This document shows, in pieces, positions 1 through 64,000 of a DNA stretch of 64,000 nucleotides. Every line of letters begins with the position of its first letter. The stretch's first letter is position 1. Position numbers and translations under genes: made by a program. Source of the DNA: Takakia lepidozioides (Eukaryota > Plantae > Bryophyta); contig CM060732.1 in assembly GCA_030704615.1 (NCBI GenBank), positions 70,618,001 through 70,682,000 on the forward strand. Reading direction: 5' to 3'. Under the pieces are notes generated by a model that was given only the letters and a program-made list of their open reading frames with translations, ran no database searches and had not been told where the DNA came from.

Positions 1-1228
1 GTGGAAAACATGACAAAATCTATAAAATCCTGTCATTTTTTAGTTTATTTCTGAAAAATGCCAAAAATAGGGCCCCACAATGAAGGGTGGGGTCTTGTCT
101 GATTGGCCCCAAATTTGTGCAAGGGTAGGTGGCTGGGTATTGTCCGGGTGAATTATCAAAATGACAAGTTTAAAGTTACAGGATTTTTATTAGGCGGGGT
201 CATTTTGTTTCCGAAAAAGTCAACAGACCCTGGGCCTTTAGGGGTTAATCCGGGGTTAATCATGGGTAGAATATATCAGGAGGAATAAAGTGATTTTTCC
301 CTGTGGATGTCCTGAAAATGACAAGTAGACACCAGACACTTGCTGCAAAACTCATTCCCTGGCCAAGGCCTTGTGGGATTTTTTGCATGCCCAAGATCCT
401 TTCTTGTCATGACAAGCCCTATCTCTCTCTCATTGTTTCCATTAGGCAGCTACGGCATCAAGCCGAGCTAGATGTAGCAGATGCACATGTGTCTATGCAC
501 ATTACAATGTCTCAAATGGAGGGTGAGTACAGATACAATCCCACAAAGAAAAAAACTGTCACTGCTAGAAAAACTTGGTATCTGGTGTAGGATTAGGGGT
601 GGGATTCGCAGATGCAAGCTCAATTTTGAAATGTCATTGCATTGCTTCACAGGACAAAGTGGCACAGGCTCTTGCTCTTGCTCTCAATGACTACAATCCA
701 CACCATTGAAAATCTCTGTGACTTAAGGTGCTATGTTCAGCAATCCCTTAATATCCACTCTAAGATGTCACCTTCAAAACAAGGGGTGAAATCTTACTGT
801 GGTTTCAATCAATCGAGTTTTTGGTGTGTTTTGCACAAACGGTAGTAGCCACATGACTAGAAAGAGCAATTTGCACAACGCAGAAAAGATGTCCTCCAAA
901 AATTAGTCTAGGCTCTCTGGACTTCTCTAGATCTGTACCTGCTGAGCTCCTCTCTGCTCTTTCCGAGGAACAAGATGAAACAAGAATCAGTTTTGTCACA
1001 CTCTGCAGAAGCCAAACTTGTCGAGAACACAGCTTTTGAGAACGGTTGTGGGCACCCAAGCCTCTGTTTGAAGTAACTGGTTTCCCAGAGGCAGTTTGTT
1101 CGAGGGGCCTTGTTTGAGAAGGCCCAGCTAGATGAATGAAGTCATATCAAACCAACCCATGCTGGTCCAATAGTTGCCGTCGACATTGCCTGAAGTTGAT
1201 GCTTTTGTCATAATACATACCCCAACAC

Positions 1229-4200
1229 CTATAATGTTGGCAGAACAGCATGTGGATATTTGCCAAGGGAGTTCCAGAATATGTAGTCTCCTGATACCAC
1301 CTGCATTACATCATGCCAAAACACCAGAAATAGCACAAACAATCCTCTCCTTATTATTTAGGTCTGGTACTTCCAATCGATAGCAACAAGTGAACATGGT
1401 TGACTCATCCATCCTCCCCTTGTGTCAGAAAAGTCAAGATTGGAATTCAAGGACCCAGCAGCTACCAACCAACCAGCACACATACAACGCAGAATCTATC
1501 ATGAAAAGCAAAGCAGGAGTGTAGATGAAGTGTCTGGATTTACCTGAGCAGAAAACTCACAAGGTGCCTTTACTGCAGGATAAACTGCAACCTGAATGCA
1601 ATAATGACAATTTCTTACACCCACCACCAAGATACAACTAGCTTCACTGGAGCTGCCATTCCATTTGTTGCACATACTTGACTTACATTGAATCTATCAA
1701 ATGATGACACCATGAAACTACTATATTGCCCATCCATATACAAAATACACCAGCCTGCAACTTCATGACGACTATCGCTGGGGAAGGCACGGATGGATGT
1801 GTCCTGGATATCAATGACAAGAGCAGTGCTGAATATATTGTTACCGTCTTTGGGTCAACAGAGATGCCCGACATAGTTCCCCCGACAAGCTTAAGTGAGG
1901 CCTGTATGGTTCATGGAGGGACAAAACAGCCACAATAGCACAGCCAAACCATCACTTTCCCATGCCAGCAGAATTAGAGATGCTGATTAGTTATGATCAA
2001 TCCACATTGGATTTTGTCAAAATGATAAATCCCTCTTGCATAGAGACTAGCAAACTGACAAAGACCTCCGGGAAAAGATAAACAGGCAGTTGCAAACAAG
2101 CAGATGATGGACAGATAGGAGAGACAGGCAAATGGAGACCGGAACCACACGACTGCAAGAGTGCAAGTACGGAAACACAAAGCAAGGACCCAGAGAGATT
2201 TACTTTTGCGTAGCTATATGCCTCCCAACATAGAGGTTCCTCCCACTTAGCTGCCTGAAGACCTGTGTCTCCTTTCATAATATTGTCACTGTTGTGCAAA
2301 TCCATCTCAGCATCACTTTCTTCCTCCCTTGATGCATCACTGCCAAATGTGCTCTTCATACGACCAGCCAGATTAGGAGCAAACTTAACTGTTCCTGGGA
2401 ACGTAACCTCTGTGCTTTTGGATGCCATCCCCCTTCCACTCAAAACAATCTTCCATTCAATAGAATGCTCTGTTGTGGAAAGAGTGCCTACAGAGGGGTT
2501 CCCATCCACTGCAATAATCCTGCGTCGAGGGAATGGTATGGACAGTGAGCATTGCTCCATGGTCATAGGTGCCTTGTATCCCTCCATCATTCTCATTCGA
2601 ATCAGAAATGCCCCTTCGTCTTCAGACACCATTGAGAGCTGATAGAACCCATGTAGAGGAGGCCGAATGGCTGATGGCAAAGCCGTGTAGCGGGCGAGCA
2701 CAAAGTTGCCCAAGGGAGGCGAAAACGTAATCGTCTGCTTATCCACTCCTTGCTCAGGTGAGAGAGCACATGGATGGAATGTGAGAGCATCAAAGTGGGA
2801 AGAAGACGGACAATGGAGTGGAAGTGTACAGTCCGGTAGACCTTCCAAATCTGCCCGACACAACAACTGGCCCACCAACGATATGGAGTCCTCTACATCA
2901 TCCCGATCATACAAAGCCGCAGTCACCACTTCATGCACTGTAAACAACATTCGCTGCTTTCCTCTGTACAGATAAGGCTTCCACGCTGGTTGTTTTAGGT
3001 CTGAGGGCGGCACATCCAATGCTGAGAATCCGTTGGACCTCACTGCTGTGACATTGACTGGGTTCAGATCCAGTGGAGTCCCTGGCATGCATCACATTCC
3101 CTGAGTTATTAAACCATAATTACTGACCACAGTACAGGTATTGCTCACTCCTATCATAAACTGGAGGTCATCATCCAACTTCGTCAGTGCTGGGCTGCCA
3201 CGTTTCAGTTACTTGCTTTGCTTGGGTCGTGCCATAAAGGGTGAGTGACGTTCTTGCTTTTCCCTCAAGCAACACAAGCACAATTAGCGTGGAGTTGGCT
3301 TGCACAACAATTGAAGGAAGTGACAGTCTAAGAATGTACTCACCAAACGGCATTGCACTGCTGATGAAGCTGCGTAAGGCCTCCTTGTCTGCCGACTTCA
3401 AATTGACCTTGCCCCCTGATCCTGTTATAGCAGAGGTCGCTGTGGCAGCTGCAGCAGCGACTGCATTTGCCGCAGCTGCTACTGGCACTGCCACAGGCTT
3501 TGCACGAGCTGCGATGCCAGAAATCCCCATGCCCATGCCCCCAGTCAAACTGTCCAAAAGGCCTCCCATGGTGGGTGCAGCAGCAGTGAACATTTCTGGT
3601 TCAAACACTTCCCCACTCACCACATCTCCTAGAGTTTGTGCCACAGCCAAGGCCCTGCAGAAGACAGCGCCTCAGCACCATTTCTCACTTTCAAATTCCA
3701 GACATTACCTCACAACACCCAACAAAGTCCCATGAAGACCCACCATATGCCAGTCACTTTCTTTAAGCCAGAAAAAAGAGATCTCACAATGGTCTGTCCA
3801 ACCATTAGGTTGACCCTGCCTTGTACAGAGCATAACTGCACATGAGGCATGCAGATACAAGCCACTGAGTCTTGATAAGATAGTAGTCATCCCCCTGATC
3901 TCTACTCTTGTGCAAAGTGCCAAACAAAAACCTGAAAACCAGTGCTACATCATGACGAGACATCAACTTTTTCAGTAGATGCCTAACACTTATTAACCAT
4001 ATATTTCAAGGACAAATGTGTGCACCACTCAGTAGCAGGGGATCCTATACAATAGAGAAAATGAAGAAAGGCTGATTTGGAAAACCTACACTCATTACCC
4101 AATGATGCAGGGCAAGTCCAGCATAAGTGCAGACAAACTGTGATCAGAGGCAGCATCCCCACAGTCAGAGCGCCAGCACAATTCATGATAAGCAGTCAGG

Positions 4201-5431
4201 TGGTGTGGCTCCACCAGTGGCAGCACCAGAATGAGGGCCTTTCCCCGCCTGTGTTCCACTACTGGCCACAACAGTGCAGCTTCCTCCTTTGTTGTTACCT
4301 GGAGGCTCATAACATGACGTGTGATTGTATCATCCACCCAGCTGTCTGACCCCTCCTGTGACACTGCTTCACGAATCCCACGCCCTAGCTCGGACTCTTC
4401 TCTGCCCATGCCATCAAGCCATTGACATCACGTCCATTGCTCCACATACAATATTTCCATTCTCTTACTGTCCCGCAAGGTCAGATACAAGAACTTGAGA
4501 TGCTTCTATCAGACACCACATTCACAAGCATCAATACACCACAGGAAACATTGTATGTATGGCAATATATAGAGTTCCACTAAAAATCATCAAAACCCCC
4601 TGGGACAGCAGCTTTTAAGGAATCAAATGTTGGTTGGTTGAGAGGATTCCTATCAACTGCCATGAGACTCTTATTACTCCAGCCTGCAAACTGCAGGCCT
4701 TGAGAAGACCAAAGGAGCATGTACCAAGGGGCACATTACCTATTTACCCTCCAATACTTGAAGCAAACAACTACCCTGCTCAGAAGGAGACCAGCTCAGC
4801 AGCTCTATTTTACAATCCAGCTGCAATTCTAGAGACACACAAAGCAAAGGCTGATGTAACTCTAGTTTCTCCTCACAGATCCCCATTAGCTTTTTTTGCA
4901 TTCCAGCAAGATCCCCAGTACCAAAGTCATGAGGTAGTTCCTCTCAATCAAACTAAAAAACAATTTAGCTTGTACCTCCTAAGTTTCAATCTTCCCCTGC
5001 TCTGCAATGTGATACTCATCACTGCGTAAGATGCCAACACCTTAGAATAGGGATCATATGGTTACATAAGAACCAGGCAGCAGACCTGCGCTTGCGCTCA
5101 ACAAAAGCCTGGGCAACTTGTGCATCGAAGGGGATAGCCTGGTAGCGCACCCCAGCTTGCCTCTCACATGCCTGCTTCCATTGCCTTTCCACTGTCGGAA
5201 ACCGCCTGCCCTTCCTCATTCAACATGCCACGGCTGAAGTGTCAAACAAAATTGAGATGGTTGAAGGGACTTGTTTACGGAAGATGACCCACGAGGGAAC
5301 ATAAAAACAAAGCAAGCACAAATTCACATAAGCAAATGCTTAACAGATGTAGGAAGGATCAAGCACCTGGAGAAGACAACGTTGAAGTGATGATTAAGAA
5401 TCCAGAGAGCTCGAATGTTGCACCCCCGCAT
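1229..5431 (-). CDS. AP5M1: AP-5 adaptor complex subunit mu; 8 exons: 5367-5431, 5086-5205, 4099-4401, 3344-3654, 2204-3081, 1845-1901, 1544-1591, 1229-1300
   Basis: The spliced product runs MRGCNIRALWILN..FSRRFPTVE..GSDSWVDDTITRH..LVLPLVEP..AMPFGTPLDL..KQPAWKPYLYRGKQR..PPLGNFVL..GFYQLSMVSEDEGAFL..EEPLCWEAYSYAK..EFSAQVVSGDYIFWNSLGK. This follows plant AP5M proteins as I recall them. All introns are GT-AG with compatible phases. Confidence 0.93.
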
Positions 5432-5908
5432 GGCTGTTACTTCTGCCCCTCTCCTATGGGCTCAAACATGTTCCGAGCTTCCGGAATGTAGCCCAGTGGT
5501 TAGGGTACAGTGTGATCCTGGGGTCGAAATTCAAACGAAACATAAATGAAGCCCAAATGATCAGAATGCTTCAGTGTCAGCTTACCTTCACGAGGCGCCC
5601 TGTCTTTCCTCGCCGATGTAGGCCGGTTTGTTGTTTGAGACCCTTTGTTTTCCCAGAAGCTCTTCAAACTGTTTATGTACATTCTAAAGTTCCTTGCTAA
5701 CGAAGAAGACCCAATTCGCTGTTTCAGAAGACTTAGGCCATTTTCTCTTCAGACACAGACTCAACAGACCTTCTGCCCCAAAATGACCGTCGCCCATTCT
5801 CATATTCACCAAGCAGCGCAGGGATAGCTCTCAGTACACGTTATCTTTGGAAGATATGTGGGATAATCCATCGCAGAGGGATGATCACTTCCTAACGTCT
5901 AACTACTT

Positions 5909-6798
5909 ATCCTTCACATTCTCACCAAGGCTTTCGTGACTTTCATTTTTCGCCCACCCTCCAGATCTAGGCAAGCAGATAAGCTTCATTTGGGTTTGCC
6001 CAGGTTGCACCATTCATGTAATGGAGACAGATTTTCTCCTACCCTGTACGTTGTGAGATAAGAGGAACATAACAGTCCTTCAGATATTGGACACTTTAAA
6101 AGAACTCAGAAGACCAGAATGCTTGGCAACTTAGTACCTTCACGATGCACTCGATCTTTCGAGCACCGCTTTCACTGGCCTTGTTTTGAACTCCTGGCGT
6201 CCCCTCTGCTGCTCGCCCTCAAAGCATGAAGGAGGATTTGTGAGTTGGGCTCAATGAGAGAGATAAAAGAAAGCGAGAGACAAAGTTGCGGATCGTGTGT
6301 AAGTTAGGTGAGCAAGCCACAGTCGTATGGAAAAATGTGATGTCACTGTTTGTGTTGAGATTCACGAGTACGCTTCAACTAGGACCACTCTAGATTGCTC
6401 AGACTGAAGAAGACTAATTTGGTGACTAGAGTGGTCCTAGATGAAGCCTACACCTGAACTACAAACATTCTTCCATGGACTACCCACTTTGTCTCTTGCT
6501 TTCTTTACGCTAGTTGTATATTCCTTAGGAGACAATTTTCATTTGGGAGGGGATTGAAGCTTCAAACAGGCCGACCTTCCCGTGTTACATTGACCAACTT
6601 CATTTGAATTCATTATGCAATTCAGACTTTCTTCCCAGCATGGAATCATGCTTATCTGCTCAACAGATTTGTCTTTCTGAACCAGTAACCGGGACTCTAT
6701 TGGATTTCTTTGTGGCTGATAATTTTCCCAAATTTCAAAATCTCTGCTAAATGCCTAGCCTACTATATAGGTATACTGTGTTGCGGTACAGGGAGAGA
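5909..6798 (+). repeat. ~0.85-kb direct repeat, copy 1 (copy 2 at 12572-13388)
   Basis: Both copies start atccttcacattctcacca and end gttgcggtacagggagaga, and are colinear with small indels. Confidence 0.9.
6266..6506. ncRNA. Long fold-back, candidate pre-miRNA/hairpin RNA (second copy 12912-13141)
   Basis: Outer 21-bp stem 6266-6286/6486-6506 (one G:U; perfect in copy 2). Inner 22-bp stem 6372-6393/6426-6447 (one mismatch). Intermediate pairings include tgtttgt/acaaaca. Confidence 0.45.
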
Positions 6799-7424
6799 CT
6801 ACTTGGTCGCGGTAGTCTTCTGGTCGTGGATCCAGTGGCAAGAGTGAACAGTGAACAGCTTGTGAGGGGCTTACTCCAGAAGCGGGATTTAGCTTGACAT
6901 TTAAACAACGTGTTAGGGTTTTCCAGATCTCCCTTCGCACAAGCATCAATGTCATCTACCCAGCAGTAAGACCCAGGGCTTTTTAGGCTAAGCCACGAGA
7001 TTTTGGAAGTTGGTGAACCGAGGTGCAGGGACGATGTACTCGATGGTCATGGAGAGGGTCTCTTTCTCTCTCTGTGTGCCATAAGTCACCTGTAAGTAGA
7101 CAATGGTGGCTTTGCAGGTGACAAAGGTTTTTTTCACACATGGGCCCGTGAGGTGGCTGCCCGTGAGGTGGACACAAATACAAACACTCCACATGAGCAA
7201 CCTCCCAAGATTAGGTAAGTAGGTAGAATGGGAACCAAAGAAAAAGAGGGGGACGACTGACCTTACGAGGCTCTTATCCGTTCACAACGACGAGGGGGTG
7301 ACGTGCGACCCGTGTTGGTCTGGACCCAGAGATCCTTGTCATACTTTCCATGTTTTGTACAGCTTGCATAGAGGCATCGCACATTGCTAGTTGGTTTGAT
7401 GGTTGAGTTCTTTGTGACTGAGGA

Positions 7425-10400
7425 ATGGCGCCAGCTGGGGTCCTGCCGGATGCTCGGATATTTGGTTCAGTGAAGGAACTGTCAGAGACGAAGCAGGTTC
7501 CCTCCATCTTCAAAAGGAAGTCGCTAGAGGAGAGCTTCATCAGTGCGGGTCAGCGGTCCATACCTGTGATAGATTTGGCAGGGCTAGAAGGTGATGGCCG
7601 TGCCTCAGTCCTGGAGGAGATTAGATGTGCGACGGAGGAATGGGGATTTTTCCAGGTACACAATTGTAGAGAACAGAGGTAGCTTCTTGGATGTGTCGAT
7701 CTTCCCTCTTGTTCCGCCTAAACTAGGGGCGGGGTCCATGGCCACAAGGCTAAGGTCAGAATATCTCTTCGCGCAATCAATGAACTCCTGAAGATTGGAT
7801 GGAGTCTCTCCAGATAGAATGTACTCTTGAGACTAACGTCAGTAAATGCGCAGTGGTGACATTCAACGACCCGCGCGGGGAGGGAAGAGGCGACCTCAAG
7901 TGGCAGTGGGAAAGCCAAGAGATACATGTCCTCCCTTCCTACACATACCTTGGCGTTGAGTTTCCTCCAACTGTAATTGGGAAGCGAAAATTCAGAAAGT
8001 GATTCAATCTGGCAAGCGCAAAGCGTTGGGTCTCACTAAATTCTTAGTTAAACATTTGGATCCCTCTGAAGTGAAAAAACCATGCTTAGTCGAGTTATTA
8101 GGCCTATCTTAGAGTACGCATCTGCTGTGTGGGTTGATAACTGCAACCAGGCTAAGTCTCTAGAATCCATTCAAGTGGGGATGCTCAAGGAGTCATGTCA
8201 GCATGCTCCAACCAAAACAGCTAATGTGGCTGTTCGGGGTGAGTTTGGCATTCCTCCCTTAAGCTCCCTACGCGATGATTTCAAGGTCAGATGGTGGGGT
8301 CAGCTGCAACGTATGACTAATACCAGCTGTCCTAAGTTAATCGACTGTATATCTTGGAAGCAGAGCGCCCTGTCAACGAGGCTTAGTCCTGGCGGAAGAG
8401 GGTAAAGGAGATGTTCAACGATCTGAATCTAAGTTTGCAAGCCATGAATATGACTTAGAGGCTGACGTTTCCAAAGCCATGTCTGTTGCCCGGAAATTGT
8501 CCGATGAAAATGAATGTACGCAGAAAACTTCCCTGCACCTGTTTCCAGTCTGTGACATGTGTGAGGCCATCATGGATGACCTCGTTACCCACTCTCGGCA
8601 CTAGACTGACACTCAGGGCGGGTAGCCTACCTTTGAACAGCAAACAGAAACAGAAAGGAAAGCGGGATTGTAAGTGCCCGTCGGGTGGGCAACCTGAAGA
8701 TAATATCCACTTTCTGATTCTTTGACTTGGGTACTCTCACCAGAGAGAGACCCTCTTCAATTCCATCAAGGGATTTGTTCTTGTACCTCTGTTTACCAAC
8801 TTTCGAAATCTTGTGGCTGAGCCAAAAGCCCATGCCCTTTTGGGGTATAGTTATTGGGCAAATCACACACCACAGATTGATGTTTCTGTGAAGGGATTTC
8901 TAGAGGATATCTGTAAAACTTGTGTTTGAAGGTAAGTCATACTACTGGTGTCAGCCCCTGACCAAGGTAGTTTCTGTCCCTTTCTATTACAGTCAAACTG
9001 GGCGCAGAGTCAATGGCCACAAGGCTACAGCAAACAACGTCTTATGAGTACATTTGAAGTGAGCTGGATAGGAAAGGTGAAGATGTTCTGTCTCTCATGG
9101 ACTGTACATGGCTTGAGGATGCAAAATCTCTGAAATTTCTAGCGTCACTGGAACACTCCACTCAAATATGAAATGAATTGTCCACATTGTCCATTCGCAT
9201 TCTTATGGGGCTAGTACAATTGCAACATTCTCTAAAGTCCGCAGGGAAATACCTTACTTACCTTTCTTACTTGATAGTTATAGGATGTAGTGAATGGACT
9301 TTTCCAACTGGAAAGGAGAGAGCGAATGAGTCATTGCCCTTGCTCAAAGGTTGCTCTCTTAGTTTGACAATTGATGGCCTTTCACATTTCCTCCAGAGTA
9401 AGTAGCAAGAGACCTATGATTTTCAGAGTATACTTCTCGCATTTGCCACAATCTTTTGGATCCGTGAGGTTGATTGTCCTATCTGGATTTGTGTTGTTGG
9501 TGGGATCAATACATATAAGGTGGTGAATCATGGTGTTCCCCTGGCACTGCTCGATGATATTTTGCGGGCAGATAAACAATTCTTTGAGCTGCCTCTTGAG
9601 GAAAAGCTGAAGTACTCGCCTGCGGACAAATCACCTAAAGTTAACTATGGCTCCGGCTCTGCCATCAATGCGGGCAGTCTTTTGCCATGGAAAGATTATC
9701 TTAGCATTGTGTGTTTCCCTGCACCAGAGGTGGAGAAGTGGCCCACAGAGCCTTCAACATTCAAGTAGGTGACCAACATTAGTTTCTTGTATCCTTGTTT
9801 ACTTGCCTGTGTTTTGGCAACATTGTTGTAGATTCAAGGAAAGGCGGGTCTTATAGGTATCGTAAGCACTCCTTTCCCAAAACCTCAACCTTTGAACTTG
9901 CGAGTCTATGTATTGGAGCTTTAATGTCCTCCTTCTGAATTTTTGGGCCTTTCACACAGCAGTCTTGCAATGGGGGTTGTCTATTGTGTCTTAAATGTTG
10001 CGAGGGGGTCTTCAGTTATATAAGCCCATGAGGAGTTGTTGTACTCGTCTCTCTGGAACTTCTACGTTTCTAGTAATCTGTGTGTCTATCCCAAAAGATT
10101 GCAATTCTGTAACTCTAGATTTGACCCATTGCACTCCTTTCCCAAAACCTCAACCTTTGAACTTGCGTGTCTATGTATTGGAGCTTTAATATCCTCCTTC
10201 TGAATTTGGGCCTTTGACACAGCAGTCTTGCAATGGGGGTTGTCTATTGTGTCTTAAATGTTGAGAGGGGGTCTTCAGTTACATAAGCCCATGAAGAGTT
10301 GTGCCCATACAATTGTACTCGTCTCTCTGTAACTTCTACGTTTCTAGTAATCTGTGTGTCTATCCCAGAAGATTGCAATTCTGTAACTCTAGATTTGACC

Positions 10401-11419
10401 CATTGCACATTTGTATCCATGAGATAGGAAACGGAGAGGTGCAACAGGGGTGTGAAAGGGCTGATCCATTTTTTGGCAATCTGTTGCACTAACAGAGATC
10501 TCAATTTGGAGTACGACAAGCAAGTGAAACTTCTGAGTGATAAGCTCCTTTGTGCTCTGTCAGAGTCTCTTGGGCTAAGCTCAGAATTCCTCGGCCTTGC
10601 CGCAACTGGAGTACGATTCACATTAGCAAATTATTATCCACCGTGTCCAGAGCCGGAAGCTGTCCTTGGGGCACCACCCCATTCGGACCCTTTGCTTCTC
10701 ACTATCCTATTGCAAGACCAGATAGGAGGTCTGGAAGTGTGTGACAAGCATGGTGGATGGGTTCGGGTTCAACCTTTGCCACATGCTCTGGTGATCAACA
10801 TGGGTGACCAAATGGAGGTAGACTTTTCCCCCCTTGAGAACAACATTACATTTGAGGGTTTTTTTATTCACTGTACTATTTCAAGATATTGACATACATG
10901 TGTTGGAAAATAAGGAACACTCATGTTGGTTACCGCTGGGTATATCCAAGCAATTGTGGAAGCAGAGAGAGGGAAAGAAGGATGTTGAGAGGTTGTTTTT
11001 CATATTCTTGTGGTCATAGACCGCGCCCAGATTGACCGCGGGGACTACTAAGTGGGAAAGCAAGACATAGATCGATAATAAACAAAGGGCTTGAGGTAGA
11101 GGAGAGGACAACAAATGGCTCACTGCAAGATTCTGCCTGATCATAAAACATGCAGATATTAACCAATGGCAAGTATAAGAGCATCGAGCACCGAGTTTTG
11201 GTGAACTCAGAGAAGGCGCGCCTATCTTTGGCCACCTTCTTTGGTCCCTCAACAACTGCAAGAATTGCTCCTGCTTCAAAATTAGTAGCTCGGGATGGGG
11301 CTTCCTACAGGGAAACCATCTTTGAGGATTATATGGCAAGGTTCAGGACATCTGGAGCTAATGGAAAACAGTATATGGAGGAGATGAAGCTCTCCGAGCC
11401 ATTTTCCCCCACTGCCTGA
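7425..11419 (+). CDS. 2-oxoglutarate/Fe(II)-dependent dioxygenase (DOXC class); exons 7425-7655, 9520-9764, 10496-10817, 11156-11419
   Basis: IPVIDL..EEWGFFQ|VVNHGVP (DIOX_N), NYYPPCPEP, HSD..H iron triad, NMGDQME|ILTNGKYKSIEHR, and the RLS 2OG-binding motif. The three-intron layout has compatible phases. Confidence 0.93.
7700..9052 (+). mobile_element. 5'-truncated, frameshifted non-LTR retrotransposon (CR1/L2/RTEX-like) in dioxygenase intron 1, with a short inverted 5' piece
   Basis: LETNVSKCAVV..YTYLGVEF (RT C-terminus), RPILEYASAVW, TANVAVRGEFG, LRAGSLPL..HFL. It is the same family as 37881-38897 and 44297-45190. Confidence 0.85.
9866..10408 (+). repeat. Tandem duplication of ~265-278 bp in dioxygenase intron 2 (9866-10130 / 10131-10408)
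   Basis: Both units begin gcactcctttcccaaaacctcaacc and end ctagatttgacccatt. Confidence 0.9.
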
Positions 11420-11609
11420 ATGAAACATGGCTGCTCGTTGTGGAGTCGGCACATATTGAAGAGTTGAAGCTTTCAATGTAGCACTTCCGCAGCACTTTCG
11501 AGCAGCCTGGTGGTCCATGATTCTGCTCAGGTGAGAAGTCTTTGGGGTGACTGCATGTCCTTCATGTCACTATCCATTGAGAAAATAGTACCGGTAAGTC
11601 ACTCTTATG

Positions 11610-12565
11610 AACTTTCAAGTTCTTTCAAGAGTAGGGCAATGAAATGGAGGAAGTGAGGATGAGTGGGAAAGACCCAGAAATAAACTAGGTGGGTGACCTG
11701 GAAATAACTCTATATGTTATGGGCTTACTGCCACACTCTCTTTTGAAGAGTGTAGTGATGTTATGCCTAATATGGTGTATGGGTAGTAAGATGAAGTGGT
11801 TCTGGGATTGTCAGGCCACACTTGAATTGACTTTCAAGATTGGATGCTTACAATGAGTTGCCAGAATTACAAACACACTTGCTGCATTACAACAATTAGG
11901 GATATTCCCAAAGCCACGCTTCTTTTTCACTTTGTAAGACTCACTTTGTAAACTGGCAGATGCGTATATGATGGTGGCTTTAGGTTAGATACATAGCATG
12001 GACACATGTTGTTGATGTTCATAAAGTTTCATACTTTGTGTGTGAAAGTTCTATGTCAATACAGATTCCCTTTTGTGTGGAAAGTGAGTGACAGGGTGAC
12101 AGACTGCGCCGCTTTCACAATTTTCTCCAAGACGCAATTCTTAAGAATTACAAGGCCAGCTCCTGCCTTTCTATTTTATATATATATATATATATATAAT
12201 GCATCTATCTAACCTACATTATCATTGAAGAGAGGACACAATTCCAAAACTTTCAAGAACAGGGCAACGAAATGGAGAGAAGTTAGGATGAGTGAAAAAG
12301 ACCATGTGGGTGACCTGCAAATAACTCTGTATATGTTATGGGCTTACTGCCACACTCTCCTTTTAAGAGTGTAGTGATATTATGCCTAACATTGTGTATT
12401 GGTAGTAAGATCTGAAGTGGTTCTGGATTGTCATGCCACACTTGAATTGACTTTCAAGATTGGATGCTTACAATGAATTGCTAGAATTAAACTACAAACA
12501 CACTTGTGGGTAGGCCATTCAGGTAAGAGGGGGATAATCTGTTGCATTACAACAGTTAGGGATAT
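11610..12565 (+). repeat. ~300-bp direct duplication downstream of the dioxygenase (about 11610-11910 / 12250-12565), with a (TA)n tract between the copies
   Basis: Shared agggcaa..gaaatggag..gggtgacctg..atgggcttactgccacac..gccacacttgaattgactttcaagattgg. Confidence 0.85.
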
Positions 12566-12571
12566 TCACGA

Positions 12572-13388
12572 ATCCTTCACATTCTCACCAGGGCTTTGTG
12601 TGACATTCATTTTTTCGCCCACCCTCCAGATCTAGGCAAGCAGATAAGCTTCATTTGGGTTTGCCCAGGTTGCACCATTCATGTAATGGAGACAGATTTT
12701 CTCCTACCCTGTACATTAGAGGAACATAACAGTCCTTCAGATATTGGACGCTTGACCGACACGCCCAGAAGACCATAATGTTTGGCAACTTACCTTCACA
12801 CGATCTGAGCAGTGCTTTCACTGGCCTTGTTTTGAATTCCTGGCGTCCCCTCTGCTGCTCGCCCTCAAAACAGAAAGGAGTATTTGTGAGTTGGGCTCAA
12901 TGAGAGAGATAAAAGAAAGCGAGAGACAAAGTTGCGGATCATGTGTAAGTTAGGTGAGCAAGCCACAGTCGTATGTCACTGTTTGTGTTGAGATGCACGA
13001 GTACGCTTCAACTAGGACCACTCTAGATTGCTCAGACTGAAGAAGAGTTATTTGGTGACTATAGTGGTCCTAGATGAAGCCTACACCTGAACTACAAACA
13101 TTCTTCCATGACGACTACCCACTTTGTCTCTCGCTTTCTTTACGCTAGTCATCTTCTTGACATGTATATTCCTTAGGAGACAATTTTCATTTGGGAGGGG
13201 ATTGAAGCTCAAACAGGCCGACCTTCCCGTGTTACATTGACCAACTTCATATGAATTCCTTCTGCAATTCAGACCTTCTTCCCAGCATGGAATCATGCTT
13301 ATCTGCTCACCATAACCGGGACTCTACCATTGGATTTCAAAAGTTCAGCCTACTATATAGGTATACTGTGTTGCGGTACAGGGAGAGA
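12572..13388 (+). repeat. ~0.82-kb direct repeat, copy 2, including the second hairpin copy
   Basis: Colinear with 5909-6798. Confidence 0.9.
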
Positions 13389-16300
13389 GAGTGCTACGGA
13401 ACAGAAAAGCCAAAAGCGATGAATGCGAGGCCATTCATACATTCATCAGTCCAAGTAGACTGGACGAAGTAGTGGACGCGAACGGACGTGGCTCTTCACG
13501 TTCGTCGTCATCAACGGGTGCGGTCGTTTTTTCGTTGTCTCTCTCGCTTGCGCTCCTCAGATGCTTCTCTTCCATTTCTGAAGAAATCTTTACAAGAGGG
13601 CATCCTTCAATGCGAGGTCGTCACAATGTGGAAAAAAGATTCAAACATTTAGCCAGGGGAATTTATTCTCTCAAGGATACTCGGAACCGTCCGTGACGAA
13701 AGGCTGCAATTGAAAAAAAATTAATTATCTGGTGAGTAAGTTTCAGAATTGCTTGTTTGGAATAGCTCAGAGAAGTTTTTGGAAGCTACATTGAAGAGGA
13801 AGTTTTTCGACCGTAGCTATTCACAGACATTGAAGATGCATAGTGCATGTATTTTCTCATCCATGTGCCAATTTTTTGGTCAAATGTTTACTCCTTTTCG
13901 ATTAGTCTCTTTTCGGGTGATGCTAGAGTTGGAGTGATGATCTGCATCACCTCATAACAGACAGCCATCTCATGCATTCGTATGTTTTCAGCTCTAGACT
14001 TACAGCCTTCGCATCAACTCTAAAACTTTCTTGCAAATTTTAGGCACTAGGGACGTCGGGACGGTCCTGTGGCAACCATCAGAAAATGCTTGCCACTAGA
14101 CTCGACATTACTGGTTTCAGATTGGACTTAGTTATGGTCAGTAGATAGTCTACATGAATGGCCTAGCCGAACTTGAGTTTGAAGCATTCGTCTTGGTCTT
14201 CCACAATGTGGAGGTTGCAATGCATTTTTAACATTGTTTTCAAACAGTAATCGAGATGTTCAATAAGAGTTTATCGAAGTAGTGCAAGCTCTATGCGCAT
14301 GCAACATATTCCTCACCATGATGAGAGCACTCTAATGCATGTGGAGCAAACGTGAGATTCTTGTACAAAATGGGTAAACCCCAACTTTATTGAGCTACCC
14401 CTGGTCAAGGTCTAATAAGCCCTATATCTTAGAATTTGATTTGTGTCGGCGGACTTCAGACATTATCAGCGACTTTAACTTTTGCAAGTCTGTAACTCTT
14501 GTAAAGGAAATAAAAATTCTTTAACTTCTGTCAGCAATCTGCAGTTTCCAGTTTTCTCGCAGAAGAACTGATGTGAGGCCTTTGAAGTTGTTACTTCCGT
14601 TTGTCTGATTGTGCACTCAATTATTGTATTGAAATCTTTGACCGTGACTGCAGGGAAAGAAAGGAGAAACAGACGCGATGATTGTAAAGTGAGGGTTGTA
14701 AGTCAAGGTGAGACAGATGTTAATGACTCTGCGGAGCAAGTTCCTAATGAAATTTTACCTCCAAGCAGATTACCACAACCTAGACCACCCTTAGTGTGCC
14801 CAACATGCCAATCATCAATGGCGGTGCAGGAGCACTACCATGGCATGGATGAAGCAGGGAGTTCCCCACTTCTCATACTGTGTATTGTTCTGAATCTTAT
14901 GTCAATGTTTATCTGTCTGTTTGTTATTTCTTTAATCCGAATTTTACCAGGTTATGCTGATGATTGATCGGATCTTCCACTCCATTTCTGACCTAAGATT
15001 GTGTGCCATCGAAATCTGTCAGTGCATGGAAGATAAAGATATTGTCTTTCAAACCCTGGATAGAATTTTATCTTAGCCCAACTGAAGCCTATCAAAGCAA
15101 GTGGTTAGTCCATCGGGAGACCTATAGGTAAACTTGATGCAATGGTTTCTTAAAGAGCTATAGTGATGCTTGTAGTGCCTTAGTTGATGAAATTCCAACT
15201 GAGCTCTTCATAGTTCAGTGCGTGGGCCTATTCTCATGAATTGGAATGTGGCCTAATGCTGGCATTGTTAGTCCATATTGTCTTGTTTTTGGCCCAATCA
15301 ATGTGCCTCATTTTTGTAGGTTTTAAATGTATGTCTAAACAGAAAGGGTTTTGTCAAATGGTGATAATCCACAACTGCCCTCCAACTGGATTTCAAATTT
15401 CGTTGTAAAATTCAATTGGTAATGGCCATTCCTTGGTAGTGCTCTGATGCGAGTCTCAAGAGTTCTCAAGCTATAGCAGTCAACTTTTCTTACAGACTAC
15501 TCTCTGATTTTCAGTTGGAATTTGTCTTAGTCTTGCAAGCATGATGAAATCAGCTGGGGGTTCCTGACTCTCAAGTTACTTCTTTGTGCAGGGTCTAGGT
15601 TTCCAAACAAAGTATTCAGTGCCTTATGGCATTGAAAACAACAACAATTATCTCCATTAGGCAACCACGTTTTCATCACCCCTCATTTTCATACAACATC
15701 CACTTTCGTAGAACACTGCGGTTCTAAGTACAGTAAACTTGATGTTCATCAAGGGGGGATAGGGTCTTTGATGATCATTGTGTGGATATTCAGGAACTTA
15801 GACTAGTTGCTTAATCAACCTCACATGGTGAGGCAGATTTTGACCATTCCATAACCTACAAGAGCCTTGCCATATGTAGTACATATAATGATATTTCACT
15901 TGGTATCATCCCCTGCATCTTGTCTACCTCTACCAAACTTCCCTGTGGTTGGACATGTGGTTTACTGTACCAAAGTGGCACCACTTGGTGAGGTGGAGCT
16001 CTAGCCTCTGCCCTCGTAGCAGTCCTGCTAGCTGCATACTAACAATCGTGCAAACTAGCCTAAGTTGAAATTTTCTTTCCTATTTTGGTCTCCCAATCCA
16101 TCGAGTTTGTTGAACATCCAATATTGCTCATTGAAAGTTCAGTATCAGTGGTATGGGATAACCGTCATTCGCATGCTGAATTCACCCTTTTCCTTAGGGG
16201 CCATGAAGCTTCCAATTGAGATGAGGCAACATACTGTCCTCTGTCCTTAACCTACTTTTGATTCTGAAATAGTCGCTACTCTGAACTACTTCCCCTTACT

Positions 16301-17279
16301 CTCTCTCTCTTGTCTCTCGTCCCCAAATGTCACTCCCCACTGAAATAGAGGCTATACCTTGGCCCCTAGGCCTCCAACAACTATAGTAAATCTTTTTCTT
16401 TTTCTTTCTGGTGTGGTGGGGAGGACCTAGGTATGGCTGTAAGGGCTCGATGAATGATGTGGTGAGGTGGTTTGTCCATTTTGCGGCGTTGTGTGCGAGT
16501 GAGGTTGTGAATGTTCTGTTTGGTGCGAGGTGTTTGGGGGATTATCGGGGGGTGTGGAATAGGTGGCTATAACACTCGTTGTGATTTGCTGCATGATGGT
16601 ATATAGAGTTTTATTTGCTCTTAACTAGTTGCTAACATTTGGTTGTTGAGAACAGTCTTCCATGATTTTTCACTGGTCCCTTTATATTACTAGCGTTTCA
16701 ACCTCAGATCAGATTCATATGTTAGGTTGATGTGTATAGATCTAATTATGAGTGCATCAATAGTCCTTGCCTTTTAGTATGATTCCATTTACATCTACAC
16801 TGAATTGTCACTGGGTTTGTATCAGTTGTGCCCAAGAGTGATGCTAATCTTGCACTTAGTTTCCATTCCAACAAGCTAAAACCCAACTTATTATAATTGA
16901 AAAGGTGCATACTTTGATTCACCGTGCTAGGATGGAATGTGGTATCCCTCTAGCCACTCGAGGACAAGCCTCTAAGGAAAAAGAAATAATACTATCAGCT
17001 TGCACGTATGCCCTTCTGTTGAGGTTACTTTGCACCCAACTTCTCTTGATATAATTTGAGGGAAAAATTCCATGAATAGGCATAGGGAGCTTTGTAAGAA
17101 CTTTTTTGTGGTGTTGAAAATGGCTACCATAGCTTGGAGCTTCAAAATGGCTGCATGCCTACCACATTCCTGCAATTCCATAGTCTCTCCGTGGAGGAAA
17201 TGACATGGCACACACCTAATGTGCTTATCAAATTGTTTTTGCGATCCTCTCACTAATTTGCCAAAAAAGTTAGGTTGAG

Positions 17280-18160
17280 GTTTTTTTTATAAAAAAATAA
17301 AAGGGAGCCCCACAATTTAGGCCCTTGAGGAGAGGGGAAAATTAACCCCCTTTCATTTATGGGCCATGAGTCCTACAGGACGAACAATGCCCAGACAGAC
17401 CGCCACGAACAATCCACACACGGACAGGGGCAGGGCAGCGGGTTTGAACCAGTGTTGGTCTGGTATCTGGGTTTCGCCGGGCATCAACCCGGGTCTCTCC
17501 TAACCTAACCTACTGTTCTCTGTTCCCGTAAACATTTGTACTACCCTACCAAAAGGTTCTCGAGTTCCTGGCGGTCCCCCAAACCCTAACAGGTGGGGTT
17601 AGGGTTCTCCTTTCCCCGCCCCCCTACCAAAGCTCGACTCCTCGTTGTAGGTCTGTTAAGATGCACATATAGACATTATGGATGCAGGGTTTCATGTGTT
17701 TATGAGCGCCTCTTTATGATCTTCATTTGCGAGACACTATGGATGCAATTGATTCAGTGTATAATTGTATGGGGGTTGGTATCCTATGAGATGAGCAGGT
17801 TTCCTTGTGGTTTTCTTGAATATTCAAATGGCTATTTGAATAGTTCAGATGGCCATTTCAATATTGAATTTGAATTTGAATTCCCGTACCATTTTTATTT
17901 TATTATTTTTTAATACCATATCCGAGTTCATATTTCTAGGTTATTGACATTCAGATACCATTGCTCATATCCAGATTGATTTCTTTCAAAAACCACTCTA
18001 TGCATACCAGATTCATACTTTGAAAAATCAGGGGCTGCATTATTGGTAAACCTACATGCCTTAAAAAAATTCAGCACTGCATACCAGGACCCTTCTGGTA
18101 TTTCCAATTCAAGACACCATACCAACACTGGTTTGAACCCCGGACCACCGAGGTGACACA
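17280..18160 (-). mobile_element. Possible tRNA-derived SINE interrupted by the hAT MITE
   Basis: Removing the MITE and one TSD copy rebuilds ggtggtccGGGTTCAAACCCgctgcc on the - strand, a Pol III B-box. An A/T-rich tail lies near 17280-17300. No convincing A-box was seen. Confidence 0.35.
17450..18130. mobile_element. Non-autonomous hAT element (MITE), 681 bp
   Basis: TIRs CAGTGTTGGTcTGGTaTCT / AGAcACCAtACCAACACTG and a perfect 8-bp TSD GTTTGAAC (17442-17449, 18131-18138). Confidence 0.88.
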
Positions 18161-18449
18161 TTGTGAAATTGGTTTCTAATTTGCGTTTGTTAGTGATGGA
18201 TGTGAGGAAGTGAATAGTGGTGAGGTGGATATCTTTGAAGCATTTGTGACTGGAAGTGATAAGATACATTAATGCTATCGTTATAAATACCACCTATGTT
18301 GCCCACATTGACTATGTTGAGTGAAGGTATGACGAAGTTTAGTGGTGGGAATATGAAGTAGTTTCAAGTTTTGCTTCAAAAGAGAAGTTTGAAGATTTGT
18401 AGCTTTTTATTATTATTATTTTAATTAATCAACAAGGACAGAGGCCCTG

Positions 18450-19600
18450 GGGATTTTTTTTTTAATCTTTATTAATGAGGCAAAATTTGGAAGACTAGGC
18501 AAGGAAAAAATAACCCTGCAAGAAGCCATAAGACCAACAGAGAGGCACCGCTCAATAACCGGAGTTCCAAAAAAAGGTCCTATGAAGACTACAAGATACT
18601 ACTAGTAGACCAAGGAAGGTTATCACAACCCCTTGCCAAGCTCGAAGGAGAGTTGGACTCTCGACTTAACTTTTCTATAGCTATGCTTGTGACGCCAATT
18701 GACCTCCTGTTCTTTCTCCTTCAGTTGGTGAGATTTTAGCGCTGATGGAACTCCCAACAAGGTGGGATGGCGTCGTTCCAGGCAACGCGTAGCTCGGCAA
18801 CCCTGGAGCCGAAGATGCCTCCCTTTCCCCAAGATGCATCAAATCGCGCAAGTTCTCCTTGCCGCTTGTCTTCATTCCACTTGGGGAAAGCTGCACATAA
18901 AACATCCCATGCTTTCCGAGCTTTAGAGTGGAGGTATGAGTGAGCTCTAAATAGAATGTCGACACTTGCACAAGGCAACACACCATCAAACATAGAAGAG
19001 CACTGGGATTTCCAGATTTGCCACAAAATGTGCGCCCTTAGTGCTGACCATACCGGACAATCGGACCATAAACTGTCATTGTGCAGGTTAAGCAGGATAA
19101 GAGAGGGGGTTCTGGGAAGGTCATGACCCTAAGGCCTGTAGAACCGAGCCACTTTATCCCAAATCAATGTAGTATGAGGGCACGAGAAGAAGACGTGCTC
19201 TGCAGATTCAATGACTGGAGCTAAGCAATGTTGGCAGACAGATGTAGAATTGAAGAGAGGTGGGCGAGCGGCAGGATCCTATTTACCAGCCTCCATAGGA
19301 AGCCATTGGCTTTAGCAGCCCATTCCTTCTTCCATACATCCTTCTAGACTAGCTTCCAAGAACTGGTTTGTGCCAAATACCTCCACTTGTGAGAAAGCTT
19401 GAAACCAAAGGAAGAGTGGGGTACTGGCAAGGAGTAACCCATCTTAACTTTATAGGCAAAGAAGGGGTGATGTTTCTTAGACATCCAACTCCATTCTCTG
19501 GGATCAAATTGCCGGGTTGCTCACTATGCAAACTCGTTTTGATGGTCCTTAAAAGCTTCATTTGAGTTTTACTAGGAACTACAATAAGTTCCACTAAAAA
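18450..19600 (-). mobile_element. Degenerate L1-clade LINE 3' fragment (zf-RVT region)
   Basis: Across frameshifts the - strand reads KANGFLWRLVNRILPL..CQHCLAPVIESAEHVFFSCP..LWQIWKSQC..FDG. An A-rich end lies near 18450-18480. Confidence 0.7.
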
Positions 19601-21224
19601 CCACTATGTTTATTTATCTAACATACTAACATCATTATTAAAGAAAGGATACCATTCCAACTAGCAGCTCTTTACCATAACTATGACCAGCGACAGAGAA
19701 TGTCAACACTACGTGAATCTTGACATGGCCCACCTAATTTAATGAGAAGTACCCATGAGTGCCGATTTCCTGAAAAATTGGATGAAGCCTGAAAGAAAAA
19801 ATTAATATTGTCAGTAAGCCTGCCGAACCTGGATACCTCCATGTATTTAATGATTCCGGTAGGGTCCGTCGAAATAGAGCGGCCTCGGTAATAAGATCAT
19901 CCACACCTTTGAGCTCAAAAGGCTCCTTGTAACGCCAAAGATAACGTGATAGATTTAGGCTCCGTTGGATTCTTTAGTGGGGAAGTCTCGACTCGCACAC
20001 ACCCAGGCTCCTCGGGTTTAGGGCTCTCAATGACATACAACGTCCACCCGTCAGGATATAGGGTTCAGCGGCAAGGATCTGGACATTTTTCGCCGAGTTC
20101 CAATCTGTATATTGCTCGATTCTGTTGGTGGGCTGGGTCTGTTGGTGTGGATGCTTTAAACACTATAAATCTTGAGCACCGCAAATGATTACGATTTCAA
20201 ATTTTCAGCAAAATAAAATGAGTTTTAGAAGTAACAATGCCATATGATGCACTCTTCATCACATGTGGGTCCATGAAACTCAAATATGAAAATATATTGT
20301 CTATTATCTTTTGTTATGATTTAGTAGCGTCTTCTACAATCTTTGTGTTGCTCCCTCTCCCTCTCACCAAAAGTCCCTCTCCATGGAAGTTGGTGTTTTC
20401 ATAGGATTTTTATTTATTTATTTAAGGGAGACACATGGGAGGACAACTCACCAATCATGCCCTTTAATTATAGTGAGAGGAGAAAATAACCAGTGTTGGG
20501 CGGTTCTTGCCTTTGTGAAGGAACCTTCGGTTCCGGTTCCACAAATTTTTGAAGAGACGGTTCCGGATCCGGATCCGGTTATTTTTTATTAAGGCGGTTC
20601 CGGTCCTTCTGACTTTTTAACATGGGGGCGGTTCCAGTTACCGGTTAGTTGCTGGAAGAAAAAACACCGGTTCCCGGTTAGGTTCCGGTTCTTTTTTAAA
20701 AATATATTAAATTCTTTTAATTTTTTTATTCTTCTGGAAAATTAGATGAACTGATCTGATTGGTCATACTGAATTTTCAGAATTTTCAACTAAAACCAGG
20801 GAATTTATTAGTAAAACAGAAGTAAATAAACTTATATGTTTTTTGTGATTGTCTTTTATGGTATATATAACAAGTTAAATACGCATGGTCTCCATTAAAA
20901 ACGAAAAACCAGAGATTTTATAAGTTTTCGTACGGTGTAGCAAAGAACAACTAAAACAAACTAACTTTATAAGGATCTTAATTCAAAATACAAAACAAAT
21001 TAAACATGTGTAATTCTATGGTTACCTTTTATGGTGCAGCAAAAGCACAACTAAAAAAAACTACATAAATTTGTGTTTTTTGGATGATGCTTTGTCGATA
21101 TACCATACAACAAACTAAGTACACGGGATGTCACTGAAATTTTCAATAAAAATGACAAATAAACAAACTCCAATCAAAGGAGTATAGTGTAATATGTTGA
21201 ACAATAATTTGTCTCTAAGACAAA

Positions 21225-23573
21225 TCATTCTACCTCAAAGAGGTTTGCATCTGCAATCAAGTCCTCATTCTCATCTAAGAGGACTTCTTCCCTATCCAAA
21301 AACTCTTTCATGGAAGTACTAAAGCAACCAACTCTAGTATCATTTGGTCAATTCTTGACTATACTCACAAGCATATCAAGGTTTTCAATATTTAACCTGC
21401 ACCATCTCAAGCTTGTTATGACACCTGCAATACTAAAAACCCTCTCAGCTTCAATCTGAGATCCAATTATGCCCAAGATTAGCCGTGCCAAAAATCCCAC
21501 ATACGGAAAGAGAGACTCATGTTCTTTCCACCATTTCAAAGGAGCCACGCACTCACCCTCAATTATCTTCGTCCTTCTGAAATGTGATAGTTGTTCTCTC
21601 ACTACTGTCAATGTCATGTCTTCATTGTGGTCATGCACACCAAATAAGAACATCTCGTCCATTGTGGAAGTGGGCTGTGATTGGGCCGGAGTATCCGGAT
21701 GTAAGACCTTGAAACACTTTACCAAAAGAGGCTCTAACACCATGCTATCATATTGGGACACAATATGCAAAGCACGCTCTTTGCCCACATATTGTGATAC
21801 CAATGACAACCCCTTGTAACGTGGATCAAGCATAAGCGCGAGCATATTGTGAGCTTTGCGCGATTGAAACCCTTCCAAAAAAGAAAGAAATGGTTCCAAG
21901 ACATATACCACCTCTCGAGCCATCCGCCATTCCAACAATGTCAACTCTGTTGAGAAATCCCCCATGCAATGATCCACAGTTGCAGCCCTGGGAGCACTAC
22001 TTCCTCGCATGTGAATTGTTGTGGCAATGGCTGCATTAAGAGCATCGAACAACAGCCAAAATCCCCCAGATTGATTCATAATGCACTCATGAACCACAGG
22101 CCCTAGAACTGTAGAAGTTGATTGGGCAATGGCCCACACTTGTGGACTTAGTGTGCGAGACTGTAGTCTCAATGAGGTTTGCTTAGAGTAACAAGTGATT
22201 ATGGCTTGCATAAATTCCAAAGTCTCTTGGAAGAGGATCACCTTGGAAGCAAACCGTGTCTTCACCGGAGTCTTCAATTTGTGGGGATGAATGCCACTGT
22301 CCACACATGCCTTTGCCCATTCTTGTCTCCTTTTGCCCTTTTTTTTTGTCCAAGTAATGGTTTTTTGCAACTCTGATTGGGCATTTTTTATAGAAACCGA
22401 TCTCATATCTGCGCATACTTTTGCATCATTTGGTGCATAATGGCAACACTTGGACATTGCATGCCCAAAACAGCTACCCACAAATGGAGAATCCAACCCC
22501 AAACACGCACATGAGACCACCGAATTCAAAGCATTGATCAAAGTGGCCAAGTTACCTCCCTCATCTTTGACGTAAGCAATAATGCGAGTATTGAGGCCAT
22601 ACTTCACAAGAAGATTGTTGACTTGATGTGCCATGGCAGCCCCAGATGTGTCAGGTGTCTCAAACATGCCAAGAGTCACATGACATTGCTCCCACTGTTC
22701 ATTAATAAAGTGCGCTATGATGACAAAAGTGTCAGTTCCCCCTCTTGACATCCACAAATCAAAACTCACAGAGCAAGTAGCACAACTCTGAAGAGATGGG
22801 GACATGTAGCGCTCTTTCGTCTTCTCTGCCAAGATTGGAATGACCTCATTCACAAATGTCCGTCGAGAAGGGAAAACAATCCGAGGATTTTGCCTCAACA
22901 CCATCCTTCTTAGCCAAGGGGATTCTACCAAAGACAGTGGAACCAACTCCTTTGCAATGAACAAGACTAAATCCTCATTGAACTGCTTCTGTTGATCATC
23001 ATTTTGGTTGTATGGAGTGGAGCTCAAAAAAAAAAAAACTATGTTTCCAGGAGTGGGTCCGGACCTCTTTTTTGCTGGCCTACGGACATTCTCAAGTCCT
23101 TCATTTTCCCTCTCAATCCACCTACGCAAAACAATGTCATGTTCTTGATCCACATGCTTTCGAAGGGCAGAGATATCATTGGTTTTATTATAGATCACAA
23201 TGCCCTTCTTGCTTGCAGAAGTGACACCAACAGGATGACATAGAACACACCTCATTTGTTGTGGATTTGTTATATCCACTGGAGCAGAGTCTTTTGTTGC
23301 ATAGAATGCCCATGTCGAAGCAGTGCGATTGTGGGGCTTCCAAAAATCCCGTTGTTTTTCAAGTACTGGGAGCTGCGCCTCCACATCCAACACCGTGTGT
23401 GATGGCGAAACTGTGGAAGATGACATTGCAGCCGAGGCTTGAGGAGCTGATGTAAATGAGGCTGCATGATGAGCATCCTCCGCAACATGGCACTCCACCA
23501 AAGCTTTCTCATTATCAACATTGATGTCAGGAACAACTTCCCTTTCTAGTTCATCGAAAATATTGGGCTCCAT
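21225..23573 (-). CDS. hAT transposase (BED finger, DDE core, dimerization domain) with one in-frame TGA at 21348-21350
   Basis: WAFY..CVLC..LRKHVDQEH (BED), SFDLWMS, CFGHAM, KTRF, LDPRYK, and PLKWWK..ARLILGIIGSQIEAERVFS. The frame continues 40 codons past the TGA to a stop at 21225. Probable 5' intron: acceptor near 23602, donor near 25838. Confidence 0.88.
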
Positions 23574-23849
23574 GACATAAAAAGCTTGCGGAACAACTCC
23601 TGTGTAAAAACAATGCAAACAAAGAATCCAAAAGGCATTTAATAATTGTGCACAACTCATATATTTACAAAAGTTTGGAATGGTATATGGCTGGCCAAAA
23701 CGAAAGTGTGGGGAGAGACACCGCACTGCTCAATTTATTATTTCATATTGAGCTGAATGTTACATACATGGCCTACATTTAGATCTACGTTATTTTTTTT
23801 ATCTAGTATATGTACATTTACATTTTCAAAATACAAAAACTACCTAGCA

Positions 23850-25720
23850 AGTTGGGGGTGGACCAGTCTTATGCTTCAATGGTCAGCTTGGCTACTTCAT
23901 GCCTTGGGAAATGATCTACAATGCCCCCACCACATATAAATAAATCAGTCCTTGTTGTACCACAACATGAAGAGTTATAACTAAAAATTATGAAGCTTTA
24001 AAGTGGGGTGATTGTCCACAAGAGGTAGGGGCTGGCTGTCAAGCCTTCTTGATATTTGTGCTCCCCTTTCCGAGTTCAAACTTTCACTATGAGAGGAGGA
24101 GCAAATCATCCCTCTGTTGTACCACACATTGGAAAAAATAAAATAAAAAACTAAGCTATTAAAGGGTGGGGGCTTACCATAGGATGAGGGGGCTGGTTAG
24201 CGGGCTCTAAACTCGCACTCCTCCTTCTTGTGTGTGATCTACATAGCAACAGAGTAGGGGGCGGATCAGCCCCTTGCTATGCCAATTTTCTGGGAAAAAA
24301 AAAATATGCAACATTGAATTAGAGGCATGCTTACATGTGTGGTGGAACAGGGGCTGGTTGGCAGGCCTCCCTACTTGCCCTCTTTCCCTCCCATGCACAA
24401 TCTACAATAGCAAAAGAGCAAGGGGCTCATCAGCTCCTCTTATATCACAAACTTAAAATAATTAAGAAAATAAAGAACCATGAAGGGGAAATACACGCAA
24501 GTAATGGGGGCTGGTTGGCGGGTCAAGAGGCCTCCTATTTATGCTCCCTTCCCGAGTGCAACATATCACTATGAGAAAGGGCGAATCAGCCTTTTGTTGT
24601 ACCACACATTGGAAAGAATAACATTAAAAAACTAAGCTAAAGGGTGGGGGCTTACTACAAGATGAGTGGGGCTGGTTGACATGCTTTTTTACTTGCACTG
24701 GACGTCCTTCTTGTGTGTGATCTGCATTAGCAACGGCTAATCAGCCCTTGCTATACCAATTTTATGGAAAAAAAAAATGAAGGGGGATGCTTACATGTGC
24801 AGTGCAAGAGGGGCTGGTTTGCCAGCCTTCCTACTTGCCCTCCTTTCCCTCCCATGCACGATCAGCCGTAGTACAAGAGCAATGGGCTAATCAGCCCCTC
24901 TTTTAACAAAAATTTAAACAACTAAAAAAATAAAGCTCAATGAAAGGGAGTTACAAGCGGGTAATGGGGGCTGGATGGCAGGTCCCTCCCTGCTTTGGGC
25001 TCCCTCCCTCTCATGCAGAATCTGCCATAACAGAAGCCAAAGGGGCTATCTTATCAACCCCCAATTGTATCAAGAATTAAATTTTTTTGAAGAAATGGAG
25101 GATACTTACCAGTGGGTAATGTGGGCTGGTTGGCGGGGCCCTCCTTGCTTGTGCTCCCTCCAATGTAAAATCTACCATAGTGGAGCAAGGGGCTATCAGC
25201 CGCTTGGTATATCATCAAAGAAAACAGGAAAAATAATAATAAAAAAATAAAAAAAATGATGATTAATGATTACCATGGACCAAGGGGGCTGGTTGCAGGT
25301 GGGGCCCTCCTTACTCGTCCTCCCTACCTCCTGCACCACATGCCATAGCAGAAAAGGAGGAGGCTGATTAGCTTCATGGTGAACTAAAGCTAAAAACGAT
25401 AAAATAACCAAAAGTGGTGGATGCTTACCAACAAGGGGTTGGTTAACGACGGGGCTGGTTGCGCGGGCCCTCCTGCTGGCACTTCCTCCCTCCAATGCGC
25501 CACTTACCACAATACAAGAGCATGGGGCCCATTAGCTCCGCTGAACCAAAAAATTAAAAAAAAAACAAGAACATGGTGGATGCTCACCAACAACAAGCGA
25601 CGGCTGGTTGGCAGGGCCCTCCTGCTCACACTCCCTCCCTTTGTGTCCACCACATGCCACAGCAGCATAAGAGAGATCAGCCCCCTCTTGTGCGATAAAC
25701 TGAGAAGAAAAGAAACAAAC
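23850..25720. repeat. Degenerate tandem array of ~160-bp units (about 11-12 copies) inside the hAT element
   Basis: GGGGCTGGTT-like motif recurs near 24028, 24188, 24350, 24506, 24668, 24810, 24966, 25122, 25284, 25451 and 25600. Each is followed by ctccc..ATCAGCCCC and an A-tract. Confidence 0.8.
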
Positions 25721-27039
25721 AACACATTAAATCAATCAACCTAAGAGGGAAAGAGAATGGAGATGGAGATGAAATGAGAGCGAGAGAGAAATCAAACAAA
25801 TAAAGTAGGAGATGGAGACACGGAACACGAACCTTACCTGGACTGGAGTAGCGAGCAAGATGTATGCGAGAGAGAGCGAGCTGGATGAGTTGTAGAGACA
25901 CTTAGGGCTACAGCCCACGGGTGGAACCGGAACCGGAACCGCTTTAGAGTCCCCAAACCCCGGTTCCCACACATGTGGTCGTAGCTGGAACCGCCGGTTC
26001 CGGTTCCCACACAATCCCCAATTTCCGGTTCCGGTTCTGCACAGGCGGGTCCGGTTCCGGTCCGGTTCCACATAACCAGAACCGGAACCGGCGATTACCC
26101 GGGCCCAGGCGGGTAACCGCCCAACACTGAAAATAACCTCTTTCAAAGTAACCTCGCCGTGAAGGCTTCCGAATGGGACACCGCCCACGGAAGGGGGAGA
26201 AGAACATAGGATTAAAGTGATGGAAAAATACATTCCACGAAGCAGCATTTTTTTCTTAAACACCTGGGAGCGACAGCTCAAAAATCAGGCCCCTTGATAG
26301 TGAGAGGAGAAAATAACCTCTTTCACAGTAACCGCGCTATGGAGGCTGAGAAATGGGACACCGCCCAGGGTATATTGGACCATGAGAATCACTTGAACCA
26401 TCTTAGTGCTGGGCTCCATCCCTTTATCTTTAAAGGGAAAAAGAAAAGAAAAGAACTTGAACCCAATCTAGGGACATTTATGCAGTTTCCTCTTTATAGC
26501 ATTAGGGCCTAGTGAGCAACAGAGCCCAAGAAAGAGATTCCCATGTGCAAAGAAGAAGAAGAAGAAGTAGATGAGGCCTCAAGTTGATTCTAGTTCTCTC
26601 ATTGAGGGATAAGGAGTGTGTAGATAACCCCCAGAGGGCAACCAATGATAGGCCTGCTCTCTGACCGCACGTGCCAAGCGAGATTGTAGCCGTTAAGGCG
26701 CTTGTTTTGAACTGGGTGGTTGGGTGGGTAGGTGGGTAGTGCGCCTAGTGCGTGTTGCTTTCAAGGCCGACCCATCGTCACGTTCAAGATGCAGGCACAG
26801 CGACAGAGGATCCGAGCAAAAGCTGGTGAATCTGGAGAGCATCTGCCGAGAGCCTGCAAAAATTAGACTTATGGTCTGCTCATGTTTTTATGCCATTTTC
26901 TGTACTCACTTGAGGAAGTTGATCAAGCAAAGCTCCAAAACTTGATTCTTTGAGTACTGCGAGCATTTCCAATCAACGCCCGGTTGCTTTGCTACGGAGG
27001 TACCAAAATCTTGACAGGGTCTGCGCAGTTTAGTGTGAC

Positions 27040-29642
27040 ATGGCAGAAATGGCGCTTCAAAGCTACACATGTTATCTGCAGCACAGGGAGAATCGGGGAT
27101 GTTTTAGTAGGAGCTCCTGTTCTTCGCAGAGGCCCGTAGGGGCGCTGTACACTGAGGCTCGGTTTAGAAAGACCTGCATGGCAGGCTCTCAGTTCAAGTT
27201 TGCCGGAGATGTGAAAATCTTCATATCTTTCCAACCGCGCATCTTCGACTCGAGAGGAGGCCTTCATCGCCACAGTTCACAGGCCAGTGGCAACAGCAGG
27301 ATAAACACCACAGTATGCACTCAAAGGAGACACCAACATACAGCACTAGCATCCCATGTAGGGGGGGAAGCGGCAATCTCAGAGGACCTTGGCTTCTGGG
27401 AAAGACTCAAGGAAGCATGGCGTGTATTGGTTGGCGCTCCCCAGGTAGTCATATGCGCGTATGTCCGTCACTCAATCTTCAAACGGCTGTGTGTCTTTGT
27501 CTCCTGTTCCTACACCTTCATACCCCGCCCGAGTCAGGCTTACTGAATAAGTAACTGTAGTTTGTAGACGTTCCGTAGTATTTCCTGTCTTCCACAAGGA
27601 ACTTTCAATCATAACTTGGTCACTGGTACTGTCAGGTTTCTGAAGACCATACAGTTTTTCTTATTAATCACTCTGCTGGATTCTGCAGAGGGTTCATTCT
27701 TTGATAGAAAAACACATAGGAAAGAAGGAAGAAAGTAAGGTGCAAGAAAATTGCTAACGTCCAGAAGGGGACCCCAGGACAAAGCAGAACAGAAAACCAG
27801 TTGAGCAGCAGGCACTGGGGGTCTCGAAGCAGTAAGTTTCTGCCAAAGACTGGGTCCCTGAAGAGACAATAGTGTCTTCCTCGGATCTCGTAGTATGCCG
27901 GGCAGAGGATGTTCCATTAGCGGGTATCCCACATGACTAGGTGAGTTGGGTCTCAGCTGCTGGCGGGAGAGATTGCTGTATTATGTGAAGACTTGTTGGG
28001 CCTAGAATGTTCCGTAGTAAGCAGATAGATTTTTTTGTTGAGGAGGTACGCTTGGGCAAATTCTGTAAGCCTGTACAATGGGCAGCATGGCTGGCACATA
28101 AATCATAGATTTATAAAAGAGGACAGGGATACGGATGGGCAATGACTCAATTGGTGGGTGACGATGGAGCTCCTCTGCGTAGGGCCCAAGAACACAATTA
28201 ACTTTCAGATGTTGCTGACCTGGACATCTGGGAATCCAAACTTAATCTTGTTTGATGGACTTATTTCGCTGGAGGTGAGTTGTGCTATTGTGCACTCCCT
28301 GTAAGCTCGAGACTTCAGATTGTGGAGTCGTAACATTATCACTGATTGCAATCTCTTCTGATGGAGGGCATAACATGTCCATTCTTACACGTCTGACCTG
28401 AGGATACCTTTTCTACAGAAAAATCAGTTCAAAGCGCGATTTACGAGGCTGCTTATACGCGATCGTGGATTCAACTCTACCAATCTTTCCCGATTGTATA
28501 ACGCGGTTAGTAGCTTCGTCTTGTTGTAGCCTTGGATCTTTCATGATGTTGCAGCTGGCCTTCATTTATTGGCAATGCTGCTAGGGGTGTTTTCTCTCAT
28601 ACAGGGGATTGGTAAAAGCAGTTAAGTCACTTCCCATTCAGAGCTCATTTGCATCGCAAATTGACCGAGGGTCTGCCAATGTGCCTTGGAATAACACAAT
28701 GATTCCTCTAATCTCTGGCAGGCAAAGGGAGCGATAATGGAACATGTGGACTTGGAAGATCAAGATTTAGAGGTTTTTGACATTATTGTTCTCCCCTGTT
28801 TTGATTAACTTTGTTTTTCACCTAGTGCTGGGTGAGGATCACCACTGATGGCTCCTTTCTCTTTGAGTGTCCCTCTTCTTAGAAAGTTTACCTGGAAGAT
28901 GACAAGTTTGATTCCCTAGTGTTCTATTAAAATAAAAACTTACTGTGGTCAGAGCAAAGAGAACTGGTAGATAGATCACTAAGACCATGCTTCAATGGAG
29001 AGGAAGAGTGCCCTAGGAGATGCCAAGTAGGTGTCAGATGCATTTCATGCAAGTCTCTGATAGATTTGAATTCAAATGGAGGTCCTGTGTATAAAAGACA
29101 GAAGATATCAGTAAGGTTAGCACGGGGTGACAATCACAGCTGACTCTTCTGCTGACTACTGAACCAAGTTAGAGCCACATGCAATTGGGTCTGGCATAAG
29201 TTGAGCAAGTATTTACGAGGATGATGAGAGAGAGATCTGAGCTACTGTCATCATTGACTTTCAGGTCACAGCAGCTGTCCAAAGGCTTGGGGAGGTCCAA
29301 CTATATTTTCATGTGAGACGACTGAAGAGTGACCTCCTAATCGAGAACTACACTGAGGAGGCTGAATCAGAGTTCAGACCCACTATTGCATCGCACTTGC
29401 TATGGGAAAACCCTACACCATCTATGCAGACTTGCGAAAGAGTAATAACAGAATTCAATGAGGATCTGGGTCAGACTCATTTGGGGCACATGACAGACTC
29501 AATAATACCCCGCCCAAGCATGTTTGACGAAAATGAAGAGAAGGTACCCACAAACACCATGGCCACACGACTCCAAAGAAGATGGAGAGAAGGTGGAAGT
29601 GATCGTGTTACAGAATCTGGATCGAGGACTCAGAGTGACTAA
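27040..29642 (+). pseudogene. Decayed multi-exon gene, possibly related to plastid-division MinE; source copy of the segments at 40.0-42.6 kb and 49.9-52.6 kb
   Basis: Ser/Arg-rich transit-peptide-like N-terminus followed by LGFWERLKEAWRVL|gtag, and a later VRRLKSD, loosely resembling plant MinE motifs. No continuous frame could be assembled. Confidence 0.3.
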
Positions 29643-30980
29643 AACCAGTTATGGTGAACAGGGAGACGTCTTGGTCACACTTTGGTTTAATATCATTGTG
29701 TTGACTACCACTAATGGCTGTTGCTCGAAGGTCCTCCATTAGCCTGGCATAAATATTGCAGACATGTTTGCTTTAGTTTTCCACTATATCATTGATCTCC
29801 TGTTGTGTTAGTTTGCATACAATTGTAAACAAATGTGTAGGGTAGTATAATTTGTACCATAACTGCTCCCTCTGTGCTCCTTATGATGTTTCAAGAGATC
29901 TTGAACTGGGAAATAATGATGTGTCCATTTGATGCGGTCAGGAGCTTTCGCTTGTCCTGATCTGTCTGTTGCTGCGAGGTCATGTTTGATTGAGATTGCA
30001 TAGTATGTCATCATGCCCTGCGTACTTGAAAGGTCATTTGGCATCTGATCCGGGTTGAAGACTGGGATCTTGGTCTTCTGGTGGACTTGCAATTTTTATT
30101 GCTGAGCTTGGGCTATCAGGGACGACCGAGAAAGAGCTCTATTCAGGAAATGGAAAGATGGAAATGTTGGGGTGGTTAACATATCCCTTTCCTCGAATCT
30201 TGAACACTTTCAACAAAAAAGGAATCAGCAATTTTGGAGGTCTACAACATCCTGATTGTTACACTTTAATTCAATTTCGAGTTTCCATGTCTGAAAGTTA
30301 TCCTCTTCCAATAAGTTTGAATCGGATGCACAATGTAGCACTTGCAAAAGGAAAGTAACATGTATGGGAAAACACCAAAACGAGGAAGGATCCACCATTT
30401 TCCAGTCTAAACACATCTGCACACCGTTGCCTTCTTCATTGTTGTCCTAGATATGCAGAAACCCAAAATTGGAGTGCATGGCAGTGTTAAGTGTGTTGTT
30501 AGGGTGTCCGGATGCCCTGACAGTCAATAATTCGTTCCTTACGCAATCCATTTCATGGGTAGTCAATCTGCTATAAAACTTGCAAGCCATATTTACATAT
30601 CTCCAACTTTTGGTTACTAGAAGCAAAGTCCTTGGAAATGTCTGTCACCATGAGTGTCAAATTAAAAAACTGCAGTCTGACAGGTATGGTGTAACAACAT
30701 GAGATGGTTTAGCTGTACTTGCCAGTTGCCTACACCTGGTAGTCATCTCTGGTGCTTGAAGAGGATTGATGTGCATAAACTTTCCAGTTCCTGAACAAGA
30801 GGACTTTTTGGTGCATGTTCATATCCTGAAAAGCTGCTCAATTTCTGGACGACATCATCACATTGAATCTGGGAAGCACCTGGCACACCATGCTCAAAAC
30901 CTGACATGCACTGCATCTACTAGTGCAAGCATAGCAGTCGGTGTTCAGTCTGCCCATGGTTTGTAGATGTTTTAGTGGTT

Positions 30981-33497
30981 TCAGACCTCGTCAGTGAATT
31001 TGTATGCTACCATGGCATCAACTTGATGCACCTGCACACACATCCAGTGGACAACATGAGGCAGCAAACATAACCACTAAGGCATGTGAATGCTTAGGGG
31101 CTAGCAAAACAACATTACCATCAGAATCAGTGCATAACACAGTTAGTCTTCAGGTCCTAGAAGCCAGTTTCACCAAGCAGACCTGCTATCAGAATAGTCA
31201 GAAGCAACAAAAGAATCAAGAGTACCTTGGTGTCTATTGAGCGGAGCTTCACCACTTGGGGGTTGGTAATCATGCGTGGATCACTTTCCCCCCACATGGG
31301 AGGCACTTTGGAGTCCAGGGATGTATACGCCAGCAGATCAAACGTGCATGCTTCTTCAAGATGGGGGAGAAATGTGACGCTAGAAGCAATCTGCCTCATG
31401 ATGGCCTGAATATCCGTCATGATCTCCTTGTCTGGCTTCTCTTTTGTTACCCTGCAATGTTTTTAATGTTATCATCTCTTGCCTAATGACAGTGGAAGGA
31501 ACAAACATGTGCACAAGCTTACAAATCTGTAGGTAAATAAGCTTCTTACTTTCGCCTTCAGAGTTGGTATAAGAGGGCAACAGTATTTCTAAGCTAAACC
31601 ATTTGAACCCCTAAACTGATCAAGAAGGTTCAGGGTAGCCTAGAAATTCTATACTCCCGTGCTAGAATCTCCTGTGTGTGAATTCACACTCACTCCAGGT
31701 TAAGTGCTTACCCCTTCTCAACTACTTCCCGGTCTGTCTCGATGTTGAAATTCCACCGTTCAAGAACCTCCTTGGTGGAAGTACTTGCTATGACCAGAAC
31801 GACTCTCTGCAGATTTCCTGTCTCCAGCCAGTCTACACAATACAGGACAGTTCACAAACTTAAGGCTCTTAAAAGAACTGAAATGTGGAATGAAAGGAAA
31901 ATAACGTCCGCAGAAAGCTCAAAGAGCTTATGGGAAAAAGGGAAAGCAAGAAACAACAAACAATGAAAGACAAAGAGCGAAGGAGAAAAGGAAGAAAGGA
32001 AATGAAATGAAATGAAATGGTACTTTATAACGTCCGCGGAAAGCTCAAAGAGCTTATAGCACAAAATGGAAAAAACAAGAGAGAGGAACAAAAACCGCAA
32101 AAAGCAGCCCAAAAGCAACACCTGCTCAAGGGATTGCTAAGGGTCAAGGCCTCGTGCAGGTAAGCTGCCAAGCATATCTGATCCTCATAATGGAAGACTT
32201 CAGTGAGAGATTGAGTTCCACGGAGTAGACAGTGGAATCTCCCACGGATCTCATAATACAGAGGGCAATAAAAGAAGTGTTCTTCAGTTTCAATTTCCTG
32301 GTTTGCGCCCGGTGCAAGCTGGGCATAGGCGGTCCTCGCGTTGCAGGTTTTCGCATCTACCAGTCTCTATCTGTAGATTGTGGGAGCCCACCCTGAATCG
32401 CCCCAATGCCCTCAGGAGGGAAGGAGATAAAGGCACTGAAAGGTATAGGTAATTGGGCCGCAAGATTCTATCATCACGGAGAACGTCTCTTGATAGAAAT
32501 GGAGTTTTGTTGTGAGATTGGGTAGCTTCCAAGTTCTCCTGACATGTAGTTCCATAAGTTCTCTTCTAATGAGTCTGTTGCAATCCTGTTTGGATGTGAT
32601 TTCCATCCCTTCTGGATTTTGTGGCAATAGCGAAGCAATAGAGGCAATAGAAAGGAAGAAATGTATTACTTTCATAGGAACTCAAAAGGGCCCAAGGGAC
32701 AAGTAGAACAACATAGGAAAACCCAAATCTTGAACCTTGCAAAAAGGTGGAGTACAGGTAAGCCGCCAATGTCCTCATAGCTAGAGACAGGAAGAGAAAT
32801 GAAATGAAATGGTACTTTATAAGAGAGAGAGACAGAGAGACAGTCTCACCTGCAAGCTGGGCTGTGACAGTGTCAACGAAGGTTTTCACCTTCTCTTGTT
32901 GGCAAAGAAGCATAGTCATCCCATACTTCTTCACACGTGCAAATTCATCTGTAGGATAAATTCCCCGCTGGAACAGAATGCTACAATCCAACAGATAATT
33001 TTTGTAAGATCCTACATGGGATATGGTGATGGCGAGTAAAACAAACAATGAAGAATGGACAATTTATGATAGAAAGAGATGCTCATAGAAACGAGTTGAA
33101 GTCTGTTCTGTTGACCTGTTGACCGAGTAGCCTGCAAATGGAACAATCCCCAAGAGTCTATTAGCTGAATGGGTTAACCACCCTATAATCCTGGCAGTCT
33201 ATAATAGGTGAAAACATCCAAGAACTCTGAATTGAACTCTACTGATGTAGATGATCCTCCTCTATAGCTGGCTTCAGCATTGCTAGGGGCTGTCGAGCGG
33301 TTGCACTGAGATAATGTCAAACACACTTCATGAAAACACCCACAGTTTCGAAACCATCACTTCCGTTACACTGGATGGGATTACCTACAGTGATCAAACC
33401 AGAAAGACAGGTTAGGAATCGTACAGAAGAACTCGCTGACTATGGCTGCAGACCCTTTAAGCGTGATGAAATCCCTTGTCAGCTGTGCTGTGCCCAT
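30981..33497 (-). CDS. MAD2: Mitotic spindle checkpoint protein MAD2 (HORMA domain), 205 aa; exons 33425-33497, 33116-33131, 32850-32980, 31712-31832, 31226-31451, 30981-31031
   Basis: ITLKGSAAIVSEFFCYSVNSILFQRGIYP..KKYG..EVLERWNFNIETD..IQAIMRQIASSVTFLP..FDLLAYT..QVVKLRSIDTKVHQVDAMVAYK. The exons total 618 nt in frame with GT-AG introns. Confidence 0.96.
31880..32690 (-). mobile_element. 3' fragment of a second LINE family (RTE/RTEX-like) ending in (CATTT)n, plus an extra tail copy, in MAD2 intron 3
   Basis: LGRFRVGSHNLQIETGR..RLCPAC zinc-knuckle-like region, then a 3' end gagctttccgcggacgttataaagtaccatttcatttc. The same tail recurs at about 32800, 35700, 42000-42095, 47060-47320, 51860-51965 and 60865-61045. 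Confidence 0.8.
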
Positions 33498-34007
33498 GGC
33501 TGCCGAAGCAACACGATCTTCCACTCTGAAGGAAATGCAAGTTTAGTTCCGAACAATCAGAGAGGATTATGCCGGACAAACTGGAAGAGAGATTGTTCCG
33601 GGGGATGAGGAGAACCAGGAGCAAGTAAAGCCGGAGGCAACACACTGCGAACAAAACTGAATGGAAGGTCGAAAGAAGGAAGCAATGCAGACGGAAAACA
33701 CAGTACTGGAAGCAGAATGTATCACCAGCAAGGACACCGCGTGGAATTCCTTACGACGAGCAAAGTGCCCACCAGCTTCTCTCTCACAAAGTACACAAGA
33801 TCTCGCCTAAGCTGCACGCCCTTCACTCTGCGAGATAATTGCGCAACCGTCAGAGGTCAGTTTCCAAGCCACTGCCAAAGCCTAGTTCAGCAAGGGAACA
33901 CAATGTGCAGCCAACATAGTGAAAGCACAGCAAGAACTGACAGGAAGCGAAGCAGCGAAATGAGAAGAGTGTAGGCGAGCGTGGAGGTCATCACCAGCCA
34001 TGGATTG

Positions 34008-34012
<5 letters not shown>

Positions 34013-34038
<26 letters not shown>
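34013..34038. repeat. (CT/GA)n microsatellite upstream of MAD2
   Basis: About 13 CT units. Confidence 0.8.
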
Positions 34039-34749
34039 AGCTCGTGGTGTGCAGTCTGTGCCCACGCTGCACCCGCCACAACAACGGTTGCCGCGCTCCA
34101 TCGAGCATTATGCCGCCCATTTCATCAGTGGGCCACCCGGCCCACGCTGGGCGCCAGACTGCCAATTCAAATGTGGGTGGATGGATGGCTTCCCTGAAGC
34201 TCCTTCCCTTCTTCACTCTTAGTAGTGTAGGAGCCTATCGAGGCAAAGTCTCTTGGATCATTCAGTTTTGATAGGTACGATCATCCACTTAGTCTGTTTT
34301 ATAATGAACATTTGTAACAAGAATCAAAATATGCTTTAGTGGCTGAGTGATCGGAACACAGGCATTGACACTTGTGCTTTGGATTTGCTTACCAGGGATC
34401 AAATGGAATGTGCACGTATGAATCAACAGAGATAGTTGGATTGGAACTTTCTTTGCTATGAAGCCATGCCAGATCACGAGCTGAAGAACCTCACGTTGAG
34501 ACGCGTGGATGTACTTGAGCCCCGTCATGAATTTCCAGTGATAGTAAGTAGGTCATCATATTTGCGATGCTGGGGCTGTCATCGCAGATGCGTTCTGAAT
34601 TCTAACGAATGATGGAATCAGCTCAAAAGCCGATTTCAAACTGTAAATGTATGTACGAAACAAAAACTTTCAAGGAACTGAGGATGTGTAGGGCAACTTT
34701 GGGTGGCTTTCGGTACTTTTGAAAAATGATTGCACACATCTGGAAGTTA

Positions 34750-37700
34750 AGATGGCTGTCCGGCACAAGAAAGAGTCTATGAAATTCGGCGGGACCTGTC
34801 AGCAGGCCCTGGCGGACAAAACGAAAATTAGTCCAAGCTGATTGTTGCCCACCTGCATTCGAGACTTGCAAGCAAAGCTGTAGGAGGGCATAGAGCAGAG
34901 GTTATGGCGACCAAGCTGAGCTGAAAGGAAACTGATCGGGACGTGATGTTTTACTAGGGGATCCTGTCAGCTCAAATTGGCAGGCGCTGGCTATTTTGTT
35001 TCTAGTCTGTTTGCAGAACAGATAGCGCTTCTGTGAGAACCACGCAAACTGGCGGCTCATGTGAAGGGGTTGGACGTTGGTACTGTCTTCGCTGAGCAGC
35101 TGCTTAGGCAGAGCTTACATCAACACCACCCAGTATGCCGCACTATGAGAACGAGGATGCGGAATGCGAAGTATGGCCGCCGATGGTCCTGATAGATGTA
35201 GTAGAGAACATGGATACCACACCTGAGTGCCTTCGTGACCTTGAGGTGAACATGAAGAAACTGGATTTGGAGTTTTGTCCCGAACGACTTCACGAATTTG
35301 AAGGAAAGCATGGTTGGACATCTTTGTTATACATTTTTCCACCTTTGGGTAGCTCATATGTCGACGCTAAGAGCTTGGAACGGAATTGGGAATCCATAGA
35401 GCCCAAAAGTTGCACGGCCAGAGGTTGGGGGGCGATTGCCACAAGTTGGAAGGCAATTGCCGCGACAACGTGTTCTTATGCAAAGGTAGCAGACATGAAT
35501 GAGATCGACCCAGCCAAGCAGATTGTGAAGGGATGGGTACCCCTGACGACCTCCAAAAGCCTAGATCTGAGCTCATTTCAGTTTTCAACCTTTGCCGTTT
35601 ACATGGTTTGTGGATATCTCTCTCACACACACTTCGCTCTTGGGACATTGCAAATATTTTCCCTCTTTCCTGTTTCATTTCATTTCCTCTTGTACCATTG
35701 AGCTTCCCGCGGACGTTATAAGCGTTTCATTCTTGATTATCTCTTTCTCTCTATGGGTGCTTTAGAGGCAATGCTGCTCAGATGGAACGGACTTGAGATT
35801 TATAATCATACGTGGGCATGATTGTGGCTAACGTGTCAACTTCCAGGGTCAAGCTGGATATCAAATTCCAACTCAACCATCTGCATATGAAACACAAATC
35901 AGATTCCCATCTAATGCCAGAGTGACAGATCTATGTAAAAGAATCGAGGAAGCCCGGGACTCTGTGCTGGAGAGTATAGCGGTCACCGAGGGGCACCATT
36001 ATGATCGTGTTAGAAGCGTGAGTAGCTATTACTCCAGGGTCAAAAAGTTTGTTTGGTCTTAATCTGAATATAAGTCTGGGAAATTTTTTGTGAGAGGGCA
36101 TACCAGAATTATATTCCCAACTGCTTCTTTCAGGGGCATTTTGATGTCCGCACATGTTTGAGATGACAAGTTTTTGAACTGGAGACTGGATACTGTTGAT
36201 CACTGTGTAATGATATTGTAATTGGTGGATCACCACTAACCCTACAGTGTTGCCCTTGTTTTATACAAGTAAGTAATGGTTGGAATGCATGTAATGCTGT
36301 TGACTGTAGGTGAAGCACATTCTATCTGGTTGGAGGTATAAAATCAGCTCTTTCATGGAGGACCACATGACGCGGATGATGTGGCTGCAGCAACTATGGG
36401 CCCCCTGTCGTAAACTCCGTGCAACTGAGTATGAGGAGCGCACTCATATAATGCCGCATGGTGTTGAGGGAGGCTTACTCTCAAAAATGTAGGTGAAATG
36501 TGTGCCACTCCTTGTACTATTTCTCCCACTACCAGACCCTACTGCACCCACATTTATGCATTCATAGCCACAATAGCTGGATATGGTAAAGTCAAGGCAA
36601 AGAGCTTCTTTGGGAAAATCTGGAATGCACCAGAGTTAAATTTCGTTTTTGGTATTAGTTCACCATTGGAATGTCCCTTTCCACTATGGCAGTGAGCCCC
36701 ACCCTTCTTTATCTCTGCTGCTGTCCACTGTCTCCCCGTTTTTTTCTGCTCCTTGCAACACAGGCTCTTAGTACTGTGGCAAGCAATGTCAAAGTAACAG
36801 TATCTTTCTCCCTCCGCCCCTGGATTTGGTAAATGCCTTATTTGTTCTGTTATTGAGTTTATAAGCTCAATGGTGGTTCATATACCTAGAGCAATGAAAC
36901 TCCAGAAGCTTTGAGATCAAAAGCAACCCATTTTGCAGATGTTGCACATCTTTCCTGATGTAGCTTCTGGAGACCTGGTTTCTGGCAGTTTTCCTTCATG
37001 GCTAGTAGTTTTCCTTTGCTTTACATGTATTGGACCTGGACAGTAGCAGTGGCAGCATGGTCATGGTGGCTCACATATGCTATCTACCAAGACCCAGACA
37101 ATTTCAGGTCTTCACAGATTTCAATCTCCTGGGGACAATCTAAGATCCTCTTTCTGTGTCTGTTGGTGTTAATCATGTCTCAAGGACCCAAATATCCCTG
37201 AAGATGTAGTTTCAGCACTGGAACTCTATCACTGCAGCTAGCAGGCATATTTTATACGAGAAAGAGAGGAACATTTTCTTTTTTCAAGTGAAAGAGAGAT
37301 CTGGCCAAATGAGAACTTCAAGATTCTATCAATGGTATCTCACAGGATAAGTTTGGCTAGAGAAAAGGAGTTGGACGCACTGGAGGTCATGGTAATATGG
37401 GAGAGTGAACTTGCTACAGCCGTGAAATTGGAACTAGACAAATGTCATCAAGAATTCTGCTTATTACTACAGACATCTATGCAGCAATATGAGAAGGATC
37501 TAATGAAGGTTAGCCTTTTCTCTCTCTATCTTCCAAATTTCATGCTATCTATACATGTGTTTTCTAGGCAGGAATACATGATCTTGATTCCTTCATGTGG
37601 ATTAGTGGTGGGTCCTGTTGCTGAAAGGTATTGGTGGTTTGTCAGCACCTACTGAATTGGCGACAAAAACGAGAGTCCATCTTGGAGCAAAGGGTGAATG

Positions 37701-39617
37701 AAAGGATGGAGTTGGTGGAGCACACTGAAGTCGCCCAGAAAGAGACACTCATGCTTGAAAGTATGATGTCCATAGAAGCTACTGTCGGGGTGATGAAAAA
37801 GGTAAACCGCTTTTTGAGCCAAAGCACTAGCAATCACCTTTCTATTCACTTGTCACTCTCACTGAATGGTCTCTTTGGTGCTGAGAGTGGGTAGACCCTT
37901 GAGGTCATCCATGATATCCTCCCCCATGTCACAGACTGGAAACAGGTTCAGGGAAGTTTTCTGCCTAACTTCATTTGCATCAGACAATTTTCTGGTAACA
38001 GACATGGCTTTGGACACTACAGTCTCTAAGTCAGATTTATCCAGCAAGGTCAAGACTTGCGGGTCCAGATTCAGATCCTTGAGAATCTCTTCTACTTCTG
38101 CCAGGACTTAGCCTGTTTGACAGGGCAGTCCTGTTTCCAAGATATAGAGTCGATTAACTTAGGGTATCTGGTGTTGGACATGTGTTGCAACTGACCCCAC
38201 CATCTGACCTTGAATTCATCTTGTCGGGAGCTTAAGGAAGGGATGCCAAACTCACCCCGAACAGCCACATTGGCTGTTTTGGAGCATGCTGACATGCACT
38301 CCTTAAGCACCCCCACTTGAATGGATTCTAGAGACTTAGCCTGGTTGGAGTTATCAACCCATATAGCAGATCCGTACTTGAAGGCAGGTATAATAACGCG
38401 GAAAGCAAGGTTTTCTTGACCTCAGAGTTAGACTGAAATTTAAACTCAGGGCAGGAAGCCTACCTTTGAACAGTAAACAGAAGCAGAGAGGAAAGGGAGA
38501 GTGCAATTGCCCGTTGTGTGGGCAACCCGAAGACAATATTCATTTTCTGATTCACTGTCCGGGGTACTCTCACCAGAGAGAAGCTCTCCTCCAATCTATC
38601 AAGAGAATTGTGCCTGTACCCCTGTTTACCAACTTTGAAAGTCTCGAGGCTGAGCCAAAAGCCCAGGCCCTTCTGAGGCCTAGTTTTTGGGCAAATTACA
38701 CACAGCAGATTGATGCTTGTGTGAAGGGATCTCTAGAGGATATCTGGAAAACCCAAATCAATTCTATGTATAAAGGTAAGTCTTACTACCAATGTCAGCC
38801 CCTGACAGAGGTAGGTTCTGTCCCTTTGGTTTCCGCTCAAACTGGGCGCGGGGTCAATGGCTACAAGGCTACGGCAAACAACGTCTTATGAGTACATTCT
38901 TTGGTGAGTATCAGGGTTCCATTGCAGTGACAGCAATGCAAGCTTCAGTGTGGAGCACTCAGTAATTATTGCAACACTCTTTGCTTTATAAGTGACTTGG
39001 GTGGCCTCTTCCAAAAGGCTTTCAATACAAGTGCCGAGAGGCATTTTGACCACTGAGGGTGTTGGACAAGGTTCTGTCTTATAGATAACATTGTAGAGAC
39101 TATATGATGTCACAAATCTTAGGTGATGCCTTCTCTAGTTTTATCTCACGAAGCTTAGATTGTTCAATCCCTTGTCTTCAAAATTTTGATGGTCATATGG
39201 ATTTTTGAGTATTTGTTGGATCTGTTCCAGATCGAGGATGCCTCCAGATTAGAGAAGGAGGGCATGGAGAAGTTATTGAGAGAGAAAGAGGACAAGGAGA
39301 AGCACCTCCAGATGAAGGCGGAGGCATTACAAAGAGAGCTTCAAGAGGCAAGACAAACACTACAGGAGCTTGAGCATAGTATACAGGAAGAATCTGAGTG
39401 CGCAGTTTGTGCTCAAGAAATGGAAGGCATCAAAGGGACTCGGAAAAGGCGGTTGAATAACTCGGGTGTTGAGCCAGCTCGAAAGAGAGTGTGTTTCAAA
39501 CCGTGCAACCATGCCGGGGTGTGTGATGAGTGTGCCAGCAATATTTGGACCCGCACTCAGAAATGCCCGCTGTGCAACACCCAACTCACTGAGAAGCCAA
39601 CTGCCATTTTCTTGTGA
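34750..39617 (+). pseudogene. XS-domain / coiled-coil / C3HC4 RING gene, copy A (XS ~35135-35570; middle exons ~35770-36490; coiled-coil exons ending 37508 and 37646-37801; RING exon 39231-39617)
   Basis: VWPPMVLI..HG..LLYIF..SYVDAKSLER..W..SYAKVADM parallels the SGS3 XS domain. The last exon carries CAVC..CFKPCNHAGVCDECA..CPLC. In-frame stops occur upstream of XS and in the middle exon. Confidence 0.7.
37881..38897 (+). mobile_element. 5'-inverted (twin-primed) LINE insertion with 9-bp TSD, in an intron of XS-RING copy A
   Basis: TSD TCTTTGGTG at 37872-37880 and 38898-38906. 37881-~38400 is antisense and ~38420-38897 is sense. Empty sites are visible in the paralogues (~48531 and ~63927). 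Confidence 0.92.
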
Positions 39618-40044
39618 CTATCACCACACTGACGCACCAACAAAACTACATTTGGGCACACGGTAAGATGGCGCACACTAGGTGCGTTCCATTTTAATGG
39701 TCTGAAGCTTTTGAAGAAATGAAATGAAATGAAATAGAGGAACGGCTGCATTTATTTTGTGATCAAGTTCTTTGAAGGTTCCCGCCTTCCCAATCTCATT
39801 AGAAGTATTCAACACTAATGAGCTCAGTCAGCAGCCCATCAGGCTTGGTAAAACAAAAACTTTCGATTTGTGTAACTTTGCAATTGTGATTGCCATCAAA
39901 TGTAGGCAACAAATTATCAGATCATTTGATCTACACGAAGTTGATTCGATAGTTTTACCCTGTTGGATTTGAGCTGAAACATGATTGTTATTCAATGCTG
40001 GGGTTTGAGTTGTTGTTATGGTTTGTGATTATGATTGTACTCTT

Positions 40045-42630
40045 GATCCATGACCTTGTGGTACATTTCAGTACTAGAGATGATACAATTCCCCTGCACT
40101 ATCAAAATACCGAAACATATTCTTCTAATATGTGTGTTTGCAATTTGAGTCTCACTTAGCTGGTAGCTGCTAAATCTAATTTACAACTTTTCTGGTCCAG
40201 TGCTTTGCTGCCAATGTGGTCTGGCCATACCAGAAGCAGCAGGTCTTGTCCACCCCATTGGTGGGGTTGGGAATGTAGAGGGAGATGAGCTCCTCTGCAA
40301 AAGAGGCCTAATCACTTACCTTAGAGCTTACCTCCACACATAAAGATTAGAAGGAACCATTTTGGTACTCCAAGCCACATTGGTCAGAACCTCAGTCAAT
40401 ATGCGAAGCAAATGAGCTCTGAATGGGAGAGTGCATTAACTGCTTTTACCAATGACCTACATGAGAGAACACACCCTTAGCAGTGTTGCCAATAAATGGA
40501 GGCCAGCTGAAACATCATAAAAGATTCCAGGCTACAGCAAGTTACCGCCACTAACCGCGTTATACAATTGGGAAAGATTGGTAGAGTTGAATTCACGATT
40601 GTGTGTTAGCAATCTCGTAAACATTGAGATGCTTTTTCTGTAGAAAAGGTGATGTCCACAGGTCAGGATAGTATGTGTAACAATGGACATGCCAAGCCCT
40701 CCAATTTTCATCGTAACAGATTGGAATTGGTGATAATGGTCCCACTTCCCAATTTGAACTCTCTAGCTCACAGGGAGTGCAACGCATCTCCAATGAAAGA
40801 TATCCATCAAACAAGATCAAGTTCACTAAGGTCCAGGTCAGGAACTCTAAAGGTAGTTAATTCGGTCTGGGCCTACGTAGGGGAGCTGCATTGTCACCCA
40901 CCAATATCTATCGGCCATGGGTTTGACGTGCTATTCTACCCATTGGACAGGCTTACAGATTTTGAATATGCCTCCCCAACCAAACAACAAACTCTCTGCT
41001 TCCTGCAGAACAGCCTAGTCCCAAACAGTCGTCACATTATGCTGCAAACTTGCCCCTCAGCAGCAGTGGCCCAACTCACCTAGTGTTAGCTTTGAAGACC
41101 CCCAGTGCTTGGTGCAGAGCTGGTTTCTTGTTGTTCTGCTTTGTCCCATGGGCCCCCTCTGGACATTAGAGGTTTCTTGCTTGCTTTCTTCCTTCTTTCC
41201 TATGTGTTTTTCTAAGTAAGTATGAACCCTCAATATGCCGATTAGGCATAGTGATTAATAAGAACAACTGTATGGTCAGAAACCTGACAGTCCCAGTGAT
41301 GAAGTTATGATAGAAAGTTCCTTATGGGAAGGCAGGCAAAAAATATGGCACATCTACAAACTAAAAGTACTAGTTCAGTAAGTCAGTCTGTTTCTCTGGG
41401 GCAGGTATGAAGGCGTAGGAACAAGAGGCAAAGACAACTATTTGAAGATTGAGTGACGGACTACACACATATAACTACCTGAGGAGCACCAACCAATACA
41501 TGCCATGCTTCCAGCTTGATTCTTTCCCAGAAGCCAAGGTCCTCTGAGGATGCCAATTTCCCCGTATATGTCGGTGCTGTATGTTGATGGTGCCTTTGAG
41601 TGGATACTGTAGTGGTTTTCCGCTGTTGCCCCTGGCCTGTGAACTAGGCCTTTTATAGAGTTGAAGATGCCCAATTAGAAAGATATGAAGATTTTCATGT
41701 CCCGGCAAACTTCCACCAATTTCCTGTATTATTTTTGTCATTTTGACCTTATCATCATGAGGTCACGTTTAGATTACAAATTAACAGAAACTTTGTGAAA
41801 TAGGTACCCTCCATGACCCTGTGCGCAGAGCTGAGGCAAATGGGATATTGCAACATGTGAATTTGGAAGATCATGATGTAGAGGTTCTTCACATTCTTGC
41901 TCTCCCCCGCTTTGAGAGACTTTGTTTTTGTGGGGGAGGATATAGCTCCTTTCTCTTTGCGCTCCTTGAGCAGTAGTTGCTTTTGGACTGCTTTTTGGTT
42001 CTGGTTTTGTCTCATCTCTCTTGTTTTTTCCCATTTTGTCCCATAAGGTCTTTAAGCTTTCTGCGGACATTATAAAGTACCATTTCATTTTATTTCTTTG
42101 CGTGTTTGCCAAGTTTACCTGAAAGATGACAAGTTTGCTGCACGCCCTGATTCCCTAGTCTTCTTTTAAATAAAATCGGAGTAATGGTCACAACAAAGAG
42201 AACTGGTATGACTAGGACCACGCTCCAATGGAGATATAGAGTGCCCTAGCAGGCGGTCATGTGCTTTCCTGCAAGTCTGAGAGATTGAATTCAAATGGAG
42301 GTCCAGTGTATCAAAAGTCCCATAAACTACATAAAGTGTGCGCAGGAAAATGAGAAAAAGATCTGAGCCACTTGTCGTTGACTTTCAGGTCACAGCGGCT
42401 GTCCAAAGGCTTAGGGAGGTCCAACCATATTTTCATGTGAGACAAGTGACGTGTGATCTCCTGATGTCTGGGTCAGACTCATTTTGGGGCATATTACAGA
42501 CTCAATCATACCGTGCCCAAGCATGTTTGACGAAAATGAAGAGAAGGTGGGTACCAACATCATGGCCGACTCCAAAGAAGATGGAGAGAAGGTAGAAGTG
42601 ATCGTGTTACAGGATCTGGATTGAGGACTC
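40045..42630. pseudogene. Second copy of the MinE-like relic, with 40045-41712 inverted relative to the other copies
   Basis: 40045-41712 is the reverse complement of about 49910-51550. 41715-42630 is colinear with about 51590-52615 and 28760-29640. Confidence 0.8.
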
Positions 42631-45470
42631 AGAAGCAGTTCTGGTTATAAACTTCAAAACCAATCCGTGAATTGGATTAATGGTGGATGAGGGTCCCACC
42701 TCAATTGAAGGGGATACGTCACTACCCACCTCGGAGGTGTTGCTCGGCTTCTTGCTTCCCTCAAAGGTTTGCATACCACCCTCTGCCTCAACCCCTTTCT
42801 CTTTCCCCACATCATGAGCATGAGTCCCACCATCTATGGGGTCCGAATCAGCATTTACAGTCACCTTCATTGCAGCCCCCTCTTTCTCCCCTGCAGCCTT
42901 CCCCCCACTTACACTCTCCTTCTGCACTTGTGGCAACTCAGCGCTTTCCCCACCCCCTCCTGGCAACACCTCACGGTTAGATAGAATGGTGTCAGGAGGG
43001 GGCTCTTTGCTACTTGAGCCAGGGAGAACTTGTTGTTGCATGGATGTCATGAGTTCCAGAAGTTGTGCCAACTGCTTCTCCATTTCAGGGAGTTTCTGAA
43101 TTGTTTTCTCCATGTCTTGCGTTTTTGACATTTGCCTCTCGATGGCTGTGATGCGTGATGCCAAAGAACTGCCGCCTCCCTGTGCATACAGAAAAGAGCA
43201 TTAGTCATCTCACCTCTTTCAACTCTACACCTACCTCAACTTGCACCCTACCCAAATTCTGTTTGTGCAAATGGATGGAGAGGGCTGGGAAGGATGCAAG
43301 TGCAAATACCCGGCACATGGTGGCCTCCGAAGGTGCTTCCCCATCATTGTTTGGCTCCTGCCCAAGTTCAGATAGAGAGTGGTCGCGGCTTTTCTGTTTT
43401 TTCTGCACATTTGTATTTTCCCACAACGTGGCAAATATGAGCCCTCAACATGTAGCCAGAACCAGCTCCTAACTAGGACCTTACATACAAGGCTTGCCGT
43501 GGATGAGGTGTGGTACTTGGGTCCTATGTCATGTGGCAATCACACACAAATGAAGGCAAAACAAGAAAGTGCCACAAGGCCAAAAAAGGTAAACAGCAAA
43601 CAGACACACAAACCATATCTGACAGCTTTAGTAGTGGCTTGGGAAACAGCTGCCTTGTGCTTACCAACCGGGCTGCTTGGCCAGCAACACCTGCGCGACC
43701 CCAACGTGAGGGATTTGTGACACAAGCACGGGCTTGCTTCATACTTTCAGTCTTGGCCACTCCTGTTGGGGACTCCCAGTACTCCACAAGGCGATCCCAA
43801 TATGCAGGTTTGGTGTTCACAGGTCTAACTCCCTTCCCCTTCCATATTTCCTTCAGTCTTGCACGCTCACCCTTCATTATCTTTGCACTCGCCCTAGCTA
43901 CAAACTCTCGACTCACAGGGTGGGGATAGTACTCATAGGTCTCGTTCAGCATGTCCACCACTGTTGTGATGGCCACTGCATCTTGCATATCAACATTCTG
44001 CAGACTTGGATCACAGAACGTAAGTGCCAGACTACGCAAGTCTCGCTGCCAATGGTCCTTACCTTCACTCCCCGCATCTATTTTTCCAAGGGTTGTTACC
44101 TCCACCTTGTGGCGCTTCAGACCTTCTGCCACCCTTGCATCCCCCTTGGTTTCCCATGTCTTAAGGGTGCGCCGGCGTGCACGCCTCAACTGTGTGGCGC
44201 GGCTGGGCTGTGGACCATCCTCATCATAACCATAATCACGAGTGGGGGGCGGCCATTGCGAAGGCCCTTGGGAAGATGCAGGCTGCCATGTCCATTGTAG
44301 TTCAAATTTCAGTCTAGTTCCGAGAGTGGGTAGACCCTTCAGGTCATCCATGATGGCCTCCCCCATGTCACAGACTGGAAACAAGTTCAGGGAAGTTTTC
44401 TGCTTAACTTCATTTTCATCAGACAATTTCCTGGCAACAGACATGGCTTTGGACACTACAGCCTCTAAGGCAGATTTAACCAGCAGGGTCAAGACTTGCG
44501 GGCTAATATTCAGATCCTTGAGAATCTCTAGAAGACTCTCTTCCGCCAGGACTTAGCCTGTTTGACAGGGCAATCCTGTTTCCAACATATAGAGTCGATT
44601 AACTTAGGAAATCTGATGTTGGAAATATGTTGCAGCTGACCCACCACCTGACCTTGAATTCATCTCGTCGAGAGCTTAACGAAGGGATGCCAAACTCACC
44701 CCGAACAGCCACATTGGCTGTTTTGGAGTATGATGACATACTCCTTAAGCACCCCAACTCTAATCGACTCTAGAGACTTAGCCTGGTTGGAGTTTTCAAC
44801 CCATATTGCAAATGCGTACTCGACCAAGGCGGGTCTAATAACGGGACAAAGTTGACTTGACCTCAGAGTTGATCCCTCTGCAGTGGAAAATTTAGTGAGA
44901 CCCAGCGCTTTGCGCTTGCCAGTTTGAACAACTTTCTGAATATGTGCATCCTAATTACAGTTCGAGGAAAACTCAACGCCGAGGTGTCTGTAGGAGGGAG
45001 GACCGAAATCTCTTGGCTTCCCCACTGCCACTTGAGATCATCCCCTCCCTCTACTCGGTCCTTGAATGCCACCACTGCACATTTACTGACATTAGCCTCT
45101 AGCCCCCAAAGGTCAAAGTATCTCTTCGCGCAATCAATCAACTCATGGAGATCGGAAGGAGTCTCCCCTATGCCTGCGATACCTGGAAAGCCTGAACTAC
45201 TTGATTATACCAATGTATGTCACACTACCGGATAGAGCCCTTCACACAGGTTTGAGGGTTCTTTGGATACGAGTCACCTGTGCAAGTGCGGGGCCTTTGT
45301 GGCGTTTCCTCGACATGCCTTCAAGAGGTGGACTGGCACCTTCCGCGCTGCTCCCCTCCTTTTCCTTGCACCTTCCACGCTGCTCTCCTCCTCTGCCTCT
45401 TCCTTGCCTGGTGTGTCGTCCGAGGTGTTGGACTTGGAGCATGTCCGCAGCCCAAAAGGTAGGGAGTGTG
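42607..45470 (-). mobile_element. CACTA TnpA-like (plant transposase Ptta/En/Spm, Transposase_24-type) gene, copy A, interrupted by a LINE
   Basis: RPVNTKPAYWDRLVEYWESP..KTESMKQARACVTNPSRWGRAG matches the W..LV.YW.S...K..R......G pattern. A coiled-coil C-terminal exon lies at 42607-43180 and an acidic/NLS-like 5' piece at 45240-45470. Confidence 0.65.
44297..45190 (-). mobile_element. LINE fragment (same family as 7700-9052)
   Basis: IDCAKRYFDLWGLEANVSKCAVV..KTANVAVRGEFG..LPTLGTRLKFEL. Confidence 0.85.
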
Positions 45471-46199
45471 TGCTCCTTACAATGGGGACGGAAGGAGCTG
45501 AAGAATGACTTGTAGCAGGCCAAAACCCACGAAATATGAAGTGGGACCCCAAAGCAAGGAGAGGCAAAGTACAGCAGCAGAACACTTACAGAAACAGGAA
45601 CTCTGCTGAACAATGTGGAAAATGCGGGGAGTGTGGGGCTCCTTCACAATGGGCACACTGACTACTTGGCCCAGCTGCATGCATGGAGACTGTAGAGAAA
45701 ACCACAGTAGATTGAAAGGGGAGGAAATGACACTGTTCAGCACGCGAAGTCGCATGCAACCAAATCCATCCGTTCATTTCGAAAAAAACATCCACGTGTA
45801 ACAAATCCGAGGTCGTGAACATGACGACTTGAAGTTGACTGGTGATCCACATTGCTGAGCAACGTCAAGAGTTGAAGGTGTAGGGGTGGTGTAGGTCACT
45901 GCAAGCAACATTGCACCACAAGAATTGTAAATGATGAAGGCTGCTGTGTCACAGAGGCAAGGCACATTTGGCCGTCCAGCATCCATTGCAGATAAGACAT
46001 TCACTAGATAATGCATTTAGTGCTATATGTACTTGAACGAATGAACCTTGTCCATAAGCATTTATGGGCCGCCCTTGAGCGAAACTGCTCAGTGCTAGCT
46101 TGTACATCTTGTAGAGCATCGCAGATGATCAGGATTCATCTCAAGTCTGAGGATGTGTTGGGCAACTTTGGGGAGCTTCGGTGCTTTTGAAAGACCTGG

Positions 46200-49100
46200 C
46201 GGACAAAACTAATATTAGTCCAAGCTGATCGTTGCCCACCTGCATTCGAGACTTGCAAGCAAAGCTGTAGGAGGGCATAGAGCAGAGGTCATGGGGACAT
46301 CGGGACCAAGCTGAGCTGAAAGGAAACTGATCGGGACGTGATGTTGTACTAGGGGATCCTGTCGGCTCAATTTGGCAGCTGGCTATTTTGTTTCTAGTCT
46401 GCGTGCAGAACAGATAGCGCTTCTGTGAGAACCACGCAAACTGGCGGCTAATGTGAAGGGGTTGGACGTTGGTACTCTCTTCGCTGAGCAGCTATTTAAA
46501 GTGTGGCAGAGCTTACATCAACACCATCCAGTACTGCCGCACTATGACAACAAGGATGCGGCATGCGAAGTATGGCCGCCGATGGTCCTGATAGATCCAG
46601 TAAAGTATATTGGGGATATCACAGCTGAGTGCCTTGAGGGGAACTTGAAGAATCTGGATTTGGAGTTTTGTCCCGAACGACTTCACGAACTTGAAGGAAA
46701 GCTTGGTTGGAAATATTTGTTATACGTGTTCCCACCTTTGGGTAGCTCATATGTCGACGCTAAGAGCTTGGAACGGAATTGGGAATCCGTAGAGCCCAAT
46801 AGTTGCACGGCCACAAGTTCGGAGGCGATTGCCCTGACAAGGTGTTCTTATGCAACGGTAGCAGACATGAATATGATCGACCCAGCCAAGCAGATTGTGA
46901 AGGGATGGGCACCCCTGACGACCTCCAAAAGCCCAGATCTAAGCTCATTTCATTCTTCAGCCTTTGCCGTTTACATGGTTTGTGAATATCTCGCTCACAC
47001 GCACTTCGCCCTTGGGACATTGCAAACATTTTCCCTCTTTTCTCTCCCTCTCTCTCTCATGTTCATGTTTTCTTCCATTTTGTCCCATAAGCTCTATGAG
47101 CTTTCCGCGGACGTTATAAAGCACCATTTCATTTCATTTCATTTCTCTCTTCCACTATGAGGATAAAAAATGCTTGGGAGCTTACCTGCACGAGGCCTTC
47201 ACCCTTAGACAATCCCTCGAGCAATAGTTTTATTTTTGGCTCTGGTTTTGTTTCCACTCATGTTTTCTACCATTTTCTCCATGAGCTTTCCGCGGACGTT
47301 ACAAAGCACCATTTCATTTCTGGATTTGGTAAATGCCTTATTTGTTCTTTTATTGAGTTTATAAGCTCAATGGTGGGTCATATACCTAGAGCAATGAAAC
47401 TCCCGAAGCTTTGAGATGTCCCATTTTGCATGATGTTGCACATCTTTCCTGCTGTAGCTGCTGGAGACCTGGTTTCTAGCAGTTTTCCTTCATGACTAGT
47501 AGTTTTCCTTCACTCTACATGTATTGGACCTGGAGTAGCAGTGGCAGCATGGTCATGGTCGCTCACATATGCTATCTACCAAGACCCAGATAATTTTCAG
47601 GTCTTCACAGATTTCAATCTACTGGGGACGACCTAAGATCCTATTTCTGTGTCTCTTGGTGTTAATCATCTCAGCGACCCAAACATCCCTGAAGATGTAG
47701 TTTCAGCACTGGGAACTCACTGCAGCTAGCAGGCATTTTTATACGAGAAAGAGAGGAACATTTTCTATTTTCAAGTGAAAGAGAGATCTGGCCAAATGTG
47801 ATGTTCAAGATTCTATCAATGGTATCTCACAGGATAAGGTCGGCTAAAGAAAAGGAGATGGACGCACTGGAGGTCATGGTAATACTGGAGAGTGAACTTG
47901 CTACAGCTGAGCAATTGGAACTAGATAAATGTCATGAAGAATTCTGGTTATCACTAAAGACATCTATGCGGCAATGTAAGAAGGATGTAATGAAGGTTAG
48001 CCTTTTCTCTCTCTATCTTCCATATTTCATGCTATCGTGTGTTTTCCAGGCAAGAATACATGATCTTGATTCCTTCATGTGGGGGTCCTTTTGTAAATGT
48101 CATCACGAATTCTGGTTACTACTACAGACATGTATGCAGCAATATGAGGAGGATCTAATGAAGGTTAGCATTTTCTCTCTCTATCTTTCAATTTTCATGC
48201 TATCTATACATGTGCTTTCCAGGCAGGAATACATGATCTTGATTCCTTCATGTGGATTAGTGGTGGGTCCTGTTGCTGAAAGGTATTGGTGGTTTGTCAG
48301 CTCCTACTGAATTGGCAACAAAAACAAGAGTGATCCATCTTGGAGCAAAGGGTGAATGAAAGGATGCAGTTGGTGGAGCACACTGAAGTTGCCGAGAAAG
48401 AGACACTCATGCTTGAAAGTATGATGTCCATAGAAGCTACTGTCGGGGTGATGAAAGAGGTGAACCGCTTTTTTTGAGCTAAAGCATTAACAATCACCTT
48501 TCTATTCACTTGTCACTCTCACTGAATGGTCTCTTTGGTGAGTATCAGGTTTCCATTGCAGTGACAGCAATGCAAGCTTCAGTGTGGGTGCACTCAGTTA
48601 TTATTGCAACACTCTTTGCATCACAAGTGACTTGGGTGGCCTCTACCGAAGGCTTTTAATGCAAGTGCCAAAAGACATGTAAACCACATGGGGTTGTTGG
48701 ACAAGGTTCTATCTTATATATAATATTGTAGAGAATGTATGATGTCACAAGTCTTAGGTGATGCCTTCTCTAGTTTTATCTCACGAAGCTAAGATTGTTG
48801 AATCCCTTGTCTTCAAAATTTTGATGGTCAAATGGTTTTTGGAGTATTTGTTGGATTTGTTGCAGATCGAGAATGTCACCAGATCAGAGAAGGAGGACAT
48901 GGAGAAGAAGTACAAAATGGAAGTGGCTAGGCTATTGAGAGAGAGAAAGAGGACATGGAGAAGCACCACAAAACAGAAGCGGCGAGGGCATTGAGAGAAA
49001 AAGAGGACATGGAGAAGCACCACAAAATGGAAGAATTGACGGTAGTGAGAGAATTGAGAGTGACAATGTACAGGGAGATGAAGAACAAAATGGAAGGGGA

Positions 49101-49446
49101 GAGGTTATTGAAAGAGAAAGAGGACATGTAGAAGCACCACCAAATGAAGGAGACATTACAAAGAGAGCTTCAGGAGGCAAGGCAAACACTGCACGAGCTT
49201 GAGCAAAGTATACAGGAAGAATCCGAGTGCGCAGTTTGTGCTCGAGAAATGGAAGGCATCAAGGGGACTCGGAAAAGGCCATTGAGTAACTTTGGTGTTG
49301 AGCCAGCTCGAAAGAGAGTGTGTTTTAAACCGTGCAACCATGCCGGGGTGTGTGATGAGTGTGCCATCAATATTTGGACCCGTACTCAGAAATGCCCGTT
49401 GTGCAACACCCAACTCACTGAGAAGCCAACTGCCATTTTTTTGTGA
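46200..49446 (+). pseudogene. XS / coiled-coil / RING gene, copy B (middle exons deleted; frameshift and stop in the coiled-coil exons)
   Basis: XS ORF 46453-~46950 (EVWPPMVLIDP..SYVDAKSLERNWE). RING ORF 49144-49446. gagtgatcc insertion at ~48330 and TAG at ~49128. Confidence 0.7.
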
Positions 49447-49904
49447 CTATCACCACACTGAAGCACCAACAAAACTACATTTGGGCACAATGTAGGATGG
49501 CACACACTAGGTTGGTTCCATTTTAATTTTTTCTGAAGCTTTTGAAGAAAGAGAGGAACAACTTCATTTATTTTGTTATCAAGTTCATTGAAGGTTTCCG
49601 CATTCCCAATCTTATTAGAAGTATTCAACACTAATGAGCTCGGTTAGCAGCCAATCAGGCTTGATAAAACAAAAACTTTAGAATTGTGTAACTTTGCGAT
49701 TGTGATTGCCATCAAATGTAGGCAACAAATTATCAGATCATTTGATCTACACAAAATTGATTAGATGGAGTAGTTTTGCCCTGTTGGATTTGAGTTGAAA
49801 CACGATTATTATGCAATGCTGAGGTATGGAGTTCTTATTATGGTTTGTGATGATGATTGTACTCTGAAGTTCAGTTTAGAAATAGGTACATGACAGCCAT
49901 GATT

Positions 49905-52615
49905 CGGTTGAAGTTTGCCGGGACATGAAAATCTTCATATCTTTCTGTTTGGGCATCTTCAACTCAAGAGAAGGCCTAGCTCACAGGCCAGTGGCAACAG
50001 CAGGAAAACCACTACAGTATCCACTCAAAGGCAACATCGACATACAGCACCGGTATCACATGTACGGGGGAATTTGCATTCTCAGAGGACCTTGGCTTCT
50101 GGGAAAGACTCAAGGAAGCATGGCATGTATTGGTTGGTGCTCCTCTGGTAGTTATGGTGTGTAGTCCGTCACTCAATCTTCAAATAGCTGTGTGCCTTTC
50201 CTCTTGTTCCTTCGCCTTCATACCTACCCCAGAGAAACTGACTGACTCACTGAACTAGTACTTTTAGTTTGTAGACGTGCCATAGTATTTACCTGCCTTC
50301 CCACAAGGAACTTTCAATCATAACTTGTTCACTGGGACTGTCAGGTTTCTGACCATACAGTTGTTCTTATTAATCACTGTGCCAAATTCGGCATATTGAG
50401 GGTTCATACTTTGATAGAAAAACACATAGGAAAGCAAGGTGCAAGAGACCTCTAACGTCCAGAGGGGGCCCGTGGGACAACGCAGAACAACAAGAAACCA
50501 GCTCAGCACCAAGCACTGGGGGTCTTCAAAGCTGATAGTTTCTGCCAAAGATTGTGGGTCCCTAAAATGATAATAGTGCCTTCCTCATATCTTGTAGTGT
50601 GCCAGGCAGAGGACGTTCCATTAGCGGTATCCCAAATGACTAGGTGAGTTGGGCCACTGCTGCTGAGGGGCGAGTTTGCAGTTTAATGTAACGACTGTTT
50701 GGGACTAGGATGTTCTGCAGGAAGCAGTTTGTTGCTTGGTGGGGAGGCTTAATCAAAATCTGTAGGCCTGTCCAATGGGCAGAGTAGCACATCAAACCCA
50801 TGGCTGACAGATATTGGTGGATGACAATGCAGCTCCCCTGCGTAGGCCCAAGAACCGAATTAACAACTTTAGAAGTTCCTGACCTGGACCTTAGTGAACT
50901 TGATCTTGTTTGATGGACATCTTTCACTGAAGATGAGTTGCACTCCCTGTGAGCTAGAGAGTTCAAATTGGAAAGTGGTAACATTATTATCACCGATTCC
51001 AATCTGTTGTAATGAAAACTGGAGTGCTTGGCATGTCCATTGCTACACATGATACCCTGACCTGTGGACATCGCCTTTTCTACAGAAAAAGCAGTTCAAA
51101 TTTTAGAGATTGCTAACAGGCAAACGTGGATTCAACTCTACCAATCTTTCCCAACTGTATAACGCGGTTAGTGGCGGTAACTCGTTGTAGCCTTGAATCT
51201 TTTATGGTGTTTCAGCTGGCCTCCATTTATTGGCAACACTGCTAAGGGTATGTTCTCTCATGTAGGTCCTTGATAAAATTAATGCACTCTCCCATTCAGA
51301 GCTCATTTGCATCACATATTGACTGAGGTTCTGGCCAATGTGGTAAGCTCTAGCAGTAAGTGATTGGGCCTCTTTTTTAGAGGAGCTCATCTCCCTCTAC
51401 ATTGCCAACCGGACAAGACCTGCTGCTTCTGGTATGGCCAGACCACATTGGCAGCAAAGCACTAGACCAGTAAAGTTGTAAATTAGATTTAGCAGCTACC
51501 AGCTAAGTGAGACTCAAATTGCAAACTTGTACCACAAGTTCATGGATCATCTTTCTTGGAACAGGAGGTAATGGGATGCACATGTATTGTCCAATTTTCT
51601 CTATTATTTTTGTCATTTTGACCTTATCATCATGAGGTGACGTGCAGATTACAATTTAAACTTTGTGTAATGGGTACCCTCCATGACCCTGTGAGCAGAG
51701 CTGAGACAAATGGACTATTGGAACATGCGGACTTGGAAGATGAAGATGTAGAGGTTCTTCACATTCTCGCTCTCCCCTGTTTTGAGTGACTTCGTCTTTG
51801 TGGGGGAGTATATGGCTCCTTTCTCTTTGGGCTCCTTGAGCAGTAGTTGCTTTTGGGCTGCTTTTTGGCTCTGGTTTTGTCTCCTCTCTCTTGTTTTTTC
51901 CTTTTTGTCCCATAAGCTCCGAGGATTCCACGGACGTCATAAAGTACCACTTCATTTCATTTCTTTGGGTGTTTGCCAAGTTTACCTGAAAGATGACAAG
52001 TTTGCTGCACGCCCTGATCTTCTAAAAAAAAAATGGAGTAATGGTCACAACAAAGAGAACTAGTATGACTAGGACCACGCTTCAATGGAGATATAGAGTG
52101 CCCTAGCAGGCGGTCATCCGCTTTCCTGCAAGTCTGAGAGATTGAATTCAAATGGAGGAAAAGTCCCATAAACTACATAAAGTGTGCACAGGGGCGACAA
52201 TCACATCTGACTCTTCTGCTGACTACTCACCAAGTTCAAGCCACATGCAATTGGGTCTGGCACAAGTTTAGCAAGTATTTACCAGGAAAATGAGAGAAAG
52301 ATCTGAGCCAGTTATCGTTGACTTTCAGGTGACAGCGGCTGTCCAAAGGCTTAGGGAGGTCCAACCATATTTTCATGTGAGATGAGTGACGTGTGATCTC
52401 CTGATGCAGACTTGCGAAAGAGTAATAACAGAATTCGATGAGGATCCGGGTCAGACTCATTTTGGGGCATATTACAGACTCAATCATACCGGGCCCAAGC
52501 ATGTTTGACGAAAATGAAGAGAAGGTGGGTACCAACACCATGGCCACATGACTCCAAAGAAGATGGAGAGAAGGTGGAAGTGATCGTGTTACAGGATCTG
52601 GATCGAGGACTCAGA
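49905..52615 (+). pseudogene. Third copy of the MinE-like relic (5'-truncated)
   Basis: Colinear with about 27195-29640. Confidence 0.75.
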
Positions 52616-52619
52616 AGCA

Positions 52620-55600
52620 GTTCTGGTTATAAACTTCAAAACCAATCCGTGAATTGGATTAATGGTGGATGAGGGTCTCACCTCAATTGAAAAGGATACG
52701 TCACTACCCACCTCGGAGGTGTTGCTCGGCCCCTTGCTTCCCTCCAAGGTTTGCATACCACCCTCTGCCTCAACCCTTTCCCTTTCCCCACATCATGAGC
52801 ATGAGCCCCACCATCTACGGTGTCCGGATCAGCAATTACAGTCACCTTCATTGCAGCCCCCTCTTTCTCCCCTGCAGCCTGCCCCCCACTTACACCCTCT
52901 TTCTGCACACGTGGCAACTCAGCACTTTCCCCACCCCCTTCTGACAACACCTCGCGCTTAGATAGAATGGTGTCGGAAGGGGGCTCTTTGCTACTTGAGC
53001 CAGGGAGAACTTGTCGTTGCATGGCTGTCATGAGTTCCAGAAGTTGTGCAACTGCTTCTCCATTCCAGAGAGTTTCTGAATTATCTTCTCCATTTGCCTC
53101 TCGATGGGTGTCATGCGTGATGCCAAAGAACTGCCGCCTCCCTGTGCATACAGAAAAGAGCATTAGTCATCTCACCTCCTTCAACTCTACACCTACCTCA
53201 ACTTTCACCCTACCCAAATGCTGTTTGTGCATTGAATGGATGGAGAGGGCTAGGAAGGATGCAAGTGCAAATACCCGGCACATGGTGGCCTCCGAAGGTG
53301 CCCCCCCCATGATTCTTTGGCTGCTGCCCAAGTTCAGATAGAGAGGGCTGGCTGTGGCTTTTCTGTTTTTTCTGCACATTTGTAACCCACAACGTGGCAA
53401 ATATGAGCCTTCAACATGTTGCCAGAACCTGCTCCTAACCAGGACGTTACATACAAGGCTCACCGTGGATGAGGTGTGGTACTTGGGACCTCTGTCATGT
53501 GGCAATACACACAAATGAAGGCAAAAGAAGAAAGTGCCACAAGACCAAAACAGGTAAACACTGCTCGACCCCAACGCGAGGGATTTGTGACACAAGCACG
53601 GGCTTGCTTCATAATTTCAGTCTTGGCCACCCCTCTTGGGGACTCCCAATACTCCACAAGGCGATCCCAATATACAGGTTTGGTGTTCACAGGTCTAACT
53701 CCCTTCCCCTTACATATTTCCTTCAGTCTTGCACGCTCACCCTTCATTATCTTTGCAATCGCCCTAGCTACAAACTCTCGACTCACAGGGTGGGGTAAGT
53801 ACTCATAGTTCTCGTTCAGCATGTCCACCACTGTCGTTATGGCCACTGCATCTTGCATATCAACATTCTGCAGACTTGGATCACAGAACCTAAGTGCAAG
53901 ACTACGCAAGTCTCGCTGCCAGTGGTCCTTACCTTCACACCCCGCGTCTATTTTTCCAAGGGTTGTTACCTCCACCTTGTGGCGCTTCAAACTTTCTGCC
54001 ACCCTTGCATCCCCCTCGGTTTCCCATGTCTTAAGGGTGCGCCAGCGTGCACGCCTCAACTGTGTGGCGCGGCTGGGCTGTGCACCATCGTCATCAGAAC
54101 CATAATCACGAGTGGGGGGCTGCCATTGCGAAGGCCCTTGGGAAGATTCAGGCTCCCATGTCCAATATCCTGTAGGAGGAGGTGGACCCCATTGTGGCGG
54201 AGGCCATGTGCTGCCTGCTGTTGGCTGCAATTGCGAGGAAACGACTGTGTGTAATGTGGGGGACGTGCACAAGGGGGCTGCCGAGGTGCTGTCTCCGATG
54301 CTACCTACTCCATAGACAAAAAAGCAAGTTAGACTAGCAATGGAAGGGGCCTGCCACCCCTCACATATAGGCAAAGGAAATGATCAGTGGAAGATAAAGC
54401 AGAAAAAGCAGAAAGGGAGGCTGAGTCAAATAAAGCTCAGCCCCTTTCACACTCTTGGCACTAGACTGAAATTACAATTAAGGCAGGAAGCCTACCTTTC
54501 AACAGCAAATAGACACAGAGCGGAAAGGGGGATCGCAAATGCATTACGGGAATTGTTGTTGTGCCCTTGTTCACCAACTTTGTAAATCTCAAGGCTGAAG
54601 CAAAAGTCCAGGCCCTTTCAGGCCACTCTTGGCACTACATTGAATTTCAGCTCAGGGCAGGTAGCGTACCTTTTAACAGCAGACAAAAGCAAAGAGGAAA
54701 ATGGGATTGCAAATGCCCGTCCTGCGGAACCTGAAGACAACATTCCATTTATGATTCACTGTCATGGGAACTGTCATTCACTGTCATTCACTTTCTGAAT
54801 CACTGTCATGGTTACTCTCCCTTTACACAAGCGTCTTGACCTGCTGTGTGTGGTTTGCCCAATAACTAGGCCCCAAAAGAGGCTGTGCATTTGGCTCAGC
54901 CTCGAGACTTTCAAAGTTGGTAAACAGAGGTACAGGCACAATTCCCTTGATAGATTTGAAGAGAGTGTCTCTCTGGTGAGAGAACCCTGGACAACGAATC
55001 AGAAAATGAATATTGTCTTCAGGTTGCCTGTACAACGAGCAATTGCACTCTCCCTTTCTCCACTCTGACTGTCATAGTATCAGGCAGTCTCTCTGCATGG
55101 TCAACGTCGCTGGTGAATTATCAGCCGAGGTCCAGAGCAACATTGGAGTCAAACAGGGCTGCCCCCTTTCACCGATGGGGGACCAACACAATCAGATCTC
55201 CTCTACGCTGATGATGTTGCCCTTTCGGCACAATCCCCGGTCTTCCTGCAACGCCATCTCCACAGAGAGCACTTTGCGATTGCCAGTTTGAACAACTTTC
55301 TGAATATGTGCAGTTCGAGGAAAACTACGCCCAGGTATCTGTAGGAAGGGAGGACCGAAATCTCTTGGCTTCCCCACTGCCACTTGAGATCATCTCCTCC
55401 CTCTACTCGGTCGTTGAATGCCACCACTGCACGCCTCAAGCCCCCAAAGGTCAAAGTATCTCTTCGCGCAATCAATCAACTCATGGAGATCGGAAGGAGT
55501 CTCCCCTATGCCTGCGATACCTGGTAAGCCTGAACTACTTGTTTATACCAATGTATGTCACACTACCGGATAGAGCCCCTCACAAAGGTTTGAGGGTTCT

Positions 55601-55800
55601 CTGTGCAAGTGTGGGGCCTCTGTGGCGTTTCCTCGACATGCCTTCAATGCCGCCCCGATGTGGACTGGCACCTTCCACGCTGCTCCTCTCCTCTGCCTCA
55701 CCTTCCGCCCTGCTCCCCTCCTCTGCCTCTTCCTTGCCTGGTGTGTAGTCCGAGGTGTTGGACTTGGAGCATGTCCGCTGGCCAAAAGGTGGGGAGTGTG
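52620..55800 (-). mobile_element. CACTA TnpA-like gene, copy B, with jumbled LINE fragments at about 54440-55530
   Basis: ORF 53460-54374 carries YWDRLVEYWESP..KQARACVTNPSRWGRA. The LINE pieces occur in both orientations and include an RT motif VQSNIGVKQGCPLSP at about 55130-55175. Confidence 0.65.
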
Positions 55801-56365
55801 TGCTCCTTACAATGGGGACGGAAGGAGCTGAAGAATGACTTGTAGCAGGCCAAAACCCACGAAATATGACGTGGGACCCCAAAGCAAGGAGAGGCAAAGT
55901 TCAGCAGCAGAACACTTACAGAAACAGCGACTCTGCTGAACTATGTGGGAACTGTGAGGAGTGTGGTGAGTGTGGGGCTCCTGGCACACTGACTACTTGG
56001 CCCAGCTGCATGCATGGAGACTGTAGAGAAAACCACAGAAGATTGAAATGGGAGGAAATGACACTGTTCAATTCGCGTAGTCGCATGCAACCAAATCCAT
56101 CCGTTCATTTCGAAAAAACATTCCACGTGTAACAAATCCGAGGTCGTGAATATGACGACTTAAAGTTGACAGATCACACGGTCGGTATGTAATCACCCTG
56201 GTTGAATGTTAGGGGAGTAGAATTTACACTAACAGGGTTGAAATGATTGAATGAAGTCGCCTTCGTATATGTAACAGTAAATACTCATGGATAAAGGTAA
56301 GGTTTGTTTGTTTGAATTTATAGAGCCTATGCTCGCACATAACATAACATAGGTAACCTTGAACG

Positions 56366-56718
56366 TGTTGGAAATCAAACTCCTGACCAAGTTATTAACT
56401 ACCTAGAGTTAAGTCGGGCTTCCATAATAGCAGTGCTAACAAGTCACAAGTTAACAATAGAGATAACCCTCACTTAACTAAAAGATAGCTAAAGTTAGCT
56501 TCTGTTATTAGTGACTCAAGTCATTGTACCGAAATAGCAGGTGGAGATAAAAGCATGGAGATATGCTATAGTTATCTCAGCTATTTTTAGATTAGACTTT
56601 GAGTATAAATTGGGAGAGCTCATATGGTGAACACACAACTTGTTGTGATCTTATGGTTGGGTGGAGAGTTCTCGTAACCAGTTCATCTTTTACCTCTATT
56701 CTCTGTGGGATTCCAACA
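56366..56718. mobile_element. Possible solo LTR within a segment specific to unit B
   Basis: TGTTGGAA...TTCCAACA inverted termini and an internal TATAAAT. It is absent from the equivalent position of unit A. No clean TSD. Confidence 0.35.
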
Positions 56719-57539
56719 TAATGGAATTGTGGGGACAAGACTGTAAAGCAAACAGTGTAGTAGGGGTGGAGCTGCTCTCTAGGCAGGTCACAAGCAACTT
56801 TGGACCACCGGAATTGTAAATGATGAAGGCTGTTGTGTCACAGAGGCAAGGCACATTTGGCCGTCCAGCATCCATTGCAGATGAAGGCGTGTAATGACTG
56901 AGATCCAGGCATCCTATTCGGGAAGAAGTTGTGCGACATTCACCAGATTAGGTATGCATTTCGTGCGATATGTAGTTGAACCTTGTCCATAAGCATTTAT
57001 AGGCCGCCCTTGAGCGCAACTGCTACCGTAGCTTGTACATCTTGTTAACCCTTAAATTAAACATGGCGCTTGGGGCTGGCTAAACCTATCGTGGAGACTC
57101 ATATTGCATCCGCGCTACTGCCTTTTGTGAACACTACTTACGGGCAAGAGATGTGGATATGGAAGCGATGCGTTTTATAGAGTTCTGGATTAGCAACAAC
57201 CGGTGCATGACCAAGAGAATAAGTGGAGCGTGTCAGTGGATTCGAAGGTCGAAGAAGACAGAGAGACGACATGGCCATATAGACTGATTTCTAGCTTAGT
57301 AACAAAAAGAGGATTATGTGGTGTAGATTGCAATAGCATTGTGACTGAGCTTTGATTGAATGGACTCAGAGCAGAGACGAACGAACGTGGAAATGGTGGA
57401 AGCGCGTTGCAACTGAGAGCTTTACAACCTCAGTGCTACTTGCTTTCTGGTTGATTCTACGGCTGTGGGGCGATTTAGGGTTTCGGGGTTGACTTCATCG
57501 GTGGCTCTCCCGGGGCCTGCATCAGTCAGCCTGGACAAC

Positions 57540-59780
57540 ATGGCGCAGGGTGGCTGGGTGGACAAACTCTGGACTCTGCCTGGACTTGCTGAGGAGGAAA
57601 GGGGCGTTATACATGCGGGTCTTATTAGCTATGAGGATGGGGGTGGGGACCCAGAGCGCTACTTCCCCCGACGTGGGACAGATGGTGGGATTGTCGCACT
57701 CCTGAAGGACGCATTCCTACGAGCTCCTGCTCCTGCTCCTGGTATGTTTCACTCCTAGCTGCTTTATTGGATAGGTTTTGTAGACTCTTTGCCACCTTAT
57801 TGGATAGGATTTGTAGACTCTTTGCTACTTCATTGGATAGATGTCTTTTTGCGCATTTCTTATTCACGATGATGCTGTGAAATCATCTCTTCTTACCCTC
57901 CTTGAACCCGCTGATTCTGCAGGTGAGATTTCTTTCCTAAAAAGTGGACTAGAAAGTGTTAGCAATTCTTGTTCCTGGGTGGGTCCTTGGCAGACACGGT
58001 TGTTTGTTATTTAGATGTGGAATTCTGGTTGTGCACTCAGGGTTGAGCTCTCTTGGCAATGAGGTGTGGTGTAAGTTTCTTCGCTGCGTTCACCCATCAG
58101 GGTGTCAGCTAGTGCGTCACGTGATGCAACTGTCGCATGTTGATGTCCAATCCAGCACCTTGGACATTTTATTTTGTCATTTGAGTGCATGTTCCACTAT
58201 GTTGAAATCTTGTTTTGTTTCTACAAGCACCTGATCCTTGTGGTGGTCTGAGTTTCTCAGGGCTCTGCGGCCTGAGTTTGCTATAGTGAGGTTCAAGTAC
58301 TTAAGAGTTTGTCGGCACCAGATCATTTGCTCCTTTTGAAGAGGAAATGATAATATTAGTTATGACTTCAGATCCTTGGTTGATTATGATCTCAAATGCC
58401 AATGAGCAGCTTGTCTTCTAACCCATTCCTTCGTCAGGTACCCCCAGAGTTGACAATACTTTATCCATTCGGAAGGACATAGTTGAGCAGCCTGTGCAAC
58501 TTTGCGGAGTGGATGAGCTGCAGGGATTGTTGGAAACTGAATTGAAGGATGGCTTACGATTTCCTGTTACTTTGAATATGTGGAAGTCTTTGCCGACGAA
58601 CAGGAACAAGTTGTTCAAACTAGCTGGACCTGATGAAGAGTGTTATAAGATTGTTCCACTTGTGAATGCTATTGTGGAGCCTCCAATGCCCGCACCCACA
58701 GCTGATACAGAAGATTCTTTTCACCACCTTTGGGACACTCTTATTGAAGAATCACTTAAGTTTTTCTTTGATGGCCCTTGGCTAGCAGAGCGAAACGAGT
58801 CTGGTGAAGGGAGTACTAGTGGAACAAGGCCCAACAAGGTCGTTAGGTTTGGTTTCGGGTTCTATGCTTTGTGGAGAGGGGAAGAGAAAGGCCCTACAAC
58901 TGCTGGTGATCCAAGACAGGAATTGATTTCGAAATTGGACTGGACGTATAAACACCTCCCCTTTCTCATGGCGTACTATGCGAAGGCAGCCTTAGTGACA
59001 TTCTGTGCGCTACATGTGGTTGTGGATCCATATGGAGGATCCATGAAAATGTGTCGTGATCTCATTCAATTCAAGATATCAAAGGCAGAGGATCGACTTA
59101 AGCTTGTACTGGCCTGCATAACTATGGCGAAGTTGCTGAAAGCAATGGAAGATGTTTGCGTAAGAGAGGATGAAGTGTCGGATATGCCTCTCATTCGGAG
59201 GAACAGTGGAAAAGTTATTCGTCCATGTGGGAGGAAGGTAGAGAAGACCTATCCAGATGAGGCTTTCTACAGGAAAGTTGTAGCCATGTATGAGGCGACG
59301 TCATCTTGTCCAAATGTGGAACATCTTATGCGTAGAAGGGATTCAGACCGAACTATTGTGGTGCAGAGGGCTGTGGTTGCAAAACCAAAGAACTATGACG
59401 AACTGATGACCTGTCTCCGATGTTTGTGTGAAGCACTGCAGTGGTTGCACAGAAAAGGACTCGTGCACAGAGACATCAGGTGGGACAATGTTCTTCGTGA
59501 CAGGAATAATGCTGAGAAATGGGTACTAGTGGATCTTGATGAGGCAATAAAGAGCAAGCAGTGCTTCAAGCTCCACCGTCTAGATTCCAATTCACATGCT
59601 CCGGAGATGACAGTTGGGCCTCATGATACCATGGTTGACATCTGGGGCATTGGGTACCTTTTGTCTACTTCAAAAATTATTCTGGATGCAAAGCTTTTGG
59701 GTTTGATGGAGAAATGCAAGCATCAGGTGCCAGACCAAAGGCCAACTGCAGCAAAGTGTCTGGAGTTGCTTGATGCATGA
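57540..59780 (+). CDS. Crinkler (CRN/CR)-type protein, 514 aa: N-terminal header, restriction-endonuclease-fold domain and protein kinase; exons 57540-57741 and 58438-59780
   Basis: A phase-1 GT-AG intron joins the exons in frame (1545 nt). The REase-like part reads TRPN..LWRGEEK..PRQELISKLDWTY..LPFLMAYYA. The kinase part reads LHRKGLVHRDIRWDNVL..LVDLDEA..HAPE..DIWGIG..RPTA. Confidence 0.8.
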
Positions 59781-59958
59781 CATGTAGTCTGGTAAAAGAT
59801 GCAGAACTTTAGGAAGAATTATTCTGGATGCGAAGCTTTTGGGTTTGATGGAGAAATGCAAGCATCAGGTGCCAGACCAAAGGCCAACTGCAGCAGAGTG
59901 TCTGGAGTTGCTTGATGCATGACATGTAGTCTGGTAAAAGATGCAGAACTTTAGGAAG
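59674..59958 (+). repeat. 143-bp tandem duplication of the kinase C-terminus and stop codon
   Basis: 59674-59816 is repeated at 59817-59958. Confidence 0.9.
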
Positions 59959-59989
59959 CTTAGGTCTTCTTGGCGGTTTATTAGGAAGC

Positions 59990-61051
59990 TGTTCCTTTGC
60001 CACAGTACTTAGCATAAATGTGGGTGCAGTAGGGTCTGGTAGTGGGAGAAATAGTACAAGGAGTGGCACATTTCACCTACATTTTTGAGAGAGTGTCTCC
60101 CTCAACACCATGGGAGAAATAGTACAAGGAGTGGCACATTTCACCTACATTTTTGAGAGAGTGTCTCCCTCAACACCATGCAGCATTATATGAGTGCGCT
60201 CCTCATAGTCAGTTGCACGGAGGTTGCGACAGGGGGCCCATAATTGCTGGAGCCACATCATCCGCATCATGTCGTCCTCCAGGAAAGAGATTTTATCCCT
60301 CCATCGAGATAGAATGCGCTTCACCTACAGTCAACAACATTACAAGCATTACTTGTATAACAAGGGCAACACTGTAGGGTTAGTGGTGATCCAACAATTA
60401 CAATATCATTACACAGTGATCAACAGGTATTCAGTCTCCAGTTCAAAAACTTGTCATCTCAAACCTGTGCGGACATTAAAATACCCCGAATGAAGCAGTT
60501 GAGAATATTATACTGGCGTGTCCTCTCACTAATATTTCCCAGGCTTATATTTTAGATTAAGACCAAACAAGAGAACATTAACCCTGGAGTAATAGCTACT
60601 CACTCCTCCAACACGACGATAATGGTGCACATCGTTAACCCCGCTCCTCTCCAGCACAGAGTCCCGGGCTTCTCGATTCTCTTACATAGATCTGACACTC
60701 TGGGATTAGATGGGAATGTGATTTGATCTGCAGATGATTGAGTTGGAATTTGATATCCAGCTTGACCCTGCAAGTTGACACGTTACCCATAAGCATGCCC
60801 AAGTATGATCATAAATCTCAAGTCCGTCCCATCTAAGCAGCATTGCCTCTAGAGCGCCCATAGAGAAATGAAATGGTCTGGTACTTTGTAAAGTGCGCGG
60901 AAAGCTCATAGAGCTTATGGGACAAAATGGAAGAAAACATGAGAGAGCAAACAAAACCAGAGCCAAAAGTAAAACTATTGCTCGAGGGACTGTCAAAGGG
61001 TGAAGGCCTCGTGCAGGTAAGCTCCCAAGCATTTCTGATCCTCATAGTGGA

Positions 61052-61083
<32 letters not shown>

Positions 61084-62393
61084 AAATGTTTGCAATGTCC
61101 CAAGGGCGAAGTGCGTGTGAAAGAGATATTCACAAACCATGTAAACGGCAAAGGCTGAAGAATGAAATGAGCTTTGATCTAGGCTTTTGGAGGTCGTCAG
61201 GGGTGCCCATCCCTTCACAATCTGCCTGGCTGGGTCGGTCTCATTCATGTCTGCTACCTTTGCATAAGAACACCTTGTCCCGGCAATCGCCTCCGAACGT
61301 GTGGCCGTGCAACTTTTCGGCTCTACGGATTCCCAATTCCGTTCCAAGCTCTTAGCGTCGACATATGAGCTATCCAAAGATGGGAACACGTATAACAAAT
61401 ATTTCCAACCAAGCTTTCCTCCAAATTCGTGAAGTCGGTCGGGATAAAACTCCAAATCCAGATTCTTCAAGTTCACCTTAAGGTCACGAAGGCACTCAGC
61501 TGTGATGTCCAGAGACGCTACTGGATCTGTGATATCCACATACGCTACTGGATCTATCAGGACCATCGGCGGCCATACTTCGCATTCCGCATCCTTGTTG
61601 TCATAGTGCGGCATACTGGATGGTGTTGATGTAAACTCTGCCACACTTTAAGCAGCTGCTCAGCGAAGACAGTACCAACGTCCAACCCCTTCACATGAGC
61701 CGCAAGTTTGCGTGGTTATCACAGAAGCGCTATCTGTTCTGCAAACAGACTAGAAACAAAATAGCCAGCGCCTGCCAATTTGAGCTGACAGGTAACCCTA
61801 GTAAAACAACACGTCCCGATCAGTTTCCTTTCAGCTCAGCTTGGTCCCGATGTCCCCATAAACATCTGCTCTATGCCCTCCCACGGCTTTGCTTGCAAGT
61901 CTCGAATGAGGTCGGCAACGATCAGCTTGGCCTATGTCATATGATTCGTTGTGTCCGCCGCCCGAATTTCATAAACTCCTTCTGCCAGACAGCCGCTCTG
62001 CTTTAGCCGGAGCTTTTCGCAAGACAGTGCAGCATGCAAACTGGCAAAACCGCAAATGGCATCGCAGTTGGGCCATGTCACAGGAGCAGCTGAACCCTCC
62101 CCAATCAGCTGCTTTCCATCCATCTACACACATTCATCCACTACGGGCAAAACTTTATTATACATCCAAGTACTTGGGTTCATACATCCATTGAGAGTCC
62201 CATGGACTACGAGGAGATAGATGACGTCCATCGATTCACAGGGATGAAAACTGAATGGATGTGTCCCTACGGATGATAAAGTGAGCTCATCCCTAACGAA
62301 GCCTGTGCAGCGAGTACAATCCTTTCCCACTTTTTTCATCCTCTCTTGGCGCTCTTCCTTTCTTCTTGGTCCGCTTGTGAGAAAGGGGTCCAT
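59990..62393 (-). pseudogene. 5' half of XS-RING copy C, inverted (N-terminal region, XS and middle exons)
   Basis: Reverse complement of about 34770-36780. XS ORF 61042-61644. Upstream ORFs 62124-62393 and 61932-62123 are in the same frame, separated by TAG. Confidence 0.75.
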
Positions 62394-62898
62394 TGCGAGT
62401 TACACTAGAGCTCCGAGGAGGATTTTGAGAATGTCTCCAAATCTAATCTGCTGTTTGCTGTGAATGTAGCCGCAGAGTACACAACAAAGAACCAAAAAAA
62501 GACTCCGCTTGCCATTGATACAAATATTACAAAAAAAGAACCACACCTGAAGGTCTGAGTTTCTTGTGGTACTATCATTCGGCACTAGCATTAGGTTGGC
62601 CAGAGCGGCACCCTGAAGGTCACCCACAAGGGTTTTCGGATGAAATTTATATCTTTATCCGGACAGAACTGTGGCCGTCCATTGAGTGCGATGGGAAGGC
62701 GCAAGTGTCGGGGAGTAAACAGACCGAGATTCTGCGCCAAAGGAAGCAGGAAGCCAATGAAGGTGATCGACATAAATCTGGGCAGTAGCACCTCTGCTTC
62801 GACTTAAGCTTCCTACTCTTCTCTGGGTCTTTTGACTTGGAATGGATGGCGGGTAATAAACCACCAAGAAGATTCGAGTCTAAACAACTGCCCCTAAA

Positions 62899-64000
62899 TT
62901 TGGTAAATGCCTTATTGTTCTTTTATTGAGTTTATAAGCTCAATGGTGGGTCATATACCTAGAGCAATGAAACTCCAGAAGCTTTGAGATGTCCCATTTT
63001 GCATGATGTTGCACATCTTTCCTGCTGTAGCTGCTGGAGACCTGGTTTCTAGCAGTTTTCCTTCATGACTAGTAGTTTTCCTTCACCCTGCATGTATTGG
63101 ACCTGGACAGTAGCAGTGGCAAGCATGGTCATGGTGGCACTTTTGCTATCTACCAAGACCCAGATAATTTCAGGTCTTCACAGATTTCAATCTCCTGGGT
63201 ATGATGATCTAAGATCCTCTTTCTGTGTCTCTTGGTGTTAATCATCTCAGGACCCAAACATCCCTGAAAATGTACCTTCAGCACTGGGAACTCTATCACT
63301 GCAGCTAGCAGGCATATTGATACGAGAAAGAAAGGAACATTTTCTATTTTCAAGTGAAAGAGAGATCTGGCCAAATGTGAAGTTCAAGATTCTATCAATG
63401 ATATCTCACAGGATAAGGTCGGCTAAAGAAAAGGAGATGGACGCACTGGAGGTCATGGTAATACGGGAGAGTGAACTTGCTACAGCCGAGCAATTGGAAC
63501 TAGATAAATGTCATCAAGAATTCTGGTTATTACTAAAGACATCTATGCGGCAATATAAGAAGGATGTGATGAAGGTTAGCCTTTTCTCTCTCTATCCTCC
63601 ATATTTCATGCTATCTATACATGTGTTTTCCAGGCAAGAATCCATGATCTTGATTCCTTCATGTGGGGGTCCTTTTGCTGAAAGGTATTGGTGGTTTGTC
63701 AGCTCCTACTGAATTGACGACAAAAACGAGAGTCCATCTTGGAGCAAAGGGTGAAGGGAAGGATGCAGTTGGTGGAGCACACCGAAGTTGCCAAGAAAGA
63801 GACACTCATGCTTGAAAGTATGATGTCCATAGAAGCTACTGTCAGGGTGATGAAAAAGGTGAACCGCTTATTGAGCTAAAGCACTAGCAATCATCTTTCT
63901 ATTCACTTGTCACTCTCACTGAATGGTCTCTTGGTGAGTATCAGGTTTCCATTGCAGTGACAGTAATGCAAGCTTCACTGTGGTGTAATTATTGCAACAC
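62899..64000 (+). pseudogene. 3' half of XS-RING copy C (coiled-coil exons); runs off the window end
   Basis: Colinear with about 36825-37880 and 47325-48600. TGA at about 63716 replaces TGG. Confidence 0.8.

Follow-up and report, generated by a model that had tools for sequence, protein, structure and literature searches.

The XS proteins SGS3, IDN2 and the FDMs, built from zf-XS, XS, a coiled coil and in some cases XH, have a central role in the amplification of plant siRNAs and in RNA-directed DNA methylation; none of them is known to possess a catalytic effector domain. The question raised by the present locus, located in a window of 64,000 nucleotides (the whole stretch of DNA that was analysed), is whether an XS domain has been combined with a coiled coil and a C-terminal RING, as an earlier note on this DNA had proposed, and whether any copy of the gene is still alive. 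On balance, one copy appears to be a live gene for a lineage-specific and rapidly evolving E3 ligase of the coiled-coil RING type, as predicted from its sequence, the N-terminal head of which is possibly XS-derived.

The exon with the EVWPPMVLID-type sequence is found three times, at 35135-35605 (+), 46534-46977 (+) and 61614-61138 (-), in what are designated here as copies A, B and C, respectively. The three exon copies reported earlier are all present, the LHEFEGKHGW string being exact in copy A alone (LHELEGKLGW in B and LHEFGGKLGW in C). Copy A extends over 35135-39617 (+) and comprises six exons for 508 codons, every exon being open, with the following features:

34856..35134 (+): 5' leader of copy A, with a GGSCEGVGRWY string and, between it and the ATG, two stop codons in frame
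35135..35605 (+): exon 1 of copy A (XS-like domain), open frame of 157 codons counted from the ATG, with the motifs EVWPPMVLID, EFCPERLHEF, GKHGWTSLLYIFPPLGSSYVDAKSLERNWE and CSYAKVADMNEID
35847..36017 (+): exon 2 of copy A, 57 codons, beginning and ending in phase 0
36310..36488 (+): exon 3 of copy A, 59 codons plus 2 nt, with a predicted 3' end
37346..37508 (+): exon 4 of copy A, helical, 1 nt plus 54 codons, with AG at 37344-45 and GT at 37509
37646..37801 (+): exon 5 of copy A, helical, 52 codons
37883..38898 (no strand assigned): high-copy repeat (retroelement fragment) within intron 5 of copy A
39231..39617 (+): exon 6 of copy A, heptad coiled coil followed by a C3HC4 RING and a stop codon

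The exon phases of copy A are compatible (0, 0, 2+1, 0 and 0), the continuity of the frame being judged by exon lengths and phases alone. Exons 1, 2, 3, 5 and 6 have exact RNA-derived contigs over them, which come from two studies, and a contig piece with 1 mismatch lies over 37346-37506 in exon 4. For exon 1, an exact contig covers 35366-35499, and the donor 35605|35606 (ATG|GTTTGT) is joined to 35847 in the spliced RNA contig of a paralog, which moves the end of this exon to 35605 from the KGW at 35536 where it had previously been placed. The joint between exons 2 and 3 is contained in a 321-nt contig (0-1 mismatch) passing from 35847-36017 to 36310-36459 over a GT..AG intron, and the acceptor of exon 3 is present in an RNA contig. 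The end of exon 3 was set at 36488 because the donor found there (AAT|GTAGGT) is the one from which reading continues into exon 4 without a stop, and the joint between exons 3 and 4 is thus a predicted one; use of the alternative donor at 36492|36493 would retain a TAG, with the protein ending after exon 3. As for the joint between exons 5 and 6, a 446-nt contig (0 mismatches, two runs) connects 37801 to 39231, GT..AG and in frame, its exon 5 part lying over 37659-37799 and aligning onward to 39229, which corresponds to 37801|39231 once the cut is shifted by +2. Exon 6 is further covered by exact RNA contigs over 39229-39533 and 39508-39625, while the RNA contigs listed include none for the joints between exons 3 and 4 or exons 4 and 5, nor for the span from the head to the RING. 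On the favoured reading, copy A is a live, transcribed six-exon nuclear plant gene with a predicted protein of about 508 residues. The earlier view that all copies are disrupted is right for copies B and C; it does not apply to copy A, the six exons of which are open and in phase and the transposon insert of which is intronic.

All profile and sequence searches of copy A were run exon by exon, on unjoined exons. At the C-terminus, the RING of exon 6 matches zf-C3HC4_3 (PF13920) with an E-value of 6.8e-10 and 39.0 bits, against a gathering cutoff of 27, and its eight ligands are all present in the C3HC4 order (C-x2-C-x28-C-x-H-x3-C-x2-C-x10-C-x2-C). The loop going from the first pair to the third ligand is unusually long, with 28 residues, and basic (KGTRKRR...ARKR), because of which the Pfam alignment is limited to profile positions 12-47. 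Such a RING would be expected to confer E3 ubiquitin ligase activity. Upstream, exon 6 exhibits a heptad contrast of 0.90, compared with 0.53±0.10 in shuffles, i.e. about 3.7 standard deviations higher, and exons 4-5 are almost without Pro or Gly and consist of E, K, R, Q, L, M and A for 63-65% (zero Pro/Gly and 65% in exon 4). By the composition of exons 4-5 and the heptads of exon 6, a coiled coil lies downstream of the head, as in SGS3/IDN2-like proteins. The in-phase splicing of helical exons to the RING that had been proposed is borne out in RNA for exons 5 and 6, and the proposed gene structure is to be completed with exons 2 and 3, which precede the helical exons. In none of the exons of copy A does Pfam match an XH domain, the C-terminus being the RING, and a word-index protein search, which covers proteins of similar length only, returned no relatives of the RING exon. 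Like other C-terminal zf-C3HC4_3 ligases with a coiled coil, copy A has its RING at the extreme C-terminus with heptads directly before it; it differs from them by the basic 28-residue loop and by its N-terminal domain.

At the other end of the gene, the string CGSCEGVGRWY of copy C (61704, -) had been thought to recall the start of a zf-XS. This candidate was rejected: the string belongs to the 5' leader, where two in-frame stops separate it from the ATG, and neither zf-XS nor any other Pfam family matches it. Its first residues read GGSC in copy A and GG*C in copy B, the first Cys being absent in both. Paralog RNA contigs run unbroken over 34856-35395 and 34856-35106 and, since the longer one is continuous into exon 1, no intron removes the stops of the leader.

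Regarding the head itself, exon 1 of copy A scores 15.7-17.2 bits against Pfam XS (PF03468), with E-values of 0.0065-0.019 and a gathering score of 25, the match extending over profile positions 5-81 of 113 and leaning partly on residues specific to copy A (GKHGW, for GKLGW in B and C). Exon 1 of copies B and C gives no Pfam XS match, even at E 10. From the profile comparison that had been suggested, with XS, zf-XS and zf-C3HC4_3, the RING emerges above its cutoff, XS below its own and zf-XS not at all; of the claimed architecture, the succession of head, coiled coil and RING is upheld by the RNA contigs and the RING match, while the XS identity of the head is not established. A phmmer search run exhaustively against 1.84 billion representatives returned 0 matches for exon 1, and word-index protein searches, covering proteins of similar length only, returned nothing with exon 1 or, at E up to 10, with a three-copy profile. 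No SGS3 or IDN2 relative of exon 1 was found by phmmer, word-index or PDB sequence searches; the PDB searches, with profile and single sequence, recovered no solved XS-domain structure and a single chance-level match, TFG1 (E 1.2). The ESM Atlas feature search gave no usable match, and scanning metagenome loci with the alignment of the three copies revealed no relative. AlphaFold2 models of the full exon 1 and of the trimmed domain, made with the three-copy alignment, are of such low confidence (pLDDT 34 and 40, respectively) that they weigh neither for nor against an XS fold. Their elements come in the order beta-alpha-beta-(short helix)-beta-alpha, Foldseek places them weakly near ferredoxin-like/RNP-like domains, and the better model (pLDDT 40) has no PDB match at E <= 0.001, nor any XS-domain entry listed.

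These results bear on the alternative that survives best, namely a real coiled-coil RING ligase with an orphan head unrelated to XS, in which the shared motifs are due to chance and there is no link to RNA. This is possible, if somewhat unlikely. It accounts for an XS score that is sub-threshold, restricted to one of the three copies and partly due to A-specific residues, as well as for the lack of relatives in the sequence, PDB, ESM Atlas and metagenome searches. It fits less well with XS being the sole family touched by exon 1 among 24,736 Pfam families, with 77 profile positions in order, and with XS being a plant domain that usually has a coiled coil after it, as is the case here; in addition, SYAKVADMNE in exon 1 sits at what we take to be the place of the C-terminal XS motif. 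All in all, it appears about as likely as not that the head represents an XS domain that has diverged greatly.

Compared with the SGS3/IDN2/FDM proteins, copy A has a head with XS-like motifs in XS order and a long helical/coiled-coil region after it; it differs in being devoid of zf-XS and XH and in an XS score that is sub-threshold and found in one copy only, and no sequence search ties it to any member of the group. It also ends in a RING, a domain that does not appear in the SGS3/IDN2/FDM architectures as described in the part of the literature found (PMC3378875). IDN2 forms homodimers through its coiled coil and needs its XS domain to bind dsRNA with 5' overhangs (PMC3342958).

Returning to the favoured reading, that of a coiled-coil RING ligase with a possibly XS-derived head, the protein would comprise an alpha/beta head of about 135 residues with XS-like motifs, a linker of about 115 residues (exons 2-3), a helical stretch of about 170 residues in which a heptad coiled coil is evident and, finally, the C3HC4 RING. 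The coiled coil would permit dimerisation, an E2 loaded with ubiquitin would be brought in by the RING, and the choice of the ubiquitination target would fall to the variable head; should the head be a diverged XS, this target would be RNA-bound, that is an RNA or a protein on RNA. We hypothesise in this respect that the protein may sense RNA and, if the head is of the XS type, RNA recognition would be coupled directly to ubiquitination in some plants. A bolder version, which we consider unlikely, is that the head is a true, very fast-evolving XS and the array a set of lineage-specific, diversifying RNA-guided E3 ligases. The copies would then differ in the RNA structure or RNA-bound protein that they recognise (from a virus, a transposon or an siRNA precursor), and each would ubiquitinate its own target, which would constitute a direct link from the RNA-silencing toolkit to ubiquitin, without counterpart in flowering plants.

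The evolution of the copies informs on whether copy A encodes a useful protein. Copies B and C, the exon 1 of which shares 78% protein identity with that of copy A, are recent duplicates that are decaying now:

46534..49446 (+): copy B, pseudogene
46534-46977 (+): exon 1 of copy B, CTG in place of ATG
47144-47321: 195-bp repeat in copy B, a copy that lacks exons 2 and 3 by deletion
47833-47995 (+): exon 4 of copy B
47926-48082 and 48094-48255: tandem duplication in copy B
48301-48459 (+): exon 5 of copy B, TGA in frame
48866-49446 (+): exon 6 of copy B, with a 197-nt tandem expansion and a stop
60149..61614 (-): 5' half of copy C, with exon 1 at 61614-61138, exon 2 at 60767-60604 and exon 3 at 60324-60149
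63412..63858 (+): 3' half of copy C, with exon 4 at 63412-63574 and exon 5 at 63703-63858, the remainder being beyond the window edge

Copy B has thus lost its ATG and exons 2 and 3 and has acquired stops and a frameshift, while copy C has a 1-nt deletion in exon 2, a TGA in frame in exon 5 and two mutually inverted halves (5' half on the minus strand, 3' half on the plus strand). Among the copies, exon 1 shows three indels, of 3, 9 and 21 nt, all in frame, and between A and B the indels that are multiples of three amount to 5 out of 6 in exons and 5 out of 22 in non-coding DNA. Between copies, exon 1 has a dN of 0.10-0.12 and a dN/dS of 1.5-2.0, which, on small counts, is not significantly different from 1; on the copy A branch, omega is about 1, with 34 nonsynonymous and 8 synonymous changes. 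Non-coding divergence over the duplicated unit is 4.6-9.6%, a range that brackets the value of exon 1. Exon 1 has diverged between copies no more slowly than non-coding DNA, and thus gives no support to sequence constraint on the head; positive selection on the head was considered too and rejected as unproven, given the small counts and an exon 1 value within the non-coding range. A head that diverges as fast as non-coding DNA and yet stays in frame is a pattern typical of genetic-conflict genes.

The same rates could be read as an entire array that is dying, copy A included, the gene being transcribed and spliced without yielding a useful protein, for instance through the TAG-retaining donor of exon 3. 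We hold this to be quite unlikely. Two of the three copies are clearly dead, no signal of purifying selection is seen on the A branch, splicing at the alternative donor would retain a stop and the surroundings are rich in transposons; against this, copy A keeps 508 codons open over six exons where B and C accumulated several lesions each in equal time, most indels within exons preserve the frame, the RING retains 8 of 8 ligands and copy A is expressed in two studies. With copy A taken as a live ligase gene, the locus presents a head-helix-RING layout that is transcribed and correctly spliced inside a rapidly duplicating and decaying array.

The exon copies are included in a duplicated unit of about 11 kb, as seen by self-BLAST of the window, and the family sits in transposon-rich surroundings, within a tandem array that turns over fast. 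An ORF at 43524-44492, co-duplicated with the unit, faintly matches Transposase_24 (E 0.036). Exon 3 was examined as a Transposase-associated domain (Transpos_assoc, PF13963), which was rejected at 14.7 bits for a cutoff of 27.7 (E 0.036). It is highly improbable that a CACTA-type transposon captured part of a gene and multiplied it to give this unit, with exons 2-3 derived from the transposase-associated domain, so that the unit would be a chimeric passenger and not a host gene; the two faint matches and the ~11 kb size that would suggest it are set against scores under both cutoffs and copies arranged in tandem, in a segmental-duplication-like manner. The repeat within intron 5 of copy A is not at the corresponding place in copy B, according to self-BLAST. 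It has a faint zf-RVT match and a depth in the thousands, with further copies at 8064-9054, 44322-44870 and 54818-55058.

An exon encoding an XS-like N-terminal domain (hereafter the head) occurs in three copies, named A, B and C, each recovered in the window by motif and self-similarity searches:

35135-35605, plus strand: exon 1 (E1) of copy A, 157 codons starting at the first ATG past two in-frame stops
46534-46977, plus strand: exon 1 of copy B
61614-61138, minus strand: exon 1 of copy C

The observation made in the earlier note was largely right: this is a real gene, and copy A is intact. It is transcribed and spliced, and its last exon encodes a coiled coil and a complete RING. The remaining exons of copy A were placed as follows:

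35847-36017, plus strand: E2, 57 codons
36310-36488, plus strand: E3, 59 codons and 2 nt, with an inferred donor
37346-37508, plus strand: E4, 1 nt and 54 codons
37646-37801, plus strand: E5, 52 codons
39231-39617, plus strand: E6, 128 codons and the stop

When this model was checked exon by exon for frames and phases, the six exons were found open and all phases compatible, for a total of 508 codons. RNA evidence came from contigs of two public runs, belonging to two studies, aligned to 34800-40100; several contigs carry GT..AG joints, so spliced RNA is present in these runs. One 446-nt contig, found in both and free of mismatches, connects 37659-37801 with 39231-39533 (E5-E6) and leaves out 1429 bases, among which the high-copy repeat at 37883-38898. 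The E2-E3 joint, from 35847-36017 to 36310-36459, is given by a 321-nt contig with 0-1 mismatch, and the joint of exon 1 at 35605 with 35847 by a close paralog's contig with 8 mismatches; exact or near-exact contigs cover 35366-35499, 37346-37506 and 39508-39625; E3-E4 and E4-E5 joints were absent among the contigs listed for 34800-40100. The caveat that all copies look disrupted was consequently too pessimistic, since copy A is intact and its transposon is intronic and spliced out. The chief uncertainty of the model is the choice of the E3 donor, tentatively placed at 36488 (AAT/GTAGGT) because this choice keeps the frame open; an alternative donor 4 bases downstream would keep a TAG. Contigs from both runs also cover 36393-36569, over intron 3 of the model, at a depth of about 38; they lack 2 nt at 36499, as copy C does, and may reflect either transcription of this stretch by some paralog or occasional retention of intron 3.

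At the C-terminal end, exon 6 matches zf-C3HC4_3 (E 6.8e-10, 39 bits for a Pfam cutoff of 27) with 8/8 ligands, spaced C-x2-C-x28-C-x-H-x3-C-x2-C-x10-C-x2-C, the first loop being basic and unusually long. The 55 residues preceding the RING follow a strong heptad pattern (contrast of 0.90 vs 0.53±0.10 in shuffles). In E4 and E5, Pro and Gly are nearly absent and helix formers abundant, and no significant heptad signal emerged from the same test against shuffles. The proposed in-phase splicing into a C3HC4 RING exon is borne out by the spliced E5-E6 contig together with the profile match and the full set of ligands.

Regarding the head, Pfam XS is the only family matched by exon 1, over profile positions 5-81 of 113 (E 0.019, 0.015 or 0.0065 depending on trimming). 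The profile check nonetheless went against the XS assignment, copy A scoring 16-17 bits, well below the gathering score of 25, and copies B and C giving no match at all to Pfam XS; the match of copy A rests partly on residues specific to it. The exon-1 motifs come in XS order and are then followed by a coiled coil, as is the XS domain of SGS3 and IDN2 (PMC3342958). Exhaustive phmmer searching with exon 1 against 1.84 billion representatives returned nothing, and neither did word searches, PDB sequence searches, atlas searches or a metagenome scan. Both AlphaFold models of the head were too low in confidence (pLDDT 34 and 40) to test the fold; on the side of XS, they give the element order beta-alpha-beta-(short helix)-beta-alpha, and their weak structural neighbours are ferredoxin-like or RNP-like domains. 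Altogether, the chances for and against true XS ancestry of the head appear evenly balanced. As for the CGSCEG string said to recall the start of zf-XS, this reading was rejected: the string is part of the 5' leader and is separated from the ATG by two stops, its first Cys is missing in A and B, and it has no match in Pfam. In a paralog, RNA is continuous across this leader region.

Of the XS-RING ligase for RNA sensing put forward in the earlier note, the RING-ligase part is well supported, while the XS and RNA-sensing reading of the head is still a candidate. The protein would dimerise via its helical region, the RING of this putative ligase would recruit an E2, and the variable head may pick the target; for an XS-derived head, this would be RNA itself or a protein bound to RNA. 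The papers retrieved (PMC3378875, PMC3342958) give XS proteins no domains other than zf-XS, XS, coiled coil and XH, in varying combinations, and text searching found no paper describing XS combined with a RING.

Each copy forms part of a unit of roughly 11 kb that has been duplicated (A at 34808-45839 and B at 46195-56170 by self-similarity search), with DNA identities of 85-94% among copies and exon-1 proteins of B and C each 78% identical to that of A. Copy B has CTG at the position of the ATG of A and C, has lost the stretch carrying E2 and E3, whose place is occupied by a 195-bp repeat, and has E4 and its downstream intron partly duplicated in tandem; it also shows one TGA in E5, and a 197-nt tandem expansion and a stop in E6. 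The expanded unit (48907-49103) encodes an EKEDMEK-like coiled-coil repeat. Copy C has undergone an inversion, since its E1-E3 read from the minus strand and its E4-E5, 0.9 kb away, from the plus strand; E2 has a 1-nt deletion, E5 one TGA, and the 3' part falls beyond the window edge. Between copies, exon 1 has dN of 0.085-0.117 and dS of 0.043-0.071 (ratio 1.5-2.0). Positive selection on exon 1 cannot be claimed, because the non-coding parts of the unit themselves diverge by 4.6-9.6%, and the A branch (34 nonsynonymous and 8 synonymous changes) is not distinguishable from neutral. Within exons, most indels keep the frame (3/3 in exon 1; between A and B, 5/6 exonic against 5/22 non-coding are multiples of three), so for most of their history the copies preserved the reading frame with the sequence changing freely, as in a fast-evolving family whose copies are born and die.

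The sequence of the window is that of a eukaryote, with GT..AG introns and numerous pieces of transposons (a hAT ORF, a fragment of a retroelement and faint matches to CACTA); exon 3 itself faintly resembles a transposase-associated domain, below cutoff. The surrounding features are:

43524-44492 and 53460-54374, minus strand: ORFs of 322 and 304 codons, 95% identical, in the 3' half of each unit
37883-38898, 8064-9054, 44322-44870 and 54818-55058: high-copy repeat, covered in both runs by contigs with depths in the thousands
32004-32197, 47144-47321 and 60864-61058: 195-bp segment, in intron 1 of B and C and at a third site
21348-23726, minus strand: hAT-type ORF, 792 codons, C-terminal hAT-family dimerisation domain (E 3.4e-10)
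58494-59780, plus strand: kinase-domain ORF, 428 codons, Pkinase E 3.8e-11, between copies B and C
1997-3088, minus strand: ORF of 363 codons, adaptor-complex medium (mu) subunit family (E 1.9e-23)

The 95% identical ORFs, one of which faintly matches the plant Transposase_24 (CACTA) below cutoff (E 0.036), are probably transposon remnants copied along with the gene. The high-copy repeat, whose contigs contain many rearranged joints, appears to be a retroelement fragment, transcribed and very abundant, with a faint zf-RVT match. The 195-bp segment resembles a small mobile element; its third site, where it is in reverse orientation, lies 3 kb upstream of copy A. Judging from their domain matches, the 21348-23726 ORF is apparently an intact hAT transposase and the predicted mu-subunit ORF an ordinary host gene at the window edge.
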